Part shown: piece after piece, positions 1 to 64,000 of the stretch
How positions within the stretch are numbered: position 1 is the first letter of the stretch
How the letters are laid out: every line of letters begins with the position of its first letter
Assembly (NCBI GenBank): GCA_044222245.1
Contig: JBGANQ010000054.1
Coordinates: 813 to 64,812 of the forward strand
Length of the DNA: 64,000 bases
DNA from: Polyangia bacterium
GTDB taxonomy: Bacteria > Myxococcota_A > Polyangia > Palsa-1104 > JAEUJZ01
Reading direction: 5' to 3'
Made by a program: the position numbers and the translations under genes
The notes under the pieces: generated by a model
The model's input: only the letters and a program-made list of their open reading frames with translations
Database searches by the model: none
Told to the model about the DNA's origin: nothing

Positions 1-357
1 CCGTCGTCCGGCAGGCGGTCGATGGTGTAGGCGGCGCTGCGCTCCTCCCCGGTGTGGTGGAGGTGGAAGCGGATGGTCTGGCCGTCGTGGTCGAAGGTGA
101 ATAGCTCGAACTGACCGGCGAACAGGGTGCGGTCCTGGTAGACCCCGCCGCCCATCGACGGCACGAAGCGGAACACATGCAGGCGGTCGTGCGCCGACTC
201 GGGCACCCGATCCAGCCAGTTGCGATCGAGCAGCAGCCGGCTCGCCTCCGCGGTCGGCAGCGTCGCAGCGGGCGGCTTGCTGCGGCAGCCGGCGGTGAGC
301 GCCGCCAGACAGAGCAGGGAGCCGGTGACGGCGGCAGATACAGACTTCATCTTCATG
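1..357 (-). pseudogene. Lipoprotein gene (3' end off-window) with an apparent 1-nt frameshift inside the signal peptide
   Basis: The ATG at 355-357 gives MKMKSVSAAVTGSLLCLAA. After the GGCGGCGG run (~292-300) the convincing, GC3-rich frame is shifted by one base (LTAGCRSKPPAATLPTAEASRLLLDRNWLDRVPES...FELFTFDHDGQTIRFHLHH). The lipobox L-T-A-G-C only follows the signal peptide if the two frames are joined. Confidence 0.45.
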
Positions 358-423
358 GGAGCTCTTTCCTCCTGCGCGACCCGCGCCGTTTGGGCACCGG
401 TCGGCTGACCTTGAGCTGGCGGC

Positions 424-789
424 TCAGTTGAGATATTTGGCGGACGCGGCCGCTGCCTCCGGCTGGCCCAGGCTGGCCTCCAGGGCCTGATCGCCCTCCT
501 CAAGACCCTGGCGGGTCAGAAGGAAGCTCACCCGGCCCTCGCCAAGCTCGGTGCTCAGCTCGGCCTCGAACGCCGGGCCGGTGACGCTGCCCAGGGCCAG
601 ATCCTTGTGCAGGCGGACCACCTTGCCGGTGATGAGGTCGCCCTGGATGCGCTCGATGTTGTCGCGGGTGTGGTAGAGGCGGTAGGCCGCCTGATAAAGT
701 CGCAGCGAGACCTCCGGGCGCAGCGGGAAGTTGCTCGACAGCACCGCAATGAGCAGCCAGTAGGGTGGTGCCGGATCCGGAGTAGCCAT
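424..789 (-). CDS. Hypothetical protein (121 aa)
   Basis: ORF with balanced composition (MATPDPAPPYWLLIAVLSSNFPLRPEVSLRLYQAAYRLYHTRDNIERIQGDLITGK...). No family recognised. Confidence 0.6.
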   Translation of the reverse strand: MATPDPAPPYWLLIAVLSSNFPLRPEVSLRLYQAAYRLYHTRDNIERIQGDLITGKVVRLHKDLALGSVTGPAFEAELSTELGEGRVSFLLTRQGLEEGDQALEASLGQPEAAAASAKYLN

Positions 790-928
790 AGGTGCAGAGT
801 AGCCGATTCGCCGCCCCGGTGAAATAGAAGGACCGGGCCGGGGTATAGTGCCGGCCCCTGCGCATCCGCGAACATCTATAAGCGCTCAGATATAAGCGCT
901 CCGAGCCAAAGGACCCCAACGAGGAACC

Positions 929-2077
929 ATGGAACGCATCTCGCTGTCCCGTCCGAGCATCACCGACGAAGAGGTCGCCGCCGCCGAGAGCACGCTGCGC
1001 TCGCGCTGGCTGGTCTACGGGCCGCAGAACCGCGCCTTCGAGGACGAGCTCGGCGCCGCTTGCGGTCGCCGTCACGCCATCGCCGTCAGCTCGGGCACCG
1101 CGGCGCTGCACCTCCTGATGCTGGCCGTCTACGGGCCGACCGGACCGGCGGCGGGGTCGCGGCTGCTGGCGCCGGCGTTTACCTTCCCGGCGAGCGTCAA
1201 CGTCCTCCGCTTCCTGCCCGGGCCGCCGGTCACCGTCCACCTGGCCGACGTCGATCCGCAGACCTTCTGCCTGCCGGCGGCGACGCTGCAGGCCTGGCAG
1301 GCCAGCGGGCCGGCGCTGACCATGGTGGTGCACCAGTTCGGCTACCCCTCGCCGCTGCCGCCGCTGTCGGCGGAGGCGGAGCGGCTGGTCATCTCGGACG
1401 CCGCCTGCGCCATCGGGGCAGCGGCGGCGCTGCGCGGCCGCGCCGCCTGCCTGTCGTTCCATCCCCGCAAGCTGCTCACCACCGGCGAGGGCGGGGCGAT
1501 CCTCACCGACGATGACGCGCTGGCGGCCGAGCTGCGGCAGCTGCGCGCCCATGGCCTGGTCGCGGTGACCGGCGAGGAGGTGCAGACCCTGCCGGCGCCC
1601 GGCCTGAACTATCGCCTGCCCGAGCTCGGGGCCGCCATCGGCCGCGTCCAGCTGCGGCGCCTGCCGACGCTGCTGGCGCTGCACCGCGAGCGCGCCGAGC
1701 GCTACCGGGCGCGCCTTGGAGCCGCCGGGCTGCCGCTGCAGGCCGACACGCCCGAGCGGGTGTGGCAGACCCTTTCGGTGATCCTCCCCGACCGGGTGGA
1801 CCGCCAGCAGCTGCGCGCCGAGCTGCTCGCCGCCGGCATCGAGACCCAGATTGCTTCCTACGGTCTGCACCGCCTGGCGGCGTATAAAGACGCGCCGGTC
1901 TTTGCCCCAGGTGGCGCTGCGTCCGCGCAGTCGACCGGCGCCAGCGCGCTGCCGGTGACCGAGCGCCTGCACCAAAAAGGGCTGGCCTTGCCGCTGCACA
2001 GCGAGCTGTCGCTCGCCGACGTCGATCGGGTGTGCGACGCGCTGCTGAGTCGCCTTGGGCCGCGGGCGGGAGCTTAG
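929..2077 (+). CDS. DegT/DnrJ/EryC1/StrS-family PLP-dependent (sugar) aminotransferase
   Basis: N-terminal SRPSITDEEV...AIAVSSGTAALHL and the PLP-lysine block SFHPRKLLTTGEGGAILTDD are typical of the family. Confidence 0.9.
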   Translation: MERISLSRPSITDEEVAAAESTLRSRWLVYGPQNRAFEDELGAACGRRHAIAVSSGTAALHLLMLAVYGPTGPAAGSRLLAPAFTFPASVNVLRFLPGPPVTVHLADVDPQTFCLPAATLQAWQASGPALTMVVHQFGYPSPLPPLSAEAERLVISDAACAIGAAAALRGRAACLSFHPRKLLTTGEGGAILTDDDALAAELRQLRAHGLVAVTGEEVQTLPAPGLNYRLPELGAAIGRVQLRRLPTLLALHRERAERYRARLGAAGLPLQADTPERVWQTLSVILPDRVDRQQLRAELLAAGIETQIASYGLHRLAAYKDAPVFAPGGAASAQSTGASALPVTERLHQKGLALPLHSELSLADVDRVCDALLSRLGPRAGA

Positions 2078-3292
2078 ATGCGGATGGCAAGTCGCCGACC
2101 GGACCGGGGATCGCGCCTGCGTCAGGCCCGCCTGCGGCGCGCGGGCGGAGCCAGTCCGTCCTGCGCGGGGGAGACGCGGCCGACTCGACCCCTACCACAG
2201 CCTGGCCGCGCGGCCGCGCTGGTCGCGCTGGTCGCGCTGGTCGCGCTCGGGCGGTCGGCAGCTGCGGCGGCGCCGGCACCCGGGCCCCCCGCACAGCTGG
2301 AGGGGGCGGCGCTGTACGCCAAGTACTGCGCTCTGTGTCACGGGGCGCGCGGGCAGGGCTACGCCGCCGATCACGCCAACGCCCTCGCCAACCAGCAGTT
2401 CCTTATCGCCGCCAGCGATCCGTTTCTCGGCTGGGCGATCGCCTACGGGCGACCGGGGACGCCGATGGCGGCTTTTGGCAAGGATCGCGGCGGGCCGCTC
2501 GATCACGGCCAGGTGAGCAAGATCATCCACTTTATCCGCTCGTGGCAGCAGTCGCCGCCGATCGCCCTCAAAGAGGGGCTCATCCCCGGCCAGCCGGCGC
2601 GCGGCGAGAAGATCTTTGCCGCGCAGTGCGCCGTCTGCCACGGGCCGCGTGGCAAGGGCAAGACCGCGCCCAGCCTCAATAACCCCGTGATGCTCGCCAC
2701 CGCCTCGGACAGCTACCTCCGCTACGCCATCGCCGAGGGCCGGGCGGGCACGCCGATGCCGGCCTTCAAGGGCAAGCTCAGCGCCGACAAGCTCGATGAC
2801 GTCACCGCCTACCTGCGCAGCCTCTACCGCAAGCTGGAGTGGAAGACGGTCCCCGAGACGCCGCCGCCGATCACCCAGATCATCATCAACCCCAAGGGCC
2901 CGCCGCCGAGCTTCCCGCCGCTGCGCGAGGGCCTCTATGTCGGGGTGGACAAGGTCCAGGCCGAGCTCCGGCGCGGCGCCCGGCTGGTGCTGCTCGATGC
3001 GCGGCCGACCTCGGACTGGATGCTCGCCCACATCCCGGGGGCGCTGCCGGTGCCCTACTATGATGTAGACAAGATGGTCTCATCGCTGCCGCGCGATGAC
3101 ACCTTCATCGTCGCCTACTGCAGCTGCCCGCACGCCGCCTCGGGCCAAGTGGTCAGCGAGCTGCGCAGCCGCGGCTTCAAGAACACCGCAGTATTGGACG
3201 AGGGGATCTTTGTCTGGATGGAGCGCGGCTACCCGGTGACCACCGGCACCGGGGATTCCCCACCTGCTCCCACCCCCGCGCCCGATCGCTGA
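2078..3292 (+). CDS. Dihaem cytochrome c fused to a C-terminal rhodanese-like domain
   Basis: Two CxxCH motifs (CALCHGARG, CAVCHGPRG). The C-terminus reads VLLDARPTSDWMLAHIPGALPVPYY...IVAYCSCPHAASG...GFKNTAVLDEGIFVWMERGYPV, which is rhodanese-like. The ATG directly abuts the upstream stop. Confidence 0.8.
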   Translation: MRMASRRPDRGSRLRQARLRRAGGASPSCAGETRPTRPLPQPGRAAALVALVALVALGRSAAAAAPAPGPPAQLEGAALYAKYCALCHGARGQGYAADHANALANQQFLIAASDPFLGWAIAYGRPGTPMAAFGKDRGGPLDHGQVSKIIHFIRSWQQSPPIALKEGLIPGQPARGEKIFAAQCAVCHGPRGKGKTAPSLNNPVMLATASDSYLRYAIAEGRAGTPMPAFKGKLSADKLDDVTAYLRSLYRKLEWKTVPETPPPITQIIINPKGPPPSFPPLREGLYVGVDKVQAELRRGARLVLLDARPTSDWMLAHIPGALPVPYYDVDKMVSSLPRDDTFIVAYCSCPHAASGQVVSELRSRGFKNTAVLDEGIFVWMERGYPVTTGTGDSPPAPTPAPDR

Positions 3293-3369
3293 GCGTCCCG
3301 CCCCCGACTTTCTCTTTCCATAGATCTCCGGCGCCGCTGTCGCGTTTAGCAGGGGCAAGGAGAGAGACA

Positions 3370-4383
3370 ATGAAGACCCTACTGGCGACGGCCTTGCTGA
3401 CCTTGGCGCTTCCTGCTCTGCCGGTCCTGCCAATCCTTGGTGAGGGGCAGGCGGACGCCGCCCCGCTGCGCAGCCAGAACGGCACCTACGAGCTGCAGGT
3501 CCTTACAAACGGCGCCCCGGCCCAGACCTACTGGCACAGCGGCGAGAGCTACGTGCTCGGCTATAGTGGTGAGCGCTACACCCTGCGCATCGTCAACAAC
3601 AGCGGCCAGCGCATCGAGGCGGTGGTCTCGGTCGACGGGCGCGACGTGGTCGATGGCAAGGCGGCCGACTATCGCACAAAGCGCGGCTACCTGGTGCCGG
3701 CGTACGGCTCGGTCGAGGTCGATGGCTGGCGGCTGTCGCGCGGGCAGGCGGCGGCGTTCCGCTTCTCTTCGGTGGGCGAGTCCTACGCGGCGCGCACCGG
3801 CTCGGCCCGCGAGGTCGGGGTGATCGGGGTCGCGGTCTTCCCCGAGCGCTATAACCCGCCGCCGCGGCCGCTGTACGTGCCGCGCTACGACTACCGCCGC
3901 GGGGACGACTACTATGGCCCGCTCGGCGGGGCGGCCGACAAGGCCAAGGACGAGGCGGAGTACAGCGGCGGGGCCGCGGGGCCGCCGCCGCCGGCTGATT
4001 CGGCCCCTCGCTCGGCAGCGCCTTCCCCGCCCGCCGGCGAGAGCGTGGCGCAGTCCAAGAAGGCCGCCCGCGGCGACAGCGCCCTGGCCGAGCCCGACTA
4101 CTCCCAGCGGTCCAGCCGCCGCCCCGGCCTCGGCACGGCTTTCGGCGAGCGCGTCAACTCGCCGATCCAGGAGGTCTCGTTCGTGCGCGCCAGTGCCACC
4201 TCGCCCGCCGCGGTGCTCGGGGTGCGCTACAACGACCGCGACGGCCTGCTCGCCATGGGCGTCAACGTCGATGGCGACGGCTCGTCGGTCGACGACTCGT
4301 ACGCCCGGCGCACCGCCCAGCCGTTCCCGGTCCCCGAGCGGCGCTACGCCACCCCCCCGCCGGGCTGGGACTATCGCTACTAG
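3370..4383 (+). CDS. Secreted hypothetical protein
   Basis: Signal peptide MKTLLATALLTLALPALPVLP, a globular N-domain and a low-complexity Pro/Ala C-terminal half. Confidence 0.7.
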   Translation: MKTLLATALLTLALPALPVLPILGEGQADAAPLRSQNGTYELQVLTNGAPAQTYWHSGESYVLGYSGERYTLRIVNNSGQRIEAVVSVDGRDVVDGKAADYRTKRGYLVPAYGSVEVDGWRLSRGQAAAFRFSSVGESYAARTGSAREVGVIGVAVFPERYNPPPRPLYVPRYDYRRGDDYYGPLGGAADKAKDEAEYSGGAAGPPPPADSAPRSAAPSPPAGESVAQSKKAARGDSALAEPDYSQRSSRRPGLGTAFGERVNSPIQEVSFVRASATSPAAVLGVRYNDRDGLLAMGVNVDGDGSSVDDSYARRTAQPFPVPERRYATPPPGWDYRY

Positions 4384-5522
4384 ACCGCGCCGCGACCAGC
4401 TGCCGGCGCCGGCTTGACCGGGGCGCGGCTCTGCCCCCGACTCTTTGCCAGACCATACTGCAGCGTCGACTGGATGATCCGCGTTCCCAGCCGCTGGCCG
4501 ATCTCGTCGGCGCCCGGCAGCCGCTCGCGCACCGCCTGCTGCGCCTGCCCGAGCGCCCGCCACAGCGCCGGCGCCGCCCGCCACAGCGGCGCCCGCGGCA
4601 CCCCCATCGCATCGGCCAGCCTCTCCCCGAGCAGCACCCGGCAGACCGCGTACAGCACCCCCATCGGCAGAAACAGCGGCGGCTGCCACGCCATCTCGGC
4701 AAACAGCGCGGTGAGCAGGGCATGGCTGTCGGCGTCCGGCCGGTGCTGGCGGCGGCTGAGCACCGCGTACAGCGCCTCCTCCGCGGCGCACGACTCGGTA
4801 AGCAGGCGCTCGTCGATGCCCAGCACGTAGCCGCCGTAGCGCCAGGCGTGGTGGATCGAGTCCCGCTCCGCCGGCGTCAGCGCCACCCCGAGCCGCTGCA
4901 GGCTGCGCGCATACACCAGGCTGAACATGACCAGCGTGCTGCCGTTGTCCTCCTGGTTCACCGGCACCCCCCAGCGCGGGTCCCAGTCGCTGCGCCGCTG
5001 CACCATCCGGCGGACGCGGGCGTGCATGAGCCGCAGGTTCAGCAGCACCCGGTGGGCGTGGGTGCCCGGCCGCGGGCCGCCGGAGCTCGCCAGCACATAA
5101 AGAAAGTCCGCCGTCTCGTAGATGCGGCGGCGGGTCGAGCGCTGCAGATCGCCGCTGCGCACCAGCACCTTGGCCGCCAGCGCCGCTGAGTACGACTCGG
5201 CGAGGCTGCCGCACAGAAGGGCCAGGCCGCCGGCCACCGGGTGGCTGAGCCCGATGCGATAGCCGGCGAGCATGCGCGGAAACGACACCCAGGCCGGCAC
5301 CGCATACGCCTGGCCGATGAGCTCGCGACAGGCCCCGGCCGTCGCCGCCGCCCGCCGGCTCACCGCGGCCACCAGATCGCCTCCCATATCTGGGCGAGCT
5401 GAACTATCGGGGCCCGCCGTCTGCGCCAGCTCGAGCAGCGCGGCGTCGGCCAGCGGGTCGCCGACCAGCCGCAGCTGGTCGAGCAGCGAGTCCGGCCAGC
5501 GCGCAGAGTCCTTGTTCTCCAT
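4380..5522 (-). CDS. DUF2236/MpaB-like oxygenase-family protein (tentative)
   Basis: 380-aa ORF of normal composition. Blocks such as LNLRLMHARVRRMV and WGVPVNQED resemble DUF2236 from memory. Confidence 0.55.
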   Translation of the reverse strand: MENKDSARWPDSLLDQLRLVGDPLADAALLELAQTAGPDSSARPDMGGDLVAAVSRRAAATAGACRELIGQAYAVPAWVSFPRMLAGYRIGLSHPVAGGLALLCGSLAESYSAALAAKVLVRSGDLQRSTRRRIYETADFLYVLASSGGPRPGTHAHRVLLNLRLMHARVRRMVQRRSDWDPRWGVPVNQEDNGSTLVMFSLVYARSLQRLGVALTPAERDSIHHAWRYGGYVLGIDERLLTESCAAEEALYAVLSRRQHRPDADSHALLTALFAEMAWQPPLFLPMGVLYAVCRVLLGERLADAMGVPRAPLWRAAPALWRALGQAQQAVRERLPGADEIGQRLGTRIIQSTLQYGLAKSRGQSRAPVKPAPAAGRGAV

Positions 5523-5576
5523 GCCTTGGATGCTAGACGCGTAGCCGGCCGCCCGCCAAGGGCCACCGCAGCGCGG

Positions 5577-6575
5577 TCAGAAAGCGCCCAGGCCGTCCAG
5601 CTGACCGTCCAGGCGATCGGCCAGCTCTTCCAGCGCCGCGCGCTCGAACACCGGGCGGAACAGGTAGGGCAGGTGCAGCTGCGGCTCGGGCAGCTCGGCG
5701 CGCAGGCGGGCGACGTGCGAGTCGTTGAGCTGGGCGCGCTGCCGCTGCAGCCGCGCCGCCGCCAGCACCGGACCGAGCACCGCGTCGCCGCTGGCCGCCG
5801 GCGAGGCCGACAGCTCATCCAGGGCGATCGCCGACATGCCGGTGCCAAAGCGCGGCGGGTAGAGCCGGTTGACCGCCACCGGACCGACCGCGATGCCAAG
5901 CTCGCGCAGCCCGTGGGCGAGCTGCAGCGTCTCGGTCACCGGCAGGTCCTCGGCCAGGGTGACCAGCACCGCGCGGCAGCGCAGCGGATCGGTGAGCAGC
6001 TGCCGGCAGTCGCGCGCCGGCCCGGTGAGCGGCCCCTCGGGCACCGTGTCGAGGATGACCTTGGGCACGCGCAAGAGCGTCAGCGCGTGGCCGGTCGCCG
6101 GGCCGTCCAGGATGACCAGATCGAAGCGCGGCCGCCCGCCGTGCTGCTCGGTCGTGTGGTACCAAGCCTTGCCGAGCATCGAGTAGTCAAGCAGCCCCGG
6201 CACCGCGCGCAGGAACGCCCGCACCACGTCGCGCTCAAAGACCTGCTTATAAAGAAAGGCCGAGCGCAGCACCATGATGCCGTACTCGCGCAGGGCGGCC
6301 TCGGGGGTCATGTTGACCGCCCACAGGTTGTCGCTGACCGGCTGAATCTCGGCGAAGCTCTTGCGCGCCCCGAGCACCCCGGCCAGCCGATCCTTGCTCT
6401 TGGTCTGCGCCAGCAGCACCCGCTTGCCGCGCCGCGCCGCCAGCACCGCCAGGGCCGCGGCGACCGTGGTCCGCCCGACGCCGCCCTTGCCAGAGATGAC
6501 AAGCAGCCGCCGGTCAAGGAGGCCCCGGGGCTCGCCGCGGACCCAGAGCCCGCTCTGCCCAGGCTGGCTCACCAA
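5577..6575 (-). CDS. ArsA/Get3-type P-loop ATPase
   Basis: Deviant Walker A ISGKGGVGRTTVAAALA, and DGPATGHALTLL resembling the ArsA signature block. Confidence 0.8.
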   Translation of the reverse strand: MVSQPGQSGLWVRGEPRGLLDRRLLVISGKGGVGRTTVAAALAVLAARRGKRVLLAQTKSKDRLAGVLGARKSFAEIQPVSDNLWAVNMTPEAALREYGIMVLRSAFLYKQVFERDVVRAFLRAVPGLLDYSMLGKAWYHTTEQHGGRPRFDLVILDGPATGHALTLLRVPKVILDTVPEGPLTGPARDCRQLLTDPLRCRAVLVTLAEDLPVTETLQLAHGLRELGIAVGPVAVNRLYPPRFGTGMSAIALDELSASPAASGDAVLGPVLAAARLQRQRAQLNDSHVARLRAELPEPQLHLPYLFRPVFERAALEELADRLDGQLDGLGAF

Positions 6576-6921
6576 AGCTCCAAGGTTGTCCGCAGGCTCA
6601 CGGAAGCAAGGTACGTATGCCCTGTCTCGCTGTCAACGAAGCGGCCACCAGGCCGCCCCCCGCGAAAAAGAGCAGCGACGGCAACCAAGCGTGCGCGGGC
6701 CCGGGTCGCCAGGCCGCGCGCCTCCTGCCGCCGCCTATCTTGGCCGCTGGCCTGCGATTTTACCGCTTGCGGGCTAGGTAAGCTGGGTAGTAGGTGGTAA
6801 GATCGTCGCCCACGCTCACTGCCTGGCTTGTTAACGTGCAGCTCACGTTGGGCACCATTTCCCCAGCCCAGAGCCGGGAGCCGAGAGGCGAAGTGGCCCG
6901 ATTCAGCAAGGAGACCTGGGT

Positions 6922-8457
<1,536 letters not shown>

Positions 8458-8473
8458 GCCGCGCCGCGCCCGC

Positions 8474-9424
8474 CTACGAGCTCGCCGGCGTCGCGAGCCG
8501 CACCGTCACCTGATCCGGGTGGGCGCGGTTGTCCAGGAACAGCACCGCCGGCTTCTGCCCGGCGCTGCCGAGCGCCTTCCACACCGCATCAAAACGCAGC
8601 AGCCGCGCGTCGAGCTCGGCGGCGCTGCCAAGGCCCAGCCGCAGCGCGGTGCCGCTGTCCGTGTAAAGCGTCACGCCGATGAAGTGGTCGACGTGCGCCT
8701 CGCCGATCGGCGGTCGCCGCCCGCCCTGCTGGTAGCGCGACAGGGCCGTGAGCGCGGTGCGGATCTGGTCACGCGTCAGCTCGGGCTCGATGAGGTAGGC
8801 GGCGCGGCCAAAGCCGGTGATCACCGGCAGGTGGGAGTACTCCCCGGGGGCGGCGCGCTTGAAGACCTCGCCGTCCTTTCCGACCAGGTACAAAGAGTCC
8901 AGGCAGATGAGCGCCACCGGCTCGTGCTCGCCAAGCTCGATGCGCAGGGTCGCCGGCAGCTCGCGGCGCAGGGTGATGCTGCGCAGCCACGGCTCGCCGG
9001 CGAGGTTCTTTTTCACCGCCCCGAGGTCGATCTGGAACAGGTTGATCTCGGCGGGCAGGGCGGCGCGCTTGCGCAGCGACTCGGTGGTGACGTGGTGGGT
9101 GGGCGAGATGTAGACGGTGCGCAAGGCGAAGTGCGGGCTGTGCAGGACGAAGTAAAAGACGCCGTAGCCGGCGGCAGCGAGCAGCGCCGCGGCGACCAGC
9201 GCCCCGAGCACCCGCAAGATCGCCAGGCCGAGCGCCGAGGCCGCGGCGTGCTTGGCGGCCCCGCCCGCTCGCTTGCTCTGGGCAGCGGGCGCGGGGCGGG
9301 AGTAGTGGGCAGCGAGGCGACGGTTGCCGCGCCGCCAGAACAGGAGCTGGGCGAGCAGCGGCGGCCGTCTGCCCCCGCCCCGACCTCTTGAAAGAGGGCG
9401 GGTGCGGCGTCCGACAGGCGTCAT
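8474..9424 (-). CDS. ftsQ: FtsQ/DivIB-type POTRA cell-division protein
   Basis: Only the last 316 codons of the 903-aa track ORF look real. They comprise an Arg-rich N-terminus, a TM helix, POTRA (FALRTVYISPTHHVTTESL...PWLRSITLRRELPATLRIELGEHEPVAL) and an FtsQ C-domain. The ATG is at 9422-9424. Confidence 0.75.
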   Translation of the reverse strand: MTPVGRRTRPLSRGRGGGRRPPLLAQLLFWRRGNRRLAAHYSRPAPAAQSKRAGGAAKHAAASALGLAILRVLGALVAAALLAAAGYGVFYFVLHSPHFALRTVYISPTHHVTTESLRKRAALPAEINLFQIDLGAVKKNLAGEPWLRSITLRRELPATLRIELGEHEPVALICLDSLYLVGKDGEVFKRAAPGEYSHLPVITGFGRAAYLIEPELTRDQIRTALTALSRYQQGGRRPPIGEAHVDHFIGVTLYTDSGTALRLGLGSAAELDARLLRFDAVWKALGSAGQKPAVLFLDNRAHPDQVTVRLATPASS

Positions 9425-9649
9425 GAGCGCGAGTCTAGGCAGCCCCCTTTCGGCTGTCCATTTTCGCGCTCCCGCAGGTCTTATCCCCTCCTGGCGCCTC
9501 TTATTGCAGGTCCCCCGGTTGAAGGTCCCCGGGCGCGGGCGGGGCGGCTTTTTTCGCAGACAAATCCCTGGGCTGGCGGCAAAATCAGCTGCTGTGCTCG
9601 CGGTAACCCTGAAGACCCGGGGGACCGCGGGCGGAGGGGACCCGGCACT

Positions 9650-10729
9650 GTGGAGGATGGCTTGAGACCGATGACGAGCGAGACCCGCGCGCCAAGGGGA
9701 AGCGGCGCCGCCAGCCGGCTCGGCCTGGTGCTGGTGGCCCTGGCGCTGCCCGCTGCCGCCTGCCAGAGCACCCCCGCCCCCGTCCCGCCCGTCGCCGTGG
9801 CGCCTCCGCCCGCCACCGCTGCCCCGGCTGATTCCGCGGCCGCTGCCCCCGCCGCTGCGGAGGACCCCGCCGTCCTCGCCAACCGCCAGCGCCACCACGC
9901 CTTTACCGAGAAGATCCTGACCCTGGAGAAAGAGCAGGTAAACGACTTCTGGCACTGCCTGTTTGGCGAAGAGGGCAGCGGCTTCCGGTTCGACAGCCAG
10001 GAGGCCCTCAAGGCGGCGCTCGGGGCCCAGCTGGAAACCGAGCCCAAGGCCTTCCTCGCCCGCGCCGGCAGCGAGTGCGTCGCCGCCGCGCAGAAGGCGG
10101 CGGCCGCCGTGAAGCAGCTGACGGCGCCCGCGGAGTACCAGGAGACGCTGCAGCGCTACGAGAAGAGCTGCACCGCGCTCGCCGCCGGCCTGACCCAGTG
10201 GACCGCCGGCGCGACCCGGGGGCTCGCGCTGCGCGAGCAGCAGCAGCGGGTGCTGGCCGCCGGGGACAAGTGGAGCGCCGCCAGCGGCACCGGCCCGCTC
10301 GATCCCCAGGCCTTCCACTACCATCAGTTCCTGCACTGCGCGGTGCCCGACCTCGACAAGCTGGCCGACGGTCAGGCGCTGGCGGACCTTTTGACCAGCC
10401 GCTGCCCTGCCGGTGCCGGCGCCGGGCCCGAGCCGGGCTTTGTTGGCCGGCTGCGCGACACCTGCCTGCCCGCGACGCCGGCGCCGCCGGCCAAGGCGAC
10501 CGCGGCGTACAAGCACACGCTGACCCGGTTTGTCGCCCAGCGGGATCGCCTCAAGGCCGGCTGGGACGGGTGCTTCCGCCGGCTGAACCAGGAGCAGCTG
10601 GGCAGCGACTTCGCGCCGCTTGGCCAGGCGTGGGCGGACTGGCTGGCCGCCAGCACGCGCATGTACGAGCTCATCAAGAAAGCCTTCTGCGATGGCGGGG
10701 AGAAGAAGTTCTGCGAGCCGGCCCGGTGA
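9650..10729 (+). CDS. Lipoprotein, function unknown
   Basis: Signal peptide plus lipobox LALPAAAC, and a helical Cys-containing mature part. An alternative start is at 9671. Confidence 0.7.
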   Translation: MEDGLRPMTSETRAPRGSGAASRLGLVLVALALPAAACQSTPAPVPPVAVAPPPATAAPADSAAAAPAAAEDPAVLANRQRHHAFTEKILTLEKEQVNDFWHCLFGEEGSGFRFDSQEALKAALGAQLETEPKAFLARAGSECVAAAQKAAAAVKQLTAPAEYQETLQRYEKSCTALAAGLTQWTAGATRGLALREQQQRVLAAGDKWSAASGTGPLDPQAFHYHQFLHCAVPDLDKLADGQALADLLTSRCPAGAGAGPEPGFVGRLRDTCLPATPAPPAKATAAYKHTLTRFVAQRDRLKAGWDGCFRRLNQEQLGSDFAPLGQAWADWLAASTRMYELIKKAFCDGGEKKFCEPAR

Positions 10730-10772
10730 CAGCCCCTTGACAGTGCGGCGCGGACCGGGCTTGCTTGCGTCT

Positions 10773-11384
10773 ATGAGAACGACTCTGGTGCTCACCGCGT
10801 CCCTGACCGTCCTTGGCCTCGCTGGGGGCTGCAACCTCGGCGAGTCGGTGGTGCCCGCTGCGGCGGCCAGCCCGGCGGCGCCCGCCCCGGCGGCGGCCGC
10901 AGCTGCCAACCCGACTGCGGCCGGCGTCCCGCGCGCCGCCACCGCCGCCCCGCTGGCGGCAGCGCCGGCAGCGAACAAGCCTGCTGCCGCCCCGACCAAG
11001 TTCGGCGCCCCGCTGTCGGCGGCCCCGGCCCTCACCGCGCAGGCGGTGCTCGCCAACCCCAAGCAGTATGACGACAAGGACATCAAGCTCACCGGCCAGG
11101 TGAGCGGCGTCTGCCAGAACAAGGGCTGCTGGATGACCATCGGCACCGGCGAGCCCGGCGCCGCCTCGATCCGCGTCCGCTTCAAGGACTACGCCTTCTT
11201 CGTCCCCCGGGACTGCCTGGGCAAGACCGCGACCGTCGAGGGCCACTTCAAGCTGACCACTCTCTCGGTCGCCGAGGCGCAGCACTACGCCGATGACGCC
11301 GCCAAGGCCGGCGCCGCGCCCAAAAAGATCACCGCGCCGCAGGCGACCCTCTCGCTCATGGCGACCGGAGTGGAGCTCCTGTGA
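10773..11384 (+). CDS. DUF4920-like lipoprotein
   Basis: MRTTLVLTASLTVLGLAGGC lipobox, an Ala/Pro linker, then KLTGQVSGVCQNKGCWMTIG...VRFKDYAFFVPRD, typical of DUF4920. Confidence 0.7.
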   Translation: MRTTLVLTASLTVLGLAGGCNLGESVVPAAAASPAAPAPAAAAAANPTAAGVPRAATAAPLAAAPAANKPAAAPTKFGAPLSAAPALTAQAVLANPKQYDDKDIKLTGQVSGVCQNKGCWMTIGTGEPGAASIRVRFKDYAFFVPRDCLGKTATVEGHFKLTTLSVAEAQHYADDAAKAGAAPKKITAPQATLSLMATGVELL

Positions 11385-11470
11385 GCCGCCCGGCCGCGCG
11401 CGCCTGTCGCCGGGCAAGCCGACCGGTCGCCGGTGGCGGCGCGGGCGGCTAGCGATGCGGGGCTGAGCCG

Positions 11471-12553
11471 GTGATGGCGGTCTCGACGATCGGCGTGGAT
11501 CTGGGCCTGACCTATGCCCGCGCGGCGTGGGTGCAGGACGGAAAGCCGGTGATCCTCGAGACGCTGTCGGGGCAGCGCGCCCTGCCGGCGGTGGTCGGCA
11601 TCGATCGCAACGGGGCGCTGCACGTCGGCGAGAGCGCGCGCAACCAGCACCTCTTGTGGCCGGAGCGCACCGCGGGCCGGCTGCGACGCCTGCTCGGCAC
11701 CTCGCAGCGGGTGCTGCTTGATGACAAGAGCTTCTCCTGCCACGAGCTGTGCGCGGTGGTCCTGGCCCAGCTCAAGGAGAACGCCGAGCAGCGGCTCGGC
11801 CACCCCATAAGCGGCATCTCGCTGGCGCTGCCGACGCCGTTTACCCAGCTGCAGCGCCACGCTGCGGCCGACGCGGCGGCGCTGGCCGGCTTTCGCACCG
11901 TCAAGCTGGTGCTCGAGCCGCTGGCGATCGCCGCCGCCTACGGGCTGACCCCGCAGGAGCTGACCCCCGAGCAGCCGATCCTCATCTACGACGTCGGCGG
12001 CCGCGGCAGCGAGGTGGCGATCCTGCAGTCCGACGGCGCCGGCGAGTCGGCGGCCTGGGTCATGCGCGCCACCGCCGGCAGCTCGATCGGCGGCGAGGTC
12101 TGCGACCAGCGCATCGCCGCCCACCTCTGCCACCAGTTCGAGCGCGAGAGCGGCATGTCGCCGCTCACCAGCCGCAAGGCGCAGGCCCGGCTGCGCCTGC
12201 TCGCCGAGTGGGCCAAGTGCGAGCTGTCGCGCAGCGAGTCGATCACGGTGCGGCTGCCCGGCCTTATGACCTCGGTGCACGGCCCCGTCGACCTGCACAC
12301 CGAGCTGTCGCGCGAGCAGCTCGAGCTGCTCATCGAAGACGACGTCAAAAAGGGCCTGGACGCGATCGAGATCGCGCTGCGCGATGCGCGCCTGTCGGTC
12401 TCGCAGCTGCACGGGGTGCTCCTGTCGGGCGGTGGGGCGCTGCTGCCGCTGCTCGGTCGCCTGGTCAGCGAGCTCCTGGTCCTGCGACCGCTGCGCGGCC
12501 CGAGCCCCGAGCAGGCCATCGCCATCGGCGCCGCCTTGCTCGCCGCCCGCTGA
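11471..12553 (+). CDS. Hsp70/DnaK-family protein, nucleotide-binding domain only
   Basis: IGVDLGLTYARAAW...PAVVGID, then IYDVGGRGSEVAILQ and LLSGGGALLPLL, which are actin-fold phosphate and adenosine motifs. At 360 aa it has no substrate-binding domain. Confidence 0.8.
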   Translation: MMAVSTIGVDLGLTYARAAWVQDGKPVILETLSGQRALPAVVGIDRNGALHVGESARNQHLLWPERTAGRLRRLLGTSQRVLLDDKSFSCHELCAVVLAQLKENAEQRLGHPISGISLALPTPFTQLQRHAAADAAALAGFRTVKLVLEPLAIAAAYGLTPQELTPEQPILIYDVGGRGSEVAILQSDGAGESAAWVMRATAGSSIGGEVCDQRIAAHLCHQFERESGMSPLTSRKAQARLRLLAEWAKCELSRSESITVRLPGLMTSVHGPVDLHTELSREQLELLIEDDVKKGLDAIEIALRDARLSVSQLHGVLLSGGGALLPLLGRLVSELLVLRPLRGPSPEQAIAIGAALLAAR

Positions 12554-12710
12554 GCCGCGGCCCCTTGCCCGGGCTGCGCCGCCCGCGCGGGCCGCAGACC
12601 GCCAAGCCGGCCGTGGTCCGCGCGCCCCAGCTATTCGGCCCGCAGCGCGGTGATCGCGGCGGGGCGGCGCCTGCCTCAGGAGCGCGGATCGGACGACTGC
12701 AGGTGCGGGC

Positions 12711-13238
12711 TCAAGTGGTGGTGCAGCGAAAGCGGTGATCCGGGCCGCAGGTGCAGCGCTGAGTGCCGCCGTCCACAGCGGTGCCATCGCAGCTGGCGCA
12801 GCACGGGGCGCCGTCGCGCTGCCGCTCGGGCCGACAGTTTTCGTAGCCGTCGAGCGAGTCGCTGCCGCAGCAGACGCCGCTCTGCTCGGGCTGCAGGCAG
12901 TAGCAGCGTATCTGCCACTCCCAGGTGTCGAGGGTGCAGCCGTTGACCCGCTCGGTAGCGCAGCTGAACAGCGGCTCGGGGTATCCGTAGGGAACGAAGT
13001 TGCAGCTGTCACAGAGCCACTGCCCGCTGTTGCAGCTGCACCGGCTGGTCCCATCCGGCGAGGGGTAGCGGCATACAGTGCCGTCCTTTGCCCCAGCGCA
13101 GCTGCTGCGGCTGTCGGGGATCGCCGCCGGACAGCTGGCCGGCTGGGCGCCTCCGTCGCTGCCCGCGTCGCCCGGGTACGGCTTGGTGGCGCACGAAAAG
13201 AGGCCCACGAGAAGACCCAGTAGCACGGCTTTTTTCAT
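12711..13238 (-). CDS. Cysteine-rich lipoprotein
   Basis: MKKAVLLGLLVGLFSC lipobox, and about 20 further Cys in 160 aa. The ATG at 13236-13238 is chosen inside the longer track ORF. Confidence 0.7.
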   Translation of the reverse strand: MKKAVLLGLLVGLFSCATKPYPGDAGSDGGAQPASCPAAIPDSRSSCAGAKDGTVCRYPSPDGTSRCSCNSGQWLCDSCNFVPYGYPEPLFSCATERVNGCTLDTWEWQIRCYCLQPEQSGVCCGSDSLDGYENCRPERQRDGAPCCASCDGTAVDGGTQRCTCGPDHRFRCTTT

Positions 13239-13352
13239 CCTGACCCTCTTTAGCCAAGGTGGGCTTGGTGCAGAATCGACAGACCCTGAGCGCTGGCTCG
13301 GTGCCAGCATCGACCTGAATCATCCCCGGCGCAAGCTCGCGCGAGTCGCTTC

Positions 13353-14510
13353 CTAGAAGCGCCTCTGGTAGCCAATGGACAGCATCGGTCCCGGGATGCC
13401 GTAGGCGATGACCGGGAACAGCAGTCCGAAGCCGAAGTTTAGCGCCTTGTACCCGTGCTCGCTGCTGCCGAGCTGACGCTCGCCGCCAAACAGCAGATAG
13501 GGGCCAAAGAGATAGTAGGAGCCGCCGATGTCCATGTTGAAGCGCCACTTCTCCGCGGTCCTGGAGCTTATGTGAATCAGTCCGCCATAGGGAATCGGGA
13601 ACGTCGCGCTGGTCGAGCTCGGCTTGATGAAGCCCAGGTTCAGGGCGAACTCGACATAGGTGCGATCCAGGCGCCCGGCGCGGAAGAAGATGCCGGTCTG
13701 CGGCACGTAGATCGGGGACTCATTGCGAGAGCCGATGCTGGTCAGCACGCCCGCCCCGCCCGAGACGCCGATGGTGAACCGGCGGCTGCCGTAACCGAGG
13801 CGGACCTGGCCCTGCACGCCGACTAGCGGGAACACCAGCGCCACCGGTGCGAGCTCGGCGCCCAGCAGGAACCCAGACTTGAAGATGTGCTCATAGCCGA
13901 CATCGATGACCGCGCCGCCGGTGATGGTGAACAGGCTCCAGACCGGCCGGGCGTGGAAGTAGAAGCTGCTCTGCCCCTGCCAGACCGGCGGCGCATCGGC
14001 GGCGACGCGGAGCACGGGCCGCGGCGCGGGCGGCGGGACGGGCAGCTCCGGGGCGGGGGCCGGGCCCACGGCTGCAGCGCTGGAGGCGGCGAGCGACTGC
14101 TGGTACTTTCGCATGGCCAGCTCGGCGTAGCCCTGGGCTTCGACCCGCTCGGCCTGCGAGAACACCTCGCCCTGGGTCGCGACGAGCGAGCAGGCAGCCA
14201 GCGCGTCGCGGGGCTCGCCGCACTGGTGGTAGGCGCGGCAGAACCAGAGCACCTCGTGGGCGTGGCGCTGGCTTGGCTCCATGCCAGCCAGGGTCTGCAG
14301 CGCGGCGCCGCACTGGCCGGCGGCAAGTAGCCCCGGAACCACGCTCTCGGGGTCCAGGGCGCTGCCGCTGGTCAGCGGGGCGGCGGGCGGCGGGGTCGGG
14401 GCGGGCTCGTCGGCGCGGGCGGCCAGCGGCAGCAGGCCGACCAGCAGCCCGGCCAGCTTCAGGAACAGGCCACTTGGGCCAGGGACGCGGTGGGACTTAA
14501 GTGAGCTCAT
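13353..14510 (-). CDS. Putative outer-membrane beta-barrel protein
   Basis: Signal peptide (LKLAGLLVGLLPLAARA), alternating beta-strand-like C-terminal half, and a terminal ...YQRRF aromatic residue. Confidence 0.6.
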   Translation of the reverse strand: MSSLKSHRVPGPSGLFLKLAGLLVGLLPLAARADEPAPTPPPAAPLTSGSALDPESVVPGLLAAGQCGAALQTLAGMEPSQRHAHEVLWFCRAYHQCGEPRDALAACSLVATQGEVFSQAERVEAQGYAELAMRKYQQSLAASSAAAVGPAPAPELPVPPPAPRPVLRVAADAPPVWQGQSSFYFHARPVWSLFTITGGAVIDVGYEHIFKSGFLLGAELAPVALVFPLVGVQGQVRLGYGSRRFTIGVSGGAGVLTSIGSRNESPIYVPQTGIFFRAGRLDRTYVEFALNLGFIKPSSTSATFPIPYGGLIHISSRTAEKWRFNMDIGGSYYLFGPYLLFGGERQLGSSEHGYKALNFGFGLLFPVIAYGIPGPMLSIGYQRRF

Positions 14511-14705
14511 GGGCCTACCTACATAAGTTGGAAGTTGCAGGAGGGACCAAGCAACGACCGTGCTCAGCCGGTAAGCCGCAGAAACCTCAAGGCCAGGGCT
14601 CCCGAGCACCGCCGCAGCGACTGGACGATTTCGGCCACGCCCACCGGACCTGGAGCAAATCAGCCAGCGCCAAAGCAGGGCGAGTCTGGCGGGCGCGCCC
14701 GGCGG

Positions 14706-14773
14706 GGATGAGCAGCCAGGGGATGAGCAGCCGGGCAGAGCAGCCGGGCAGAGCAGCCGGGCAGATCAGCCGG
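14706..14773. repeat. Five tandem 13-14 bp units (GCAGAGCAGCCGG and variants)
   Basis: Read directly: ggatgagcagccag / ggatgagcagccgg / gcagagcagccgg / gcagagcagccgg / gcagatcagccgg. The repeats span the stop of the glycosyltransferase gene and the upstream region of the OMP gene. Confidence 0.7.
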
Positions 14774-16025
14774 GCGATGGGTGGTGCGGGCGCGCGGTGG
14801 GGGCGACGGGCGGTGCCGCGCCGCGTGCGGCCGGGGCGACGAGCGGCGGCTCATCGGCGAGCATGCAGCCGCCGCGGCCGATGCGGAAGCGGTGGCCGCG
14901 CCAGCTGATGCGGCGGGTGGTGAGCGCGCGGCCGAGCCCGAGCCACAAAAGGACCTCGGCGCTCAGGGCCTCGGCGGCCGCCGCCAGGGGTCCGCGGCCG
15001 AGCCCCTGAGTGCGCCGCAGCACGACGGTGAGCAGCATCCGCAGGCCCAGCAGCGCCGCGGCATAGAGCCACAAGGTCGACCGCCAGCACAGCGCCGCCG
15101 CGAGCAGCAGGGCGGGAGTGGGGGCCACGAACACCGGATAGGTCAGCAGCAGCAGCGGCCGCTGGCTGCGCACCACGGTCAGCCAGCGCGCCACCCGCGC
15201 CACCACCTCACCCAGCGAGCGGCCGCCATCGCGGCAGCGGGCGGGCTCGCGGCTTATCGCGATCTGGTAGTGGAGCGCGGTGAAGCGGCGCGCCAGCTCG
15301 TAGTCTTCGCCGAGGAAGTTGAGCAGCTCGCCAAAGCCGCCGGCGCGCAGCAGGGCCTGCCGGCGCAGCGCGCACAGCGCCCCGGCCATGCTCGGGACCC
15401 CGCCGAGCAGACCGTAGAGACCGTACAGGGCGAGGAAGTTCTGCGGCGAGCCGCCGACCAGCGCGGCCGAGACCCGATCCCACAGCGTCTGCGGCGCCGT
15501 CTCTACCGGCGAGGCGAAGGCGGCGGCGCGCTGCGGGTCGGCGGCCAGCGCCGCCACCAGCGCCGGCAGGTCGGCGTCGCCAAGCCGCACATCGCTGTCG
15601 ATGATGACCACGACTTCCTCGCTGCAGCCCTTTAGCCCCGCGACCAGCTGGGCGACCTTGCGGTTCTGCCGCGCCGCCGGGGCGGTCAGCACCACCGCAG
15701 CGGCCAGACCCTGGGCCGCTGCGGCCTGGGCGACCGCGGCGGCGACCGCATACGCCGGGTCGGCGCGGTCGGGGACCAGGAACAGCACCCGCCGCGGCCC
15801 GTCATACTGGGCGCGCAGCGAAGACCACAGGTTGAAGCTGAGGTCCGGCTCGGCGCCTTCGCAGGGGCGCAAAAGAGCAATGGGCGGCCACACGGGCGGC
15901 GGTGGCGGCGGCGGCCGACGGCGCAGGCGCCACACGCCGCCGAGCAGCAGCAGCGTAAAGAACAGGGCGGCGCAGACCCAGACGTGGGCCGCGGTCACCA
16001 GCACCTCGCCAAGGCGCGGCGTCAT
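14766..16025 (-). CDS. Membrane family-2 glycosyltransferase (carotenoid-cluster associated)
   Basis: An N-terminal TM helix, then VLFLVPDRADPA...VVVIIDSDVRLG (a D-x-D type motif) and C-terminal TM helices. Its ATG overlaps the crtC stop (ATGA). Confidence 0.75.
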   Translation of the reverse strand: MTPRLGEVLVTAAHVWVCAALFFTLLLLGGVWRLRRRPPPPPPPVWPPIALLRPCEGAEPDLSFNLWSSLRAQYDGPRRVLFLVPDRADPAYAVAAAVAQAAAAQGLAAAVVLTAPAARQNRKVAQLVAGLKGCSEEVVVIIDSDVRLGDADLPALVAALAADPQRAAAFASPVETAPQTLWDRVSAALVGGSPQNFLALYGLYGLLGGVPSMAGALCALRRQALLRAGGFGELLNFLGEDYELARRFTALHYQIAISREPARCRDGGRSLGEVVARVARWLTVVRSQRPLLLLTYPVFVAPTPALLLAAALCWRSTLWLYAAALLGLRMLLTVVLRRTQGLGRGPLAAAAEALSAEVLLWLGLGRALTTRRISWRGHRFRIGRGGCMLADEPPLVAPAARGAAPPVAPTARPHHPSPG

Positions 16026-17155
16026 CTTGCAGCTCCGGGCGCCGGGACCGAATCGAGGCAGCGGGTCTTGTAGCGCAGCAGGTACTGCAGCGAGCGCCGA
16101 CGGAACCGCTCCAGATCCAGGTACTCGCCGACGCCGTGGAAGGCGGTGGCGGGGTCGGCGTTCGGGGCGATGCGCACGGCAAAGCGCGCATAAAAAGGAG
16201 TGTCCTCCAGCGTCCCGCCGAGCAGGCGGCTGCAGGTATAAGGACCGGCGGTGAAGGCGCGGGGCACTGGCAGCCAGAACAGGTCGCGGGCGAGCTCGGT
16301 GAGCGCGCCTTGGGTCGGCGCGAGCTCGGCGCTCAGCACCTCGGGCGGGTGGGCGCTGTCGTGGTAGCGGACCCCCAGCTGGCGGCTGTGCCCGCTGCGG
16401 CGGACGGCGTTGTAGACGATGAGCGCCTCGCCCGCGGCGCCGGCGTCCCCGGCGGCGGGATGCGGCGCCGGGAAGCCGTGGGCCCAGCCCCAGTGGGAGA
16501 AGGTGTCCTCCAGGCGCCCGGAGCCGTAGTTGCGGTCGAGGTAGGCCAGGCCGGTGAACTCGATCGGCCGCTGGCCCAGCCGCAGCTCGACGGTGGCGGC
16601 GGCGCGCGGGGCGAGCGGCTGCCAGTAGTGGGCGGCGCCGTCCGCGCTCTCGCCAAGGCCCAGCGGCGGCGGTGGCGGCGGTGGCGGCGCCACCGTGATC
16701 CGCCCGCGCACGCGGGGGCCGCGGCGGCCGAAAAAGCGCGTGGTGTCTTCGTCCAGCTCGATGACGATCGCGCCCTCGGCGGGCAGGGCGATGGCGGTGT
16801 TGGCGACGCGCACGCCGTCGGCAGCGAGCGCCAGGGCGGCGCGCGGGTACTCGTTCATCACCCAGGCGCGGCGGCGGCTCGCGCCGGCACCGCCGGGGCG
16901 CTCGTAGAGCGAGAAGTTGACCGCCGGCACATCGAGCCCGCACAGCGCCTCGCCCGCCCGCAGCCGCGCCGCATAGCGCGGCGAGAACACCGAGCCGGCG
17001 AACACGATCAGCGTCAGGCCGAAGCGGCCCTTTTCGTCATGCACCTCGAGGTACCACCACGCGTAGCCGCCCACCGCGGCGGCAGCGGCGCGCGCCGCGG
17101 CGCACGGCGCGCCGGCGCGGGCGGGGGCAGGAGGCAGGGCCTGGGCAGGGGGCAA
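16022..17155 (-). CDS. crtC: Carotenoid 1,2-hydratase (hydroxyneurosporene synthase)
   Basis: WWYLEVHDEKGRFGLTLIVFAGSVFSPRY and YLDRNYGSGRLEDTFSHWGWAHG match CrtC blocks as I remember them. Confidence 0.75.
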   Translation of the reverse strand: MPPAQALPPAPARAGAPCAAARAAAAAVGGYAWWYLEVHDEKGRFGLTLIVFAGSVFSPRYAARLRAGEALCGLDVPAVNFSLYERPGGAGASRRRAWVMNEYPRAALALAADGVRVANTAIALPAEGAIVIELDEDTTRFFGRRGPRVRGRITVAPPPPPPPPLGLGESADGAAHYWQPLAPRAAATVELRLGQRPIEFTGLAYLDRNYGSGRLEDTFSHWGWAHGFPAPHPAAGDAGAAGEALIVYNAVRRSGHSRQLGVRYHDSAHPPEVLSAELAPTQGALTELARDLFWLPVPRAFTAGPYTCSRLLGGTLEDTPFYARFAVRIAPNADPATAFHGVGEYLDLERFRRRSLQYLLRYKTRCLDSVPAPGAAR

Positions 17156-17214
17156 AATGACGTCACCTCGAACCGGAGCGGCGCCCGCGAGCTGCAGGCA
17201 CCCGGACCCAGCGG

Positions 17215-19929
17215 CTATAGCGTGGAGACAGGATCGACATCCGCGGTCAGCCGCAGCGCCCGGGGGAGCTTAATCTGGAGCGCCGCCCGCAGCACGGCGC
17301 GCAGGGTGCGGCTCTGCGGGGCGCGGACGATCATCTGCCAGCGTGTGCGCCCCTTGAGCCGCGACAGCGGCGCCTCGGCTGGCCCGAGCAGCGACAGCGC
17401 GCCGGCGCTCCCGTCGCGGGTAAGGCGCTCGATGAGGCCGCGCACCGCCGCCGCCACCTCCTGGGCGGCGTCGCGCACTGCATATGGGTCGACGCCATCG
17501 ACGCGCAGCAGGCCCAGGCGGCAGTGGGGCGGGTAGCCGAGCTGCTCGCGGGCGTACAGCTCGGCCTGGGCGAAGGTCAGGTAGTCGTGCGTCGCCGCGG
17601 CGGTGACCGCCGGGTGGTCGGGGTTGTAGGTCTGGATGAGCACGCGGCCGGCGCGCCCCTGGCGGCCGGCGCGCCCGGCGACCTGGGCCAAGAGCTGGAA
17701 CGTCTTCTCGCTGGCGCGGAAGTCGGGCAGGCCCATGCCGGTGTCGGCCAGCACCACCCCGACCAGGGTGACGCCGGGGAAGTCGTGCCCCTTGGCGAGC
17801 ATCTGGGTGCCGATGAGCAGGTCGATCTCGCGCCGGTGCATCGCCGCCAGCACCTTGTGCAGGCCGCTGTGGCTGGCGGTGTCGCGGTCCAGGCGCGCCA
17901 CCCGCGCGGTGGGGAAGGTGGCGGCGATCTGCTCTTGCAGCTTCTCGGTGCCAAGGCCCAGGCGCTGGATGGACTTCTGCTGGCACAGCGGGCAGGTCTC
18001 GGGCACCGGCTCGTGCTGGCCGCAGTAGTGGCAGCACAGCTCGCCGGTCTCCTTGTGCCAGGTCAGGGTGACCGAGCAGTGCGGGCACTCCAGGCGGTGG
18101 CCGCAGCGCTGGCACAAAAGGAACGTGGCGTAGCCGCGGCGGTTGAGAAACAGGATCGCCTGCTCGCCGGCGGCCAGCGTCTCCTTGAGGGCGGTCTGCA
18201 GCGGCATCGACAGCAGCAGCCGATCCTCGGCGAACACATGCTGCTTCAGATCGATGACGGTGACGCTCGGCATGGGCACGCCGGTGGCGCGCTGCAACAG
18301 CGACAGCCGCTGCAGCTTGCCGCGGCGCACCAGCTCCATCGACTCCAGCGACGGGGTGGCCGAGCCGAGCACCGCCACCGCGCCGGCCTGCTGCGCCCGC
18401 AAAAGCGCCGTGTCGCGGCCGTGGTAGCGCACGCCGTCCTGCTGCTTGAACGAGCTGTCGTGCTCCTCATCGACGATGACCACCCCCAGGCGCGACAGCG
18501 GCGCGAACAGCGCCGAGCGCGGGCCGAGGGCAATGCGCACCTCGCCGTGCAAGAGCCGCCGCCAGGCGTCCGCCCGCTGGCCGGGGGTCAGCGCCGAGTG
18601 CAGCACCGCCACGTCGCGGCCAAAGCGCGCCATGAAGCGCGCCGACAGCTGCGGGGTGAGCGCGATCTCGGGCACCAGCACCAGCGCGGTGCGGCCGGCC
18701 TGCAGCGCAGCATCGATGAGCTGCAGGTACAGCTCGGTCTTGCCCGAGCCGGTGACCCCGTGCAAAAGAAACCCCGAGTAGCCGGTGCTCGGCGCCGCCG
18801 GCGCGGCGTCCAGGCTCTTGCGCAGGCCGCCCAGGAGCGCGGTGAGGGCGCTCTGCTGCTCGGCGGTGAGCACCGGTGGCACGGCGCCGTCCGAGCCCGA
18901 CGGCGAGCCGACAGGCAGCGGCGGCGGCTCGCGCAGCACCGCCTGCTCCGTGCTGTGGCACAGGCCGGCGGCGGCCAGCTTGCGGGTGAGCAGGGTCGCG
19001 CTCGGCCAGCGCTCGCGCAGCTCTGAAAGGGGGGTCGGGCCGTGCTCGACCAGGTGCTGCCACAGCGCCGCCGCGGCCGGCGCCCGCTGCAGCTTCTTTT
19101 TCTGCTCCGCCGTCGCCGGCCCGGCCGTCGGGGTGATCCAGGTGGCGGTGCGCGGCGCGCTGCCCGAGCGGACCTCGCTGCGCAGCTCGACCAGGCCGGC
19201 GGCGGCCAGCCGGTGCAGCGCGGTCGCCGCCTCGCTGCGCGCCCGCCCGGGCGGGACGGTCGCGGCCCCCGCGGCCAGGACCTTGACCACCTGCTCGACC
19301 TTGGCGGCCCCGCCGCGGCCGGCACTGGCTACCTGGCGAAGGGCCCGCAGCGTCGCCAGCTCTTTGGTGGAGAGCTCTGCCGCCGCCGCCGGCAGCAGCG
19401 CCCCATCGAGCTCGGCGGCGAGAGCCTGGCCGGCGGCGGTGAGCCGGGCATGCTCGGCGACCTCGGCCTGCTCGCTGGCCGGCAGCAGCAGCCGCAGCGC
19501 CTCGCCGATCGGTGCCAGGTAGTAGTCGGCGATGAAGCGGATGAGCCCGAGCAGATCCGCCGGCACCGGCGGCCCCTGCACGACCTCGCCGACCTCTTTG
19601 AGGGCCCTCGGGGTTCCCGTCGCCCCGAGCTCACCCTGCGCCGCCGCCGCCGACAGCAGGCGCAGCACCACGCCCTCGATGTGGCGCTGCCCGCCAAAGG
19701 GCACCATCACCCGCGTGCCGACGCCGACCTGGGCCACCAGCGCCCGGGGCACGGCGTAGTGATAGGGACCGGGCGCCGGCGTCATCACCGCGACCTCGGC
19801 GACCTCGGCGACCGGGTCGAGCTCGGTCGCGGCGGGCCGGCGCTGCGCCTGGAGGTCGCGCCCGCTCGCCGCGGGACGGTCGCCGTCGCGGAAGCCAGGG
19901 AGCGTGGGCAGCGGAGCTTCGCTGTGCAT
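17215..19929 (-). CDS. priA: Primosomal protein N' (replication-restart helicase)
   Basis: Walker A GVTGSGKTELY, VIVDEEHDSSFKQ, and the Cys4 zinc module CQRCGHRLECPHCSVTLTWHKETGELCCHYCG. Confidence 0.95.
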   Translation of the reverse strand: MHSEAPLPTLPGFRDGDRPAASGRDLQAQRRPAATELDPVAEVAEVAVMTPAPGPYHYAVPRALVAQVGVGTRVMVPFGGQRHIEGVVLRLLSAAAAQGELGATGTPRALKEVGEVVQGPPVPADLLGLIRFIADYYLAPIGEALRLLLPASEQAEVAEHARLTAAGQALAAELDGALLPAAAAELSTKELATLRALRQVASAGRGGAAKVEQVVKVLAAGAATVPPGRARSEAATALHRLAAAGLVELRSEVRSGSAPRTATWITPTAGPATAEQKKKLQRAPAAAALWQHLVEHGPTPLSELRERWPSATLLTRKLAAAGLCHSTEQAVLREPPPLPVGSPSGSDGAVPPVLTAEQQSALTALLGGLRKSLDAAPAAPSTGYSGFLLHGVTGSGKTELYLQLIDAALQAGRTALVLVPEIALTPQLSARFMARFGRDVAVLHSALTPGQRADAWRRLLHGEVRIALGPRSALFAPLSRLGVVIVDEEHDSSFKQQDGVRYHGRDTALLRAQQAGAVAVLGSATPSLESMELVRRGKLQRLSLLQRATGVPMPSVTVIDLKQHVFAEDRLLLSMPLQTALKETLAAGEQAILFLNRRGYATFLLCQRCGHRLECPHCSVTLTWHKETGELCCHYCGQHEPVPETCPLCQQKSIQRLGLGTEKLQEQIAATFPTARVARLDRDTASHSGLHKVLAAMHRREIDLLIGTQMLAKGHDFPGVTLVGVVLADTGMGLPDFRASEKTFQLLAQVAGRAGRQGRAGRVLIQTYNPDHPAVTAAATHDYLTFAQAELYAREQLGYPPHCRLGLLRVDGVDPYAVRDAAQEVAAAVRGLIERLTRDGSAGALSLLGPAEAPLSRLKGRTRWQMIVRAPQSRTLRAVLRAALQIKLPRALRLTADVDPVSTL

Positions 19930-19939
19930 GCAGGTCGCC

Positions 19940-20977
19940 TCAGACGTAGTCGAGGACCATGTGCTCGTAGTGGCGGTAGATGCGCCAGCCGATCACCATC
20001 GCCAGCGCGGTGGGCAGCACCATCCCCGCCCAGCCGAGCGCGCTCGGCACCTCGCCGTGCATGATCGCCCGCCGCAGCGCGTTGAGGATCCCCGCCACCG
20101 GGTTTGCCTGCAGCAGCATGCGGTAGGGCTCGGGGATGACGTCCAGCGGGTAGACCAGCGGCGTCAGCCAGTACAAGATGAGCAGCGCGGTATTTACCAG
20201 GTACGACACGTCGCGATAGATGACGTTGAGCACCGAGGTCGCAAGGCCAATGCTCGCCATCAGCAAAAGCGCCAGCCCGAGGTACACCGGGATGAGCAAG
20301 AGCGCCCAGCTCAGGCAAAAGGCGCCCGGGAAGATCGGGATGAAGGCGAGCAGCACCAGCGACTCGAGGCAGAAGTTGATGCCGTAGGAGAGCACGGTGG
20401 ACACCGGCAATAGCGCCCGGGCAAACACGGTGCGCTTGATGATGTCGGCGTTGGCGACGAACACCCCGGTGGCGGTGGTGACCGCCGAGGTGAACCACTG
20501 CCAGACCAAAAGCCCGATGAGCAGGAAGATCGGAAAGTGCTTCTCGGCCGAGCGGAACACCTGGGTAAAGATGACGCTGATGATCGCCATCATCACCAGC
20601 GGGTTGAGGATCGACCAGATGATGCCCAGCGCCTGGGCGCGGTAGCGGGCGCGGAACTCGGTGCGGGTAAGGACCCACAGCACCTGCAGCGGGTGCTGGC
20701 GGTGGCTGGCCAGCGGCGCCGCGGTCTCGCGCTCGCTGAGGCGCGGCTCGGCGGCCGGCGGCGCGGCCAGCGCGGCCGTCGCAGTGGCGGCCTCCAGCGG
20801 GCCCTTGAAGACGCGGTGGGCGGTGCGGTGGGTCCACAGGGCGGGCAGCTTGCGGATCTCACGCGGGCGCTGGCGCCCGGCCGGCACCGACGGTCCAGAC
20901 GCCGCCAGGCCCTCTCCGGTTGTGGTCAGACCAGTTCCGGTCGCGGGGGCAGCAGCGGACGAAGCGAGGCTCGACAC
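19940..20977 (-). CDS. ABC-2 type exporter permease (TagG/KpsM-like)
   Basis: LTRTEFRARYRAQALGIIWSILNPLVMMAI followed by 6 TM segments. The start is placed at GTG 20975-20977, preceded by GAAGGAAGGAG. The longer track ORF would overlap the upstream gene. Confidence 0.7.
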   Translation of the reverse strand: MSSLASSAAAPATGTGLTTTGEGLAASGPSVPAGRQRPREIRKLPALWTHRTAHRVFKGPLEAATATAALAAPPAAEPRLSERETAAPLASHRQHPLQVLWVLTRTEFRARYRAQALGIIWSILNPLVMMAIISVIFTQVFRSAEKHFPIFLLIGLLVWQWFTSAVTTATGVFVANADIIKRTVFARALLPVSTVLSYGINFCLESLVLLAFIPIFPGAFCLSWALLLIPVYLGLALLLMASIGLATSVLNVIYRDVSYLVNTALLILYWLTPLVYPLDVIPEPYRMLLQANPVAGILNALRRAIMHGEVPSALGWAGMVLPTALAMVIGWRIYRHYEHMVLDYV

Positions 20978-21065
20978 AGGGACTCCTTCCTTCAGGCTGG
21001 ACTCGGCGCAGCCAGCAGGCAGGCTATTTAGCACGGGCGCGTCCCTGCGGCCCAGAAACAAACGG

Positions 21066-22676
21066 TCAGTCGCTGAGGGCGGCGGTGAACTCGGCGGCGC
21101 TGTGCGGCCAGCACTGCGCCGGGCGGTCGGCATCGCTCAGATCTTCTAGGAGCGGGGTCGCCAGGGGCGGCACGGCGGCCTGGGCGGCGTCGTCCTCGCC
21201 GCCGTAGAAGACGCACCACTTGCGCCACGGCGGCATCGCCGGTGGATCCGCCGGCGGCTTGGTCGCGGCGGCGAAGGCGCGGAAGACCTCGCGGAAGCGG
21301 CGCTGGCGGCAGCTGTGCGACTGGCCGGTGGGCAGGTGCTCCTTGACCGTGCGACCGACCTGGCGGCCGGTGCCCTCGACGGCGCCGACAAGGCCGGTCG
21401 CGAGCGGGCGGGTGTGCACGCCCTGGGCGTCGCAGGTCACGTCGCGGATGAAGATCCCGGTCACCCGCTCGGGGGTCACCAGCCTGTCGGCAAGGAGGTT
21501 GGTGTAGACCTCGGGATCGCGCTCGCCAGAGTCGCCGACCAGGACGAAGCGGCGGTGCGGGTAGCTGGCCAGCAGCGGCGCGATCTGGCGCCGCTTGGTG
21601 ATGAGCGGGCTTGTGGACAAAAGCTCGATGGTGGCCCCCTCGCGCAGGCGGAACCACTTCAGGTGATAGGTGGCCAGCGGGAAGGGGTGGCGGGTCATCA
21701 GCTCTTCGCGCAGCGGCTTGTACAGCGGCAGGGGGCTGGAGGAGATGAAGTGCAGCGCCAGGCCGGGGCTGTGCTGCTGCCAGCGGGAGTACAGCTGGGC
21801 CAGGCCCGGGGTGGCGCGGAACGGCTCGAAGAAGGTCCCCTGCAGGAGCGCCGGCTTGAAGCCGACGTGCGAGATGCGGACCGTGTCGTCGATGTCGCTG
21901 ATGATCGACACCTCGGTGGCGACATCGCGCAGGAGGAACGCCTCGGCGCTGTCGCGCACCGGGGGACTGCCGGCGGGGGCGGCGCCGAGCAGCTCGGCCT
22001 CTAGCCGCAGCGGCTGCCCCTGCGGGCTGAGCAGCTGCACCTGCTCGTCGCTGAGCGTCACCTTGCCGCAGAACAGGCCGCCCGGGTTGGTCACCGGGGA
22101 CAGCCGCGGCAGCGGCGTCTCGTCGGGAAACAGCAGGAGCGTCTGGCAGAACGGATCATCGGCGGCGGGCTGCAGGGGCTGCGGCTCGCTGATCACCCCG
22201 GCGAGGTCGCCGACCCGCAGCGCGATGCGCTGGTTGCACAGGTTGTCGACGAAAAAGCGCCCGAGCCGGCCCGGCGGCAGCGCGAGCGGGCCAGCGGCGC
22301 CGGTGGCCGGCGCGGGAGCACTCGGCTGCCGGAGCAGCACGCTCAGCGCTTCGCGGGAGAGGGTGGCGAGCGTCCCCGAGCACTCGCTGCGCGTGGGCGA
22401 GATCGGCGCGTAGACCCAGCCGAGCACCGGGATCGTCCAGGTGCCCCGCCCCGTCGCGTCCACGCCGCGGCGCGCCGGCGCGGGCAGCAGCAGGAGCTGC
22501 CGCGGCGAGTCGGCGGTCGTCGCCGAGCTGCAGACGCTGGCGTCGATGCAGGTGCTGCGCGGCGGCGCCGCCGTGGCCTCTGCCGCCCCCAGAACAAGGG
22601 AGCCCAGCGTCAGGCACAGAGCCTTCAGGGTCAGGGTCGGGGAGTCTTTCTGCCGGGCGCTGCCAGGAGCGTTCAT
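21066..22676 (-). CDS. Secreted App1/DUF2183-like phosphatase
   Basis: Signal peptide, then the IISDIDDTVRISH...FVLVGDSGERDPEVY pattern (HAD-like DxDxT / GDS..D) typical of DUF2183. Confidence 0.65.
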   Translation of the reverse strand: MNAPGSARQKDSPTLTLKALCLTLGSLVLGAAEATAAPPRSTCIDASVCSSATTADSPRQLLLLPAPARRGVDATGRGTWTIPVLGWVYAPISPTRSECSGTLATLSREALSVLLRQPSAPAPATGAAGPLALPPGRLGRFFVDNLCNQRIALRVGDLAGVISEPQPLQPAADDPFCQTLLLFPDETPLPRLSPVTNPGGLFCGKVTLSDEQVQLLSPQGQPLRLEAELLGAAPAGSPPVRDSAEAFLLRDVATEVSIISDIDDTVRISHVGFKPALLQGTFFEPFRATPGLAQLYSRWQQHSPGLALHFISSSPLPLYKPLREELMTRHPFPLATYHLKWFRLREGATIELLSTSPLITKRRQIAPLLASYPHRRFVLVGDSGERDPEVYTNLLADRLVTPERVTGIFIRDVTCDAQGVHTRPLATGLVGAVEGTGRQVGRTVKEHLPTGQSHSCRQRRFREVFRAFAAATKPPADPPAMPPWRKWCVFYGGEDDAAQAAVPPLATPLLEDLSDADRPAQCWPHSAAEFTAALSD

Positions 22677-22928
22677 CGGACCTCACAAAGAGCGAAGTTG
22701 CGGCCGCGGCTCGGCCGGCCGGTCAAGACCGAGCTGCTGCGCCATTGTATCGGCGGTCGGCGGCCGGGCGCAGGCCGTATTGGCGAGCCGTCGGCCGGCG
22801 GCGGCTCACTTTGCCCTTTCGGCGCCCCCGGCGAAGAAGGTACGATAACCGCAGGCGTACTGTCGTCGCTGCGCGCGTCCTGGGCCAAGGGGCCTGGGCG
22901 GCGCCAGAGCCCAGGCGCCGCCGCGCCC

Positions 22929-25328
22929 ATGAGCCGCCAGGGATTCCTGATTCAGGCCAGCGTTCGACCGCGCTCCCGGGCCGCCGGCCCGCCGGTGCTG
23001 CAGCTCTATGGCCGCCTCGCCGAGGGCCAGACTTTCCTCGTCTGCGAGGATCGCGAGTCGCCGTACTTCTTCATTCGCACCGCGGACGCCGAGCGGGCCG
23101 GGGCGCTGTTGCGGCAGGCCGGGGCCGCGCTGGCGCCGACGACCCGGCAGACGCTGCAGGGCGAGGCGGTGACCCGGGTCGAGCTGGCGGTGCCGGCCGC
23201 CCTGCAGGCCCTGAGCCGCCACCTCGGCGAGGCCGGCGTGGCGACCTACGAGGCGGATCTCAACCCGGTGGCGCGCTACCTGATCGATCGCGGCGTGCGC
23301 GGCAGCCTGGAGATCCATGGTCCGGCGCGGCCCGGTCGCCCCGAGGAGGGGGCAGAGCTGGTCTTCCACAACCCCGAGGTCTCCCCGGGCTCGGGCATCC
23401 CGCGGCTGGTCGTGCTGGCGCTGCGCGTCGCCACCGGCGCCGATGGCGCGCTGCAGGCGGTCGCCCTGCACGGGGCGGCCGGCGGCGAGCTTCTGCAGCG
23501 GCGCGCGCCCGCGGACCCGGCAGCCGACCCGGCGAGCTTTGCCGACGAGCGGGCGCTGCTCCTGGCGCTGGTGCGGCGGGTGCGCGCCTGCGATCCCGAT
23601 GTGCTCGTCGGCTGGGAGGTGGTGGCGGGGGAGCTGGCGCCGCTGCTCCTGGCGGCGCAGCGGGCGCGGGTGCCGCTTTCGCTGGGCCGCCGGCCGGGGA
23701 CCATCCAGCTCTCGCCCGGCGCCGCCCGCGGCCGCGGTGGGCCGCCGCGCGCGGTGGTCAGCGGCCGCATGGTGATAGACGCCGCGGCGCTGGTGCAGAC
23801 GGTCGCCCCGCAGGCGAGCGATGAGGCCCTGGAGGTCGTGGCCCGGCGCATCCTTTCTGAGAGAGCGCTGGCCGCCGCGGCGCCCCCGGCCAGCGGCGGC
23901 GCGGCGTCGCTGCTCGCCGAGGCGCGCGCGGTCTACGAGCTCACCGCCAAGCTGCAGCTCATCGAGCTGACCGCGCAGCGCAGCCGGCTGTGCGGGCTGC
24001 CGCTCGATCGCATCCATGCCAGCGTCGCCGCCTTCGACTACCTGTACCTGCTCGAGCTCGGCCGCCGGGGCTTTGTCGCCCCGACCTTCCAAAGGCCGCG
24101 CGAGCCGGGCGAGGCGGTGGTCGGCGGCCACATCATCGCGCCCTTGCCCGGGGTGTACCGCGGGGTGGTGGTGCTCGACTTTCGCAGCCTGTACCCGAGC
24201 CTCATCCGCACCTTTCAGATCGATCCGCTGGGCCTGCTGCCCGCCGAGGCCGCCGTCCCCGCCGAGCAGACGATCGTCGCCCCGACCGGCGTCCGCTTCC
24301 GGCGCCAGCTCGGCGTGCTCACCGTCATCCTCGATCAGATCTTTCCGCTGCGCGCCGCCGCCAAGGCCGAGGGGGACGCCGCCGCCAGCCAGGCCATCAA
24401 GCTGCTTATGAACTCGCTCTACGGGGTGCTCGGCAGCCCCGGCTGCCGCTTCCACCGCCCCGAGCTCGCCAACGCAGTGACCAGCTTCGGCCGCGAGCTG
24501 CTCAAGTGGTCGCGCGCCCGCGTCGAGTCGTACGGCCACCGCGTGGTCTACGGCGACACCGACAGCCTGTTCATCGAGTCCGGGTGCAGCGGCGACTCCC
24601 CAGCCGCGGTCGCCGAGCTGCGCGCGATGGGTGAGGAGCTGGCAGCGCGGCTGACCCGCGACCTGGGCGACCACATCCGCCGCACCTGGGGGGTGGAGAG
24701 TCGGCTGACCCTGCAGCTGCAGACGGTCTACCTGCGGCTCCTGCTGACCCGGCTGCGGCGCGCCGGCCGGCGGGCGGCCGGCGGCGACCTGCAGCGCGAC
24801 GGGGTGGCCAGCGCGCTCGGCGCCGCCAAGCGCTACGCCGGCCTGTGCCCCGAGGGCCTGCGCGGCGAGCGGCGGCGCGTCGTGTTCGTCGGCATGGAGG
24901 CCGTGCGCCGCGACGCCACCGACCTGTGCAAAGAGGCCCAGCGGGCGGTGCACGAGCTCTTGTTCGCCGACCGCCCAGCGGCCGAGCTCATCAACTACCT
25001 GCACCGCCTGATCAGCGACCTGCGGCGCGGCCACTACGACGGCCAGCTCGTCTACCGCAAGACCCTGCGCCGCGACCCGGACAGCTACCACCACGGCCTG
25101 CCGCCCCACGTCGCGGTGGCCCGGCGCCTCGGCCTGCCGGTCGGCCGCCTGGTGCGCTACGTGATGACCACCGCCGGGCCCGAGCCCGCCGCCGCCCGCA
25201 CCCATCCCCTGGACTACGACCACTACCTCGACAAGCAGCTGCGCCCGGCGACCGAGCCAGTGCTGGCCCTTTACGGCCTGGACTTCGCGCAGCTTGACGG
25301 CCGCGACCGCCAGCTCAAGCTGTTCTGA
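22929..25328 (+). CDS. polB: Family-B DNA polymerase (Pol II)
   Basis: Motif A (VVLDFRSLYPSLI), motif C (VVYGDTDSLF) and KLLMNSLYG. At 799 aa from ATG 22929 it is similar in size to E. coli Pol II. Confidence 0.9.
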   Translation: MSRQGFLIQASVRPRSRAAGPPVLQLYGRLAEGQTFLVCEDRESPYFFIRTADAERAGALLRQAGAALAPTTRQTLQGEAVTRVELAVPAALQALSRHLGEAGVATYEADLNPVARYLIDRGVRGSLEIHGPARPGRPEEGAELVFHNPEVSPGSGIPRLVVLALRVATGADGALQAVALHGAAGGELLQRRAPADPAADPASFADERALLLALVRRVRACDPDVLVGWEVVAGELAPLLLAAQRARVPLSLGRRPGTIQLSPGAARGRGGPPRAVVSGRMVIDAAALVQTVAPQASDEALEVVARRILSERALAAAAPPASGGAASLLAEARAVYELTAKLQLIELTAQRSRLCGLPLDRIHASVAAFDYLYLLELGRRGFVAPTFQRPREPGEAVVGGHIIAPLPGVYRGVVVLDFRSLYPSLIRTFQIDPLGLLPAEAAVPAEQTIVAPTGVRFRRQLGVLTVILDQIFPLRAAAKAEGDAAASQAIKLLMNSLYGVLGSPGCRFHRPELANAVTSFGRELLKWSRARVESYGHRVVYGDTDSLFIESGCSGDSPAAVAELRAMGEELAARLTRDLGDHIRRTWGVESRLTLQLQTVYLRLLLTRLRRAGRRAAGGDLQRDGVASALGAAKRYAGLCPEGLRGERRRVVFVGMEAVRRDATDLCKEAQRAVHELLFADRPAAELINYLHRLISDLRRGHYDGQLVYRKTLRRDPDSYHHGLPPHVAVARRLGLPVGRLVRYVMTTAGPEPAAARTHPLDYDHYLDKQLRPATEPVLALYGLDFAQLDGRDRQLKLF

Positions 25329-25338
25329 GCGGCGGACG

Positions 25339-26160
25339 CTACTTGCCCTGGAAGCGCGCCGGCCGCTTCTGCACGTAGGCGCTGATGCCCTCCTTGGCGT
25401 CGGCGGACTGGAACAGCTGCTGCTGCAGCTCGCGCTCCAGGGCGAGGCCGGCGGAAAGCGGCAGCTCGGCGCCGGTCTGCACTGCGCGCTTGATGCGGCC
25501 GACCGCCATGGCGGCGCGCTCGGGCGGGCAGAAGCCGCGGGCATACTCGACGGCGGCGGCGAGGAAGCTTGTGCCCGCCGGCGGGGTCAAAAGGTCGGTC
25601 AAAAGGCCCAGGCCGTGGGCGCCCTCGACGCTCATGTTCTGGCCCTTGACCATCAGGGCGAGCGCCCGGGCGCTGCCGAGTAGCCGCGGCAGCCGCTGCG
25701 TCCCGCCGGTGCCCGGCAGCACCCCGAGCCCGACCTCGGGCAGCCCGAGCTTGAACGTGGCGCCGGCGGGAGCGACGCGCAGATCGGCGGCCAGCGCCAC
25801 CTCCAGACCGCCGCCGACGCAGTGGCCGTTGATGGCGGCGACCACCAGCTTGGGCGTCTGCTCCAGGCGCAGCAGCGTCTCGTTGGCGTGCAGGCAGAAC
25901 GAGTACTTGAAGGCCGGCGTCACGCGGTCGAGCATGGCGATGTCCGCCCCGGCGCAGAAGAACTTTTCGCCGGCCCCGGTGAGGACGATGACGTGCACCT
26001 CTTCGTCCATGCGGGCGCGCAGGATCGCCGCGTCGAGCGCCTGCATCATCTCGTAGGAGTAGGTGTTGGCGGGCGGGTTGTGCAGGGTCAGGATTGCCAC
26101 GCCGCCCTCGACGTGGTAGCGGCACAGCTCGGGCTGCGCGGCCGAGTTTTGTGTGATCAT
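25339..26160 (-). CDS. Enoyl-CoA hydratase/isomerase (crotonase)
   Basis: VIVLTGAGEKFFCAGADI...AAINGHCVGGGLEVALAADLRVA. Confidence 0.9.
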   Translation of the reverse strand: MITQNSAAQPELCRYHVEGGVAILTLHNPPANTYSYEMMQALDAAILRARMDEEVHVIVLTGAGEKFFCAGADIAMLDRVTPAFKYSFCLHANETLLRLEQTPKLVVAAINGHCVGGGLEVALAADLRVAPAGATFKLGLPEVGLGVLPGTGGTQRLPRLLGSARALALMVKGQNMSVEGAHGLGLLTDLLTPPAGTSFLAAAVEYARGFCPPERAAMAVGRIKRAVQTGAELPLSAGLALERELQQQLFQSADAKEGISAYVQKRPARFQGK

Positions 26161-26211
26161 GGTGGCGGCAGTCTAGCGCAGACTTCGCGGTCGGGGTATG
26201 CGGCTGCGCGG

Positions 26212-27801
26212 TCAGCGGGCCGGCACCGGATCGATCGGCGTGCGCGGGAAGTCGGCGGCGCCCTGGACGCGCGCTTCGATGGCCGCCATCACTGCCAGCG
26301 CCACGTCCTCGCGGTAGGGGCGGGCGGCGACCTGGACGCCCACCGGCAGGCCGGCGGCGCCGCGCATCACCTGGGCGCAGCGGCGAGACAGCGAGTCCAG
26401 GGGGCGCGGACCGTCCCAGCTCGTCTCGGCCGCCTGCACCCGGGTGACCGGCACGATGCCGGCGGGGAAGTTGAGCATGACGTAGCGGAACATGTAGCTC
26501 AGCGTCAGCGTCAGATCGCCCGAGGTCCCAAGCTGCATCGCCGGCAGGACGTGCGGCGGCAGCACCACCGCGTCGAGCTCCTGGGTGTTCCAGGCGTCCA
26601 GCTCGAGGTGACAGAGCTCGGTGCGGCGGGCGGTGAGCCGCCACAGCTCGGCCACCGGCTTGCTCCCCAGGGTGGCCAAGAGCTCGGCCAGGCGGTGCTC
26701 GCCGCGATAGGTGAGCAGGCGCCCGAGCGCGGTGCGCGCCGGCGCCGGGAGCAGCGCCCCATACAGGGCCGGGCGCAGCTGCGCGCACACCGGGTCCTGC
26801 GCCAGCTGGGCGCGCAGGGTGGCGCCGCCATCGCTGGAGATCGCCGACAGCCACAGGTAGATAAGCTCGGCGGCCGCGGGCGGCTGATAGGGGAGCACCG
26901 TCGCCCCGGCGTCGCGCAGCGCCTGCGCTGCGGTGCGCACCGCGCGCTGGATGGTCGGCGCCGGGGTCAAAAACCCGTCGTCTTCGCAGACGCCGATGCG
27001 CAGCCCGGACAGCGGCACCGCCGCCGGGTCGCCCACGGGCAGCGGCACCACCACTGGATCGCGGCGGCTCTGCCGGCGAGGATCCAGGGCGGCCATCACC
27101 AGCCCGAGGTCGCGCACGCTGCGCGCGAGCGGTCCCATCTGCGGCTTGACCACCTCCTGCCCGGGGATGCCGCCGCGCATGCCGCGCGCCGACCAGCGAT
27201 TCAGCGTCGGCTTGAGCCCGCACACGCCGCAGAAGTGGGCCGGGATGCGGATCGAGCCGCCGATGTCAGTGCCGATCCCAAGCGGCGTCTGCCCCGACGC
27301 CAGCGCCGCGCCCTCGCCGCCGCTGGAGCCGCCCGGGCTGCGCCCGCCGTCAAAGGGGTTGCGGGTGACGCCATAGACGGCGTTATCCGACTCCTGCACG
27401 AGTAGCAGCTGCGGCACGTTGGTCTTGCCAAGGACGATGGCGCCGGCGGCGCGCAGCTCGGCGACCACCAGTGCATCGGCCGCGGCGGGACGGTAGAGCC
27501 GACTGCGCAGCCCGAGGGTGGTGTCGGTGCCGCGGACGTCGATGTTGTCCTTGATGGTCAGCGGCAGCCCGTGCAGCGGCCCGAGCTCACCTGCGGCCGA
27601 CCGCCGCCGCGCCGCATCGGCGGCCTGCGCCTCGGCGCGCGCCTGAGCGTCCAGGCGCACGGTGAAGGCACCGAGCTGCCCGTCGACACGCTGGCGGCGG
27701 GCGATCAGCGCCTCGACAATCTCGACCGACGAGACCTCGCGGCGAGCGAGCGCGGCAAGCAGCGCGGTCGCGTCCAGCTCGTGCAGCGGCGCAGATATCA
27801 T
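26212..27801 (-). CDS. Amidase-signature amidase
   Basis: GGSSGGEGAALA and GTDIGGSIRIPA signature. Confidence 0.9.
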   Translation of the reverse strand: MISAPLHELDATALLAALARREVSSVEIVEALIARRQRVDGQLGAFTVRLDAQARAEAQAADAARRRSAAGELGPLHGLPLTIKDNIDVRGTDTTLGLRSRLYRPAAADALVVAELRAAGAIVLGKTNVPQLLLVQESDNAVYGVTRNPFDGGRSPGGSSGGEGAALASGQTPLGIGTDIGGSIRIPAHFCGVCGLKPTLNRWSARGMRGGIPGQEVVKPQMGPLARSVRDLGLVMAALDPRRQSRRDPVVVPLPVGDPAAVPLSGLRIGVCEDDGFLTPAPTIQRAVRTAAQALRDAGATVLPYQPPAAAELIYLWLSAISSDGGATLRAQLAQDPVCAQLRPALYGALLPAPARTALGRLLTYRGEHRLAELLATLGSKPVAELWRLTARRTELCHLELDAWNTQELDAVVLPPHVLPAMQLGTSGDLTLTLSYMFRYVMLNFPAGIVPVTRVQAAETSWDGPRPLDSLSRRCAQVMRGAAGLPVGVQVAARPYREDVALAVMAAIEARVQGAADFPRTPIDPVPAR

Positions 27802-27890
27802 GGCCGCAGCTTACCAGCCCGCGGCGGCCCTGCCTTCCCATTAATATTATATAGACATTACGCCAGCCTGGCCCCCTCCGGGTTCTCCGC

Positions 27891-27919
27891 TTGACGCCGC
27901 TGGTCTTTGCTATGATTAT
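27891..27919 (+). promoter_or_regulatory. Sigma70-like promoter for ncRNA unit 1
   Basis: TTGACG (27891-96), a 17-nt spacer, then GATTAT (27914-19). G27927, the first base of the RNA closing helix, lies 7 nt downstream. Confidence 0.5.
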
Positions 27920-27926
27920 ATTTTTC

Positions 27927-28054
27927 GTGTCCGGCCGCGCAGGCCCTACAAGCTATCTGGTTCAACTCCAGAATGTTCGCACTTGCGAATATCGCCGTGG
28001 TGGCAAAATCGATTCACTCGATCAAATGGCTTGCGCACTCGGACACAGATTTTG
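27927..28054 (+). ncRNA. Structured RNA unit 1: Y-RNA/YrlA-like candidate with a tRNA-like T-arm
   Basis: - Closing helices: 27927-33 pairs with 28040-46 (7 bp), then a GCC/ACT internal loop, then 27937-45 pairs with 28028-36 (9 bp including one G-U).
- Internal hairpins: TCTGG-TTCAACT-CCAGA (27956-72, a T-loop-like UUCRANY), an 8-bp hairpin at 27973-92, GCC-GTGGT-GGC, and ATCGA-TTCAC-TCGAT.
- A short U tract follows at 28050-53. Confidence 0.65.
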
Positions 28055-28149
28055 AAATAACCGACGAAGGCGCGGTGCTCACCGCCGCTCGCAGCCACCC
28101 TCCGGGAGGCGCCCTTCGCCGGACTCGGTGACGAGCGTAGATTCGTTTT

Positions 28150-28245
28150 GCGCCCGGCCGAAGAGGCCCTACAAGCGTGCCCTAACGGGTACACCGATTT
28201 TTGGTAAATCGACAATGGCTTCTTCACTCGGGCGCAATTTTTTTT
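28150..28245 (+). ncRNA. Structured RNA unit 2: smaller paralogue of unit 1 (YrlB-like candidate)
   Basis: It has the same architecture as unit 1. 28150-56 pairs with 28229-35, there is a GCC/ACT loop, and 28160-68 pairs with 28217-25 with the G-U at the same place. There are two 6-bp hairpins (28177-92 and 28195-211), and the RNA ends in AAT8. Five base pairs differ from unit 1 by compensatory changes. Confidence 0.65.
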
Positions 28246-28296
28246 GAGCACAAGTCGTCCAGCTAATTAGCAATTTATTTCAGGTGGTTAGACGAA

Positions 28297-30096
28297 ATGA
28301 CCAGCACCACCACCCGCCCGCTGCCAGAGGCCCAGCTCGGGCCGGCCGAGAAGCTGCTTGATCTGGTCCTCAGCTCCGGGGCCCACCTGTGGCACAACCG
28401 CCTGGGCCAGGAGGTCGCCGACAAGTGGCAGCCGCTGATCCTGCCGCGGGCGCGCCCCGGCCGCCTGCGGTCGATCCCGCGCGGGGCGCTGCCGCCGGGG
28501 CTGTTCGTCAAGGCGGCGGTGGCGCTGTACCGGCGGCTCATCGAGATCTACAAGCTCAACAGCGAGCTGTTCGCCCACTTTGCCAGCTACGCGATCCTGG
28601 AGACCGACTGGCGCGATCTGAAGGTCGCCTGCGCGGCGCTGCTCCTGGTGCAGCCGCGGGCCGGGCTGCCGGTGCGCGGCGAAGGCGGGGCGGTCGAGTT
28701 CCACGATGACGACTACCGCGCCCTGGGCGAGGCGATGCTGCTGTTCCACCAGCAGAAGTCGACCCGCGCGATGTCGCCCAAGGCGGTGCTGCGGGTCGCT
28801 GAGCTCCTGGAGACGGCGGAGATCGCGCAGCTCAACCGCCAGGCCGGCTTTGCCGGGGCGGCCTCGCGCAAGGCGCCGCTTGGCCGCTGGCCGCAGGCGG
28901 CGCGCGCCTGGCTGCGCCTGCGCGAGCGTAACCTGCCGATGCTGCAGGGGCTGGTCAAGGCGGGCTACAAGGAGACGATCAAGAAGCTGGCGCGCAAGTG
29001 CGGCTACAAGCCCGACAGCCAGGTCTTCTTCGAGGTGCTCGGCTGGAAGCAGAAGCAGACGGCGGCCGGCCACCGCGAGGTCGGCCTGAGCGGCCTTTTG
29101 CTGCGCAAGAGCGAGCGCTTCGACGGCTTCAGCGAGCAGGAGGTCTGCGAGTACATCGTCTCGGAGAAGCTGACCTACAAGGAGGTCGTCGGCCGGCTGC
29201 CGCGCGAGCTGGGCCTGACGCCGGCGATCATGGTCGCGCTTTTGCCTTCGCTGTCCGACACCGACCTGCGGCTGCTCACCCCGACCCTGGAGGGGCTCGG
29301 GCTGCTCGCCGACGCCGAGATCCGCCGCCGCTGGGAGCGCGCCATCGCCAGCGCCACTGACCAGCGCAGCCTCAACATCGCCAAGAACGTGCGCAGCCAG
29401 GTGCTGCGCGACAAGCTGGGCGAGGCGGCCGACAACGCCGCCCGCAAGGCGGTGGCGGCGGCGACCGCGGACGCCGACCTGCGGGTGATGTTCCTCATCG
29501 ACAAGTCGGGCTCGATGCAAGGGGCGATCGAGCAGTCTAAAGAGGCGCTGTCGCGCATCCTGGCCGGCTTCCCCGCCGCCAAGCTGCACATCGCCACCTT
29601 CGACACGATGGGCACCGTGCTTGTCCCCAAGGCGGCGAGCCGGGCGGCGGTGCAGCACATGCTGCAAAGCGTCCAGGCCTCGGGCGGGACGATCCACGGC
29701 GCGGCGCTGCGCGCCCTGCACCGCAGCGGCGTACGCATCCCCGACGACGCCCTGCTGGTGGTGATCGTCGTCGGCGATGAGGACGGCGAGGACCCCACCA
29801 AGTTTGCCAGCACGTTCGCCGAGCTCGGGTACAAGCCGGCGGCGCTGGGCCTCATCGTCAGCGTGCGCTCGCGGCGGGGCAGCACCGTCAAGACCGCGGC
29901 CGGCGTGCTGCAGGTGCCGTTCTCCGAGGTGCAGGTCGACCAGTTTGACGACCCCTATCAGGTCCCGCGGGTGCTGCGGGCGATGCTCGATGCCGCCACG
30001 CCCGCGGGCGCCCCGGCGGCCAAGCCGCGCACGAGCTGGGTCGAGAAGGTGATGGCGACGCCGCTATTGCGCAAGCCGGCCGCCGCCCGTCCGTAG
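28297..30096 (+). CDS. Ro60/TROVE-like helical domain plus C-terminal vWA (MIDAS) protein
   Basis: - vWA domain: VMFLIDKSGSM...ATFD...ASGGTIHG...LLVVIVVGDEDGE.
- N-terminal ~390 aa are helical. PLGRWPQAARAWL...LVKAGYKETIKKLARKCGYKPDSQVFFEVLGWK resembles the Ro60 block WGRALRKAIADWY...[21 protein letters not shown]...ITKGW from memory.
- The domain order and length match Rsr/Ro60. Confidence 0.6.
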   Translation: MTSTTTRPLPEAQLGPAEKLLDLVLSSGAHLWHNRLGQEVADKWQPLILPRARPGRLRSIPRGALPPGLFVKAAVALYRRLIEIYKLNSELFAHFASYAILETDWRDLKVACAALLLVQPRAGLPVRGEGGAVEFHDDDYRALGEAMLLFHQQKSTRAMSPKAVLRVAELLETAEIAQLNRQAGFAGAASRKAPLGRWPQAARAWLRLRERNLPMLQGLVKAGYKETIKKLARKCGYKPDSQVFFEVLGWKQKQTAAGHREVGLSGLLLRKSERFDGFSEQEVCEYIVSEKLTYKEVVGRLPRELGLTPAIMVALLPSLSDTDLRLLTPTLEGLGLLADAEIRRRWERAIASATDQRSLNIAKNVRSQVLRDKLGEAADNAARKAVAAATADADLRVMFLIDKSGSMQGAIEQSKEALSRILAGFPAAKLHIATFDTMGTVLVPKAASRAAVQHMLQSVQASGGTIHGAALRALHRSGVRIPDDALLVVIVVGDEDGEDPTKFASTFAELGYKPAALGLIVSVRSRRGSTVKTAAGVLQVPFSEVQVDQFDDPYQVPRVLRAMLDAATPAGAPAAKPRTSWVEKVMATPLLRKPAAARP

Positions 30097-30101
30097 CGCG
30101 C

Positions 30102-31217
30102 ATGGACTTCCGCCGCTTCCTCAACAGCCCCGGGGCCGGCTCGCCCACCACTGCCGACGGCGGCGCGGGGAGCGATGAGCAGGTGCTGCCGTACTTCGGC
30201 GGGCCCTATGTCGACTCGCGCGAGCGGCGGCTGCGGCTGCGCCTGGACGGCGGCGAAAGGCCGCGGCCGGGCTTTTACCGCTTCGCGGTGGGCGGCCGCA
30301 GCGCGACCCTGCGCGGGCCGGCCGAGGCTCCGCCGCTAGAGGACCTCAAGGCGGTGCGCGGCCACCTGCTCGGGGCGCGGCTGGTCCTGCCAAGCGGCGC
30401 CGTCGAGCCGCTGTTCTGCCTGCCCGAGGAGGTCCCGCCGCGCTTCGCCCCGATCCTCGCCCGGCGGTGGCCGACCGGCGAGCTGCTCTACGACCAGCTC
30501 GAGTTCGAAGGGGACGCCGAAGAGGCGGTGCGGCGGGCCTTGCAGGATGAGCAGCCGCTCGCCGCGCTCAAGGCGGTGCCGGCCTCGCTGCGCGCCGCGT
30601 TTGCCTATACCGTGGGCGAGCGCGCGGCGCAGCGCCTGGCGGTGCCGGTGAGTCCGCTGGAGCTATTGCCCGCCATTGCCGCCATCGCCGAGCGCGGCGT
30701 CCCCGCCGCTACCGAGGCGCTGCTGGCCCTTCAGGAGGAGCGCCGCGCCTACGCGCGCAGCCGCGAGCAAGAGCTGCTGGCCGCCACCGCCGCGGCGCAG
30801 GCGGCGGCGCGCGAGCAGCAGCGCGCGCAGGCGGCGGCGGCGCGCCTCCCCGAGCACGGCCGCGCCGCGCGCCCCGGCCGCGTGCCGCCCGACCGCGGTC
30901 GCCCCGCCCCGCTGGCCGCCGAAGAGCGCGCCGAGCACGCCCTGCACGCCGCCGGGGCCACGCTCCTTGATACGCGGTCGCTCGGCCGCGATCAGCTGGA
31001 GGTGATCTATCGGTTCCACGGCCAGCGCTTCATCTCGATCGTCCAGGCCTCGACGCTGCAGGTGATCGACGCCGGGGTCTGCCTGGCCGGCGCCGACAGC
31101 CTGGTCACGCTGGAGAGCCTGCCCTCGGTGCTCAAGGAGGCGATCGAGACCCGGCGCCTGGTCATCACCCGCCGCGCACCCGGCGACGCTGACTACTATG
31201 AGGATTTCGATGACTGA
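30102..31217 (+). CDS. Hypothetical 371-aa protein (possible E2-like C-terminal domain)
   Basis: It starts 5 nt after the upstream stop. It has an N-domain, an Ala/Gln/Arg coiled-coil linker, and a C-domain reading LEVIYRFHGQRFISIVQASTLQVIDAGVCLAGADSLVTLESLPSVLKEAI. Confidence 0.7.
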   Translation: MDFRRFLNSPGAGSPTTADGGAGSDEQVLPYFGGPYVDSRERRLRLRLDGGERPRPGFYRFAVGGRSATLRGPAEAPPLEDLKAVRGHLLGARLVLPSGAVEPLFCLPEEVPPRFAPILARRWPTGELLYDQLEFEGDAEEAVRRALQDEQPLAALKAVPASLRAAFAYTVGERAAQRLAVPVSPLELLPAIAAIAERGVPAATEALLALQEERRAYARSREQELLAATAAAQAAAREQQRAQAAAARLPEHGRAARPGRVPPDRGRPAPLAAEERAEHALHAAGATLLDTRSLGRDQLEVIYRFHGQRFISIVQASTLQVIDAGVCLAGADSLVTLESLPSVLKEAIETRRLVITRRAPGDADYYEDFDD

Positions 31218-31704
31218 GAGAGCCGAGCGACCCGGCGGCGGTGCGCTGCGCGAGGTGTGCCTGCTTATCGGCCGCGGCGACGTCATCCTGTGGTCGGATG
31301 CGTCGGCAAGTCCGGTGTGGCTGCCCGACTCGCGCGCCCGCTGGGAGGCAATCTGGCACCACCGCGCCGAGCTGACCGAGATCGTCCACAGTCACCCGGT
31401 GGGCCCGCTCGCCTTCTCGGCCGAGGATGAGACGACGATGGCGGCGCTAGGCGCGGCGCTCGGCGCCGGCCTGGGGTTTGCGGTGGTCGCCCCCGGCGGC
31501 ATGATCCGGCGCCGCTACCCGCCGCGCGCTGGCGATGGGCTCGCGGCGCCGGCGCTTGACACCCAGCTTTTGCCGGCGGCCGAGCCGTGGTGGGCGGCCC
31601 TTTTGCGCCTGGCCTCGGGCATGCGCCCGGAGCCCGAGCCGCCAGACGCGGACCTTGAAGCTGCCTCAGAGCTGCCTGCTTCGCCCCCAAAGACGGAGGA
31701 CTAG
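31210..31704 (+). CDS. JAMM/MPN+ (JAB) metallopeptidase
   Basis: An upstream Glu (ALREV) plus HSHPVGPLAFSAED fit E...HxHx7Sx2D exactly. The ATG at 31210 overlaps the upstream stop by 8 nt. An alternative ATG is at 31198. Confidence 0.8.
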   Translation: MTERAERPGGGALREVCLLIGRGDVILWSDASASPVWLPDSRARWEAIWHHRAELTEIVHSHPVGPLAFSAEDETTMAALGAALGAGLGFAVVAPGGMIRRRYPPRAGDGLAAPALDTQLLPAAEPWWAALLRLASGMRPEPEPPDADLEAASELPASPPKTED

Positions 31705-31845
31705 ATGGCGACGTTGAACATCACCTACAAGTGCTGGCCGGCCCAGACTGAAGGAAGATCACGCCCTTGCGCCGCGGTGCTGCCCGCGCTCCCGCCCGCG
31801 CCGCGGCGCCGCCGACGGGCCCGGGCCGCGCGGCGGTGGATATAG
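31705..31845 (+). pseudogene. 5' stub of the Ubl-like gene, cut by IE-1
   Basis: The ATG immediately follows the JAB stop (TAGATG). MATLNITYK uses normal codons. After 31730 the reading turns into rare-codon and Arg-rich junk, with a stop at 31843-45. Not in the ORF track because it is under 60 aa. Confidence 0.6.
31714..31730 (+). repeat. Direct repeat (att core) of IE-1, left copy
   Basis: TTGaaCATCACCTACAA here versus TTGtcCATCACCTACAA at 34632-34648, which is 15/17 identity including 12 contiguous bases. Both copies are in the same reading frame (L-x-I-T-Y-K/N). Confidence 0.6.
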
Positions 31846-31891
31846 GGAGGATACGACGGGCGTGTTACGATAGCGGCGGGGGGCTCGGGTC

Positions 31892-33001
31892 ATGGGCGAC
31901 CTGGTACGACGGGGGACGAGCTTTTATGTTCGCTATCGCGACGTCGATGGCGTGCGGCGCATGCGCGCCTCGCACCAGCCGACTCGCGAGCTGGCGCGGC
32001 GCTTCCTGGTCGAGATCGAGGCGCGGATCGCCCGCGGCAAGATCGGCATCCCCGAGCCGGCGGCGCCCGCGCCTACGGTGGCCGAGCTGGTCGGCCGCTT
32101 CCTGGCCGAGTATCGCCAGCCGCGGATCAAGGATCTGCAGAAGTATCGCCGGTTTGCCACCAGCAACCTGCGACGGGCGCTGCCGCTGTTGGGCGCGCTG
32201 CGAGCCGACGCCGTAACCGCCGCCGACCTCGATCGCCTGCGCGACCAGCTGGCGCGCCGCTGCGCCCCCGGCTCGGCCGGGCTGACCTTCACGTTCCTCA
32301 AGACCGCCTTCGCGTGGGCGGCGCGCGGCGGCCTGATCGCCCGCAACCCGCTTTACCGGGTGCCGCTGCCGCCGCCGCGCGAGCCCGACATCGAGTACCT
32401 GAGCGCCGACGAGGTGACGGCGCTGCTCGCCGCCGCCGATCGGCGGGCAGCAGCCGGTGGGGTGGCCGAGCGCCTGCTGCGCGGGGCGGTGTACCTGGCG
32501 CTGCACGCCGGCCTGCGCAAGGGCGAGCTGTTCGGGCTGCGCTGGCGCGACCTCGACCTGGAGTCGCGGCGCCTGACGGTGCGTAGCAGCTTCGCCACCA
32601 CCCCCAAGGGCGGCCGGGCCCGTCACCTGCGCATCCCCGCCGTCGTCGTCCCGGTGCTGCTAGAGCTCTGCGGAAAGTGTCCGCAGACGCCGCAGGGGCT
32701 GGTGTTTCCCCGCCGCCACCGCGGCCAGTGGGGGATGTGCGCGACGACCGGCGCGATGCTCGGGCTGCCGGCGCTGCTCGCCGCCGCCGGCTGCCGGCCC
32801 GTGGGCCGCTGCTGGCACGCGCTGCGCCACACCTTCGCGTCGCACTACATCATGCAGGGCGGGAACATCCTGGCGCTGCAGAAGATCCTCGGGCACAGCG
32901 ATCTCCGCATGACCACCATCTACGCCCACCTCGCCCCGGACTTTCTCGGGGCGGAGATGGATCGCCTCAGGTTTCCGCCGCCGGACAAGCTGCCGATCTA
33001 G
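31892..33001 (+). CDS. Tyrosine recombinase/integrase (IE-1)
   Basis: ALHAGLRKGELFGLRW (catalytic R), WHALRHTFASH (HxxR) and LGHSDLRMTTIYAHL (Y). It is a clear paralogue of the integrase at 42040-43146; both begin MGDLVR. Confidence 0.9.
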   Translation: MGDLVRRGTSFYVRYRDVDGVRRMRASHQPTRELARRFLVEIEARIARGKIGIPEPAAPAPTVAELVGRFLAEYRQPRIKDLQKYRRFATSNLRRALPLLGALRADAVTAADLDRLRDQLARRCAPGSAGLTFTFLKTAFAWAARGGLIARNPLYRVPLPPPREPDIEYLSADEVTALLAAADRRAAAGGVAERLLRGAVYLALHAGLRKGELFGLRWRDLDLESRRLTVRSSFATTPKGGRARHLRIPAVVVPVLLELCGKCPQTPQGLVFPRRHRGQWGMCATTGAMLGLPALLAAAGCRPVGRCWHALRHTFASHYIMQGGNILALQKILGHSDLRMTTIYAHLAPDFLGAEMDRLRFPPPDKLPI

Positions 33002-33019
33002 CCGCCGGCGCGCCCGCCG

Positions 33020-33784
33020 CTAGAACCGCCCGCCGACCAGGACGCCGCTGCCGCCGCTCAGGGTGAGGGGGCTTATCGTCAGGCTGTTCTTGGCGTAGAT
33101 CGCCACCCGGGTGTGGGTGGCGGCGCCGACGATCATGAGCGCCAGCCCGCTGGCCTGGACCAGGCCGTCGATCGCGAGCATGGTGCCGCCGAGCTGGCTG
33201 CCGCTGCCCGACAGGTAGCCGAGCTCGAGCCAGGGCCCGATGAGCGGGATGTACAGCGGCCACAGCGCCGAGGCGGTGCCAAACGACGGCCCCGAAGCGG
33301 TGATCGAGTTGCGGACCGGCATGCCGTTTTTGTAGTACAGCGAGTCGGCATAGCTGGCGGTGAGCAGCGCCGTGAGCGACCACGACAGGCCAAGCACGGC
33401 GGCGCCGGCGATGATAAGCCGAGTGCGCGGCCGGGTGACGTAGCGCACCGCGGCGGGCCGGGCCGGGATGAGCGTCGGCTGCGTCCCGAGGTAGGGCTGC
33501 GCCGGATAGTAGGGCTGCGCCGGATAGTAGGGCTGCGCCGGATAGTAGGGCTGACCCGGGTAGCTCGGGGCCGGGTAGCTCGGGGTCGGGTAGTAGGGCT
33601 GGGCCGACTCGGGCGGCGGTGGGTATGCCGGCCCTGCTGGCGGCTGCGCCGGCTCGGTCGGCGGCGACGGCGCGGACTGGGTTACGTACGTGCCGGAGTC
33701 CTGCTGCGCCTCGGCGGAGCTGCAGAGGCTCACTCCCAATCCGACCAGCGTCAGGCTGACTACGATGGCTTTTCGCGCTTGCAT
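33020..33784 (-). CDS. Secreted/membrane protein with a Pro/Tyr-rich repeat region
   Basis: Signal peptide, (PYYPAQ)x3-4 encoded by an 18-bp tandem repeat (~33492-33550), and hydrophobic C-terminal segments. Confidence 0.65.
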   Translation of the reverse strand: MQARKAIVVSLTLVGLGVSLCSSAEAQQDSGTYVTQSAPSPPTEPAQPPAGPAYPPPPESAQPYYPTPSYPAPSYPGQPYYPAQPYYPAQPYYPAQPYLGTQPTLIPARPAAVRYVTRPRTRLIIAGAAVLGLSWSLTALLTASYADSLYYKNGMPVRNSITASGPSFGTASALWPLYIPLIGPWLELGYLSGSGSQLGGTMLAIDGLVQASGLALMIVGAATHTRVAIYAKNSLTISPLTLSGGSGVLVGGRF

Positions 33785-33957
33785 GGGGGGTCCTTGGTGG
33801 AAGTTTAAGGCGGCGCGCTGCGCAGTTTCAGTTTATTTATCGGCCGGCGCGCGATCCAGTGCTTGCCTTTTGTCCGCAAAGTGCAGATTGCTCCGGTGGC
33901 GGCGCGAGCAAAAACTTATAACCGCTGACAACTCAATCAAGTTATGAGCACTGCACC

Positions 33958-34479
33958 ATGACCTTTACCCTCCATGATACCGCCTACCGCACCGATACCC
34001 GGGAAGCCAAGGAGGCCATGTATGCCGACCTGCGCACGCAGCTGCAGGGCCTGCTGCACGGCGAGAGCGACTGGATCGCCAACACCGCCAACTTCAGCTC
34101 CTTGGTCTTTCACAGCGTCCCCGGGCTGAACTGGGCTGGCTTTTATTTCTTGAAGACCGCGGACGAGCTGGTGCTCGGCCCCTTCCAGGGCAAGCCGGCC
34201 TGCATCCGCATCCAGAAGGGCCGCGGCGTCTGCGGCTCGACCGTGGTAAAGCGAGCGCCGATCGTCGTGCCCGACGTGCACGCCTTCCCCGGTCACATCG
34301 CCTGCGACTCCAGCTCGCGCTCGGAGCTGGTGGTGCCCATATTCGCCCGCGGCGAGGTCGTCGGGGTGTTCGATCTGGACAGCCCGCTGCTGGGGCGGTT
34401 TGATGACACCGACGCGCAGGGGGTCCAGTCGCTCGTGCAGCTGCTGGAGCAGACGCTGACGGCGCCGACCAGCCCGTAG
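33958..34479 (+). CDS. msrC: GAF-domain free methionine-(R)-sulfoxide reductase
   Basis: NWAGFYF...LVLGPFQGKPACIRIQKGRGVCG...VPDVHAFPGHIACDSSSRSELVVPI matches the YebR/fRMsr family pattern. Confidence 0.8.
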   Translation: MTFTLHDTAYRTDTREAKEAMYADLRTQLQGLLHGESDWIANTANFSSLVFHSVPGLNWAGFYFLKTADELVLGPFQGKPACIRIQKGRGVCGSTVVKRAPIVVPDVHAFPGHIACDSSSRSELVVPIFARGEVVGVFDLDSPLLGRFDDTDAQGVQSLVQLLEQTLTAPTSP

Positions 34480-34518
34480 TCCGATGACCGTGAGGCTGCA
34501 TCCAGCAGCTTGGTCTAG

Positions 34519-34585
34519 CGATACTAGGAACGATATTAAGAACGATACTAAGAACGATACTAAGAGGGATACAAGATGGATACGG
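34519..34585. repeat. Five and a half tandem 12-bp AT-rich units (CGATACTAAGAA type)
   Basis: cgatactaggaa / cgatattaagaa / cgatactaagaa / cgatactaagag / ggatacaagatg / gatacgg. They lie 47-113 bp inside the right repeat of IE-1. Confidence 0.85.
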
Positions 34586-34631
34586 CGCGGCCGAGACTCG
34601 CGGCGCAGCGACGCGCTGCGCCGGCCAGCGC

Positions 34632-34648
34632 TTGTCCATCACCTACAA
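34632..34648 (+). repeat. Direct repeat (att core) of IE-1, right copy
   Basis: TTGtcCATCACCTACAA; see 31714-31730. Confidence 0.6.
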
Positions 34649-34913
34649 CGGCACCTCGGCCGACTACCCGCAGCCTATAGATGGCGAGCTCTCGGATCGC
34701 GAGCTGCGTCGCATCGGGGAGGAGCTTGTGCGCTCCGGCGACCTGCCCGGCCTGTGGCTCAAGGATCTGCCGCACCGGGTCTTTGAGCAGTTCGTGGTCG
34801 ATCGCATCCACTCGCCCAAGGGCGGCCTGCGGATCTACCTGCGGCCCAAGGTCCCGTTCGGGAACGGACCCGCGCGAGGGTCGTGGCGAGCGCCGCGGCC
34901 CCAGGGGCGCTAG
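34632..34913 (+). CDS. Small Ubl-like (beta-grasp candidate) protein, 3' part of the gene split by IE-1
   Basis: A TTG-initiated ORF. (L)SITYNGTSADYPQP...GGLRIYLRPKVPFG is followed by a 16-aa Arg/Pro tail. The stop is 3 nt before the E1-like ATG. Confidence 0.6.
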   Translation: MSITYNGTSADYPQPIDGELSDRELRRIGEELVRSGDLPGLWLKDLPHRVFEQFVVDRIHSPKGGLRIYLRPKVPFGNGPARGSWRAPRPQGR

Positions 34914-34916
34914 GCG

Positions 34917-35489
34917 ATGCGGCTCCTGTTCTGCGGGGTGGGGGCGCTCGGCTCGACCGCGGTCGTGTTGTGCCGCAGCCTGGGCGTCGAGCTGGCGCTT
35001 TGCGACTGCGACCGCGTGGAGACCAAGAACCTGCACGCCCAGGCGTTCGTCAAGCAGTCGCTGGGCAAGAACAAGGCCGAGGCGCTGAAGCTGCAGCTCG
35101 GGAACTTCTATGGCCTGAAGTGCGAGGCGTTCGGCGTGCGGCTGACCGCGACCAATGTGGACGCGCTGGCCCAGGGGGCGGACCTGCTCATCGACTGCTT
35201 TGACAACCAGGCGAGCCGCCAGCTGCTGGCCGACTACGCCCGCCGCACCGGCAAGCCGCTAGTGCACGCGGCGATGGCGGCCGATGGGCAGTTTGGCCTG
35301 GTGCGGTGGGACGAGCGCTTTGTCGCCGATGCCGAGGACCACGCCGGTCAGGCCACCTGCGAGGGAGGGGCGCACCTGCCGTTTATCGGGCTGCTCGCCG
35401 CGACCCTGGCGCGCGTCATTCAGGACTTTGTCCTGCACGGCCAGCGGCACGACTGCATGGTCGCGCTGCGCTCGGTGACCAGCCAGTAG
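34917..35489 (+). CDS. Minimal E1/ThiF/MoeB-like adenylation-domain protein (190 aa)
   Basis: LLFCGVGALGSTAVVLCRSLGVE-LALCDCDRVETKNL (Rossmann G-x-G-x-x-G plus D-x-D-x-V-E-x-x-N-L), GKNKAEAL, and LLIDCFDN (Mg-binding Asp). The usual NLxRQ Arg is Ala here (NLHAQ). Confidence 0.75.
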   Translation: MRLLFCGVGALGSTAVVLCRSLGVELALCDCDRVETKNLHAQAFVKQSLGKNKAEALKLQLGNFYGLKCEAFGVRLTATNVDALAQGADLLIDCFDNQASRQLLADYARRTGKPLVHAAMAADGQFGLVRWDERFVADAEDHAGQATCEGGAHLPFIGLLAATLARVIQDFVLHGQRHDCMVALRSVTSQ

Positions 35490-35549
35490 GCGTCGGGCGG
35501 GCGCGGCACCGGGAGCTGCCAGCGGCGGTGCCCGAGGGCTGGCCGGCGC

Positions 35550-36410
35550 TCAGCCGGTGGGCGGCCGGGGCGGCGGCAGGCCGTCGCGCAGCGGCGGCAG
35601 GCGGCGCCAGGGGACGCGGCGCTGCGGGACGACAGCGGCGTCGCGCAGCGGCGGCAGGGCGTCCCAGCCGCCGGGGCGGGCGACCGACGGGCTCTGCGGC
35701 GGCTCACCCGGGCGCAGCGGCGGCAGCGGTCCCACGCCGCGCGCAGGCCCCTGGGGCAGCTCGGCCGCGGCGGCGCGCAGCGGCGGCAGGACCTGCCACG
35801 ACACCGCGGTCAGCGCCGCCTCCGACACCGGGCGCAGCGGCGGCAGCTTCTGCCACGGCGTAAGCGCGCTGGGCGGTAGCAGCGGCGGCAGCGCTGGACC
35901 GCTGGCGGGGGCGGGCGTCGCGGCCAGCGGCGGCGCCGGCGGCGCGACCAGGCGCAGCGGCGGCAGCGACTCCCACTTGACCGGGACCCGCGGCGGCGGC
36001 AGCGGTGGCCCCGGGCGCAGCGGCGGCAGCGCCGTCCACGCGACCAGGGCGCGCGGCGGCGGCGGCGGGCTCAGCTCGTCACGCAGCGGCGGCAGCAGCG
36101 CCCACTCCGGGTGCGAGCGGGGCTGCGCCCGCACCGTGCCGAGCCAGGACAGCCCGCGCAGCCCGGGCTGGCGCGAGCGGGCCATCTCCGGCAGCAGGTC
36201 GAGCACCCCCTGCGCCGGCGGCTGCGCCGACTCCATGCGAAACAGGAAATCATCCAGCGTCTGCACGGAGAAGTGCCAGCGATCCTGCTCGGGGGCCGGC
36301 AGCTCGCCGCGCGCCAGGGTGCGCAGGACCACGGTCTTGTCGTCATGCGGCAGCCCCGCCAGGTTGCGACGAAACTGCGGGCTGTAGCGGAACCACTGCT
36401 CGACGTTGGA
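35550..36410 (-). pseudogene. 3' fragment of the gene split by IE-2 (W-x-LPPLR repeat C-terminal domain)
   Basis: The frame is open from the att core: SNVEQW-FRYSPQFRRNLAGLPHDDKTVVLRTLARGELP...ESAQ. About 9 LPPLR-type repeats follow. There is no ATG upstream, and the track ORF starts at an internal GTG (36332). Confidence 0.75.
36392..36410. repeat. Direct repeat (att core) of IE-2, left copy
   Basis: ACCACTGCTCGACgTTGGA here versus ACCACTGCTCGACaTTGGA at 43294-43312 (18/19). Both encode S-N-V-E-Q-W on the minus strand. Confidence 0.8.
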
Positions 36411-36536
36411 GCGCGCGGGCGCGCGCAGCGACGGCAGCGCGCCGGGCAGGGTGGGGATGGTGGTCCAGCTGAGGTCCGGGATCCTCCAGCTGGCAGCGAA
36501 GGCCCTTGCGCGCGAGCGGCGCGGCCGGGCTGGCCG

Positions 36537-38723
36537 CTACGGCCTGGGCTTGGGCCGGGTGAGCATGGACACCGTCTTGACCAGCTCGCTCACGTCCACC
36601 GGCTTGGCGATGTGCGCCTGGAAGCCCGCCTGCAGCGCCTCCTCGGTATCGGCGGTGCGCGCGAAGGCGGTGAGGGCGATCGCCGGGATGAGCTTCTGCC
36701 CCGGGCTCTTGGCCTCGCGAGCGCGCAGCGCCCGCACAAGCTGGTAGCCGTCGCCCTCGGGCATCGCGATGTCGCTGATGAGCACATCGGGCGTAAGCTG
36801 GCGCAGGATCTCCAGCGCCGACGCCCCCGAGCTCGCCGTGATGACCTCGGCCCCGTGCTGGGTCAGGGTGGGCCCGAGGAAGGCCAGCATGTCCGGCTGA
36901 TCATCGACAAGCAGGATCTGCACCCCGCGCAGCGTCGCCTTGAGCTCCGAGGGGACCGGCGGTCGCTCTTTGGGCGGCGCGGAGCTGCTGGGTGGCGCGC
37001 TGGCCCGCTGGTCGCGCGGCAGGTGCACGACGAAGGTGCTGCCGAGCCCCTCGCCGGGGCTCTGGGCCGACACCGAGCCGCCGTGCATCTGCACCAGGTG
37101 GTGCACGATCGCCAGCCCGAGGCCCAGGCCGCCGTGCCGCCGCGAGGTGGTGCCGTCGGCCTGCCGGAAGCGGTCAAAGACATAGGGCAGAAAGTCCGGC
37201 GCGATGCCCTGGCCGGTGTCGGAGATGGTGAGGACTACATGGTGCTGATCGCCGCCCACCCAGACCTCGATGGCGCCGCCGCGGGGGGTGAACTTGGTGG
37301 CGTTGGTAAGCAGGTTCCAGATGACCTGCTGCAGGCGCCCGGCGTCGCCCAGGACCATCTCGGTGCCGCCGAGGAAGGTGGCGCTCAGCTGCAGCCCCTT
37401 GGCCTCGGCGGCCGGGCGCACCGAGTCGATGGCGACGTTTACCACCGGGACCAGGTTGAGCGGCCGCAGCTCGAGCGTGATCTTGCCCGAGACGATGCGC
37501 GAGATGTCGAGGATCTCGTCGATCAGCTTGGCCTGCACGAGCGAGTTGCGCTCGATGACCTCCACTGCGCGCGGGATGATCTCGGGCTTGGGCGAGTCGC
37601 GTAGGAGCCGCGCCCAGCCGAGCACGGCGCTCAGCGGGGTGCGCAGCTCGTGCGATAGGGTGGCCAGGAAGATGTCCTTGGCCTGGTTGGCCGCCTGCGC
37701 CGCGTCGCGGGCCTGGCGCTCGCGCACTAGCAGCTCGGCCTGGGCGCGCTCGGCGCGCTTGCGGTCCATGATGTCGGTCAGGCTGACCACGCAGCCGATG
37801 ATGCGGTTGTCGGCGGCGCGAATCGGCCCGGCGCTGAGCAGCATGTGCAGGGGGCTGCGGCCGCCGTGCAGCTGGAAGATCACCTCGCGCCCGGTGTACC
37901 TTTTGCCCTGCAGGAAATCCTCTACCGTCAGGCGGCTGCCGGTGGCCGGCTCGCGGTCGGCCAGCGTCGACTCGGCCGGCGCCAGATACAGCTGGAACCG
38001 CTCGTCAAACGCCGAGAGCAGCAGGTTGCCCTCGCACAGCGACTGCGCGCACTGGCTGGCGCGGGTGATAAGTCCCGCCTCATTGCAGACAAAGATCGCC
38101 TCGGCTGCCTGATCGAGGATCGAGATCGCCAGGCGCTGCGACTCAAGGACCGCCTGACTGTGCTTCTGCTCGCGCAGATCGGTGACGATCAAGCACGCGC
38201 AGTCCAGGCCATCGACGTTGAGCGGGCTGAAAGACAGAAAGACCGGCAGCACCATGCCTTCGACGACCAGCTGCACCTCGCCCTTGCTGCCCACGCGCAT
38301 CCCGTGCTCGAGCAGCGCCGCGCACAGGGCGCGATCGGCGGGCTGGACAAAGGCTCGCATCTCCAGCCCGATCACCTGCGCCGCCGGCAGACCCACAAGG
38401 CGGGTGAACGCCGGGTTGGCGTACAGGATTCGTCCCTCCGCGCTCAGCGTCACCGCCCCTTCGCTCATCGCCTCGACCAGGACCGCGTAGGGGTGCTCGG
38501 CGCCACTCAGCATGTGGATGCGCGGACCGTGGCGGCTGCTCACCGCCAGAGCATCGATCTCGCCCTCGCGGATCGCCCGCAACAGATCTTCGGCGTCCTG
38601 GAGCCGCGCCCGCATGGAGAGCACTTCCTGCGCCGACAGGTCGATGGACTCAGCGCTCTCGGCAGGCTCGTGCCCAGCCGAGAGCGCCGCTAGCTCGGCT
38701 TCTGATTTACTGGCGGGAGTCAT
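36537..38723 (-). CDS. PAS-PAS hybrid sensor histidine kinase with a C-terminal receiver
   Basis: H-box LATLSHELRTPLSAVLGW, an N/G-box HATPase (NLLTNATKFT...ISDTGQGI...GGLGLGLAIV), and a REC domain (ILLVDDQPDM...VLISDIAMPEGDGY...ALTA). Confidence 0.9.
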   Translation of the reverse strand: MTPASKSEAELAALSAGHEPAESAESIDLSAQEVLSMRARLQDAEDLLRAIREGEIDALAVSSRHGPRIHMLSGAEHPYAVLVEAMSEGAVTLSAEGRILYANPAFTRLVGLPAAQVIGLEMRAFVQPADRALCAALLEHGMRVGSKGEVQLVVEGMVLPVFLSFSPLNVDGLDCACLIVTDLREQKHSQAVLESQRLAISILDQAAEAIFVCNEAGLITRASQCAQSLCEGNLLLSAFDERFQLYLAPAESTLADREPATGSRLTVEDFLQGKRYTGREVIFQLHGGRSPLHMLLSAGPIRAADNRIIGCVVSLTDIMDRKRAERAQAELLVRERQARDAAQAANQAKDIFLATLSHELRTPLSAVLGWARLLRDSPKPEIIPRAVEVIERNSLVQAKLIDEILDISRIVSGKITLELRPLNLVPVVNVAIDSVRPAAEAKGLQLSATFLGGTEMVLGDAGRLQQVIWNLLTNATKFTPRGGAIEVWVGGDQHHVVLTISDTGQGIAPDFLPYVFDRFRQADGTTSRRHGGLGLGLAIVHHLVQMHGGSVSAQSPGEGLGSTFVVHLPRDQRASAPPSSSAPPKERPPVPSELKATLRGVQILLVDDQPDMLAFLGPTLTQHGAEVITASSGASALEILRQLTPDVLISDIAMPEGDGYQLVRALRAREAKSPGQKLIPAIALTAFARTADTEEALQAGFQAHIAKPVDVSELVKTVSMLTRPKPRP

Positions 38724-38772
38724 GGGTTTTCCCTGTCTCGGACTTCTCTGGGCCCTTAGGAGCTAGGCAGCG

Positions 38773-39255
38773 TTATTTCACCAGATGAACCCCGCAGACA
38801 TCGAGCCCGACCAGCACCCGCTCGGTATTGGACAGATCGCCGATGATCTTCTTGATGGGCGAGGGCAGCTTGCGCACCAGGGTGGGAATCGCCACGATCT
38901 GGTCGGTCGCCGCCAGCTGCGGCTTTTGAATCAGATCGATGATCTCAAGCTCGATGGTGTACTTGGTCGCCAGGTGCTCATCGCAGAGCTTCTTCAGGTT
39001 GGCCAGCGCGGCCAGGCTGCGCGGAGTCTGGCCGGCGATGTACAGGCGCAGGGTGACCGCCTCCTTGGGCGCCGCCGCGGCCCCCGCGGACGGCGCCGCG
39101 GGCCCGTCGTCCACCGGCGGCCGGGGAGGGCTGGACTTGGTCGCCGCGGTGCGGGCGCTGCTCGGCCCCTTGACGGCCGCCATCTTATCCGACTTCTTGG
39201 CTGCAGTCTTATCTGCAGCCTTGTCGTTCTTCTTGTCGGTAGTCAAAGATTTCAT
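38773..39255 (-). CDS. kaiB: KaiB with a ~65-aa Lys/Ala/Pro-rich N-terminal extension
   Basis: The core [27 protein letters not shown]...[47 protein letters not shown] is very close to cyanobacterial KaiB. Its ATG overlaps the kaiC stop (ATGA). Confidence 0.9.
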
Positions 39256-41027
39256 GATGCCCGCCTATTCTTCTTGTTCGGGCCTACAGGCGGGGCCTTG
39301 GGCTCATCCCCGATGCTCTCCCGCAGCCGGGCCATTTGCTGGCGCATGGTCTCCTGGGTCTTCTGCGTCTGCTCCGCCTGGGCGAGGAGCTGGGCGGCGC
39401 GGGCCGCCTCGGCCTCATACTCGGCGCGCAGCAGGTCGATCTGATTTTCCAGCGCCTTGCGCCGCTGGCCGAGCGCCGCCTGCTGCCGCTCGATCTCGTA
39501 CTGCTGGGCAAGCGCCTGCGCCCGCTCCTTGGCCTCCTGGGCGATGCGGGCCGAGCCCATGAGCACTCCCTCGCTGCCCAGGTAGGCGTCGATCAGCTCG
39601 ACCCCGCGCTTGGTGATGCGGAACTCGCGGATCTGGTGACTGTGGTCCATGCCGCGGGATTTCAAGATGTACAGGCCGCGATTGCGCTCGCCGTTGGACT
39701 CCAGGTTGCGCAGCAAGATCCAGGTGTCCATGAGCGATGAGGTGCCGACGTCAGTCGAGGCCTCGGCCTGATCGCCGGAGGTGAGGCTGAGAAACAGACT
39801 GGTGATAAGCTCCCCTTTGAGGAAATCGAGCAGCCGGGTGAGGGCCGCCTTGGTCTCGACCATGCTCCCCACTTCCGAGAGGTTGGTGATCGGATCGACG
39901 ATGACGGCGGTGGGCTTGTAGTCGGTGATCTGCTTGTGGATGAGCGCCAGGTGCATCTCCAGCCCGTACATCGTCGGGCGGCTGGCGACGATGCGCAGCA
40001 GATCCTTATCAATCCACTTCTGCAGATCGAGCCCGATCGAGCGCATGTTGCGCACGATCTGCGCCGGCGACTCCTCAAACGCAAAGTAGATGCAGCGCTC
40101 GCCGCGCTGGCAGCAGGCGTCGGCGAACAGCGCCGCCAGGCTGCTCTTGCCGCTGCCGGCGGTGCCCGAGATCAGCACGCTGCTGCCGCGGTAGAAGCCG
40201 CCCTGTCCGAGCATCGAGTCGAGCCGCGCCACGCCGGTCGCGATCCGCTCGCTCGAGGCCCGGTGGTTCAGCGACATCGAGGTAATGGGAAGCACCGAGA
40301 AGCCGGTGTCGCTGATGAGGAACGGATACTCATTGGTGCCGTGGCGGGTGCCGCGGTACTTGACGACTCGCAGGCGCCGCGTCGAGATCTGATCGACGAT
40401 CCGGTGATCGAGCAGAATCACGCAGTCCGAGACATACTCTTCCAGGCCGTGCCGGGTCAGGCTGCCGGCGCCGCGCTCGGCGGTGATGAGCGCCGTGAGG
40501 TGGCGGCTCTTGAGCCAGCCGAACAGCCGGCGCAGCTCGGCGCGGATGGTCGCCTCTGCGGTCAGGCTGGCAAACAGGACCTCCAGGGTATCCAGGACGA
40601 CGCGCTTGGCGCCGATGCTCGACACCGCCGCGTCCAGGCGGATGAACAGTCCCTCCAGATCGTAGTCGCCGGCCTCCTCAAACTCGTTCGGATCCAGGTG
40701 GATGTATTCGACAACGAGGCGCTTCTGCGCAATCAGCGTATCAAGGTCAAAGCCGAGCGAGGCGGCGTTGGCCTTGAGATCATCGGCGGTCTCTTCAAAG
40801 GCGATGAACACGCCAGGCTCGCCGTATTCCATCGCTCCGCGCACCAGAAACTCCATTGAAAACAGAGTCTTGCCGCAGCCGGCGGAGCCGCACACCAGCG
40901 TCGGACGGCCGGCCGGCAGTCCGCCGCCCGTGATCTCATCGAGGCCAGTTACACCCGTTGCCGCCTTGGGGAGAGGAGGGAGCGAATGCGGTCCTTTAGG
41001 CCGCGCCGAAATAGCGGTTTTTCTCAC
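39252..41027 (-). CDS. kaiC: KaiC (double RecA-like ATPase) with a ~70-aa C-terminal coiled-coil extension
   Basis: [14 protein letters not shown], Walker A in both halves (GSAGCGKT and GTAGSGKS), the phospho-site region [12 protein letters not shown], and the tail [56 protein letters not shown]. Confidence 0.9.
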
Positions 41028-41177
41028 AAATTCTCCTCAAGGTCGTCAGGCCATCCAGCGACGCTGGAGTGTAGGGCAACGTCAGTCGAACACACCTATC
41101 GAACCATAATAGCAACATCTACGGCATAAACAACCTCCGTGAGACGTAAAAAGCAGCCTCGCAGGGCTTTCTGTTCC

Positions 41178-41276
41178 GGTCTGGCCGGTCTGGCCGGTCT
41201 GGCTGGTCTGGCCGGTCTGGCTGGTCTGGCCGGTCTGGCCGGTCTGGCCGGTCTGGCCGGTCTGGCCGGTCTGGCT
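41178..41276. repeat. Eleven tandem 9-bp units (GGTCTGGCC, three GGTCTGGCT variants)
   Basis: Counted directly. The array lies 151-249 bp upstream of the kaiC start codon. Confidence 0.9.
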
Positions 41277-41533
41277 CAACTTGGTTCCTCGGCTCGTAGT
41301 GGCCCTAGGGTAAATACTAGCTCAACTCGCAAAGCTGCTCCCTAAAAGAGGCTCCCGCGGCGCCCGGCATTCCCTGCGGGCGGACTCCCAAGCATCTTGA
41401 GGGCTTGAGTGCTTGGGATGTTCAGAGCTTCAAGCTCTGGGGTCTTTGGGAGCGGCCAGGCGACTCGTTTTTTTCTCGACTGCCCGCCGGCGGCCACACA
41501 AAGCTGCGCGGGAAGATTTGTCTTTCTAGATAG

Positions 41534-41560
41534 TGGAAACCACTTGTATAATCGTCGCGC
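41534..41560 (+). promoter_or_regulatory. Putative promoter/operator of the excisionase-like gene (near-leaderless)
   Basis: TATAAT is at 41547-52 with TG immediately upstream. The ATG at 41561 is only 8 nt downstream. The palindrome GTGGAAACCAC (41534-44) sits in the spacer. Confidence 0.35.
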
Positions 41561-41983
41561 ATGGCTCTAAAAAAAGTCATCTCGGACGACACCAGAGTGA
41601 TCGATCTGACTGTCGGCGAGCTCGTGGCGCTGCTTGCGGCGCGGCTGCCTGCCGAGCCTCCCCCGGGCGCCGCGCCGGCCGACTGTCCCGAGGCGCTGCT
41701 CGACACCTGGCAGACCGCGCGCATGCTCGGCATTCACCCGCGCCGCGAGCTTGGGCCCGAGCCACCCGCGGGCACGGCCGAGCATCGACAGTGGCGGCAG
41801 CAGGAGCAGGCGCTGCGCAACGAGGTGGCCCGCCGGCTACAGAGCTGGATGGAGCGGCATCCCCAGGTCGCGCAGCTGGCGATCCGTATGAAGGGCGAGC
41901 GGCGCCGCTACTTCCGGCGGCAGGACATCGCTGCCTACCTCGACCGCGCGATCGCCACCCCGGCCCGCCGCCGCTTCTGCTGA
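41561..41983 (+). CDS. Excisionase/MerR-type HTH-like protein (tentative)
   Basis: LLDTWQTARMLGIHP...RRYFRRQDIAAYLDR resembles excisionase-family DNA-binding domains. It lies near the integrase inside IE-2. Confidence 0.5.
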   Translation: MALKKVISDDTRVIDLTVGELVALLAARLPAEPPPGAAPADCPEALLDTWQTARMLGIHPRRELGPEPPAGTAEHRQWRQQEQALRNEVARRLQSWMERHPQVAQLAIRMKGERRRYFRRQDIAAYLDRAIATPARRRFC

Positions 41984-42039
41984 CCCCGGGCCGGGACGCC
42001 CTGCCGCCAGCTCGCCGCGGGCCCCGAGGCTGCCCGCGC

Positions 42040-43146
42040 TCAGAGCGACAGCCGGTCCATCTCTTCACCGAGAAAATCCGGTGCCAGGTGGGCATACAGC
42101 AGCGTCATCTTGATGTCGGCGTGGCCGAGGATCTTCTGCAAGGTCAGGATGTTCCCTCCCGCCATGACGAAGTGGGAAGCGAAGGTGTGACGCAGCGCGT
42201 GCCACGGGCGGCGCAGCGTGGAGATTCCGAGCTCCGCCAGCAGCTCGGGAAGGCCGAGCATGTCCACCTTGCGGCCAAGGCGCGGGCCGCCGCGACCGGC
42301 CACCGGGAATACCAGCCCCTCCGGGGTCTTTGGGCACAGCTCGCGCCAGGTCTGCAGCAAGGGACACAGCTGGGAAGGAATCCGCAGGTGGCGGCAGTGT
42401 CCGGACTTGGGAGTGGTCCGGTAGGAGCGCGCTACATCGAGGCGCCGGGTCTGCAGATCCAGATCCTGCCAGCGCAGGCCGAGCAGCTCGCCCTTGCGCA
42501 GTCCGGTGCGCACGGTGGTCGCGATCGCGCCGAAGAGCAGCCAGTCGGCGTGCCGCTGCCGGGTGCGGGCGCGCTCCTCGGCGGCGGCGAGCAGGCAGCG
42601 CAGGTCGTCGCGGCCAAGAAACTCCAGCAGGCTCTCGCGCGCCGGGCGCTCGACGCCCAGGCAGGGGTTGGGGCAGCTGATCAGGCCCTCCCGGCGCGCC
42701 CACGAGTACGCGGTGGACAGCGGGCGCAGCGTCGACATCACCGTGTTGGGCTTATAGGTCTCGGCCAGCCGGTCGCGCAGCCGGCGAACGTCGCTGGCCG
42801 CCACGGCGCTGCACAGCCGCTCGCCGAGCTGCGGCAGGATGCGGCGCAGCGCCGACCGCTGCTCGCTGCGATACCGGCCGAGATCCTTGATGCGCGGCCG
42901 CGAGTAGCCGCTCACATAGAGCTCGCACAGCTGGGCGACCGACAGCTCGCGCGGCGGCGGCGCGGCGGCGGGCAGGCCGCACTGGCCGCGCGCCACCCGC
43001 GCCTCGATGTCGACCAGCAAGCGCCGCGCCAGCGCCTTGGTCGGCTGGTGGCTGGCGCGCTGCTTGCGCCGGCCATCGCTGTCGATGTAGCGGACGTACC
43101 AGCCGACAAACTTGCCGTTTTTCTCCTTGCGGACAAGGTCACCCAT
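42040..43146 (-). CDS. Tyrosine recombinase/integrase (IE-2)
   Basis: MGDLVRKEKNGKFVGWYVRY..., VRTGLRKGELLGLRW, WHALRHTFASH and LGHADIKMTLLYAHL. The ATG at 43144-46 is chosen inside the 466-aa track ORF. Paralogue of 31892-33001. Confidence 0.9.
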   Translation of the reverse strand: MGDLVRKEKNGKFVGWYVRYIDSDGRRKQRASHQPTKALARRLLVDIEARVARGQCGLPAAAPPPRELSVAQLCELYVSGYSRPRIKDLGRYRSEQRSALRRILPQLGERLCSAVAASDVRRLRDRLAETYKPNTVMSTLRPLSTAYSWARREGLISCPNPCLGVERPARESLLEFLGRDDLRCLLAAAEERARTRQRHADWLLFGAIATTVRTGLRKGELLGLRWQDLDLQTRRLDVARSYRTTPKSGHCRHLRIPSQLCPLLQTWRELCPKTPEGLVFPVAGRGGPRLGRKVDMLGLPELLAELGISTLRRPWHALRHTFASHFVMAGGNILTLQKILGHADIKMTLLYAHLAPDFLGEEMDRLSL

Positions 43147-43293
43147 GGGTCTGCGCTGTCCCTTCGCGCGGGGTCCGTCCGTGGTCCATGCGGACCTGGG
43201 TGACCTCGCTGGTTCGGTGTAGATAAGGCCCGCCCGGGCCAGCCGGGGAGGGGAGATCGGTGGGGATCCATCTGCACGGATCTGCCCGGCCGC

Positions 43294-43312
43294 ACCACTG
43301 CTCGACATTGGA
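43294..43312. repeat. Direct repeat (att core) of IE-2, right copy
   Basis: ACCACTGCTCGACaTTGGA; see 36392-36410. Confidence 0.8.
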
Positions 43313-44161
43313 CAGATACAGCGTGCGCACCTGGTGGCCGGTGCGGCGGGCGGCGGCGCCAATGGCGATGAGCGTGGTCTCGCCGTGCAGGTCGCCCACC
43401 CGGGCAAAGACCCGGCGGGCCTGCATGAGGGCGCGCACATGCTTGTACAGCTCGGGGTCGGCGACCCAGGTGACCGGGCGGCCGTGCTGGCGCACCTCGC
43501 GCTCGCCGCGCAGGTGGCTGGCGAGCAGACCGCGGTAGCGCAGGAACGTCGGCCACAGGCGCTTGGCCTCGGCCTCCGGCCAGCGCGCCGCCAGCGCCGC
43601 CTTGATCTGGGCGTCCTTGCCCGCGGCGAGCAGCGCGATGAGGTCGGCCGGCGTCTCGGCCTGCGGGATCAGCGCCGCGTAGATCCGGTGCCACTGCACG
43701 ACATCGCCGTCGATGTCGATGAGCCACAGGAGCTCGGCGCCGGCCACCGCGGCCAGGGTGTAGTTCTGGTCGGCGCCGACCCCGACGTAGCCGCCGCCGA
43801 GGTGGCGCAGCGCCGAGAACAGGACATCGTGCCGGCGCTCGTTCGAGCGCAGGAAGTGGATGCGTACGTTGTAGGGCTTCTCCTCGGGCAGCGACTCGAA
43901 GCCCTGCACCACCTCCTGGCCGAGCGGAGGGAGCGACGCCTGCGCTTCGGCGCGGCGGTCGGCGAGCAGCAGCAAGGCGAGCAGCACCCCGAGCGCCGCC
44001 AGCCGCCCCTTGCCGCGGTGCCTGCCGAGCCCAGGGCAGGCAGGGACCCGCGGCGCCCCCCGGCCCGCGCAGCGCGGCGCGGCTTCCCAGCGGGCCCCGG
44101 GTACACCCGCCGGCGAGCGGCTTCCCGCTGTCCCCGGCGCAGGCTGTGTGGGGAGACCCAT
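43294..44161 (-). pseudogene. 5' fragment of the gene split by IE-2
   Basis: The sequence reads well up to ...HQVRTLYLSNVEQW. Downstream of the repeat the track ORF (to 43139) becomes CGRADPCRWIPTDLPSPAGP..., which is element sequence read in frame. Confidence 0.75.
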
Positions 44162-44289
44162 CTTCGCAATAGGCTGCTCGTTAGTTTGAATAAATTCTGT
44201 ATCTTTAGTTACATATACAGATTAATTGGCCTGTTTACCCGGCCGTGCGGTATAGGCGTGCCGTGGACCCCTCGGCGAGCAAGCTGATC

Positions 44290-45528
44290 ATGACCCGCTC
44301 GGTGGACGCCCGCTACATAGATCCGCTGGACCACATCTGGCTGACCGCGGCCGCCGAGCTCGGGCTGCAGGTGCGGCGCTCGCCGCTCGGCTACGCGACC
44401 ACCGATGGCCGCGGCGGGCTGTCGATCGCCCCCGCGCCCGACCTGGATGCCGACGACTGCCTGGCCCAGATCATCCTGCACGAGATCTGCCACGCGCTCG
44501 TCCAGGGCGAGGACAGCTTCGGCCGGCCCGACTGGGGGCTGGCCAACGATGCGCAGAGCGTGCAGTACCAGGGCGATACGGTGCGCGAGCAGGCCTGCCT
44601 GCGCGTGCAGGCGGCGCTGCTGCGGCGCTACGGGCTGCGCCGGCTGCTCGGGCCGACGACCGATTTTCGCCGGTTCTACGACGCGCTGCCGCGCGATCCG
44701 CTGGCCGCGCTGCCCGCGGCGACGCTCGCCGAGCTGACCGGGGCGGCGCCGCGCAGCGGCGTCCCGGCCGACCCGGCCAGCGCGGCGGCAGCGACCCGAG
44801 CGGCGGCCGCTCCCGACCCGGCGCTCGCCCTGGCCGCTGAGGGGCTTGGCCGCGCCGCCCGGCCGCCGTTTTGCAAGCCGCTGCACCAGGCCCTGCGCGC
44901 CACCGCCGAGGTGCACCGGGCCCTGCCCCGGGAGCCGGCGCCGAGCTACGACGCTACCGCCGCCCTGGCGCCGCCCGACGCCGCATCCCCGCCGCTGCCA
45001 CCGCTGCCCGCGCTGTGGCAGCAGGCCCCGGCTCCCGGCCGTCACAAGAGCGGCCTGCCCATGTCCGATGGCATCTTTGCCGCTCCCCCCGGCGCGACCT
45101 GCCAGAGCTGCGCCTACGCCGCGCCGCCGCGCGGTGGCCGCCGGGCCGGTACCTGGCGCTGTCAGCGCACGGCTTCAGACGATGTAGCGGGGCTGGTCAT
45201 CGATCCGCGAGCGGCCGCCTGCGCGCTGCACCAGCCGAGCCTGGACTGCCAGGACTGCGGCGCCTGCTGCCGCCATGCCTACGACCTTGTGCCCCTGGTC
45301 CGCACCGAGCCGGTGGTGCTGCGCTACCCGGCGCTCATCGACCGCCGCGGCAAGCAGCTGTCGATCCGCCGCGATGTCGAGCAGCGGCGCTGCGCCGCCC
45401 TGGCCGGCCCGCCCCTTGGTCCCTACAGCTGCTCGATCTACGACAGCCGTCCTGCGACCTGCAGAGATTTCGCCGCCGGCAGCGTGAGCTGCCTGGAGGC
45501 CCGCCGGCGCGTCGGCTGGGAAGCCTGA
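44290..45528 (+). CDS. Hypothetical protein with an HExxH motif and a C-terminal YkgJ-type (CxxCxxCC) Zn/Fe-S domain
   Basis: IILHEICHALV, and a C-terminal LDCQDCGACCRHAYD...CSIYDSRPATCRDF. The ATG at 44290 is preferred over the GTG at 44245. Confidence 0.7.
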   Translation: MTRSVDARYIDPLDHIWLTAAAELGLQVRRSPLGYATTDGRGGLSIAPAPDLDADDCLAQIILHEICHALVQGEDSFGRPDWGLANDAQSVQYQGDTVREQACLRVQAALLRRYGLRRLLGPTTDFRRFYDALPRDPLAALPAATLAELTGAAPRSGVPADPASAAAATRAAAAPDPALALAAEGLGRAARPPFCKPLHQALRATAEVHRALPREPAPSYDATAALAPPDAASPPLPPLPALWQQAPAPGRHKSGLPMSDGIFAAPPGATCQSCAYAAPPRGGRRAGTWRCQRTASDDVAGLVIDPRAAACALHQPSLDCQDCGACCRHAYDLVPLVRTEPVVLRYPALIDRRGKQLSIRRDVEQRRCAALAGPPLGPYSCSIYDSRPATCRDFAAGSVSCLEARRRVGWEA

Positions 45529-45589
45529 GCCGCCGGTGCGAGCCGCCGGCGCGGGCGCTGCGGTTGCGCACAGCCGGGAGCGATCGAAT

Positions 45590-46525
45590 ATGGTTGTGAG
45601 CATGCAAGCGGCGAAACCTCTCAAGCCGGTCCGGCTGGCAGTCTGCCTGTGGATGATGCTGAGCGCGGCGGCGATCGCGGCGGCCGAGCCGCGCCCCGCC
45701 GAGACCCTGCTGCCGCTCGGTGCCGCGCAGATAAGTGAGCTCGTCGGCGACGCCACGGCGCTCGGCCCCACGGCGCGCACCCCCTTGCACGTCGGCGACC
45801 GGGTCGGCGATGGCCAGCAAGTGCAGACCGCCGCCGCCGCCCGCCTGGAGCTGCGGTTTGCTGACGGCACCCTCTTGCGTGTCGGACCGGACGCGGCGCT
45901 GACCCTCTTGCCGCAGCTGCGCCGGGTGGCGCTGCACCGCGGCCGGGTGCTGGTGGCTGCCGACCGGATGCTCGGCGGCCTGGCGGTCCTCACCCGCCGG
46001 ACCGCGCTGCTCCCCGAGGGGACGACCTACCTGGCCGCGGTCACTGCTGCCGGCGATGAGCTGACTGTGCTGGAAGGCGCGGTATGCGCCTGCGCCGTGG
46101 CCGCGCCCGAGCCCTCCCCCCGACCGCCGGGTCCCGCCGCCGCGACTGCCACCGCGGCCGCCGCGCGCCCGATCCTGCCGCCGAGCCGCGATCAGATGAT
46201 CCTGCCCGGCGAGGCGCTGCTGCTCCCCAGCCAAGGGCCCGCGCCCGGCCCGCCCAAGCCTGCGGCGACGCCGCGACCGCAGGTGCTGCGGCTCGCCGAG
46301 CTGCTCAAGACCGAGCCCCTGATCAGCGGGTTTACGCGGCCGCTACCGTCGCTGCGGGTGATTAATGATCTGGCTCTGCTGCAGCGCCGCGGGGTGCTGG
46401 CGAGCCGCAACGAGCGTCAGCGCCGCGAGCTGTTCTGGAAGCGGCCGGCGCGGGCGCCGATCAAGCTGCCGCCGCTGTTCAGCGAGCCCGACTCGGTCAT
46501 CATCCGCTACACCTATCCCGAGTAA
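45590..46525 (+). CDS. FecR-domain secreted protein
   Basis: Signal peptide (LAVCLWMMLSAAAIAAA), then VGDRVGDGQQVQTAAAARLELRFADGTLLRVGPDAALTL. Confidence 0.7.
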   Translation: MVVSMQAAKPLKPVRLAVCLWMMLSAAAIAAAEPRPAETLLPLGAAQISELVGDATALGPTARTPLHVGDRVGDGQQVQTAAAARLELRFADGTLLRVGPDAALTLLPQLRRVALHRGRVLVAADRMLGGLAVLTRRTALLPEGTTYLAAVTAAGDELTVLEGAVCACAVAAPEPSPRPPGPAAATATAAAARPILPPSRDQMILPGEALLLPSQGPAPGPPKPAATPRPQVLRLAELLKTEPLISGFTRPLPSLRVINDLALLQRRGVLASRNERQRRELFWKRPARAPIKLPPLFSEPDSVIIRYTYPE

Positions 46526-46725
46526 GCGCCGCGCCGGCCGGGCGCCGAGCGGCAGCGGGTCGCGCCCGACAAAGGGCGGTTGCTTCATCGCCTGGGCGTC
46601 GCTACGATAGATCTTGGCGTAATCTGGCGAGTCAGCGGCGGGTCCCGGGCGGGCTGACCCCCCCACAAGGCCTGTCCCGCCTCCCCGACCGGTCGCCAAG
46701 GGGGCTACTCCTGCGCAGCAACAGG

Positions 46726-49292
46726 GTGGGTGGTGTGAAACAGATCTCGCGGACTGGGCGGTTGCTTGGGACGGTGCTCGCGTCGGCGGGCTTGCTACTG
46801 CACCTTGCGTCCTGCGCGCCCGCGGGGCCGGCGGCGACCGAGCAAGCCGCCGGCGCGCTGCAGCAGGTCCCCGATGGGGATCTGACGGTCACGATGCCGC
46901 AGACGGTGCTCAACCGCTACGGCCGGCTCGGGCTGGCGGCCGGCCGCGGCGACAAGCAGCTCACCCTCGGCTCGGCTTCGGACTTCGCCAGCCTTGGGCT
47001 GCAGCCGGGCGACCTCGTAATGCTGCTGCAGCCGCAGGGCGCTCAGCTGCAGACCGCCGACACCGATCAGTATGGAGCGGTGGCCGCCCTCAACGGCGCC
47101 GGCCTCTTCGAGCTGGTCACGGTCGCGGCGGTGGACGGGACGACCAACCGGATCTTGCTGGATGCGGCGTGCGGCGGGCTGCGCAACGACTACGGCTCGC
47201 GCGCGCAGGTGATCCGGGTGCCGCAGTACCGGAACCTGACCATCAGCGCCGGCGCCTCGGTGGTCGCGCAGCCGTGGGATGGCCAGGTCGGAGGGGTGGT
47301 GGCGGTGCGGGCGCAGCAGGCGCTCACCGTGCGCGGCGAAGTGGATGCCTCGGGCCAGGGCTTCCGCGGCGGCGGCGCGCAGCAGCCCGGGCAGCTGGTG
47401 GCCGACCCGGCGCCCGATGTCGCCGGCTACGTCGCCGCCATGCCCGACGGCGGCGGCGCCAAGGGCGAGAGCATCGCCGGCTTCACCGCCGACTATATGC
47501 TCCCCGGCGGCTATGGCCGCGGTGCCCCGGCCAACGGCGGCGGCGGCGGCAACGCCTTCAAGGCCGGCGGCGGCGGCGGCGCCGGCGCCGGCCTGCTGGC
47601 CAACTGGAGCGGGCAGGGCGCCATGTCATCGGCGGTGACCGGCGCCACCGCGTGGGCCCTGGACCCGGGGTACAAGGCGAATAACAACCAGCTCACCAGC
47701 TCCAGCGGCGGTGGGCGCGGCGGCTATAGCTCCTCCACCACGAACCTCAGCCCGCTCACGATCCCGCCCGGCGATCCGCGCTGGCAGGGCAACCTGCGGC
47801 GCGAGCGCGGCGGCCGCGGCGGCCACCCGCTGACCTTTGATCCGGGGGCGCGGCTGTTCTTTGGCGGCGGCGGCGGCGCCGGCGACCAGAACGGCCCCGG
47901 CGCCCAGCTCACCTCGCGGGTACCCTGCAGGGCGATGGCCGCATCGCCGCCAGCGGCGCGCCCGGCGGCGACACGCAGGCCGGCAGCGGCGCCGCCCAGG
48001 GCGCGGGCGGCGGCGGCGGCGGCGGCGCGGTCATCCTCAACAGCGACTCGGTGCAGGGGACCCTGCGAGTCGAGGCGCTCGGCGGCGATGGCGGTCGCCA
48101 CCAGTCGGCCGGCGCCGGGATCAGCGAGGCCAACGGCCCGGGCGGCGGCGGCGGCGGCGGCTTCATCGCCGTGCCGGCGGCGACGGCCAGCTCGGTGATG
48201 CGGGTGGTGCGCGGCGGCAGCGGCGGCGCGACCAGCTCGGCGGCGATGATTGGCTTTCCCAGCAACGGCGCCACCAGCGGCGGCGTCGGCGTCGAGCAGC
48301 CGCTGAGCGCCGCCGCCGCCGCGCCGCTGTGCCTGCCCGCCGAGCTGAGCGTCGTAGTGCTCGCCGGAACCCCCAAGACGACCGCCGGCAGCAACCTCAC
48401 CTTCACGGTGATCGTTGCCAACCGCGGTCCCTATGACGTCACCGCGGCGCACCTGCAGGCGGCCTTGTCCCCCGCCATGACCAGCGTCGCCTGGAGCTGC
48501 GTCAGCAGCGACCCGAGCCTGGACCCGCAGAACTGCGCCGATCCGGCGATGGCGCGCCGGGGCGACATCAACAAGACGCTGGTCCTGCCGGCGCTCGCCA
48601 CGGTGACCTTTACCGTGTTCATCTTCCTTGACCAGAGCGCTGCCGGGACGCTGACCTACCAGGCGACCGTGACCGCGCCGCCGTCCCTGCAGGACCTCCT
48701 GCCGACCAACAACACCGCGAGCGCCACGACGCTGATCACCGAGCCGGCGGACATCCAGGTGCAGCTGCTCGCCGCCCCCAACCCCTCGCTGTCGGGCGAG
48801 GCGATCACGCTCACCGCCACCGTCCGCAACGTCGGTCCGGCGCCGGCGCGCGGGCTGCAGCTGGCGCTCAAGCTGCCGGCCGGGGCGCAGCTGCACCGCG
48901 CGCCGAGCGGCCCCGGCTGGACCTGCACGGCCGTCGCCGCCGACGGGAGCCTCACCTGCAGCAACCCCTTGCTCGACAGCGGCACGGTGTCGGAGGTCTT
49001 CCTGGCGCTCTTGCCCGACTTCACCGCCCAGACCCTGGCCGCCAGCGCCGCGGCCACCGCCAGCAACGAAGACCCCGACCCAACCAACAACGCGGCGGCG
49101 GTGACCGTGCCGATTGCGTTCAACGGCGCTTCGTATCGCTCCCCGGCCATCGGCGGCGGCGGTTTCGGCTGTCGCTTCAGCAGTGGTACGGCGGCGCCGA
49201 CCCCGGGAGCGGCGAGCCTGCTCGGGCTGCTCATCGGCTGGCCGCTGGCGGCGCGGCGGCGGCGGTCGCTCGCCGGCGGCCGGGGTCGCTAG
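46726..49292 (+). CDS. Large secreted Gly-rich / DUF11-repeat surface protein with a MYXO-CTERM-like tail, interrupted by a 1-nt frameshift near 47911-47915
   Basis: - Lipoprotein-type signal (LLLHLASC).
- Frame 1 reads well to ...GGGGAGDQNGPGAQ. The next frame continues LAGTLQGDGRIAASGAPGGDTQAG...VILNSDSVQGTLRVEALGGDGG.
- The C-terminus has DUF11-like repeats (NLTFTVIVANRGP and ITLTATVRNVGP) and GGGGFGCRFSS...LLGLLIGWPLAARRRR. Confidence 0.7.
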
Positions 49293-49305
49293 CCTGGAGC
49301 CTCGC

Positions 49306-50403
49306 GTGCGGCGCCCGGTCCTGTGCGCGCTCGTTGGCAGCCTGCTGGGGCTCGGCTGCGTCTTGCCGGCGCGAGCCCAGAGCCGCGGCTTCCAGGTGAA
49401 CCGCTACGAGCCGACCGCCGCCGGCGAGTGGTCGCTGGCGGTGGAGCACCCGTGGTACCGGGCGAGCCGGGTGGTGGCCGCCGGGCTCACCCTGAACTAC
49501 GGCCACAACCCGCTGGTCTTTGGCTATCAGTCGCTGGATGGGACCTTCTCGCAGGCGGGCGGGGTGATCGCCGACCAGCTGCTCGCGCACCTTGACGTGG
49601 CCGCTGCGGTGCACGACCGGGTGCTGCTGACCCTGTCGCTGCCGATCACGCTGCTAGAGCGCGGCAGCGAGCAGTACGGCATCGCGCCGCTGCAGGGCGC
49701 GGCGGTGGGCGACCCGCGCCTGGGGTTGCGCGTGCGCGTGCTCGGTCAGCCCTACCGCAGCGCGCTGTCGCTGAGCGCGGGCGCCGACGTGTGGCTCCCG
49801 GTCAACTCGCTTGGGGACGCGCCGCCGTTCGCCGCCCAGGTCGGTGAGAGCGGCGTGCGCGTGCAGCCCAAGCTGCTGCTCGGCGGCCTGGGCGGCGGCG
49901 TCCTGTGGTCGTTCAGCCTGGGCTTCTACTATCGTCCCGAGCAGCTCATCGGCACCCTGCCGGCCGGCTCGGGCAACGCCATGGGCTCCGAGCTGCAGCT
50001 CGGCGCCGCCATCGCCTACTTTCGCCCCGAGCTGCGGCTCGCCATCGGCCCCGAGGCCGTGCTGTCCACCATCGTCAGCGGCCGCCAAGGCTCTGGCTCC
50101 AGCTCCACCAGTCTCGAGCTGCTGCTCGCCGCGCACTACAACGTGCGCCAGCTGGTCCAGCTCGGGCTCGGCGCCGGCGTCGGCGTGCTGCACGAGCCGG
50201 GGACCCCCGATGCCCGGCTGCTCTTGCGGCTGGCCTACGCGCCGTGGCCCACCGCCAAGCCGAGCCGCCGCGACCGCGATCGCATCGACGACCCCGCTGC
50301 CTCCTGCCCCGACGCGCCGGGGAGCACCGCTCCGCTGCCGCCCGGGTGCCCGCCGCGCGGCGGGACCGGCAAGGTCGCAGACTCCATCCGGAGCGGACGG
50401 TAG
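49306..50403 (+). CDS. Putative outer-membrane protein
   Basis: A GTG start gives the signal VRRPVLCALVGSLLGLGCVLPARAQ. An alternating beta-strand pattern follows. Confidence 0.55.
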   Translation: MRRPVLCALVGSLLGLGCVLPARAQSRGFQVNRYEPTAAGEWSLAVEHPWYRASRVVAAGLTLNYGHNPLVFGYQSLDGTFSQAGGVIADQLLAHLDVAAAVHDRVLLTLSLPITLLERGSEQYGIAPLQGAAVGDPRLGLRVRVLGQPYRSALSLSAGADVWLPVNSLGDAPPFAAQVGESGVRVQPKLLLGGLGGGVLWSFSLGFYYRPEQLIGTLPAGSGNAMGSELQLGAAIAYFRPELRLAIGPEAVLSTIVSGRQGSGSSSTSLELLLAAHYNVRQLVQLGLGAGVGVLHEPGTPDARLLLRLAYAPWPTAKPSRRDRDRIDDPAASCPDAPGSTAPLPPGCPPRGGTGKVADSIRSGR

Positions 50404-50463
50404 CGGCGGGGGCGGCCGACAAGAAAATCTCTCTCCGGTTAGGCGCGTGGTTAAGATGCGCCC

Positions 50464-51543
50464 ATGTTCTCGGACCTGCGCATCGAGCCGGAGCTCAGCC
50501 TCGCCAGTACGCTGCCGGCGCGCCTGTATCTTGACCCCGAGGTCCTGGTCGCCGAGCGCGAGCGCATCTTTTATCGCAGCTGGCAGTGGGTCGGGCACCC
50601 CAGCCGGCTCACCCAGGACGGTGACTACGCCACCACCGCGGTGCTGGAGCAGCCGCTTTTGCTGCTGCGCGATGGGGCCGAGCTGCGCGGCTTTTACAAC
50701 GTGTGTCGCCATCGCGGCGGCGCGGTGGCGGTGGGCGAGGGCAACCGCCGCACCCTGCAGTGTCGCTACCACGGCTGGACCTACGGCCTGGACGGCAGCC
50801 TGCGCGGGACCCCGGAGTTTGGCGGAGCGCGCTGCTTCGAGCGCTCCGCCAACGGGCTCGTGCCGGTGCCGGTCGTCGAGGCGGCGGGCCTTCTGTTCAC
50901 CAACCTGGGAGGGCGCGGCGAGCTGGGCCAGGCGGGGCCGGCGGGTCCGCCTCTAACCGAGGTGCTGGGCGAGCTCCTCGGCGAGATCGCCGACCTGCCG
51001 GTGGCACGCATGCGGCCGGTGCGGCGGGTGGACTACGAGGTGCGCTGCAACTGGAAGGTCTACGTCGATAACTACCTGGAGGGCTACCACCTGCCGCTGG
51101 TGCACCCGCGCTTGTTCCGCGCCCTGGACTACGGCGCCTACAAAGTTGAGACGCGGCGCTACCACTCGCGGCAGTACGCGCCGCTGCGCGGCGTGCCGGA
51201 CAGCCAGGCGTTCTACTACTGGGTATTCCCCAACCTGATGCTCAACATCTACCCGGGCAGCGTGCAGCTGAACCTTATCGTGCCCACCGCCGTGGATCGC
51301 ACCACGACGGTCTTTGAGTGGTACCAGCTCGACGGCGCCGACCCTGCGGAGCCGCCCCTGGCGGACGACGCCGCCGGCTCCCTCGCCTTCGCGGACGAGG
51401 TGCAGCGCGAGGACATCGCCATCTGCGAGCAGGTGCAGCGCGGCCTTGCCTCCCACGCCTACGACCGCGGCCGCTTCTGCCCGGCGCGCGAGAACGGCGT
51501 GCACCACTTCCACCAGCTGCTCGCCGAACACCTGAGCGGCTAG
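50464..51543 (+). CDS. Rieske [2Fe-2S] ring-hydroxylating oxygenase, alpha subunit-like
   Basis: Rieske motif CRHRGG...CRYHGWTY, and a catalytic-domain block NYLEGYHLPLVHP. Confidence 0.85.
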   Translation: MFSDLRIEPELSLASTLPARLYLDPEVLVAERERIFYRSWQWVGHPSRLTQDGDYATTAVLEQPLLLLRDGAELRGFYNVCRHRGGAVAVGEGNRRTLQCRYHGWTYGLDGSLRGTPEFGGARCFERSANGLVPVPVVEAAGLLFTNLGGRGELGQAGPAGPPLTEVLGELLGEIADLPVARMRPVRRVDYEVRCNWKVYVDNYLEGYHLPLVHPRLFRALDYGAYKVETRRYHSRQYAPLRGVPDSQAFYYWVFPNLMLNIYPGSVQLNLIVPTAVDRTTTVFEWYQLDGADPAEPPLADDAAGSLAFADEVQREDIAICEQVQRGLASHAYDRGRFCPARENGVHHFHQLLAEHLSG

Positions 51544-51601
51544 CCGCGCGCTCCCGGCGTCAGCGGTCGCCCGACCCCGGCGCGCCGGCTCTTGGCGCCG
51601 G

Positions 51602-52114
51602 TCAGGGCCCGACCCACAGCCCCATGACAAGATCATCCACGTAGGAGTCTGGACCGAGCTTGAGCCGGCGGCGCATCCTGCCTTCCTCGACAAAGCCCAG
51701 CTTCTTGTAAAGCGCGATGGCGATGGTGTTGACCGAGCGCACGCGCAGCTCCATCCGCTCGACCTTTGGGTTGGCGCGCGCCCACTCGATGAGGTGGGAC
51801 AGGAGCTGCTTGCCCAGGCCCCGTCCCTGGAAGCCCGGGTGTACGGCAATGGTCAAGTCGACCACATGAGCCGTCACCGCGAGCTTGAGCGGATCGAGCA
51901 GCGCGTGGCCGGCGACTTCTCCGCCTGTCTCGATGACGATGAACTTGCCGCACTCACTGCCGCTGAGCCGGAGGATCCGCTCGCGGAAGAGCTCATCTTT
52001 CAGCTCACTCGGCACGGAGGCCAGGCGACCCGGAGTGCGAGCGATGACGCGCTGCGCTTCCGCCAGCATGGCTGCGTCTTCGATGCGAGCGTCGCGAATG
52101 TGAGTGTCTATCAC
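51602..52114 (-). CDS. GNAT N-acetyltransferase
   Basis: IAVHPGFQGRGLGKQLL...ALYKKLGF (motif A). The start is placed at GTG 52112-14, preceded by GAGGGAG. Confidence 0.75.
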   Translation of the reverse strand: MIDTHIRDARIEDAAMLAEAQRVIARTPGRLASVPSELKDELFRERILRLSGSECGKFIVIETGGEVAGHALLDPLKLAVTAHVVDLTIAVHPGFQGRGLGKQLLSHLIEWARANPKVERMELRVRSVNTIAIALYKKLGFVEEGRMRRRLKLGPDSYVDDLVMGLWVGP

Positions 52115-52370
52115 TTGGGTCTCCCTCAATTCTCGACGGTAGAGCCGGAGCCTCACGCCGTCAAGCTCCGCCCGCTGCTCGGCCGCGCTCCCGCGATTTC
52201 CCAAGCCAAGGGCGCCGCTCGGTTGCATATCCCCGCCAGTCCCGACCGCTGCCAGCAGCGCGCGCATGACTCCGCAGCCAAGCACGAGGTGACTATAAGC
52301 GTGAGCGTTGCCGCAGCGTGGGAGAGAGAGGTTCTATTGTTTTACAGCGCTGAGAGGACAGACCACCTCC

Positions 52371-52775
52371 TTAGCGGGCACTTGCCGGCCCGCACGACTC
52401 TTTGCAGTGGCACTCCAGGCAGCCGTGCTCCGCGCGGCTCCCGCACGCGGCGGCGACCTGCTGGCGCAGCGCCTCGCGCGCCCGGAACACGCGCACCGCG
52501 GCGTTGCCAGGCGAGACCCCGGCCTCGGCGGCGTAGTCCTTGACGCTCAGCCCGTCCACCTCGATGCGGCGCAGCGCGACCGCGTACTCGGGCTTGAGCG
52601 TATCGGCCAGCCGCGCGACGCAGCGGCACACTGCATCCTGGAGCTCCGGCCCTGGCTCCTCGCTCTGCGAAAGCTCGTGCGCGGCGCGCTCGAGCGCCCG
52701 ACCCTCGGCGCCCTTACGCCGGTCGGCTTCGCTCGTCGCGGGTGGTGTTGCCTGCGGGTGCCCCATGCGGCTCAT
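52371..52775 (-). CDS. Sigma-70 region-4-only protein with a Cys-rich tail (truncated ECF sigma?)
   Basis: KPEYAVALRRIEVDGLSVKDYAAEAGVSPGNAAVRVFRAREAL is a region-4 HTH. No region 2 is present. The C-terminus reads HGCLECHCKESC. Confidence 0.55.
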   Translation of the reverse strand: MSRMGHPQATPPATSEADRRKGAEGRALERAAHELSQSEEPGPELQDAVCRCVARLADTLKPEYAVALRRIEVDGLSVKDYAAEAGVSPGNAAVRVFRAREALRQQVAAACGSRAEHGCLECHCKESCGPASAR

Positions 52776-52879
52776 CCCTTGCTCGGCGGGAAGCTCTGCG
52801 CTGGGTCGATCCCGTCTTTGCGCATGCTCTCCAGCTTGGCCAGCGCCGCCTGCTTGCCGACCGGCGGCTTATTGCGGAG

Positions 52880-53258
52880 AGGTTGCCAAACCGGATGCGG
52901 ACGCGCTCGCCCTTTTTGATCACCAGCGGCTCGGTGCCTGGGAATACGCGTGAGTTGAACGTCAGGACGTTGAAGTCGGTCATCTCGTTCGGATCCGGAC
53001 GGCGCGTGCCGGGACGGAGCTTCCACTCGTGCGTCATGAACACGAAGTCACGATCCACACGCGGGCCGAGCGGTCGCCTGGGATGGACGATGAACATGCC
53101 CATCATCCCAAGCGCCATCTGCGTCATCTCGTCTTAGTGCGGGTGGTACATGAACGTGCCCGGTCGGCTCAGCGTGAACTCGTACACGAACGTCTCGCCA
53201 GGCTGGATCGGCGCCTGGCTGAGGCCCGCGACCCCGTCCATGCTGCTTGGGTCGTACG
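52880..53258 (-). pseudogene. Internal fragment of a multicopper oxidase with an in-frame TAA
   Basis: [43 protein letters not shown](53134-36)-DEMTQMALGMMGMFIVHP...NVLTFNSRVFPGTEPLVIKKGERVRIRFGNLS. Both ends are missing. Confidence 0.7.
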
Positions 53259-54358
53259 CACGGCTGCGCGCAGGCGGGCTTCCGCTGCGCTCTGCCGCGC
53301 CCGCAGCGCGGTCGCTCGGTGGCGCTGGGCCATGACCGTGCCCTGGCCTTGGTTGAAAAGCGGCAGCGACAGCGAGAAGTGGCCGCCCAGCTCCCAGCTC
53401 AAGCCGTCGCGCTCACCGTGAAAGCCGGCCTTGAGGTCAGGGAGCAGCCCCCCGCGCGCGCCAGCTGCGCCCGGCCCATCGCCGCGGTCGCGCCGCTGCG
53501 CAGCGCCGACAGCTCCAGGCTCGCGGCGAGCGCGCGCGTCTCGGCGTCCGCGGCCGCATACGGCGCCGGCGGGGCAAGCCCGTCGAGAGCCAGCTCCCAG
53601 GAGGGGGCCTGTTCCGTCATGCCGAGCGCCGCGTTCAGACGCTCGCGCGCCTGGGCGGCCGCTCGCTCGGCGTCATTGCTGGCGAGGCGGGCCGACTCCC
53701 AGGCCGCGCGCTCCAGGTGCAGCTCGACGGCCGGCACGTTCCCGACGCGAAACAGCTCGGCGCGCGCCGCGTAAGAGGCCTCGGCCACCGCGCTCGCCTG
53801 CCGCCGGACCGCAAGCGCCAGCGTCCGGGCCGCCGCCTCAAAAAAGGCGAGCCGCGCCTGGTACGCGACCGCCAGCACCTCCGCGGCGGCCTGGAAGCGG
53901 GCGACGCCCAGCTCGGCCTGTGCCGCGCTCCGCCGCAGCGGCAAGAGGAGCAGCGACGAAATCTCGAAGTCCACGCCGAGGTCCGCTTGCAGCGGCTGCC
54001 CCGGGTCGGAAGACGAGCGCAGGCTGACCTCGACCTCGGGGTTGGCGGGCAGGCTGGCCTGGAGCCAGAGCGCGCGGGCGGCGTCAGACTCGGCCACCGC
54101 CGCCCGCACGCTGCCGTGCTGCAAGAGCGCGATACGCACCGCGGCCTCCGCCGTAAGCGGACGCTGGAGCAGCTCCGCGAGGGTCCGCGCCTGCCCCCCC
54201 GGCGCGACTGCCGCGGCGGCCGCGCCTTGGTCCCGCTGGCGCAGCAGCGCCGCGATCTCGCGACCCTCACCGGCGGCGGCGAGCCGCGGGGCCGTAACAA
54301 GCGCCAGCAACGCCCAGATTCCTACGCGCTGAACCAGCTTGATCCGTCGAGTTGCCAT
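53259..54358 (-). pseudogene. TolC/CzcC-type outer-membrane efflux protein, frameshifted and 3'-truncated
   Basis: MATRRIKLVQRVGIWALLALV... shows heptad-like OMF repeats. The frame changes at the C6 run 53448-53453 (ARAGG|[36 protein letters not shown]). The reading ends in the fusion with the oxidase fragment near 53258. Confidence 0.65.
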
Positions 54359-54360
54359 GG

Positions 54361-54735
54361 CTACGCCTCGACCATCAGCCGGCCGCGCAGCATGTTCATG
54401 CCGCAGGTGAACTCGTACTGCCCCGGTCGCAGCGCCGGCAGATCGATGGTGACTACCTTCCCGGTGGGCAGGTGGCGCGTGATCCCGAGGTCCGGCAAGA
54501 CGAGCTGCTCGCTGCACGGCGAGCGGTCGGCACGCAGCGCCTGGAGCCGCACTGGCACTGCTGCCTTGACGACGATGCGGTTGGGTCGATACCCGTTGTC
54601 CACGGTCAGCTCGACGGTCTGGAGCCCGTCGGCAGCCGCGGCGCGCGTGCGGCCCCGCGGTCCAAAGAAAAACAAGCTGATGAACACAGCGACCAGCGCC
54701 GCGACGCTGACCACGGCAATTTGGGTGGGGTCCAT
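54361..54735 (-). CDS. Membrane-anchored cupredoxin-like protein
   Basis: The ATG is preceded by AAGGAGG. There is a TM helix, then YRPNRIVVKAAVPVRL...PGQYEFTCGMNMLRGRLMV. Confidence 0.7.
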   Translation of the reverse strand: MDPTQIAVVSVAALVAVFISLFFFGPRGRTRAAAADGLQTVELTVDNGYRPNRIVVKAAVPVRLQALRADRSPCSEQLVLPDLGITRHLPTGKVVTIDLPALRPGQYEFTCGMNMLRGRLMVEA

Positions 54736-54854
54736 AGCTGCCTCCTTGCTAGCGGAGCTAACTTTTCTAGGCGAGCCGGCCGACTGGCGACCGGCTCTCA
54801 CTTGGGCTGACGCAGACCCGCGGCCTGCATTACAGCCCCGGTTTCATCGCGGTT

Positions 54855-57047
54855 TCATCGCGCGATGCGGCGCGGGCGCAGGCTGCTCAGCAGCACCGAC
54901 ACGCTGGACAGCGACATCGCCAGGCCGGCGATCATCGGCGACAGCGACCAGCCGAGCACCCCCGCGGCGAGCGGGATGCCGAGCGCGTTGTACGCGAAGG
55001 CCCACGCCAGGTTCTGCCGGATCACGCGCATCGTCGCCCGCGCCAGACGCAGCGCCGCCGGCAGCGAGCGCAGGTCGGCGCGCAAGAGGGCCAGGTCGGC
55101 CGCCGCCAGCGCGGGCGCATCGTTGACGCCGTCGCCCACCATGGCCACCGCGCGTCCCTCGCGGCGCAGCGAGCGCACGATCTGCGCTTTGGCCGCGGGC
55201 GTCGCTTCGGCGAGCACGCGCTCGATCCCGAGCTGGGCGGCGACCCGCTGCGTCGGCGCGGCCAGATCCCCGCTCAGGATCACCGGCTCTAAGCCGAGCT
55301 GCCGCAGCTCCGCGATGGCCGCCCGCGCCTCCTCGCGCAGCGTGTCGCCAAGACCCACGCTGCCGATGAGCGCACCGTCCGCCGCGATCAGCACCGGCGT
55401 CAGCCCCGCGACTGCCTGCGTCCGCCCAAGCTTTCCCGCATCAAGCCCCAGCTCGGCCGCGAGGAAGGCGGCACTCCCCACCAGGATCGTGCGCCCCTGG
55501 ACCTGCGCAGCGATGCCGCGGCCGGGCGTCGCTCTGAATCCGGTCGCCTGCGGCACCGCGAGATTTCGCCTGTTTGCCTCCGCCACCAGGGCGCGGCCCA
55601 GGGGATGCTCACTGCCGGCTTCGACGGCAGCGGCTAGGGCCAACAGCGAGTCTTCGTCCATCCCAGCGGCCGCGGCGACGGACTCGACGCGCAGCCGCCC
55701 CTGGGTCAACGTGCCGGTCTTATCGAGGACCACGGTGCGGATCCGGCTCGCGCGCTCCAGCGCTGCCGCATCGCGGAACAGCACCCCAAGCTCTGCGCCG
55801 CCCCCGGTTCCGACGAGCAGCGCCGCGGGCGTGGCCAGCCCGAGCGCGCACGGGCAGGCGATGACCAGCACCGCTACCGCATGCACGAGCGCCGCCGCGA
55901 GCCGCGTCGGGACCGGCGCGTACAAGAACCAGCCGACAAAGGTCGCCACGGCCACCAGCAGCACCAGCGGCGTGAACACCGCGCTCACTTGATCCGCCAG
56001 CCGCGCAATCGGGGCCCGCGTTCCCTGCGCTCGCTCGACGGCCGCCGCGAGCTGCGCCAGCGCCGTATCGCGGCCGACCTGCGTCGCCCGGTAAATAAGG
56101 CGTCCCGAGCTGTTCATCGTCCCGGCATAGAGCTGCGCGCCCTTGGCCTTGGCGACCGGCACGCTCTCCCCGGTCAGCATCGACTCGTCCACCGCCGACT
56201 CGCCTGCGGTGACTTCGCCATCGACCGGGATCGCGCTGCCCGGCCGGACGACGATCAGATCGCCGCTGCGGAGGGTCGACAGCGGCACCTCCCGCTCGCG
56301 TCCCGCAAGGAGCACCACCGCCGTCTGCGGCAGCAGCGTCCGCAGCCGTCGCAGCGCCTCGCCAGCGCGGGCACGAGCGCGTGACTCCAGGAGCCGGCCG
56401 AGCAGCACAAAGCCCAGCACCGCGACCGCTGCCTCAAAGTAGATCGTAGGTCCGTGCGCCGCATGACCGCCGTCGCCCGGCGCGCGGAGCAGCATCGCCG
56501 CCGGGTACAAAAAGGCGGCGCCGCTGCCAAGCGCAACCAGCGTGTTCATGTCCGCGGCGCGGTGGCGCAGCGCCGCCCAGGCGGCCCGAAAGATCGGTGC
56601 CCCGCTATAGGCGATCACCGGCAGCGAGAGCGCGAGCTGGACCCAATCGGAGCCCGGAAACCGCAGCGCGCCGTGGGACATGCCGAGGACCACGACCGGC
56701 ACACCCGCCCCCGCGGCCACCAGCAGCCGGCGGCGCAGGTCGCGTTGCTCCGCCGCCTCTTGGTCTCCTTCTGCAAGGGAAGATTCGCTCGAGCTCTCGG
56801 TGGGCGCTGCGCGATAGCCGGCCGAATCGAGCGTGCGGGCGAGCGCGTCCAGCGAGGTCTGCGACGCATCAAACTCGATCGTGGCGGTGCGCGTCGCGAG
56901 GTTCACGTTCGCGGTCGCGACGCCCGGCGCGCCGGTGAGCGTCGTCTCGACGCGGCGCACGCAGCCAGCGCAGGTCATGCCATAGACATGCAGCGCGCCG
57001 CTTGTGCCCGACGGCGGCGCTGGCACGGAAGATAGGGACTGGTTCAT
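54855..57047 (-). CDS. copA: Cu(I)-type heavy-metal P1B ATPase, with an apparent in-frame deletion in the P-domain
   Basis: HMA domain GMTCAGCVRRVE, the CPC motif (IACPCALGLATP), DKTGTLT and GDGVNDAPAL. The ATG at 57045-47 is preceded by AGGAGG. AAAD is followed directly by LALLRADL, so the usual VGIAMG-GTDVA-E-AD block is missing. Confidence 0.8.
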   Translation of the reverse strand: MNQSLSSVPAPPSGTSGALHVYGMTCAGCVRRVETTLTGAPGVATANVNLATRTATIEFDASQTSLDALARTLDSAGYRAAPTESSSESSLAEGDQEAAEQRDLRRRLLVAAGAGVPVVVLGMSHGALRFPGSDWVQLALSLPVIAYSGAPIFRAAWAALRHRAADMNTLVALGSGAAFLYPAAMLLRAPGDGGHAAHGPTIYFEAAVAVLGFVLLGRLLESRARARAGEALRRLRTLLPQTAVVLLAGREREVPLSTLRSGDLIVVRPGSAIPVDGEVTAGESAVDESMLTGESVPVAKAKGAQLYAGTMNSSGRLIYRATQVGRDTALAQLAAAVERAQGTRAPIARLADQVSAVFTPLVLLVAVATFVGWFLYAPVPTRLAAALVHAVAVLVIACPCALGLATPAALLVGTGGGAELGVLFRDAAALERASRIRTVVLDKTGTLTQGRLRVESVAAAAGMDEDSLLALAAAVEAGSEHPLGRALVAEANRRNLAVPQATGFRATPGRGIAAQVQGRTILVGSAAFLAAELGLDAGKLGRTQAVAGLTPVLIAADGALIGSVGLGDTLREEARAAIAELRQLGLEPVILSGDLAAPTQRVAAQLGIERVLAEATPAAKAQIVRSLRREGRAVAMVGDGVNDAPALAAADLALLRADLRSLPAALRLARATMRVIRQNLAWAFAYNALGIPLAAGVLGWSLSPMIAGLAMSLSSVSVLLSSLRPRRIAR

Positions 57048-57346
57048 GGGAAGCCTCCTGCAAAAGCGCGGTAGTAGTCGCTCTGACCCTGCAGACGCAG
57101 GCCCGCGCCGGGCATTACACCGGGCGCGCGGCGACCCGATCAGGATCAGTCGCTCTGCCGAGCACCTGCAGCCCGACCGCGGCGCTATGAGGGCTGGCGG
57201 CCAGCCGGGAAGCCGCGGCTGCCGCTGCTTGAGGACGAGCTCTTGCGGGAAGGTTCCCCTTGGCGCAATCGCCGCCTCATGCACCTCAGGGGGCCGGGAA
57301 CGCGAGGAAAGCCGCAGGGACTGCCCAGTGGGAACGCGACCGCGAC

Positions 57347-58684
57347 CTAGACCACTCGCCAGCGCCCGGCGACGAAGCTGCCGATGAGCAGGAGGAACAG
57401 CACCGAGATCATGCAGACCATCAAGACTGGATACTTATCGAGGATCTTCAGCCAGGTGTTGGTCGCCTGCTTCAGGAGCGTGACCGGACACTCGATCGGA
57501 ATGCGGCCGTCGGCGCGGCGCTCCAGACGCTCGATCATCGCCTGGACCGACGGGTAGCGCTTTGCCGGATCTTTGGCCAGGCCGGCGCGCACAAACCAGG
57601 TAAGGTCCATCGGCGGCGCCGCCTGGTAGGGACTCTTGACCATGGAAGCGAGTGGGGCCTCTTGGCTCGCAACCCCGGCGAGCATCTCTTTGAGCGTCTT
57701 CCGCTCCGCCAGGTAGTGCTTGAGGCAGAGTAGCTCGTGAAACAGCACGCAGAGCGCATAGATATCACTGCGCTCGTCGACCGGCTGACCGCTCGCTTGC
57801 TCTGGCGACATGTAAGCGGGGGTGCCGATGATCGCTCCTTCCTGGGTCGCAAACAGCGGAGCCTGCGGGCTGTCCGGCGCCGGCGTCTCCGGGACCGCGG
57901 GGCTCGGCTGGGCCGTCTCGGGGCCGCGGACCATCTTGGCGATGCCCCAGTCCATGAGCACGACCTCACCGAAGGCCCCGACCATGACATTGGCAGGCTT
58001 GATATCGCGGTGGACGATCCCATTGGCATGGGCGAAGGCGACCGCCTTGAGGATGCCGACAAAGAGCTGGGCGCGCTGCTCGAAGCCGTAGCGCTGGTGG
58101 TAGTCGCGGTCACCGGCAGCGAGCTTCTGGATGATCGATTCCAGGGTCTCACCGTCGATGTACTTCATGACGAAGTAGTATTCGCCCTTGTCGTCGACGC
58201 CGACGTCATGGATGGGAATGATGTTGGGGTGCTCGAGACGGCCGATCGTGCGAATCTCTTCGACAAAGCGGACGAGGTTACTGGTCGACTTGGCGGGAGT
58301 CCGCAGCCGCTTTATCGCCACAGTGCGCCCGATGTCGTTGTCCGCCGCGCTCACGACCTCACCGATACCGCCGGCCCCCAGGCGGCGCAGCTCCTGGTAG
58401 CGGCGCTTGCCTTTTACTACGAGAGTCGGCTCGTTTTCGACAAGCTCCAGCTTAGGGAGGATGGTCGAGCGCACCGCCGCTGCCGCTCCGGTGCCCAGGC
58501 GCAGCGGCGGCGCGGCGTCGGCGTCCACGGTGTCCCCATCGGCCGTGACAGGGGGCTTTTGCGCGTCCCGCTGGTCTGCGCCGCCGGGCTGGAAGTCTAC
58601 GGTATCCAGCGTGTGGTCGTCCGTCCCAGCAGAAGTGGCGGGCACTGCGGCGGGCTTCACCGAGCTGTGCTTGCGATCCCCCAT
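57347..58684 (-). CDS. Hanks-type Ser/Thr protein kinase with a C-terminal TM anchor
   Basis: LGAGGIGEV...VAIKRL, HRDIKPANVMV, DWGIAK and GTPAYMSPEQ. The ATG at 58682-84 is preceded by GGAAGGA. Confidence 0.85.
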   Translation of the reverse strand: MGDRKHSSVKPAAVPATSAGTDDHTLDTVDFQPGGADQRDAQKPPVTADGDTVDADAAPPLRLGTGAAAAVRSTILPKLELVENEPTLVVKGKRRYQELRRLGAGGIGEVVSAADNDIGRTVAIKRLRTPAKSTSNLVRFVEEIRTIGRLEHPNIIPIHDVGVDDKGEYYFVMKYIDGETLESIIQKLAAGDRDYHQRYGFEQRAQLFVGILKAVAFAHANGIVHRDIKPANVMVGAFGEVVLMDWGIAKMVRGPETAQPSPAVPETPAPDSPQAPLFATQEGAIIGTPAYMSPEQASGQPVDERSDIYALCVLFHELLCLKHYLAERKTLKEMLAGVASQEAPLASMVKSPYQAAPPMDLTWFVRAGLAKDPAKRYPSVQAMIERLERRADGRIPIECPVTLLKQATNTWLKILDKYPVLMVCMISVLFLLLIGSFVAGRWRVV

Positions 58685-58809
58685 ATCATTCCTTCCTGGT
58701 GGCCTTCCTGGTGGCAGCGTTGGCGCAGCGGTCGCCTGCGGGCCAGCCACCGGATAAGATCATCACCGAGACTGCCTCCTACGTTAGCACAGACTTTTTG
58801 CGGGGCCGG

Positions 58810-60138
58810 CTACGGGTAGCGCTCGAGCAGCGGCGTCGGGTGGCTGTGGTCGTCCAGCACCTGGGCGAGGGCGCGCCGGAAGTCCAGGCGCGGCCGCAGG
58901 CTCGACAGCACTGCCAGCACGCTCAGCCGCTGCCGCCACAGCAGCAGCGCCGCCGGGGGCAGCTCCAGCTGGTGGCTGTGCACCAGGCGCCAGGTGGTCT
59001 CGCCCAGGAGCTTGACGAAGTCGGCGGTCAGCTCGACCTCGCCGCGGTGCAGAAAGGGCGAGCCGAGCAGGTTCTCCCAGGTCCGGTAGGTGCTGCTGTT
59101 AAACGAGGTCATCGACGGGATGAGGCCCTGCTGATAGGCGGCGTAGCGCATCGCCTCGCCGTCGCGGTGGATCATCGCCAGCCACAGGTCGCGGTCGGCG
59201 GCGCGCAGCGCGGCGGGCAGCTCGGCGGTGCAGCCGAAGTCGACAAAGCCCACCCGCGCCTCGCCGCGCGGACCGGGCGTCGCGTCCAGGATCAGGTAGT
59301 TGCCGGGGTTGGGGTCGGCGTTGACCAGGCCATGTACCAGCGGACTGGCGAAGGCGAAGCGGAAGATCGTGCGCGCGACCGCCGAGCGCGCCGTCAGGTC
59401 GCCCTGGCGGATGAGCTCGGGGAGCGAGCGGCCGCGCAGGCGCTCCATGGTCAGCACGCGCGCGGTGCTGAGCTCTTTTATGACCTTGGGAATGACGATG
59501 GTGTCATCGTCGCTAAAGGCGCTGCCGAAGCGGCGCAGGTGGCTGGCCTCGGCCTCGTAGTCGACCTCGGCTAGAAGGTGGGTGCGCAGGGCGGCGATCG
59601 ACTCTGCCGGCAGCGCTCCGCCCAGATCGCCGCCGACGAGCTGGCGCAGCACCCCGCGCGAGTCCAGGTCATCCTTGAGCGCCGCGGCAACCCCGGGATA
59701 CTGGACCTTGACCGCCAGCTCGCGGCCGCTGCGGTCCACCGCGGCGTGCACCTGACCCAGCGAGGCCGCGGCGAGCGGCGTCGGCGCGAAGCTGGCGAAC
59801 AGCTCCTCGGGCGGTGCCCCCAGCTCCTCGCGCAGGACCTTGGTTATCGCCTGCGGCTCGTCTCCCGGGGCGTGATCCCACAGCTGCGAGAGCAGCAGCT
59901 GCGCCTCGGGTCCAAGGGCCGCCGCGCCCTGCAGGTAGGCGCGCAGCTGGGCGATCTTGGCGACCCCGCCGCGCAGCCCCGCGGCCGAGCGCGACAGCTC
60001 CTCGGCCTCGGCCACCTGCGCCGCCCGCAGGTCGGCCGCATCGTCGAGCTGGGGGTTAAAGACGCGCCGCAGCTCGGTGCCCAGGCGCCGCAGCCGGGCG
60101 GTGGTGAAGGCCCACAGGCGCTGCTGCGCGCGGCTCAT
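58810..60138 (-). CDS. ABC1/UbiB-family atypical kinase
   Basis: [12 protein letters not shown]...[10 protein letters not shown] and [14 protein letters not shown]. Confidence 0.85.
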
Positions 60139-60271
60139 CGGCGGCGCCTCGCGCGGCGGGCGACCGCGGCGGACGGGGCGGGAGCTGGCATCCGTGGGTG
60201 AGGGCTTGTAACTGGCGACAATGCAGACCTCGGGTTGGGCAGGTGGTTTTCGCGCGGCACCAGCGTCCGGG

Positions 60272-61990
60272 CTAGCGGCAGAACGCGCGGCCGTAGTCGG
60301 CCGGAATCTGCAGGGCGCTGTCCTGACTGCAGCTGTCGGCTGGATTGTACGTCACGCCGCGGTAGGCGCGGCAGACCTGGCCTGGCTCGTCGCCGCAGCG
60401 GCACGACCAGACCACCCGGCTCTGCGGGTAGTCGATGGTGGTGAAAAGCCGCGACAGCACCGAGAGGCCGATCACGCCGTCGACCTGCGGACCATCGCTG
60501 CGGATGTCGGCGTTGGCCGACTGCAGCACCCGCGCCGTGTCGGGGACGACCAGGGCGTCGAGCAGGTCGGGGGCGGCAGGCGGCGGCGCCACCGCCTCGT
60601 ACTGCGGGCCGCCGAGCTCGACGACCGCCGCCACCGGCGACTTGTGATCGTCGCAGGCGTACTGCGGATCGGGGCCGCTGTAGCCGCAGCGGCGCGAGGT
60701 CATGTTCGACTCGCGCTGCAGGTTGACAAGGCACGCCTCGCTGCGGCAGTCGGCGTGGGGACCCAGCACCAGGCTGGGCAGCGCCGAGCGCTGGCGGCGC
60801 GAGCGCGCCAGCTCGCCGCACGCCGACAGGTAACGCTGCCGCGCCACCAGGGCCAAGGCGGTGCGGGTAGCGCTGCCGAGCTTGATCGGACAGGCCTGCT
60901 CCGCCTCCTCATCGCGCTGGTGCAGGCCGGGCAGGCGCAGCTTGATCTTGGGCCCGCTGCACTGGCAGCGCGCCGGATCGGCCAGCCGCTCGCAGGCGGT
61001 CTGCGACAGGATGAGATCCGGCAGCGCCGTGCTGACCAGGAACTGCATGTCGACCCCGGAGGGCAAAAAGGGCTCGCGCAGCAGCTTCTGGTTCTCGACT
61101 ACGTTGCCGAGCTCCACCAGGTCGGCGGTGCAGCTCGGCGCGCCGCTTCCCAGCTGGTTCAAGGCGTCCAGCTGCTTCTGGAGCGTCGCCAGATCCTGCG
61201 AGCTCTGGCTGGTGTTGGCCAGCGCCTCCATGAGGCGGGCCTGCGCCGCGGTCACTGCCCCCGGCTCCAGGCAGGTGAGCTCGCCGCCCGGCCGCAGCGG
61301 ATCGGCCAGCGGCTCGACGCAGGCCGCCACCGTGATGCGGGTCGCCGGGTAGGTGAGCACGGCGTCGCCGACCGCCACCGCCAACTGCCCGCCGAGCGGC
61401 CGGAACGGCAGCACCGCGTCATCGAGCTGGCACGAGGTCCCGATATCGCTGCGGGTAAAAGACAGGCTCACCTGGGTCGCCGCCCCGGTGCCGGCGAAGC
61501 GCACCCCCAGCGCGAAGCGCCCGAGCAGGTCACCGCCGATGACGCCGCCGAGCGGTCCGGTGCTGGCGGTGCCGCGGTCGAGGCGGAACTCGCTGGGAAC
61601 AAGGTCGGTGCGGATGAGGTTGGTATCGCACACCAGCACCCGCAGCGCCCCTTCGGTGCCGCTCGCGCTGCGGGTGTACAGGGCGACCTCGCCGTGGCGA
61701 AACGGCAGCGGCGGCACCTGCGCGGCCGGCACGAAAGCCGACAGCGGGGTCGCCGTGTCGACGAGCAGCACCGGCGAGCTCGACCCCGCCGGCGCGCTGT
61801 CATCGGTCGGCAGGCCGCAGCGCGGGCCGCGCGTCGGCTTCATGTCGCCGATCACGGTCACCAGCCGATCCTTGAGCTGTACCGGCAGCGGCAGCAGCAG
61901 GAACGTGTCGTGCCCCTGGCTGCAGCCGGCGGTGAGCGCGACCGCCCCCAGCAGCGCGCCGAGCGCCAGCTGGCCTGACCGCTGCGCCAT
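60272..61990 (-). CDS. Lipoprotein, possibly a degenerate two-lobed pepsin/retropepsin-like fold
   Basis: Lipobox LTAGC. Two G-V-I-G-x-x-x-L-x-R-(F/L) blocks (GGVIGGDLLGRF and DGVIGLSVLSRL), with VDTAT in place of the D-T/S-G motif. Many Cys residues. Confidence 0.6.
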   Translation of the reverse strand: MAQRSGQLALGALLGAVALTAGCSQGHDTFLLLPLPVQLKDRLVTVIGDMKPTRGPRCGLPTDDSAPAGSSSPVLLVDTATPLSAFVPAAQVPPLPFRHGEVALYTRSASGTEGALRVLVCDTNLIRTDLVPSEFRLDRGTASTGPLGGVIGGDLLGRFALGVRFAGTGAATQVSLSFTRSDIGTSCQLDDAVLPFRPLGGQLAVAVGDAVLTYPATRITVAACVEPLADPLRPGGELTCLEPGAVTAAQARLMEALANTSQSSQDLATLQKQLDALNQLGSGAPSCTADLVELGNVVENQKLLREPFLPSGVDMQFLVSTALPDLILSQTACERLADPARCQCSGPKIKLRLPGLHQRDEEAEQACPIKLGSATRTALALVARQRYLSACGELARSRRQRSALPSLVLGPHADCRSEACLVNLQRESNMTSRRCGYSGPDPQYACDDHKSPVAAVVELGGPQYEAVAPPPAAPDLLDALVVPDTARVLQSANADIRSDGPQVDGVIGLSVLSRLFTTIDYPQSRVVWSCRCGDEPGQVCRAYRGVTYNPADSCSQDSALQIPADYGRAFCR

Positions 61991-62171
61991 CCATGTAGAC
62001 CACACCCGCATTGGCTCCCGATGATAGGAGACCCTTGGCGCGCGGTCACAAAGAAGCGTCAGCGCAAAGCTTGCTTCGACGGCATCCGGCTTGCGGGCGA
62101 GTCGCCGCGGACGGCCGCTCGGCCCGGCGCCCCAGCCCAGCGGCCCGCCGGCGCTGCGGTCGCCGCGCCGG

Positions 62172-63257
62172 CTAGTGGTCGCGCAGCCGTACCGCCGGGA
62201 CGAAGTAGCGGCTGGCGGTCAGGCGCGACAGCAGTGGGGCCGGCCGGCTCGGCTGCAGCGGCGGCATGTACTTGTAGCTCTTGCGCCACCAGCGCAGCGG
62301 GCCGTTGTCGCGGCAGCCAAGGCCCCGATCGGTCGGCGAGCAGTAGATGCGCAGGTGCAGGTGATCGTCGTGCGGCAGCGAGTCGCCCGGCTGCTTGAGC
62401 AGCGCCTCGGCGCGGTCGAGCAGCTCCTCGTCTTCCTTGTGGTCGCGCGCATAGTCAAGGAGCAGGCGGCGCAGCCGGTTGTGCACAAACAGGTACTGGA
62501 CCTCGATCTCCGAGTCGAGCAGCAGCGCCCGCACGAGCGCCCAGTTGCGCCGCACGTCAAAGCGCCGCGGCGAGAACGCCCCGAACGTCACGCCCGGGGT
62601 CTCGTGCGGCGGGGTCGCCCACAGCCCCGGGCCGTAGCACGGCATGCTGTCGGCCGGGGCCACGGGCTTGCCGTCCTCGGCCAGGGCGTACCAGATCAGA
62701 TCCGCGTCGTGGCCGTTTTCGTGCGAGCGGTGCAGCTCGCTGTCGCCGCCGCCCTTGCGGGAGATGTCGGCGACCCCGAGGATGCTGCCCGGGTACTCCT
62801 TGGCGACCCGCCGCGCGGCGCGGCGGATGGCGTTTACCATCTCGTCGGTGCCGAAGTTGGCGCCGCGGTCCTGCCACAGCTGCGGGACGACATAGCCGTC
62901 CCCCTGCGCCAGGAGCCGCTTGCCGCGGCGCAGCGAGCCGTGGTTGAAGGTCCCAAGCGCCACCGAGGTGCCATCGGTGAGAAGGCCCGGCCCGAGGCAG
63001 CCGCTCAGCAGGCTGCCCAGAAGTCCGGTGACAAGCCCGGTCGCAAGCCGGGTGGACAGCCCGGTCGCGAGCCGGGTGACAAGCCCGGGCTGGGCCGCGC
63101 TGCGCGTCCGCGCCGCGGCTCCTGGCGAGCGCTCAGTCCCCCCATGAACGTGAACCGCGTGGCGATCGGACACGAAGCTGATTATGCCATAACCGGCCGC
63201 TACTTTTACACCCCCATCATTTCGCGCACTTACCTGCCGCGCGGCCAAAGGGTGCAA
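62172..63257 (-). CDS. mepA: Penicillin-insensitive murein endopeptidase (M74, MepA-like) lipoprotein
   Basis: ISRKGGGDSELHRSHENGHDADL and PHDDHLHLRIYC match MepA metal-binding blocks. The exact start is uncertain. Confidence 0.7.
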   Translation of the reverse strand: MHPLAARQVSARNDGGVKVAAGYGIISFVSDRHAVHVHGGTERSPGAAARTRSAAQPGLVTRLATGLSTRLATGLVTGLLGSLLSGCLGPGLLTDGTSVALGTFNHGSLRRGKRLLAQGDGYVVPQLWQDRGANFGTDEMVNAIRRAARRVAKEYPGSILGVADISRKGGGDSELHRSHENGHDADLIWYALAEDGKPVAPADSMPCYGPGLWATPPHETPGVTFGAFSPRRFDVRRNWALVRALLLDSEIEVQYLFVHNRLRRLLLDYARDHKEDEELLDRAEALLKQPGDSLPHDDHLHLRIYCSPTDRGLGCRDNGPLRWWRKSYKYMPPLQPSRPAPLLSRLTASRYFVPAVRLRDH

Positions 63258-63273
63258 GCTCGCGCCCTAGTCG

Positions 63274-64000
63274 CTAGTAGAACGACACTGTGCGGCGGCT
63301 TCCCGTGTAGTCGATGTAGATGCTCTGCCACTCGGTGAAAAAGTCGAGCGCGGTCGTTCCCTGCTCGCGGCCGCCGACGCCGGTTTCCTTCAGGCCCCCA
63401 AAGGGAACCTGGGCCTCGCCGCCGACCGTGGGCGAGTTTACGTGCAGGATGCCGGTCTCGATCTGATCTATGTAGCGGAACACCCGCCCGACATCGCGCG
63501 TGTAGACCGAGGACGACAGGCCGTAGCGCGAGTCGTTGGCGACCGCGAAGGCTGCCGCCTCGTCCTCGACCGCGAGCACCGACAGGACGGGGCCGAAGAT
63601 CTCCTCCTGGGCCAGCCGGTGGTCGCGGCGCACCTCGCCAAACACCGTGGGGGCGACGAAGTTGCCGCCGGCGAGCTCACCGCCCAGGCGCTCGCCGCCG
63701 CACAGAAGGCGCGCCTCGCCCTTGCCGATCTCGATGTACTTGAGCACCGTGCCCAGCTGCTTTTCGTCGACCAGCGGCCCGACCTGGACGCCCGGGGTCA
63801 GGCCGTCGCCGACCTTGAGCGCCGCCGTCCGCTCCAGCACCTGCGCCGTGAAGCGCGCCGCAACCTCTTTCATCACCACCACGCGCGAGGTCGCGGTGCA
63901 GCGCTGGCCGCTGGAGTAAAACGCCCCCTGCACCGCCGCTGCCGCCGCCAGATCCAGGTCGGCGTCGTCGAGCACGATGAGCGCGTTCTTGCCGCCCATC
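63274..64000 (-). CDS. NAD(P)-dependent aldehyde dehydrogenase, 5' end off-window
   Basis: GGKNALIVLDDADLD...SSGQRCTATSRVVV (catalytic Cys), EEIFGPVLSV and PFGGLKETG. Confidence 0.9.
   Translation of the reverse strand, partial: MGGKNALIVLDDADLDLAAAAAVQGAFYSSGQRCTATSRVVVMKEVAARFTAQVLERTAALKVGDGLTPGVQVGPLVDEKQLGTVLKYIEIGKGEARLLCGGERLGGELAGGNFVAPTVFGEVRRDHRLAQEEIFGPVLSVLAVEDEAAAFAVANDSRYGLSSSVYTRDVGRVFRYIDQIETGILHVNSPTVGGEAQVPFGGLKETGVGGREQGTTALDFFTEWQSIYIDYTGSRRTVSFY

What the first reader, a model, noticed from the sequence alone, without database searches (positions are those of the whole stretch)
27891..28296. Two tandem structured RNAs with compensatory base changes (Y-RNA-like, one with a tRNA-like T-arm) upstream of a Ro60-like gene
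The AT-rich gap between the amidase and the vWA gene contains two paralogous units, 27927-28054 and 28150-28245.

- **Closing structure:** each unit is closed by a 7-bp helix, a symmetric 3x3 internal loop (GCC/ACU) and a 9-bp helix with a G-U at the same position.
- **Covariation:** five base pairs differ between the copies by double, pairing-preserving changes. The outer helix is GUGUCCG/CGGACAC versus GCGCCCG/CGGGCGC, and the inner helix is GCGC/GCGC versus GAAG/CUUC. The unpaired blocks AGGCCCUACAAGC, AAUGGCUU and CACUCGG are identical.
- **Unit 1:** contains GG-UUCAACU-CC (27956-72), which fits the tRNA T-loop consensus UUCRANY. It is followed by an 8-bp hairpin and a small GCC-GUGGU-GGC hairpin.
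- **Unit 2:** ends in U8.
- **Promoter:** a TTGACG-17-GATTAT promoter places the start at the first base of unit 1.

A long terminal helix with an internal loop plus a tRNA-like module is the known design of bacterial YrlA-type Y RNAs. Those RNAs are encoded next to rsr (Ro60).
Basis: partly seen in the sequence, partly recalled or inferred. Interest (0 to 1): 0.85.

Follow-up and report, generated by a model that had tools for sequence, protein, structure and literature searches.

The report
Y-RNA-like genes beside divergent Ro60-like protein
Two small structured RNA genes of the bacterial Y-RNA (YrlA/YrlB) type lie just upstream of a divergent Ro60-like protein gene, and this RNA-protein pair, conserved across Myxococcota, belongs to an operon that also encodes ubiquitin-like conjugation parts, which I did not find described in the papers I could search.

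Summary
Window 27927-28047 and 28150-28236 (+ strand) fold into the same closing module: an outer helix, a small internal loop and a 9-bp helix. The two copies differ by five compensatory pairs.

A covariance model built only from other genomes finds exactly these two sites in the 64-kb window (62.9 and 53.8 bits). About 28 such RNAs lie in 17 of 30 loci informative for upstream sequence, always on the strand of the same protein gene. The closing stem covaries: 10 of 17 pairs show double changes.

The longer relatives carry a permuted tRNA-like core (T arm, closed acceptor-like stem, D arm). They give significant but sub-threshold Rfam YrlA scores of 30-44 bits against a cutoff of 69. Unit 1 is a reduced YrlA-like form. 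Unit 2 is a short, YrlB-like form ending in U8.

The downstream 599-aa protein never hits Pfam TROVE. Its confident AlphaFold model nevertheless has only Ro60/TROVE structures as full-length neighbours.

The gene heads a conserved cassette: Ro60-like, an unknown ~350-aa protein, a JAMM peptidase, a Ubl-like protein ending in PFG, and an E1-like ThiF protein.

Verdict: a real Y-RNA/Ro60-type system and a new variant of a known kind. RNA-protein binding and function are inferred, not shown.

The parts
27891..27919 (+). Sigma-70-like promoter match, TTGACG-17-GATTAT. It would start transcription about 7 nt before unit 1.
   Evidence: Only promoter-like match in 27780-28320. The -35 box and the upstream AT-rich block are conserved in L001. 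This is a consensus match only; no transcript data exist.
27927..28047 (+). Unit 1: a reduced YrlA-like Y RNA of 121 nt. It has the closing stem module plus a trimmed tRNA-like core.
   Evidence: MFE -53.4 kcal/mol, z -5.5. Model R1, built from other loci only, scores 62.9 bits, E 5e-11; the minus strand scores 13 bits. 89% identical to L001, against 59% for the spacer.
27956..27972 (+). T-arm-like hairpin of unit 1: 5 bp, loop UUCAACU.
   Evidence: Aligns to the invariant GGUUCGAnUCC T arm of the long forms.
27973..27992 (+). Closed acceptor-stem-like hairpin of unit 1: 8 bp, loop ACUU.
   Evidence: Occupies the position of the 7-8 bp covarying acceptor-like stem of the long forms.
27994..28004 (+). 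Shortened D-arm-like hairpin, GCC-GUGGU-GGC. It keeps the GG of a D loop.
   Evidence: Aligns, with mismatches, to the D arm AGCCnAAnGGUAnGGCA of the long forms.
28008..28022 (+). Variable-arm-like hairpin of unit 1.
   Evidence: RNAfold. Its loop differs from L001 while the stem is kept.
28048..28149 (+). GC-rich spacer between the units, poorly conserved.
   Evidence: 59% identical to L001, against 89% and 98% for the units.
28150..28236 (+). Unit 2: a short, YrlB-like Y RNA. It has the same closing stem module with GCCGAAG on the 5' strand, two small hairpins (28177-28192, 28195-28211) and no tRNA-like core.
   Evidence: MFE -44.1 kcal/mol, z -6.1. R1 scores 53.8 bits, E 4e-9, using a local end in place of the tRNA-like core. 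98% identical to L001; one of the two differences lies in the stem of the first small hairpin (U to C) and keeps its pair, changing G-U to G-C.
28238..28245 (+). U8 run directly after the GC-rich closing helix of unit 2. Together they resemble an intrinsic terminator.
   Evidence: Sequence. Conserved in L001. In L011 and L016 a separate canonical terminator hairpin plus U run follows the RNA.
28297..30096 (+). 599-aa Ro60-like protein: an alpha-helical N-terminal region plus a C-terminal vWA domain with an intact MIDAS site (D402, S404, S406, T465, D494).
   Evidence: Pfam finds VWA only and no TROVE. The AF2 model has pLDDT 89 and pTM 0.83. The top 8 PDB hits are all Ro60/TROVE over 539-571 columns. 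The top BFVD hit is a phage 'Ro-like RNA binding protein'. hhalign against a TROVE profile gives probability 54%.
30102..31217 (+). Conserved partner of unknown function, 371 aa. It has an invariant Cys in a DAGxCL motif and a variable, low-complexity middle region.
   Evidence: Follows the vWA gene in most of the 30 loci. No Pfam, NCBIfam, PADLOC, PHROG or PDB match.
31198..31704 (+). JAB/JAMM metallopeptidase carrying the motif HSHPVGPLAFSAED.
   Evidence: Pfam Prok-JAB, E 1.7e-6. 57% identical to the gene at the same position in M. stipitatus. Found in that position in 27 of 30 loci.
31892..34479 (.). Inserted block splitting the cassette: a tyrosine integrase (31892-33001, +), a 254-aa ORF (33020-33784, -) and a GAF protein (33958-34479, +).
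   Evidence: Pfam. In L034, which has an identical vWA protein, the JAB gene is followed directly by the Ubl-like gene.
34632..34913 (+). Ubl-like small protein. Its C-terminal sequence RIYLRPKVPFG is conserved and is followed by a variable tail.
   Evidence: Alignment of 18 homologues. Located after the JAB gene in at least 14 loci. No Pfam hit.
34917..35489 (+). 190-aa ThiF/E1-like adenylating enzyme.
   Evidence: Pfam ThiF, E 1e-23. Matches PADLOC E1-E2 (CBASS Cap2-type) E1 domains at E 2.5e-13. Syntenic in at least 14 loci.

Best explanation
The gap holds two small non-coding RNA genes of the bacterial Y-RNA kind, transcribed on the + strand.

**Shown**
- Both RNAs share a conserved, covarying closing stem with an internal loop. 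The 5' strand of this stem carries the YrlA-type GNCGAA(N0-1)G motif in unit 2 (GCCGAAG).
- Unit 1 keeps a trimmed, circularly permuted tRNA-like core in the order T arm, closed acceptor-like stem, D arm, so it is YrlA-like.
- Unit 2 lacks that core, so it is YrlB-like.
- Relatives of both forms lie next to the orthologous gene in many genomes, always on the gene's strand.

**Inferred**
- Transcription starts at the TTGACG-17-GATTAT promoter.
- The RNAs are released by processing, by termination at the U8 run, or by both. Some read-through would feed the downstream operon.
- The closing stem docks on the downstream Ro60-like ring protein, as Y RNA stems dock on Ro60/Rsr.
- The distal module (tRNA-like in unit 1) recruits or gates a partner.
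- The resulting RNP works together with the co-operonic ~350-aa protein and the JAMM, Ubl-like and E1-like module. A role in handling damaged or misfolded RNA or tRNA under stress or phage attack is the most likely setting.
For: **RNA structure and family**
- Fold z-scores are -5.5 and -6.1, and the + strand folds better than the minus strand.
- Model R1, trained on 9 long forms from other loci, hits only these two window sites, at 62.9 and 53.8 bits. The minus strand scores 13 and 21 bits.
- About 28 units occur in 17 loci, all on the gene's strand, with 1-4 per locus.
- In the 22 units aligned for the closing stem, 92.4% of cells are paired and 10 of 17 pairs show double changes. None of 500 shuffles and none of the slid controls reach these values.
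- Two positions are G-U in 15 and 17 of 21 sequences. On the opposite strand these would be A-C, so the pairing works only on the + strand.
- In the long forms, the T arm, the 8-bp acceptor-like stem and the D arm all covary.
- Rfam YrlA hits L016, L018, L004 and L028 at 43.6, 37, 30.3 and 29.7 bits.
- The architecture matches published YrlA (PMC4201824; bioRxiv 10.1101/312249).
- Against L001, the units are 89% and 98% identical while the spacer is 59% identical.
- Terminator-like ends follow the RNAs.

**Protein**
- Ro60/TROVE structures are the only full-length structural neighbours.
- The MIDAS site is intact.
- The hhalign alignment to a TROVE profile is collinear.

**Precedent**
- Thermus phage phiLo has two Y-like RNAs directly upstream of its Ro60 gene, and they bind that protein (PMC12135203).
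Against: - Neither window unit reaches any Rfam family.
- Even the best relatives stay below the YrlA gathering score.
- No family member hits Pfam TROVE.
- The helical domain on its own shows no significant profile similarity to TROVE, E 0.13.
- Foldseek TM-scores are only 0.28-0.49.
- Thirteen of the 30 loci informative for upstream sequence have no such RNA within 4 kb, so the protein does not strictly need a neighbouring RNA gene.
- Unit 1 lacks the CGAA motif; it has GCCGCGC instead.
- There are no expression or binding data.
Confidence: 0.75

Rival explanations
1. The two units are cis-acting leader structures of the vWA operon mRNA, acting as an attenuator or riboswitch. Unit 2 plus the U8 run would be a regulated terminator. 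They would not be stand-alone RNAs.
For: - The units are on the same strand, 51 nt upstream of the start codon.
- No separate promoter-like site lies between U8 and the ATG.
- Unit 2 ends in a terminator-like stem plus U8.
Against: - Family members also lie 2.4 kb upstream of the gene (L013).
- One lies upstream of an unrelated phosphoesterase gene (L030 6806-6932).
- One lies downstream of the vWA gene (L023 6318-6460).
- They occur in arrays of up to four (L031).
- Many are followed by their own terminator.
- The tRNA-like core and the YrlA hits have no role in an attenuator.
- Thirteen loci express the same operon without them.
Confidence: 0.1
2. The units are a real, conserved structured RNA family that mimics tRNA but has nothing to do with the neighbouring protein. 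The vWA protein would not be an RNA-binding Ro60 relative. The RNAs would act through tRNA-binding factors alone.
For: - TROVE HMMs fail on the protein.
- The helical domain shows no significant profile similarity to TROVE.
- The RNA is absent from 13 loci.
Against: - Every one of about 28 RNAs found lies within 4 kb of this gene and on its strand. This holds across Myxococcota, two actinobacteria and one MAG labelled Rickettsiales.
- Ro60/TROVE structures are the only full-length fold neighbours.
- The short forms have no tRNA-like part yet keep the stem module.
Confidence: 0.1
3. The units are DNA-level elements, such as a duplicated operator or promoter palindrome, or decayed tRNA genes or an att site linked to the nearby integrase.
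For: - The arms are inverted-repeat-like.
- A T-arm-like sequence is present.
- A tyrosine integrase lies 3.6 kb downstream.
Against: - Conserved G-U pairs work only on the + strand.
- The model scores the + strand far above the minus strand.
- The T arm precedes the D arm, a permuted order that a tRNA remnant would not have.
- ARAGORN finds no tRNA in the window.
- The RNAs occur in loci without an integrase, and the integrase block is absent from L034.
Confidence: 0.03

Closest known systems
YrlA (Rfam RF02553), the tRNA-mimicking bacterial Y RNA of Salmonella Typhimurium, Mycobacterium smegmatis and more than 250 species (Chen et al. 2014, PMC4201824; Wang et al. 2018, bioRxiv 10.1101/312249)
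   Same: - A long stem formed by the 5' and 3' ends, with an internal loop and the GNCGAA(N0-1)G motif on the 5' strand.
- A distal permuted tRNA-like core in the order T arm, closed acceptor stem, D arm and an optional long variable arm.
- Encoded within 4 kb of, and on the same strand as, the ring-protein gene.
- Often present in several copies.
   Different: - Scores stay below the Rfam cutoff: 30-44 bits against 69 for the long relatives, and no hit for the window units.
- The stem module has its own invariant blocks (GGCCCUACAMGC and CACUCGG).
- Unit 1 has a shortened D arm.
- The partner protein is not a TROVE-HMM-positive Rsr.
- The operon partners are not rtcB or rtcA.
YrlB (Salmonella) and Yrn2 (Deinococcus), short Y RNAs lacking a tRNA-like module and encoded next to the longer Y RNA
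   Same: Unit 2 and the short forms in L004, L005, L007, L011, L013, L014, L020-L022 and L028 keep only the protein-binding-type stem plus small hairpins. They often sit beside a long form.
   Different: There is no sequence similarity beyond the stem motif. According to Chen et al. 2014, YrlB itself was found only in S. enterica serovars.
Thermus phage phiLo Ro60 with Yrl1 and Yrl2 (PMC12135203; PDB 9KOP, 9L5Y)
   Same: - Two Y-like RNAs sit directly upstream of the ring-protein gene.
- A CGAA motif lies in a stem-bulge-stem.
- 9KOP is the best PDB structural match to the window protein.
   Different: - The phiLo protein is deposited in PDB as a TROVE domain-containing protein.
- The phage has no Ubl, E1 or JAMM partners.
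Ro60/Rsr-Y RNA-PNPase (RYPER) of Deinococcus radiodurans and the rsr-yrlBA-rtcBA operon of Salmonella
   Same: Both have a ring-shaped helical-repeat plus vWA protein with adjacent Y RNA genes. The presumed logic is the same: the RNA tethers or gates the ring protein.
   Different: Here the conserved neighbours are an unknown ~350-aa protein, a JAMM peptidase, a Ubl-like protein and a minimal E1. No RtcB, RtcA or PNPase gene was seen in the neighbourhoods examined.
Bacterial ubiquitin-like conjugation operons: CBASS Cap2/Cap3, Bil, and Bub/6E (PMC11601596; bioRxiv 10.1101/2023.09.26.559546)
   Same: - An E1-like ThiF domain, whose best PADLOC matches are Cap2-type E1 domains.
- A JAMM peptidase.
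- A small protein with a conserved C-terminal Gly followed by a removable tail.
   Different: - No recognisable E2, and no DUF6527, cyclase or effector.
- The E1 is only 190 aa.
- The cassette is led by a Ro60-like vWA protein and Y-like RNAs, which none of those papers mention.

Membership tests
YrlA (Rfam RF02553) | Reaches the Rfam gathering score of 69 bits | tested here: not met
   The window has no hit at gathering score or at E<=10. The orthologous long forms score 43.6, 37, 30.3 and 29.7 bits, which is significant but below the cutoff.
YrlA (Rfam RF02553) | Closing stem formed by the 5' and 3' ends, with an internal loop and GNCGAA(N0-1)G on the 5' strand (Chen 2014) | tested here: met
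   The stem covaries. Unit 2 has GCCGAAG, L016 has UCCGAAG and L018 has AUCGAAG. Most other units have GCCGACG, and unit 1 has GCCGCGC, so the motif is only partly kept.
YrlA (Rfam RF02553) | Permuted tRNA-like core in the order T arm, closed acceptor stem, D arm | tested here: met
   Nine long forms have it, with covariation. Unit 1 has a reduced version. Unit 2 lacks it, so only unit 1 qualifies.
YrlA (Rfam RF02553) | Encoded within 4 kb of a Ro60 orthologue and on the same strand | tested here: inconclusive
   The position and strand rule holds for all of the roughly 28 units. The neighbouring gene, however, is Ro60-like by fold only and is not a TROVE-HMM orthologue.
YrlA (Rfam RF02553) | Binds Rsr/Ro60, and is modified by TruB and DusA | not testable with these tools
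   Needs biochemistry.
Ro60/Rsr (TROVE, Pfam PF05731 plus the vWA model PF25045) | Significant match to the TROVE HMM | tested here: not met
   None of 44 family members hits TROVE, even at E<=10. Bona fide Rsr proteins all carry PF05731 and PF25045.
Ro60/Rsr (TROVE, Pfam PF05731 plus the vWA model PF25045) | C-terminal vWA domain with a MIDAS site | tested here: met
   VWA_2 at E 2e-9, residues 397-519. The DxSxS, T and D residues are invariant or nearly so.
Ro60/Rsr (TROVE, Pfam PF05731 plus the vWA model PF25045) | Helical-repeat ring closed by the vWA domain (overall fold) | tested here: inconclusive
   The top 8 PDB hits and the top 6 BFVD hits are Ro60/TROVE proteins over about 540-630 columns, with E values from 1e-10 to 1e-6. 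TM-scores are only 0.28-0.54 and rmsd is 8-14 A.
Ro60/Rsr (TROVE, Pfam PF05731 plus the vWA model PF25045) | Profile-profile sequence homology to TROVE proteins | tested here: inconclusive
   hhalign of A3 against A4 gives probability 54%, E 1.3e-4 and 277 collinear columns reaching about 190 residues into the helical region. The helical domain alone gives E 0.13.
Bacterial Ubl-conjugation operons (Bil, Bub, CBASS type II) | E1, E2, Ubl and JAMM genes together in one operon | tested here: inconclusive
   The E1-like gene, the JAMM gene and a Ubl-like gene with a C-terminal PFG are present. No E2 was recognised; the ~350-aa protein with an invariant Cys is only a candidate.

The most novel reading that the evidence does not exclude
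The Y-like RNAs and the Ro60-like ring protein may be the RNA-sensing front end of an undescribed ubiquitin-like conjugation system made of a minimal E1, a Ubl ending in PFG, a JAMM peptidase and a Cys-bearing ~350-aa protein. In that reading, binding or displacement of the tRNA-mimic RNA, for example by damaged or foreign RNA, would control Ubl conjugation, or the RNP itself would be its target. This would be the first direct link between Ro60/Y-RNA biology and Ubl signalling in bacteria.
Probability: 0.35. Interest if true: 0.85.

Novelty: new variant of a known kind. Interest (0 to 1): 0.7.

Why it matters
- Bacterial Y RNAs were catalogued only next to proteins annotated as TROVE (PMC4201824). 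This family escapes both the TROVE HMM and the Rfam YrlA cutoff. A whole branch of Ro60/Y-RNA systems, common in cultivable Myxococcus, Archangium and Corallococcus, has therefore probably gone unannotated.
- What the tRNA-like domain of YrlA binds is an open question. A conserved operon that pairs such RNAs with JAMM, Ubl-like and E1-like genes names concrete candidate partners. These can be tested in genetically tractable myxobacteria.
- The family also offers natural long, short and RNA-less variants for comparison.

Tried and rejected
**Searches that found nothing useful**
- Rfam at gathering score on the whole window, and at E<=10 on the gap, gave only chance-level SAM_alpha and ToxI matches.
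- Pfam, NCBIfam, PADLOC and PDB sequence searches of the 599-aa protein found only generic vWA matches.
- hhalign against human Ro60 alone aligned only the vWA domain.
- The first AlphaFold model, built on a shallow alignment (pTM 0.50), was replaced by a better one.
- The viral-contig scan for relatives found none.
- The 371-aa partner gave nothing in PDB sequence or profile searches, Pfam (including all 20 homologues at E<=5) or PHROGs.
- The Metallophos gene that lies between two RNAs in M. stipitatus is not conserved elsewhere.

**Literature**
- Searches found no paper linking Myxococcus, Y RNA, Ro60, vWA and JAB/ThiF.
- Burroughs & Aravind 2016 (NAR, RNA repair systems) and Sim et al. 2020 (Annu Rev Microbiol) could not be opened. 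Prior description there cannot be excluded.

**Readings rejected**
- tRNA pseudogene or att site.
- DNA operator.
- Coding ORF. The 101-aa minus-strand ORF at 27946-28251 and the 52-aa ORF called by JGI both overlap the RNAs and the fast-diverging spacer.
Full report
**1. The observation**

The 495-nt gap between a minus-strand amidase gene (26212-27801) and a plus-strand 599-aa gene (28297-30096) contains two related units.

- As + strand RNA, 27927-28054 folds at -53.4 kcal/mol (z -5.5) and 28150-28245 at -44.1 kcal/mol (z -6.1). No shuffle out of 200 does as well. The reverse complements fold less well.
- Both units are closed by the same module. It consists of an outer helix (8 bp if a terminal G-U is counted), a 2x2 internal loop (CC/AC) and a 9-bp helix with a G-U at the same place.
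- The two copies differ at five pairs, each by a double, pairing-preserving change. The blocks GGCCCUACAAGC, AAUGGCUU and CACUCGG are identical.
- The gap is 56-60% GC against 70-78% in the flanking genes.

**2. The RNA family**

The downstream protein has more than 900 close homologues. They are 62-70% identical in Myxococcus, Archangium, Corallococcus, Pyxidicoccus and Polyangiaceae MAGs. It is also found in two Virgisporangium (Actinomycetota) genomes, and at 44% identity in a MAG labelled Rickettsiales.

I fetched 28 genomic loci and read the upstream regions. Many carry the same module: GCGCCCGGCCGAnnAGGCCCUACAMGC ... GGCUUnnUCACUCGGGCGC.

A register-exact alignment of the stem halves of 22 units (A2) gives these results:
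- 92.4% of cells form standard pairs.
- 10 of 17 pairs show changes on both sides.
- None of 500 shuffles reaches the observed values, and neither does any slid control.
- Two pairs are G-U in 15 and 17 of 21 sequences. On the other strand these would be A-C, so the structure belongs to the + strand transcript.

Nine longer units (133-158 nt) carry extra elements between the stem halves. These are an invariant GGUUCGAnUCC T arm, a 7-8 bp closed stem in which every pair covaries, a D arm (AGCCnAAnGGUAnGGCA) and usually a further hairpin. This permuted order (T arm, closed acceptor stem, D arm) is the published architecture of YrlA (PMC4201824; bioRxiv 10.1101/312249).

Rfam's YrlA model hits four of these long forms directly upstream of the gene, at 43.6, 37, 30.3 and 29.7 bits (E from 2e-6 to 0.02). 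These scores are significant but below the gathering score of 69.

**3. Independent test on the window**

I built covariance model R1 from the nine long forms of other loci, with no window or L001 sequence in the training set.

- In the 64-kb window it finds exactly two sites. These are 27927-28047 (62.9 bits, E 5e-11) and 28150-28236 (53.8 bits, E 4e-9). The minus strand scores 13 and 21 bits.
- Unit 1 aligns through the T arm, part of the acceptor-like stem and a shortened D arm. Unit 2 aligns only through the stem module, with a local end replacing the tRNA-like core.
- Across all loci there are about 28 units in 17 loci, with 1-4 per locus (four in tandem in L031). All lie on the strand of the gene. 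Usually they sit directly upstream. One lies 2.4 kb upstream (L013), one lies upstream of an unrelated phosphoesterase gene (L030) and one lies downstream of the gene inside the operon (L023).
- Thirteen loci have none within 4 kb.
- Against the closest relative (L001, protein 93% identical), unit 1 is 89% and unit 2 is 98% identical, while the spacer is 59% identical. One of unit 2's two differences lies in the stem of its first small hairpin and turns a G-U pair into G-C.
- Several RNAs are followed by canonical terminators (L011, L016).

**4. The protein**

Sequence searches see only the vWA domain.
- Pfam, NCBIfam, PADLOC and PDB sequence searches find a C-terminal vWA domain (residues 397-519) with an intact MIDAS site.
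- None of 44 diverse family members hits Pfam TROVE, even at E<=10. True Rsr proteins all carry PF05731 and PF25045.

Structure prediction points to Ro60.
- An AlphaFold model built on a diverse alignment is confident (pLDDT 89.3, pTM 0.83).
- Its eight best PDB matches are all Ro60/TROVE structures (9KOP, 2I91, 1YVP, 9L5Y, 1YVR). They align over 539-571 columns at E from 1.6e-8 to 9e-7. Every other match covers only the vWA domain.
- In BFVD the best match is a phage 'Ro-like RNA binding protein', and a 'TROVE domain-containing protein' is sixth.
- TM-scores are modest, 0.28-0.54.

Profile-profile comparison is moderate.
- hhalign of the family profile against a 36-sequence Ro60/Rsr profile gives a collinear 277-column alignment reaching about 190 residues into the helical region. 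Probability is 54% and E is 1.3e-4. I checked my recalled human sequence against PDB.
- The helical domain alone is collinear but not significant, E 0.13.

I therefore call the protein Ro60-like by architecture. It is not a demonstrated TROVE orthologue.

**5. The operon**

- The vWA gene is followed by a ~350-aa protein of unknown function in most loci. This is window 30102-31217, with an invariant Cys in a DAGxCL motif. It matches no family or solved structure.
- A JAMM peptidase follows in 27 of 30 loci. This is window 31198-31704, with the motif HSHPxGxxxFSxxD.
- In at least 14 loci, two further genes follow. One is an ~83-aa protein whose conserved C-terminus RIYLRPKVPFG is followed by a variable tail of 0 to about 70 residues, the signature of a Ubl precursor. 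The other is a 190-aa ThiF/E1-like protein, whose best PADLOC matches are the E1 domains of CBASS Cap2.
- In the window this cassette is split. An integrase, a 254-aa ORF and a GAF gene occupy 31892-34479. The Ubl-like gene (34632-34913) and the E1-like gene (34917-35489) follow. In L034, which has an identical vWA protein, the JAMM gene abuts the Ubl-like gene.
- No RtcB, RtcA or PNPase gene appears in the neighbourhoods I inspected.

**6. Mechanism**

Shown:
- Two conserved, strand-specific, covarying RNA structures exist.
- They belong to a family whose long members have YrlA architecture.
- They are tightly linked to one protein family whose only full-length structural neighbours are Ro60/TROVE proteins.

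Inferred:
- By analogy with Ro60-Y RNA complexes (PMC4201824; PMC12135203), the closing stem is the docking site for the ring protein.
- The distal module engages another factor. That module is tRNA-like in unit 1 and made of small hairpins in unit 2.
- Transcription starts at the promoter match and mostly ends at U8, with read-through supplying the operon.
- Operon conservation suggests that the RNP acts with the JAMM, Ubl-like and E1-like module. I found this combination in no paper I could search.

**7. Rivals**

- A cis-acting leader or attenuator is contradicted by the variable positions, the arrays, the separate terminators and the tRNA-like core.
- A DNA operator or tRNA remnant is contradicted by the G-U asymmetry, the strand-specific scores, the permuted arm order and the absence of any tRNA call.
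- An RNA family unrelated to the protein is contradicted by the strict co-location and co-orientation across phyla.

**8. Verdict**

The system is a new variant of the Ro60/Y-RNA kind.
- The RNAs are a divergent YrlA/YrlB-like subfamily below the Rfam threshold.
- The protein is a TROVE-HMM-negative Ro60-like family.
- The operon partners are new.

Two reviews that might describe this system could not be opened, so prior description is not excluded.

Noticed in passing
window 31892-34479: A tyrosine integrase, a 254-aa minus-strand ORF and a GAF-domain gene sit between the JAMM gene and the Ubl-like and E1-like genes. They split a cassette that is contiguous in many other genomes. The Ubl-like ORF here starts with TTG, and its N-terminus differs from that in L034 (LSITYNG against MATLNITYNG).
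   Followed up: partly
window 34632-35489; L031 11096-11932: An ~83-aa protein has an invariant C-terminal RIYLRPKVPFG followed by a variable tail (Ubl-precursor-like). It is followed by a minimal 190-aa ThiF/E1-like protein, and together with a JAMM peptidase they follow the Ro60-like gene in at least 14 loci. No E2 was recognised. The ~350-aa protein with an invariant Cys is a candidate.
   Followed up: partly
L029 (phage Rctr197k, KX853510.1) 67-3896 and 3980-5929: A 197-kb phage encodes a 37%-identical homologue of the Ro60-like protein. The gene lies immediately after an array of about 30 tRNA genes and is followed by a homologue of the ~350-aa partner. Model R1 gave no hit there apart from overlaps with the annotated tRNA genes.
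   Followed up: partly
L004 2123-2428 and 8093-9633: A Polyangiaceae MAG has clusters of tRNA genes on both sides of its cassette, which itself carries three Y-like RNAs. An HNH endonuclease gene lies upstream in L004 and L031.
   Followed up: no
L030 (Myxococcus stipitatus) 6806-7839: Two YrlA-like RNAs flank a PPP-family metallophosphoesterase gene (6960-7667) just upstream of the Ro60-like gene. An endonuclease V gene lies downstream on the other strand. The phosphoesterase is not conserved in the other loci.
   Followed up: partly
L005, L006, L007, L021, L024 (Archangium), about 60-130 nt upstream of the gene: A conserved element, CGTCAGGAAC...CGTC(G)TCC, precedes the RNA where an RNA is present. 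In L006 and L024, which lack the RNA, it directly precedes the gene. It may be the operon promoter, which would imply that the RNA is cut out of the 5' leader.
   Followed up: no
window 27838-27890: An AT-rich block, AATATTATATAGACATTACGC, upstream of the -35 box is almost identical in L001, although nearby sequence diverges. It may be an UP element or an operator.
   Followed up: no
L033 8608-8766 and L034 6104-6262 (equivalent to about window 27974-28132): Public gene calls place a 52-aa ORF over the 3' half of unit 1 and the spacer. It is probably a spurious call over the RNA genes.
   Followed up: no
L015 about 3600-3950 and L028 about 3850-3960: Long runs of imperfect short tandem repeats lie directly upstream of the Ro60-like gene in two MAGs. 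They are GCGTCTGCG or CGCACACGC-like in L015 and CCGACxCCGAC-like in L028.
   Followed up: no

What the first reader, a model, noticed from the sequence alone, without database searches (positions are those of the whole stretch)
28297..35489. Candidate new system: Ro60/TROVE-vWA protein coupled in one operon to a JAMM peptidase, a Ubl-like protein and a minimal E1
Once IE-1 is conceptually removed, five ORFs are packed with spacings of +5, -8, 0 and +3 nt, which implies translational coupling.

1. A 599-aa helical-plus-vWA protein whose architecture and some sequence blocks resemble Ro60/Rsr.
2. A 371-aa unknown protein.
3. A JAMM/MPN+ peptidase with a perfect E...HxHx7Sx2D motif.
4. A ~96-aa protein with a beta-grasp-like beginning (ITYNG) and a ...RIYLRPKVPFG end plus a tail.
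5. A 190-aa ThiF/E1 adenylation domain.

Established knowledge covers the parts separately. Ro60 with Y RNA acts in RNA quality control and is usually linked to RNA-repair genes. E1/Ubl/JAB sets occur in bacterial ubiquitin-like conjugation (Bil/Bub-type, CBASS Cap2/Cap3) and in sulfur-carrier pathways. I do not know of a described operon that joins the two.

The locus sits in an accessory, element-targeted region, which fits a conflict or defence role. One possibility is Ubl modification controlled by, or acting on, an RNA-sensing RNP, or on the vWA protein.
Basis: partly seen in the sequence, partly recalled or inferred. Interest (0 to 1): 0.9.

Follow-up and report, generated by a model that had tools for sequence, protein, structure and literature searches.

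The report
Ro60–Y RNA locus with ubiquitin-like module
A gene cluster found in myxobacteria, a few other bacteria and giant phages joins a Ro60-like RNA-surveillance protein and its tRNA-mimicking Y RNAs to a ubiquitin-like protein, its activating enzyme and a trimming peptidase; I found no description of this coupling, and in this genome a small mobile element has split the ubiquitin-like gene.

Summary
Five tightly spaced genes encode a helical+vWA protein, an unknown 371-aa protein, a JAMM peptidase, a small protein ending in an invariant RPKVPFG plus a tail, and a 190-aa ThiF-type E1. A 2,918-bp integrase element splits the small gene at a 12-bp duplicated core. A 93%-identical relative has the empty site.

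- Pfam TROVE does not hit the protein.
- The only full-length structural matches of its AlphaFold model are Ro60/TROVE proteins.
They have the Y RNA closing helix, the Ro-binding 5' motif and, in orthologues, a YrlA-type tRNA-like module with strong covariation.

The five genes plus Y-like RNAs recur in Myxococcota, an actinomycete, a planctomycete MAG and at least 15 large phage genomes. In the phages they usually sit inside big tRNA gene arrays.

No E2 was found, and the beta-grasp fold could not be tested. The most likely function is RNA (tRNA) surveillance by a Ro60-like/Y RNA particle coupled to E1-driven Ubl conjugation. A sulfur-carrier role is the main rival. A dedicated anti-phage role is not supported.

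The parts
27891..27919 (+). Sigma-70-like promoter (TTGACG-17-GATTAT). It places a transcription start at about 27926-27927, the 5' end of Y RNA 1.
   Evidence: The sequence is invariant in the close relatives L001 and L004.
27927..28046 (+). Y RNA-like gene 1 (120 nt). It has an 8-bp closing stem, an internal loop, a 9-bp helix, and a four-hairpin cloverleaf-like (tRNA-like) module.
   Evidence: CM R1 scores 76.8 bits, but this sequence was in the model's training set. The MFE z-score is -6.2. Rfam YrlA itself does not hit this copy.
28150..28235 (+). Y RNA-like gene 2 (86 nt, short YrlB-like form). Its 5' strand GGCCGAAG matches the published Rsr-binding motif GNCGAAN0-1G. A T8 run follows at about 28238-28245.
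   Evidence: CM R1 scores 59.4 bits, E 6e-9, and this copy was not in the training set. The z-score is -5.8. The motif is from PMC4201824. Its stem covaries with copy 1.
28297..30096 (+). Ro60-like protein (599 aa): a helical N-domain of about 390 aa plus a vWA domain with an intact MIDAS site (D402, S404, S406, T465, D494).
   Evidence: Pfam VWA_2. The MIDAS residues are invariant in 60 homologues. The AF2 model has pLDDT 80. Foldseek top full-length hits are 9kop, 2i91, 9l5y and 1yvr, all Ro60/TROVE, and phage Ro-like/TROVE proteins.
30102..31217 (+). ORF2 (371 aa), a family-specific partner. It has a beta-rich N-domain (25-133), long helices (138-248), and a C-terminal alpha-beta4-alpha domain with an invariant Cys327 (D-x-G-x-C-L).
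   Evidence: No Pfam, NCBIfam or PADLOC hit. Cys327 is invariant. The AF2 model has pLDDT 87.8 and pTM 0.82. Foldseek finds no PDB match with E below 0.01 and no E2/UBC hit.
31210..31704 (+). JAMM/MPN+ peptidase (164 aa from ATG 31210; an alternative ATG is at 31198).
   Evidence: Pfam Prok-JAB. E15, H60, H62, S70 and D73 are invariant in 50 sequences.
31705..31730 (+). 5' stub of the Ubl gene (ATG..AACATCACCTACAA), ending in the left copy of the 12-bp att core (31719-31730).
   Evidence: comparison with the empty site in L001.
31731..34648 (.). IE-1, a 2,918-bp integrative element. It carries a tyrosine integrase (31892-33001, +), a Pro/Tyr-rich membrane protein (33020-33784, -), a GAF-domain protein (33958-34479, +), four 12-nt tandem repeats (34519-34566), and the right att core (34637-34648).
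   Evidence: The empty site is seen in L001.
34632..34913 (+). 3' part of the Ubl gene. It now opens with TTG-TCC supplied by the element and has no obvious ribosome-binding site. It encodes ...RIYLRPKVPFG plus a 16-aa tail. The intact gene is 31705-31730 joined to 34649-34913, giving 96 aa.
34917..35489 (+). Minimal ThiF/MoeB-type E1 (190 aa). It has a GxGxxG loop, K53, D96 and an invariant T147-C148 in the crossover-loop motif TCEGGxxLP. It lacks the N-terminal Arg-finger segment and the NLxRQ Arg.
   Evidence: Pfam ThiF 1e-23. The best PDB sequence matches are Uba4, ThiF and MoeB. Conservation across 35 sequences. A weak alignment places TCEGG on the Uba4 segment QTSCGEAG.

Best explanation
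The locus is a conserved module built around a divergent Ro60/Rsr-like ring protein and its Y RNAs. It is coupled to a ubiquitin-like (Ubl) activation and processing set and one family-specific partner, ORF2.

Shown here:
- The gene set and order.
- Conservation across bacterial phyla and large phages.
- The Ro60-like fold and intact MIDAS site.
- Y RNA-like genes with covarying helices and a Ro-binding-type motif.
- Intact JAMM and E1 motifs.
- A Ubl-type invariant C-terminal Gly followed by disposable tails.

Inferred mechanism:
1. The Y RNAs dock on the Ro60-like ring through the conserved GGCCGA / CACUCGG bulged helix. Their tRNA-like module gates or tethers the ring, which inspects structured RNAs. 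These are most likely tRNAs, given the phage tRNA-array context.
2. The JAMM peptidase trims the Ubl precursor after PFG, and probably also reverses conjugates.
3. The minimal E1 adenylates the exposed Gly and takes it onto its invariant crossover-loop Cys.
4. With no recognisable E2, the Ubl passes either directly to a lysine, as in archaeal SAMP/UbaA, Thermus TtuB/TtuC and Urm1/Uba4, or via the invariant Cys of ORF2.
5. The target is the RNP itself, ORF2, or a client protein held by the RNP. The vWA MIDAS site is the likely docking point for ORF2 or the Ubl.

In this window the Ubl gene is split by IE-1, which removes its translational coupling to JAB. The module may therefore be impaired in this genome.
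For: Anatomy and the empty site.

Conservation:
- vWA-ORF2-JAB is contiguous in every bacterial locus that reaches far enough, and Ubl-E1 is always paired.
- Contiguous five-gene operons occur in L001, L025, in Lipingzhangella halophila, a Planctomycetes MAG and GCA_009612935.1. L035 holds ORF2-JAB-Ubl-E1 with a Y-like RNA and a cut upstream ORF that was not checked for vWA homology.
- All five genes are in phage Rctr197k and in 14 of 18 IMG/VR contigs of 67-442 kb.

Ro60-likeness. MIDAS site.

Y RNAs:
- The motif lies upstream of the vWA gene in most loci.
- Rfam YrlA hits the M. xanthus orthologue at 43.8 bits, E 1e-8.
- RNAalifold finds 31 pairs, 18 of them with compensatory changes.
- 95.4% of cells are paired; 18 covarying pairs against 8.3 +/- 1.9 in shuffles (0 of 500), and at most 10 in slid controls.
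- The covariance model finds the second window copy and extra copies that were not in its training set, including phage copies.
- The motif matches GNCGAAN0-1G of PMC4201824.

Ubl: RPK[VT]PFG is invariant, with tails of 0-61 aa. E1 and JAB motifs.

tRNA context: 10 of 17 viral loci carry 12-41 tRNA genes within 10 kb, and 3 carry a tmRNA. Rctr197k has more than 45 tRNA genes. L025 has 12 or more.

RNA-end-healing type neighbours: a Metallophos gene next to the Y RNA in M. stipitatus, and AAA_33 plus Thg1 in L035.
Against: - There is no sequence-level TROVE signal, either directly or through distant relatives.
- The Ro60 matches have only moderate TM-scores (0.38-0.56) and rmsd of 8-12 A.
- Rfam YrlA is below its gathering score in M. 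xanthus and does not hit the window copies at all.
- No Y-like RNA was detected next to the gene in five Archangium-type loci or in L009, L017 and L018.
- Ubl-E1 is not within 10 kb in six loci.
- The Ubl fold was not tested.
- The E1 lacks both the N-terminal Arg-finger segment and the NLxRQ Arg.
- No E2 or E3 is present, and ORF2 has no significant structural relative.
- Nothing here shows RNA binding, adenylation or conjugation.
Confidence: 0.6

Rival explanations
1. The small protein is a sulfur carrier, not a protein modifier. It would be trimmed by the JAMM peptidase, adenylated and thiocarboxylated through the E1, and would donate sulfur for thiolation of tRNA or Y RNA presented by the Ro60-like RNP. 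ORF2 would act as the RNA-binding or sulfur-transfer partner. Known models for this are TtuB/TtuC, Urm1/Uba4, and QbsE/QbsD-type trimming.
For: - The closest solved relatives of the E1 by sequence are Uba4, ThiF and MoeB.
- The crossover-loop Cys is invariant, and Uba4 uses the equivalent Cys in its thioester step (PMC6007339 is listed but was not read).
- No E2 is present.
- The module is tied to tRNA-like RNAs and tRNA arrays.
- From my own knowledge, JAMM trimming of sulfur carriers is known (QbsD, Mec+).
Against: - No rhodanese, cysteine desulfurase or PP-loop thiolase is encoded in or next to the module in any locus examined.
- ORF2 has no ATP-binding or rhodanese signature.
- The C-terminus is a single Gly after Phe, not the usual Gly-Gly.
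- Some tails are 45-61 aa long, which is more typical of Ubl precursors.
Confidence: 0.2
2. It is an anti-phage defence system, in line with the first reader's leaning. The Ro60-like RNP would sense phage RNA and trigger Ubl conjugation onto phage or host proteins, as in Bil-type systems or CBASS Cap2/Cap3.
For: - E1+JAB+Ubl sets do act in defence, and the E1 shows generic similarity to PADLOC E1-E2 models.
- One locus (L034) has TIR, LD_cluster3 and IS110 neighbours.
- The distribution outside Myxococcota is patchy and looks transfer-like.
Against: - None of the other four proteins gives a significant match to a PADLOC model; the only other hit is a chance-level one for JAB, E 0.037.
- The module is present in almost every sampled Myxococcaceae and Archangiaceae genome at 66-70% identity, which looks core rather than variable.
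- Complete copies are carried by many large phages inside their tRNA/tmRNA islands. That fits a phage-beneficial RNA-maintenance or counter-defence role better.
Confidence: 0.12
3. The parts are only neighbours. The vWA protein would be a generic helical-vWA protein, the upstream RNAs would be tRNA-derived relics, and the E1/Ubl/JAB set would serve an unrelated pathway.
For: - Pfam TROVE does not hit.
- In Myxococcaceae the Ubl-E1 pair is separated from the other three genes by 4.4-9.2 kb of unrelated genes.
Against: - The same five families stay linked in the same order in Myxococcota, Actinomycetota, Planctomycetota and 15 or more phage genomes.
- The RNAs carry a non-tRNA closing helix with the Ro-binding-type motif and strong covariation.
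- Ro60/TROVE proteins are the only full-length structural matches in two libraries.
Confidence: 0.03

Closest known systems
Bacterial Rsr (Ro60) with Y RNAs: YrlA/YrlB, the rsr-yrlBA-rtcBA operon of Salmonella, and the Rsr/Y RNA/PNPase machine of Deinococcus (PMC4201824)
   Same: - A ring-type helical domain plus a vWA/MIDAS protein.
- One long tRNA-mimicking and one short Y RNA encoded next to it.
- A 5' GNCGA-type motif in a bulged closing helix.
- Presence in phages as well as bacteria.
   Different: - The protein is not detectable as TROVE by sequence.
- The RNAs fall below the Rfam YrlA gathering score.
- The operon partners are ORF2, JAMM, Ubl and E1, not RtcB/RtcA or PNPase tethering.
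E1-only Ubl / sulfur-carrier systems: Haloferax SAMP/UbaA/HvJAMM1 (PMC4443979), Thermus TtuB/TtuC, Urm1/Uba4 (PMC7527816, PMC6007339)
   Same: - A MoeB/ThiF-type E1 with a crossover-loop Cys.
- A small protein activated at a C-terminal Gly.
- A JAMM peptidase.
- No E2 or E3.
- A functional tie to tRNA.
   Different: - The E1 is a 190-aa minimal version with no rhodanese domain, no zinc motifs, no N-terminal Arg finger and no NLxRQ Arg.
- The Ubl ends in PFG and has no Pfam match.
- The set is linked to a Ro60-like RNP and ORF2.
Bacterial Bil, Bub and CBASS Cap2/Cap3 ubiquitin-like conjugation systems (PMC10557695, PMC11601596, PMC10097602)
   Same: E1 adenylation domain, JAB peptidase, and a Ubl or target C-terminus activated for conjugation, encoded in an operon.
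   Different: - No E2 domain was found (Pfam, PADLOC and Foldseek were all negative).
- There is no cGAS-like or other known effector.
- It is carried by phages.
- It is coupled to an RNP.
FtsH-type vWA-MoxR ternary systems with a full Ubl conjugation set (PMC7159879)
   Same: A vWA protein encoded together with JAB, E1 and Ubl, in bacteria with complex life styles.
   Different: Those systems have MoxR, FtsH, an E2 fused to the Ubl, a RING E3 and caspase-like effectors, and no Ro60-like domain or Y RNA. None of those extra parts is present here.
Rea1/Midasin MIDAS domain binding the UBL domains of Ytm1 and Rsa4 in ribosome assembly (my own knowledge; not checked here)
   Same: A MIDAS site that takes an acidic residue of a ubiquitin-like domain as ligand in an RNP context. 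This is a precedent for a vWA-Ubl contact.
   Different: It is a eukaryotic AAA+ machine with non-covalent UBL domains and no E1 or JAMM. The analogy is a hypothesis only.

Membership tests
Ro60/Rsr (TROVE + vWA) proteins | TROVE domain recognisable by sequence (Pfam PF05731) | tested here: not met
   There is no TROVE hit at E up to 1 for the window protein. There is none at E up to 10 in 60 family members. There is none in distant relatives found by an exhaustive phmmer search with the N-domain. PDB sequence search hits only the vWA part.
Ro60/Rsr (TROVE + vWA) proteins | Overall fold: helical-repeat domain followed by a vWA domain, superposable on solved Ro60 | tested here: met
   The AF2 model has pLDDT 80. 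The top full-length Foldseek PDB hits are 9kop (Trove domain), 2i91 and 1yvr (Xenopus Ro60) and 9l5y (Thermus phage Ro60): E 2e-7 to 2e-5, 508-572 aligned columns, TM 0.35-0.52. The top BFVD hits are Ro-like/TROVE phage proteins, with TM up to 0.56. The TM-scores are moderate, so this indicates remote homology, not identity of fold detail.
Ro60/Rsr (TROVE + vWA) proteins | vWA domain with a MIDAS motif | tested here: met
   Pfam VWA_2, VWA and VWA_CoxE all hit. D402-x-S404-x-S406, T465 and D494 are invariant in 60 homologues.
Ro60/Rsr (TROVE + vWA) proteins | Cognate Y RNA encoded nearby and bound by the protein | tested here: inconclusive
   The genomic half is met: Y-like RNA genes lie adjacent in the window and in most bacterial and several phage loci. 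Physical binding cannot be tested with these tools.
YrlA / bacterial Y RNA (Rfam RF02553) | Score at or above the Rfam gathering threshold (69 bits) | tested here: not met
   The M. xanthus orthologue scores 43.8 bits, E 1e-8, over the full model. The window copies give no YrlA hit at E up to 10.
YrlA / bacterial Y RNA (Rfam RF02553) | Closing helix formed by the 5' and 3' ends, carrying the 5' GNCGAAN0-1G Rsr-binding motif | tested here: met
   Window Y2, L025 and L034 carry GCCGAA-type motifs. Myxococcus has GGCCGAC and window Y1 has GGCCGCG. The motif definition is from PMC4201824. The two closing helices are 99% and 96% paired, with 7 covarying pairs.
YrlA / bacterial Y RNA (Rfam RF02553) | tRNA-like module (T-arm GGUUCGAAUCC, acceptor-like hairpin, D-arm) | tested here: met
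   The canonical T-arm and D-arm sequences are present in the Myxococcus, Pyxidicoccus, Corallococcus, L025, L033 and L034 copies. The tRNA model hits the L034 copy at 30.2 bits. Window Y1 has a diverged four-hairpin version. Window Y2 lacks the module, like YrlB.
E1-E2-JAB Ubl conjugation systems (Bil, Bub, CBASS type II) | E2/UBC-like domain with a catalytic Cys | tested here: not met
   No Prok-E2 or UQ_con Pfam hit and no PADLOC hit for ORF2. The confident ORF2 model has no E2/UBC match in the PDB; its best E-value is 0.049, to exosome cap proteins. The invariant Cys327 keeps a non-canonical carrier role possible.
E1-E2-JAB Ubl conjugation systems (Bil, Bub, CBASS type II) | ThiF-type adenylation domain and JAMM peptidase | tested here: met
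   ThiF scores 1e-23 and Prok-JAB 2e-6. The catalytic motifs are invariant family-wide.
Ubiquitin-like / sulfur-carrier beta-grasp proteins | Beta-grasp fold | not tested
There is no Pfam hit in the window protein or in 2,079 family clusters. A profile search against PDB sequences gave nothing.
Ubiquitin-like / sulfur-carrier beta-grasp proteins | Conserved C-terminal Gly exposed directly or after peptidase trimming, encoded next to its E1 | tested here: met
   RPK[VT]PFG is invariant. The tails are 0 aa in L035 and L046 and up to 61 aa elsewhere, and are unrelated in sequence. The gene is always immediately upstream of the E1 gene in bacteria.
MoeB/ThiF/Uba4-type E1 | ATP-site residues: Gly loop, N-terminal Arg finger, NLxRQ Arg, Lys, Asp | tested here: inconclusive
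   The Gly loop, K53 and D96 are invariant. The NLxRQ Arg is Ala, Ser or Thr in all 35 sequences, and the N-terminal Arg-finger segment is absent. A near-invariant Lys37 four residues upstream may compensate, but that is an inference.
PRTRC (ParB-related, ThiF-related cassette) | PRTRC ThiF at the NCBIfam cutoff, plus PRTRC proteins A-F and a ParB homologue | tested here: not met
   TIGR03736 scores 39.5 bits against a cutoff of 144.75. No other PRTRC model hits any of the five proteins.

The most novel reading that the evidence does not exclude
A Ro60-like/Y RNA particle acts as the substrate-selecting arm of a ubiquitin-like conjugation pathway. The RNP would recognise damaged or foreign tRNA-like RNA, and the Ubl, activated by a minimal E1 with no canonical E2, would be attached to the RNP, to ORF2 or to a protein bound to the captured RNA. 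The vWA MIDAS site, whose ligand in Ro60 has been unknown for decades, would dock the Ubl or ORF2. Giant phages would carry the same pathway to protect or police their own tRNA pools. This would be the first RNA-surveillance-coupled Ubl system in prokaryotes and their viruses.
Probability: 0.35. Interest if true: 0.95.

Novelty: new variant of a known kind. Interest (0 to 1): 0.86.

Why it matters
- **An open question about Ro60.** Ro60 and Y RNAs are conserved from bacteria to humans. Ro60 is a major lupus and Sjogren autoantigen. What its vWA/MIDAS domain binds, and how the particle signals, remain open questions. This conserved operon names candidate partners: ORF2, a Ubl, an E1 and a JAMM peptidase. 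It occurs in a genetically tractable organism, Myxococcus xanthus.
- **More Ro60/Y RNA systems than thought.** Genome surveys that start from the TROVE Pfam domain may have missed this Ro60/Y RNA clade.
- **A new branch of prokaryotic Ubl systems.** It is E2-less, tied to RNA rather than to known defence effectors, and common in large phages next to their tRNA and tmRNA islands. That points to a role in the tRNA-centred arms race between phages and hosts.

Tried and rejected
1. **ORF2 C-terminal domain as a minimal E2.** The invariant DAG[VI]CL resembles the UBC motif G-x-ICLDIL. A confident AF2 model gave no E2/UBC/RWD hit in the PDB, so I keep this only as a speculative non-canonical carrier.
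2. **TROVE homology by sequence.** Pfam on the window protein, on 60 members and on distant relatives from an exhaustive N-domain search were all negative. I could not obtain canonical TROVE sequences for a profile-profile test.
3. **Known-system labels.** PADLOC gave only generic E1-E2 similarity for the E1. NCBIfam PRTRC and 6A-MBL hits were far below their cutoffs. PHROGs matched only a vWA-region hit to phrog_850, 'RNA-binding protein'.
4. **Structure prediction of the Ubl.** A Ubl profile against PDB sequences gave only noise.
5. **Rfam on the window.** There were no hits at gathering or E-value thresholds. The Y RNAs were found by eye from the conserved CACTCGG motif and then modelled.
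6. **Origin of the 4.4-9.2 kb islands between JAB and Ubl in other myxobacteria.** I asked whether they arose by integration at the same att core. There is no second core copy next to JAB and no related integrase, so this is unsupported.
7. **Source record of the window.** A look-up through the 100%-identical ORF2 (P0121) found nothing on record.
8. **Literature.** Five full-text searches found no paper linking bacterial Ro60/Y RNA to Ubl, E1 or JAB genes. Burroughs and Aravind 2016 (NAR) and Sim et al. 2020 (Annu Rev Microbiol) are not held, so prior mention there cannot be excluded.

Full report
**1. The observation**

- vWA protein, 28297-30096.
- +5 nt, then ORF2, 30102-31217.
- -8 nt, then JAB from ATG 31210 to 31704.
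- 0 nt, then a stub starting at ATG 31705 (MATLNITYK).
- The remainder of the small ORF, 34632-34913.
- +3 nt, then the E1, 34917-35489.

The interruption is a precise 2,918-bp insertion. The 12-bp core CATCACCTACAA occurs at 31719-31730 and again at 34637-34648, flanked inside the element by about 18-bp imperfect inverted repeats. A metagenome scaffold whose vWA protein is 93% identical (L001) shows the empty site ...TAGATGGCCATCTTGAACATCACCTACAACGGC... It also shows the uninterrupted operon of 601, 377, 165, 97 and 190 aa.

The element carries a tyrosine integrase, a Pro/Tyr-rich membrane protein and a GAF protein. Its right end recreates an in-frame TTG-Ser-ITYNG opening, but there is no obvious ribosome-binding site and no promoter-like site. 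The Ubl gene, and the E1 gene coupled to it, may therefore be poorly expressed in this genome.

**2. The proteins**

- *Domains.* Pfam confirms VWA_2, Prok-JAB and ThiF. ORF2 and the small protein have no family in Pfam, NCBIfam, PHROGs or PADLOC.
- *JAB.* E15, H60, H62, S70 and D73 are invariant across 50 bacterial and viral sequences.
- *E1.* Across 35 sequences the Gly loop, D30, D32, N38, Q42, K53, D96 and T147-C148 are invariant.
  - The NLxRQ arginine is Ala, Ser or Thr in every member, and Lys37, four residues upstream, is 94% conserved. This is a family trait, not decay.
  - The protein starts at the first beta-strand, so it also lacks the N-terminal Arg-finger segment.
  - Its best solved relatives by sequence are Uba4, ThiF and MoeB.
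  - The motif TCEGGxxLPxIG lines up, weakly, with the Uba4 segment QTSCGEAGIMGPVVG. From my own recollection, not checked here, that stretch is the crossover loop with the Cys Uba4 uses for its thioester.
- *Small protein.* It ends in an invariant RPK[VT]PFG, followed by 0 to 61 unrelated residues. L035 and L046 stop exactly at the Gly, and phage Rctr197k adds 61 aa. This is the signature of a C-terminally processed Ubl or sulfur carrier. Its fold could not be tested.

**3. Is the 599-aa protein Ro60-like?**

By sequence, no. TROVE is not detected in it, in 60 homologues, or in distant relatives from an exhaustive N-domain search.

By structure, yes, with moderate scores. The AF2 model (pLDDT 80) has Ro60/TROVE proteins as its only full-length matches.
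- In the PDB these are 9kop, 2i91, 9l5y and 1yvr, with 508-572 aligned columns and E down to 2e-7. vWA-only hits span about 190 columns.
- In BFVD the top hits include the Ro-like RNA-binding protein of Gordonia phage VanLee and a TROVE protein of a crAss-like phage.

The MIDAS residues are invariant.

**4. The missed component: Y RNAs**

The 495-nt region upstream of the vWA gene is AT-rich. Among close relatives it contains long invariant stretches (87% mean column identity), and it contains an internal duplication.

A 7-mer from it, CACTCGG, recurs upstream of the vWA gene in most loci from three phyla. In Myxococcus and others it closes an RNA of about 135 nt with these parts:
- a 5' strand GCGCCCGGCCGAC...;
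- a canonical T-arm (GCGGGTTCGAATCCCGC);
- an acceptor-like hairpin;
- a D-arm (GTAGCTCAGCGGTAGAGC).

This is the architecture of bacterial YrlA Y RNAs.

Supporting results:
- Rfam YrlA matches the M. xanthus copy end to end at 43.8 bits (E 1e-8), below the gathering score of 69.
- The 5' motif corresponds to the Rsr-binding GNCGAAN0-1G of Chen et al. 2014.
- RNAalifold on 15 sequences gives 31 pairs, 18 of them with compensatory changes.
- Pair counting gives 95.4% paired cells and 18 covarying pairs, against 8.3 +/- 1.9 in shuffles (0 of 500) and at most 10 in slid controls.
- A covariance model built from these sequences finds the second, shorter window copy, which was not in the training set (59.4 bits). 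It also finds extra upstream copies in Myxococcus-group loci, a copy in L035, and copies in phage loci.

The window copies are 27927-28046 (tRNA-like) and 28150-28235 (short, followed by T8). They fold with z-scores of -6.2 and -5.8. A promoter-like site at 27891-27919 places a transcription start at the first base of copy 1.

**5. Distribution**

- The vWA family has more than 900 clusters, at 66-70% identity across Myxococcaceae and Archangiaceae.
- In 28 genome loci, vWA-ORF2-JAB is always contiguous and Ubl-E1 is always paired.
- The two blocks abut in L001 and in a Polyangiaceae MAG. In Archangium, Myxococcus and Corallococcus they are separated by 4.4-9.2 kb of differing genes.
- Contiguous five-gene operons also occur in Lipingzhangella halophila (Actinomycetota), a Planctomycetes MAG and another genome.
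- Phage Rctr197k (197 kb) encodes all five on one strand amid more than 45 tRNA genes.
- Of 18 IMG/VR contigs (67-442 kb) found with ORF2, 14 carry all five in the same order. Ten of the 17 scanned have 12-41 tRNA genes within 10 kb, and three have a tmRNA.

**6. ORF2**

The model is confident (pLDDT 87.8, pTM 0.82). It shows a beta-rich N-domain, long helices, and a C-terminal alpha-beta4-alpha domain carrying the invariant Cys327. It has no significant PDB neighbour. The best hits, exosome cap and OB-fold proteins at E of 0.05 or worse, are only a weak lead towards RNA binding. No E2 is hit.

**7. Interpretation**

The module is a divergent Ro60/Y RNA particle coupled to an E2-less Ubl activation and trimming set.

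I favour conjugation directed by, or acting on, the RNP. Transfer would be E1-only or via ORF2, as in SAMP/UbaA, TtuB/TtuC or Urm1/Uba4. The MIDAS site is the likely docking point. I put this at about 0.6 including the identity claims, and lower for the mechanism alone.

The main rival is a sulfur-carrier role in RNA thiolation (about 0.2). Its weakness is that no sulfur-transfer or thiolase genes are present.

A dedicated anti-phage role (about 0.12) fits poorly with near-core status in Myxococcaceae and with carriage by phages. Mere adjacency is effectively excluded.

**8. Novelty**

No paper in the held library links bacterial Ro60/Y RNA to Ubl, E1 or JAB genes. The nearest described vWA-plus-Ubl system, the FtsH ternary systems, has MoxR, FtsH, E2 and RING components that are absent here.

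I file it as a new variant of the Ro60/Y RNA kind. The stronger reading is that it is a new type of RNA-coupled Ubl pathway.

Noticed in passing
window 31731-34648 (IE-1): A very small integrative element: integrase, a Pro/Tyr-rich membrane protein and a GAF protein. It targets the conserved codons N-I-T-Y-N at the 5' end of the Ubl gene. Four 12-nt tandem repeats (CGATACTAAGAA-like) sit at 34519-34566, near its right end. No related integrase and no second att core was seen at this position in 16 other myxobacterial loci.
   Followed up: partly
window 41100-43450: A second integrase gene (42043-43146, minus strand) is 53% identical to the IE-1 integrase. Next to it are an AT-rich stretch, about 11 tandem copies of GGTCTGGCC (41178-41275) and a small excisionase-like ORF (41561-41983). 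This is probably a second related element beside kaiC.
   Followed up: no
window 35550-36332 (-): Immediately downstream of the E1 gene, on the other strand, lies a 260-aa ORF. It is made of about a dozen proline-rich repeats with the motif LPPLR. Its function is unknown.
   Followed up: no
window 36537-41027 (-) and 22698-25328 (+): ORFs whose translations look like KaiC, KaiB and a PAS histidine kinase with a receiver domain lie just downstream of the module. An ORF that looks like a family-B DNA polymerase lies upstream. These labels are by eye and were not scanned.
   Followed up: no
L003 8806-8931, 8960-9667, 9707-9838 and 992-1126; the same layout in L011, L014-L016, L019-L024, L027, L028, L030, L031: Myxococcus-group genomes have a second Y-like RNA about 0.9 kb upstream of the first. 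A calcineurin-like metallophosphoesterase gene lies between them (checked in L003). M. stipitatus has a third copy 9 kb away. A phosphoesterase would fit RNA-end healing.
   Followed up: partly
L035 3935-5157: In a distant metagenomic version, the E1 gene is followed by an AAA_33 (polynucleotide-kinase-like) gene and a Thg1-family 3'-5' polymerase gene. This is a tRNA 5'-end repair pair.
   Followed up: no
L025 5891-6237 and 12526-14600; L036/L037 (phage Rctr197k); L039, L043, L045: The module sits inside large tRNA gene arrays in a Polyangiaceae MAG and in many large phages. Three viral loci also encode a tmRNA within 10 kb.
   Followed up: partly
L036 9400-9852 (Rctr197k_234, minus strand): The GenBank annotation of phage Rctr197k calls a minus-strand hypothetical gene here. 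tblastn shows a plus-strand ORF2 homologue at about 8974-9876, so the record is probably mis-annotated. The vWA gene is listed there only as a misc_feature.
   Followed up: partly
L021 (BNCN01000002.1, labelled Comamonas sp. KCTC 72670) and L004 (labelled Pseudomonadota bacterium): Both records carry Myxococcus-like or window-like versions of the module, at 82% and 93% protein identity. The organism labels are probably wrong or outdated.
   Followed up: no
L034 13577-14315: One non-myxobacterial carrier has TIR_2 and LD_cluster3 genes and an IS110 transposase within a few kb of the module. This is the only defence-island-like context seen.
   Followed up: no

Follow-up and report, generated by a model that had tools for sequence, protein, structure and literature searches.

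The window, a 64,000-nucleotide stretch of Polyangia DNA, carries on its forward strand a cassette of five genes (vWA-unknown-JAB-Ubl-E1), the fourth of which encodes a ubiquitin-like (Ubl) protein and is divided in two. The first gene encodes a 599-aa vWA-domain protein (28297..30096; Pfam VWA_2 at 2e-9) and stands in the same order in contigs L087 and L089 and in the distant homologue loci L171-L173. The second product, of 371 aa (30102..31217), has no recognisable domain and no match in Pfam, NCBIfam or PADLOC, and its position is kept in L087, L093 and L171. A 168-aa JAB/MPN peptidase follows (31198..31704; Pfam Prok-JAB at 1.7e-6), and the last gene encodes a minimal E1-like ThiF adenylyltransferase of 190 aa (34917..35489; Pfam ThiF at 1e-23). 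The five genes are normally contiguous, including in a distant relative. Known Ubl-conjugation defence systems with an E2 (Bil, CBASS Cap2/Cap3 and Bub) encode an E2-like or fused E1-E2 protein, whereas matches of the ThiF gene to the PADLOC E1-E2 models cover the E1 part only and the vWA, JAB and Ubl proteins have no PADLOC match. The cassette, which we flag here, is widespread and absent from PADLOC.

A search with the Ubl protein returned 679 homologues, and those with a source name come from Myxococcota. Family members are about 81 aa long, and 117 of 120 representatives start with MA[VIT]LNITYNG or a close variant. The C-terminus, R74-P75-(K76)-V77-P78-F79-G80, is invariant (K76 nearly so) and is followed by 0-16 variable residues. 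The conserved C-terminal glycine is thus predicted to be available for adenylation, with ThiF and Prok-JAB genes flanking. As to a beta-grasp fold, an AlphaFold2 model of the orthologue P0004 (pLDDT 86) has the order strand-strand-helix-strand-strand. Foldseek found no significant match to this model in the PDB (best E 0.06); the weak matches were to PB1, RBD and ubiquitin-like folds, with TM scores of 0.33-0.43.

In the window, the JAB stop codon TAG ends at 31704 and abuts the native Ubl ATG, giving the sequence GGAGGACTAGATGG. The orphaned 5' end (31705..31730) comprises this ATG, codons 2-8 and two bases of codon 9 (MATLNITY-); it is identical to the start of the intact alleles of L087 and L088 and fits the family consensus. 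Beyond MATLNITYK the reading frame continues as an Arg-rich junk ORF of 46 aa (31705-31845). The 3' part of the gene (34632..34913) is host DNA from 34649 onward and is 96% identical to both interrupted and uninterrupted alleles of its own clade; its in-frame TTG TCC (34632-34637) comes from the intervening DNA and opens (M)SITYNGTSADY, with the stop at 34913. The segments 31714-31730 (TTGAACATCACCTACAA) and 34632-34648 (TTGTCCATCACCTACAA) match at 15 of 17 positions, 12 of them contiguous, in the same frame. When 31705-31730 is joined to 34649-34913, the result is 291 nt, or 96 codons plus a stop. The initial annotation had described the MATLNITYK opening, the TTG-started 3' part, the shared segments and the 96-codon join, and had read them as a Ubl-like gene split by a 2.9-kb integrase element; each of them was recovered where it had been placed.

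The intervening DNA, which we call IE-1, spans 31731..34648 (2,918 bp), although limits of 31719-34636 serve equally, since strand exchange could have occurred at any point of the 12-nt core. The attL copy of this core, CATCACCTACAA, lies at 31719..31730, where it overlaps both flanks in the contigs with an empty site; the attR copy (34637..34648) is recognised as the direct repeat and from the same empty-site contigs. As had also been noted, the integrase gene starts 162 nt past the left repeat and two cargo genes lie between the repeats. The integrase is of the tyrosine type (369 aa; 31892..33001), reads inward from the left end and matches Pfam Phage_integrase PF00589 at 7e-24; NCBIfam matches to XerC/XerD-like models were sub-threshold. 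Its translation contains the motifs GLRKGE, TPKGG, HALRH, GHS and IYAH, which hold the R-K-H-x-x-R-H/W-Y residues of tyrosine recombinases. The first cargo gene, on the reverse strand (33020..33784), encodes a 254-aa signal/membrane protein with a Pro/Tyr-rich region of 18-nt tandem repeats; it is kept in all copies of the element and has no family match in Pfam or NCBIfam. The second (33958..34479, forward strand) encodes a 173-aa GAF-domain protein (Pfam GAF at 9e-12) homologous to free methionine-(R)-sulfoxide reductases (fRMsr), with PDB matches to 1vhm YebR (6e-46), 3mmh Met-R-sulfoxide reductase (3e-40) and 1f5m YKL069W (9e-36). No transfer, phage, conjugation or mobilisation gene was recognised in IE-1. 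Nor did its ORFs, Pfam or NCBIfam reveal an excisionase (recombination directionality factor), another credible ORF or an HTH match.

Contigs from other assemblies carry the same site with and without this DNA. In L088, 31505-31730 of the window is joined directly to 34637-34879 at 100% identity, with the 12-nt core common to both matches, and the 15-kb contig L087 has the same join, with 99.5% identity across 6.5 kb; the site is also empty in a third contig, L174. The predicted restoration of a native gene is therefore seen exactly, as L088 and L087 join 31730 directly to 34649, which yields MATLNITYNGTSADY..., the N-terminus type of the 117 family representatives. Two proteins, P0126 and P0136, start with MATLNITYNGTSADYPQPIDG... 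and agree with the product of the window in every residue as far as GNGPARG, and the exact 96-aa product predicted from the empty 5' site and the window's tail is absent from a collection of 15 billion proteins. IE-1 is present in L089, L090 and L002-L007, contigs of the same lineage whose flanks are 99.3-100% identical to the window. A second lineage, 93% identical in the Ubl 3' part, has the same polymorphism with its own variant of the element: the empty L175 matches the occupied L011 at 100% over 247 nt and L176, also occupied, at 99.3%. The clade contains 13 distinct occupied and 11 distinct empty alleles. The uninterrupted orthologues sought by the initial annotation thus exist (JAB, Ubl and ThiF are also contiguous in L008, L175 and L171-L173), and the element recurs as a unit, at the Ubl site only.

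Assembly collapse is an unlikely source of the empty joins, because they occur in four independent contigs from four assemblies and two lineages; the occupied arrangement is found in more than 10 independent contigs (JGI, ENA, Logan and NCBI). Occupied and empty alleles come from different samples of the same projects, never from one sample, so the polymorphism could reflect integration, excision or homologous replacement between strains. IE-1 is a real, recently active and fairly ordinary gene-splitting element. Taken together with the readings of mechanism and consequence given below, it is highly probable that 31731-34648 is a small element that integrates site-specifically, carries a tyrosine integrase gene and two cargo genes (membrane protein and fRMsr type), and recombined into codons 5-9 of the Ubl gene.

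The ends of the element allow an attP to be deduced. An inverted-repeat search identified a core-type half-site at the left end (ACAAGTGCTGGCCGGC, 31727..31742) and its inverted partner at the right end (GCCGGCCAGCGCTTGT, 34620..34635), so that the deduced attP reads GCCGGCCAGCGCTTGT-CCATCACCT-ACAAGTGCTGGCCGGC, with 16-nt inverted arms complementary at 15 of 16 positions around the 9-nt spacer CCATCACCT. The left arm holds two GGATA[T/C] repeats (31838..31854, at 31838 and 31849, 11 nt apart), likely arm-type integrase sites; this pair has the same relative position in L001, L092 and L094, in surroundings just 40-70% identical. In the right arm there are six [CG]GATA[CT] repeats (34519..34583), the copies running from 34519 to 34578 at 11-12-nt spacing and in the orientation of the left arm, and GGATAC pairs or triplets are also found at this position in L001, L009, L011, L092, L094 and L176. 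The GATA(C/T) repeats reported for both inner ends are thus present, all in the same orientation and in the fuller form [CG]GATA[CT]. As a sequence feature, the deduced attP has a textbook layout, with inverted core sites and arm repeats kept across variants. A 28-mer attP pattern had no match in IMG/VR, and neither an attP junction nor an excised circle was observed.

We propose that the integrase binds the two 16-nt inverted core sites around the 9-nt spacer and would also bind the same-orientation GGATA[C/T] repeats of both arms in a lambda-type manner. It would catalyse integration between attP and attB, with strand exchange falling within the 12-nt identity, and excision by the integrase between attL and attR would restore the Ubl gene scarlessly. 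Since no excisionase or directionality factor was recognised, the direction of the reaction is unexplained. Because transfer genes are likewise not recognised, IE-1 is probably passed on mainly by vertical descent and lost when it excises.

Integrases at least 81% identical to that of IE-1 were found only in the JAB-[int-membrane-GAF]-Ubl' context, where Ubl' is the interrupted gene's 3' part (seven loci with informative flanks: L001, L011, L089, L090 and L092-L094), and relatives at 45-65% identity sit elsewhere. The integrase clade is restricted to a single target, the Ubl site. Relative to L001, dN/dS was 0.24 for the integrase, 0.20 for the GAF gene, 0.03 for Ubl' and 0.09 for ThiF; the integrase, the fRMsr gene and the split Ubl gene are under purifying selection. 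Distances between elements and distances between hosts give the same three-lineage topology.

The native ATG of the Ubl gene is preceded by GGAGGA, and no Shine-Dalgarno motif precedes the TTG at 34632, which belongs to the attP/attB homology. Insertion would separate the gene from its ATG and from the GGAGGA ribosome-binding site and uncouple it from JAB, and the first three residues of the predicted first beta-strand would be lost. The cassette is probably off or weakened until the element leaves. In annotation, the small gene called from the TTG in these genomes should be treated as a remnant and not as the native gene.

A different outcome would be a benign replacement of the 5' end, as in the dusA islands, in which the right end of IE-1 provides the TTG start and replaces the first beta-strand (SITY.. 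in place of LNITY..). Transcription would then enter from the fRMsr gene, and both Ubl and E1 would keep working in the occupied state. All variants do carry an in-frame TTG and x-ITY at attR (TTG TCC, TTG TAC or TTG AAC), and the dusA islands do exactly this, replacement beta-strand included (PMC4482086). Furthermore, the fRMsr gene points toward Ubl' so that readthrough is possible, a search between the two found no terminator-like site, and the strong purifying selection on Ubl' and ThiF applies in occupied lineages. However, the TTG sits inside the inverted core site (CTTGT...ACAAG), and recombinase binding alone explains its conservation. The absence of a Shine-Dalgarno-like sequence and of coupling to JAB also argues against this outcome, as do the three missing residues of strand beta-1 (residues 2-8, pLDDT 95) and the loss of nearly invariant positions (M1, A2 and L4 at ≥90%; N5 invariant). 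We consider such a replacement unlikely, albeit conceivable.

It is also possible, but improbable, that the silenced state is put to use, with IE-1 acting as a domesticated conditional switch. The host would keep the element as a gene-intervening element (cf. skin in sigK, gin in gerE, and the nifD/fdxN/hupL elements of heterocyst-forming cyanobacteria), and excision triggered by a condition or in a cell type would turn vWA-JAB-Ubl-E1 on. Transfer genes are not recognisable in the element, but purifying selection still acts on its integrase; the congruent element and host trees suggest long residence; and the split gene and the E1 gene downstream are strongly conserved in occupied lineages. 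The TTG without a ribosome-binding site and the Myxococcota origin of the named-source homologues also fit a switch. In addition, another element, 6.9 kb long, with KaiBC and kinase cargo and an integrase of the same family, splits a DUF7790 gene 1.75 kb away, a situation reminiscent of cyanobacteria (PMC4874684) and spore-formers (PMC5595907) with several interruption elements. Against this, the empty allele dominates the assemblies of some samples (e.g., L087), so the loss is heritable rather than limited to terminal cells. The cargo of both elements is self-contained, as in ordinary genomic islets, three taxa would be congruent by chance one time in three, selection on Ubl' may operate while the site is empty, and no regulatory link to any signal was found. 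The broader proposal, that IE-1 and its 6.9-kb relative belong to a lineage-specific tyrosine-recombinase family inside coding genes of Myxococcota-like bacteria, which the host uses as excision-dependent switches and which keeps vWA-JAB-Ubl-E1 silent until a trigger, is distinctly doubtful. If a switch did operate, programmed gene reconstitution of the skin/nifD type would then be known from a third bacterial group and for a ubiquitin-like system, and regulated excision would be a new example of it.

The 12-nt repeat itself is not beyond chance: the 64-kb window has just two exact copies of the 12-mer (0.03 expected at ≤1 mismatch), but the GC-rich 3.6 kb around it contains 6 pairs of exact direct repeats of at least 12 nt against 1.5 expected under a first-order Markov model, so the repeat alone is not convincing and the empty-site contigs are decisive. 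A locus without any mobile element, in which the repeat arose by chance, as a conserved N-terminal motif of two paralogues or through an assembly chimera, has a negligible probability and is refuted by the empty-site contigs of both lineages, the occupied arrangement being repeated as well; the paralogue reading in particular is rejected because the left copy holds only about 8.7 host codons before non-coding-like sequence and the precise joins occur in nature.

Like the dusA-specific genomic islands (Farrugia et al. 2015, PMC4482086), IE-1 has a tyrosine integrase and inserts at a single conserved stretch in the 5' end of a protein-coding gene, lies between semi-conserved direct repeats and leaves the displaced native 5' end at the far junction; in both, the integrase is constant while cargo varies, and the end of IE-1 could, as in those islands, provide another start and first beta-strand. 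It differs in its target, a Ubl gene in Myxococcota-like hosts, in its far smaller size (2.9 kb, three genes) and in its identity segment of 12 nt, as opposed to 19-28 bp in dusA and dusB islands. In NCBIfam, its integrase gave only the sub-threshold Xer-like matches. The gene-intervening elements skin/sigK, SPbeta/spsM and gin/gerE (PMC5595907) and nifD/fdxN/hupL (PMC4874684) similarly interrupt a coding gene, carry their own recombinase, have sizes down to 1-3 kb and precisely rebuild the gene by recombination at short repeats (9 bp in gin, 12 nt in IE-1). Several genes per genome may be split by related elements, as here in the Ubl and DUF7790 genes. IE-1 likewise interrupts a coding gene whose frame precise excision would restore, as the empty alleles indicate. 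Unlike gin, skin and SPbeta, which use serine recombinases with a directionality factor (PMC5595907), it has a tyrosine integrase and no such factor was found. Circular excision was shown by PCR for the dusA islands (PMC4482086). Gene-intervening elements are excised developmentally, whereas no evidence of developmental or conditional control was found for IE-1, and its empty state is inherited in natural populations.

With lambda-type integrative elements IE-1 shares an integrase gene adjoining one end, inverted core-type sites with a short spacer and arm motifs on both sides of the deduced attP, and an attB that is a weaker palindrome; it differs in having no phage, conjugation or mobilisation genes or Xis and in targeting a coding sequence instead of a tRNA gene or intergenic site. 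Tycheposons occupy mainly tRNA-type sites and have characteristic replication or packaging modules, which IE-1 lacks. By their description, they resemble it in being small and chromosomal, with a tyrosine recombinase, a few niche-type cargo genes and presence/absence among close strains (bioRxiv 10.1101/2020.12.28.424599). Integrase, deduced attP, attB, attL and attR, together with natural occupied and empty alleles, form a nucleotide-exact minimal system from an uncultured, very GC-rich lineage. The system thus lends itself to direct tests in vitro and might be developed into a genetic tool.

Other insertions were observed nearby. A 140-aa ORF in the 6.9-kb element has no Pfam match and looks excisionase-like by eye. 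In the Ubl C-terminal tail, the 16-nt site ACGGACCCGCGCGAGG (34864..34879) is empty in the window and holds a 4.35-kb insertion in sister strains; in L087, L090 and L002-L007, identity to the window ends at 34879 and resumes at 34864 after 4.35 kb. The Ubl gene is thus a repeated insertion target, with IE-1 at its 5' end, the 4.35-kb insert in its 3' tail and, in L092, a further element stacked at the same 12-nt core.

The JAB gene (31198-31704, + strand, Prok-JAB match) ends in TAG, and directly after this stop codon, at 31705-31730, the sequence reads ATG GCG ACG TTG AAC ATC ACC TAC AA. As the initial annotation had described, this ATG opens MATLNITYK and the frame then collapses, running after 31730 through 38 Arg/Pro/Ala-rich codons to a stop at 31845. 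The 3' remnant of the ubiquitin-like gene (Ubl') lies at 34632-34913 on the + strand and starts TTG TCC ATC ACC TAC AAC GGC, and the ThiF/E1-like gene (34917-35489, + strand, ThiF 1e-23) starts three bases past the remnant's end. The match reported between the two sites is likewise present: 31714-31730 and 34632-34648 are in frame with each other and match at 15 of their 17 positions, including an unbroken run of 12 (CATCACCTACAA), and this exact 12-mer occurs only twice within the 64-kb window. Six pairs of exact direct repeats of at least 12 nt were seen in 31500-35100 (72% G+C), where 1.5 were expected; since 12-nt repeats are not unusual at 72% G+C, the repeat by itself proves nothing.

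The decisive evidence is the occurrence of empty and occupied sites within one lineage. Three empty-site contigs (L088, L087 and L174) make exactly the join that had been proposed to restore the gene. L088 is 100% identical to 31505-31730 and 34637-34879 of the window, with the 12-nt core common to both matches, and L087 (15.3 kb) makes the same join with 99.5% identity over 6.5 kb of the upstream cassette. Occupied contigs (L089, L090, L002-L007) carry the element at 99.3-100% identity, and comparison of empty with occupied contigs delimits it to 2,918 bp (31731-34648, equivalently 31719-34636). In total, the distinct alleles of the window's clade number 13 occupied and 11 empty. No sample was found to hold both kinds of allele; the two come from sister samples within the same projects. 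The known empty allele of the window's lineage has the other C-terminal tail, and the exact joined 96-aa protein is absent from a 15-billion-protein collection. The same polymorphism is seen in a second host lineage, whose Ubl 3' part is about 93% identical: JAB, Ubl and ThiF are contiguous in its empty contig L175, which matches occupied L011 at 100% over 247 nt and occupied L176 at 99.3%. Distant orthologues are also uninterrupted, both in L008 and in L171-L173, where the whole vWA-unknown-JAB-Ubl-ThiF cassette is contiguous, so that comparison of the joined sequence with relatives, suggested by the initial annotation, yielded uninterrupted orthologues in L087, L088, L174, L175, L008 and L171-L173.

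A protein search with the joined 96-aa Ubl returned 679 homologues of a family of about 81 aa, and 117 of the 120 best representatives of these 679 begin with MA[VIT]LNITYNG or a close variant (the N-terminus of P0007, for example, is MATLNITYNGTSADYP). The sole clear exceptions among the best 120 are the three closest matches, P0001-P0003, which diverge exactly before or within ...ITYNG and whose 90%-identity clusters contain both forms of the same gene. P0126 and P0136 (MATLNITYNG...) have the same tail as P0124 and P0002 (L/MSITYNG...), and the two forms are also paired in P0122 (MAILNITYNG...) with P0001 and P0121, and in P0131 with P0134.

Between the two sites lie the integrase, two cargo genes and GATA(C/T) repeats that the initial annotation had listed. 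The tyrosine integrase (31892-33001, + strand, PF00589 7e-24) has a catalytic signature readable in translation; the cargo comprises a 254-aa membrane protein with Pro/Tyr-rich repeats (33020-33784, - strand) and a GAF protein (33958-34479, + strand) clearly homologous to free methionine-(R)-sulfoxide reductases (fRMsr; PDB 1vhm 6e-46, 3mmh 3e-40). Tandem 18-nt repeats at 33477-33607 encode the YYPAQP-type Pro/Tyr repeats of the membrane protein. No excisionase-like gene was recognised within the element, and PADLOC and NCBIfam, run on all cassette and element proteins, gave E1-domain matches and sub-threshold Xer matches only.

The deduced attP, in which the element's right end is joined to its left end, is GCCGGCCAGCGCTTGT-CCATCACCT-ACAAGTGCTGGCCGGC, a 9-nt spacer enclosed by two 16-nt arms that are complementary at all positions but one (15 of 16). 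attB (..CGTTGA-ACATCACCT-ACAACG..) is palindromic in that register too, though less strongly. attP and attB are identical over CATCACCTACAA, a stretch that takes in eight of the nine bases of the spacer, the expected place for a tyrosine recombinase to exchange strands. Repeats of the form [CG]GATA[CT], in one orientation throughout, lie at 31838 and 31849 on the left and in six copies at 34519-34578 on the right. They are kept in all variants (L001, L009, L011, L092, L094, L176), even though identity in the non-coding DNA around them is down to 40-70%, and have the look expected of putative arm-type binding sites. A search for the deduced attP junction in IMG/VR gave no match.

The native Ubl ATG has GGAGGA ahead of it and abuts the JAB stop. 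Strand beta-1 comprises residues 2-8 in the AlphaFold2 model (pLDDT 86) of P0004, the nearest orthologue without an interruption that the search provided, so that a product started at the TTG would be predicted to lack three beta-1 residues and to have the invariant N5 replaced. Because this TTG sits in the inverted core site, its conservation needs no coding explanation. A scan of 31500-35000 for promoters found nothing. In our view the most likely consequence, though not an established one, is that Ubl, or the cassette, stays off or weakened for as long as the element is in place. Alternatively, the element end might supply a working 5' end for Ubl, as it can in dusA-specific islands (PMC4482086), and the fRMsr gene does read toward the remnant with no terminator-like site in between, such sites being found only elsewhere; against this stand the absence of a GGAGGA-like motif ahead of the TTG at 34632 and the changes to beta-1 and N5.

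The host gene's neighbours (JAB and a minimal E1), the strand-strand-helix-strand-strand order of the Ubl model and the family's invariant RP(K)VPFG ending, beyond which come 0-16 residues that vary, fit a ubiquitin-like or sulfur-carrier protein whose tail would be trimmed by the JAB peptidase. Foldseek of the model against the PDB gave no significant match, so the Ubl fold is one that we infer. No E2 was found in the cassette and PADLOC recognises the E1 domain only; the cassette is therefore not Bil, CBASS or Bub-type. A literature search for the exact cassette found related Ubl and vWA systems and no description of this one. Between lineages, the C-terminal tails of JAB (31560-31704) and of Ubl past the conserved PFG (34860-34913) have diverged much further than the remainder of the cassette, and the Ubl tail in the window's clade is unusually long (13-16 aa vs 0-5 aa in most of the family).

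Recurrence of the element as a unit was borne out in integrase scans of GTDB genomes and JGI metagenomes. Relatives at least 81% identical occur only in the JAB-[integrase-membrane-GAF]-Ubl' arrangement (L001, L011, L089, L090, L092-L094; L091 is too short to show flanks and so is uninformative on context), and those at 45-65% identity lie in other genomic contexts. The genome contig scan with the integrase gave two close relatives only, both from one MAG. Between the window and L001, dS was 0.22-0.45 for host genes and 0.46-0.53 for element genes, and dN/dS was 0.24 for the integrase, 0.20 for fRMsr, 0.03 for the Ubl 3' part, 0.09 for ThiF and 0.54 for the membrane protein, the fastest-evolving element gene. 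Pairwise distances give the topology (window,(L001,L011)) for host and element alike; drawn from three lineages, this congruence is compatible with, and may hint at, long residence and co-divergence.

In L092 (1-1036), the place of JAB left of the attL core (ctagaacATCACCTACAAg) is taken by a lower-GC segment that carries an XRE-type HTH gene and reaches right up to this core; two different elements have probably stacked up at one attachment site here. Five integrase relatives at 59-65% identity (L010, L095, L096, L099 and L098) share a GT[GT]TACGAT motif some 30 nt ahead of the integrase start, and their arms carry GGACC repeats (GGATCA in L098). These integrase genes lie beside the 5' end of another conserved gene in divergent orientation (MTAFAAPAPEKVTFWRNQL...), located about 150-250 nt upstream of the integrase start in L010, L095, L096 and L099. 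The integrase family may target gene ends generally.

A second element of 6,902 bp lies in the window, with an integrase of the same family (43146..42040, minus strand, 53% aa identity to the first). It is flanked by the 12-nt repeat GTCGAGCAGTGG (minus-strand reading; cores 36393-36404 and 43295-43306), and both its arms carry GGATCC/GATC repeats. A repeat at 41696/43298 was dropped as its boundary, the true partner of core 43295-43306 being 36393-36404. The element splits a minus-strand DUF7790/PPLRP-repeat gene of about 560 aa, whose N-terminal (44161..43295) and C-terminal (36410..35553) parts were located by tblastn with uninterrupted homologues P0141-P0143; another homologue, P0140, is truncated at the same codon. 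Its minus-strand cargo, assigned by Pfam, is KaiC (39252-41027), KaiB (38773-39255) and a PAS-HisKA-HATPase-REC hybrid histidine kinase (36537-38723), a predicted clock-type KaiBC module riding on a small integrase element. This second element also contains a non-coding stretch of unusually high AT content (41030-41560), in which the 9-nt unit GGTCTGGCC is repeated in tandem about 12 times (41158-41303). Downstream of the repeats is a 140-aa ORF (41561-41983) that is excisionase-like by eye and has no Pfam match.

Because this related element splits a gene nearby, the idea of a family of gene-resident switches in coding genes gains some support; nothing in the present sequence evidence shows regulated excision for the first element, and we consider such a family unlikely. 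Given its heritable empty alleles, we argue that the first element behaves as an ordinary mobile element. It is real and cleanly delimited. It works like lambda-type integrative elements, reduced to integrase and cargo. Its target choice resembles that of dusA-specific islands, which use the 5' end of a conserved gene, and that of gene-intervening elements known from spore-formers and from heterocystous cyanobacteria (PMC5595907, PMC4874684).

In sister strains 99-100% identical to the window, a 4.35-kb insert lies in the C-terminal tail of Ubl, which places it between Ubl and ThiF (site at window 34864-34879; L087 10077-14458; also L090, L089 and L002-L007). The 16-nt direct repeat ACGGACCCGCGCGAGG borders it on both sides. 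Its products are a Lys-rich protein, a hemerythrin, a Ser/Thr kinase and an asparaginase, with no recombinase among them. Three of the four combinations of 5' element and tail insert were seen, in the window (+,-), L087 (-,+) and L090 (+,+). Sister-strain identity to the window stops at 34879, and contig L011, which belongs to another lineage, breaks off one base earlier, at the position equivalent to 34878.
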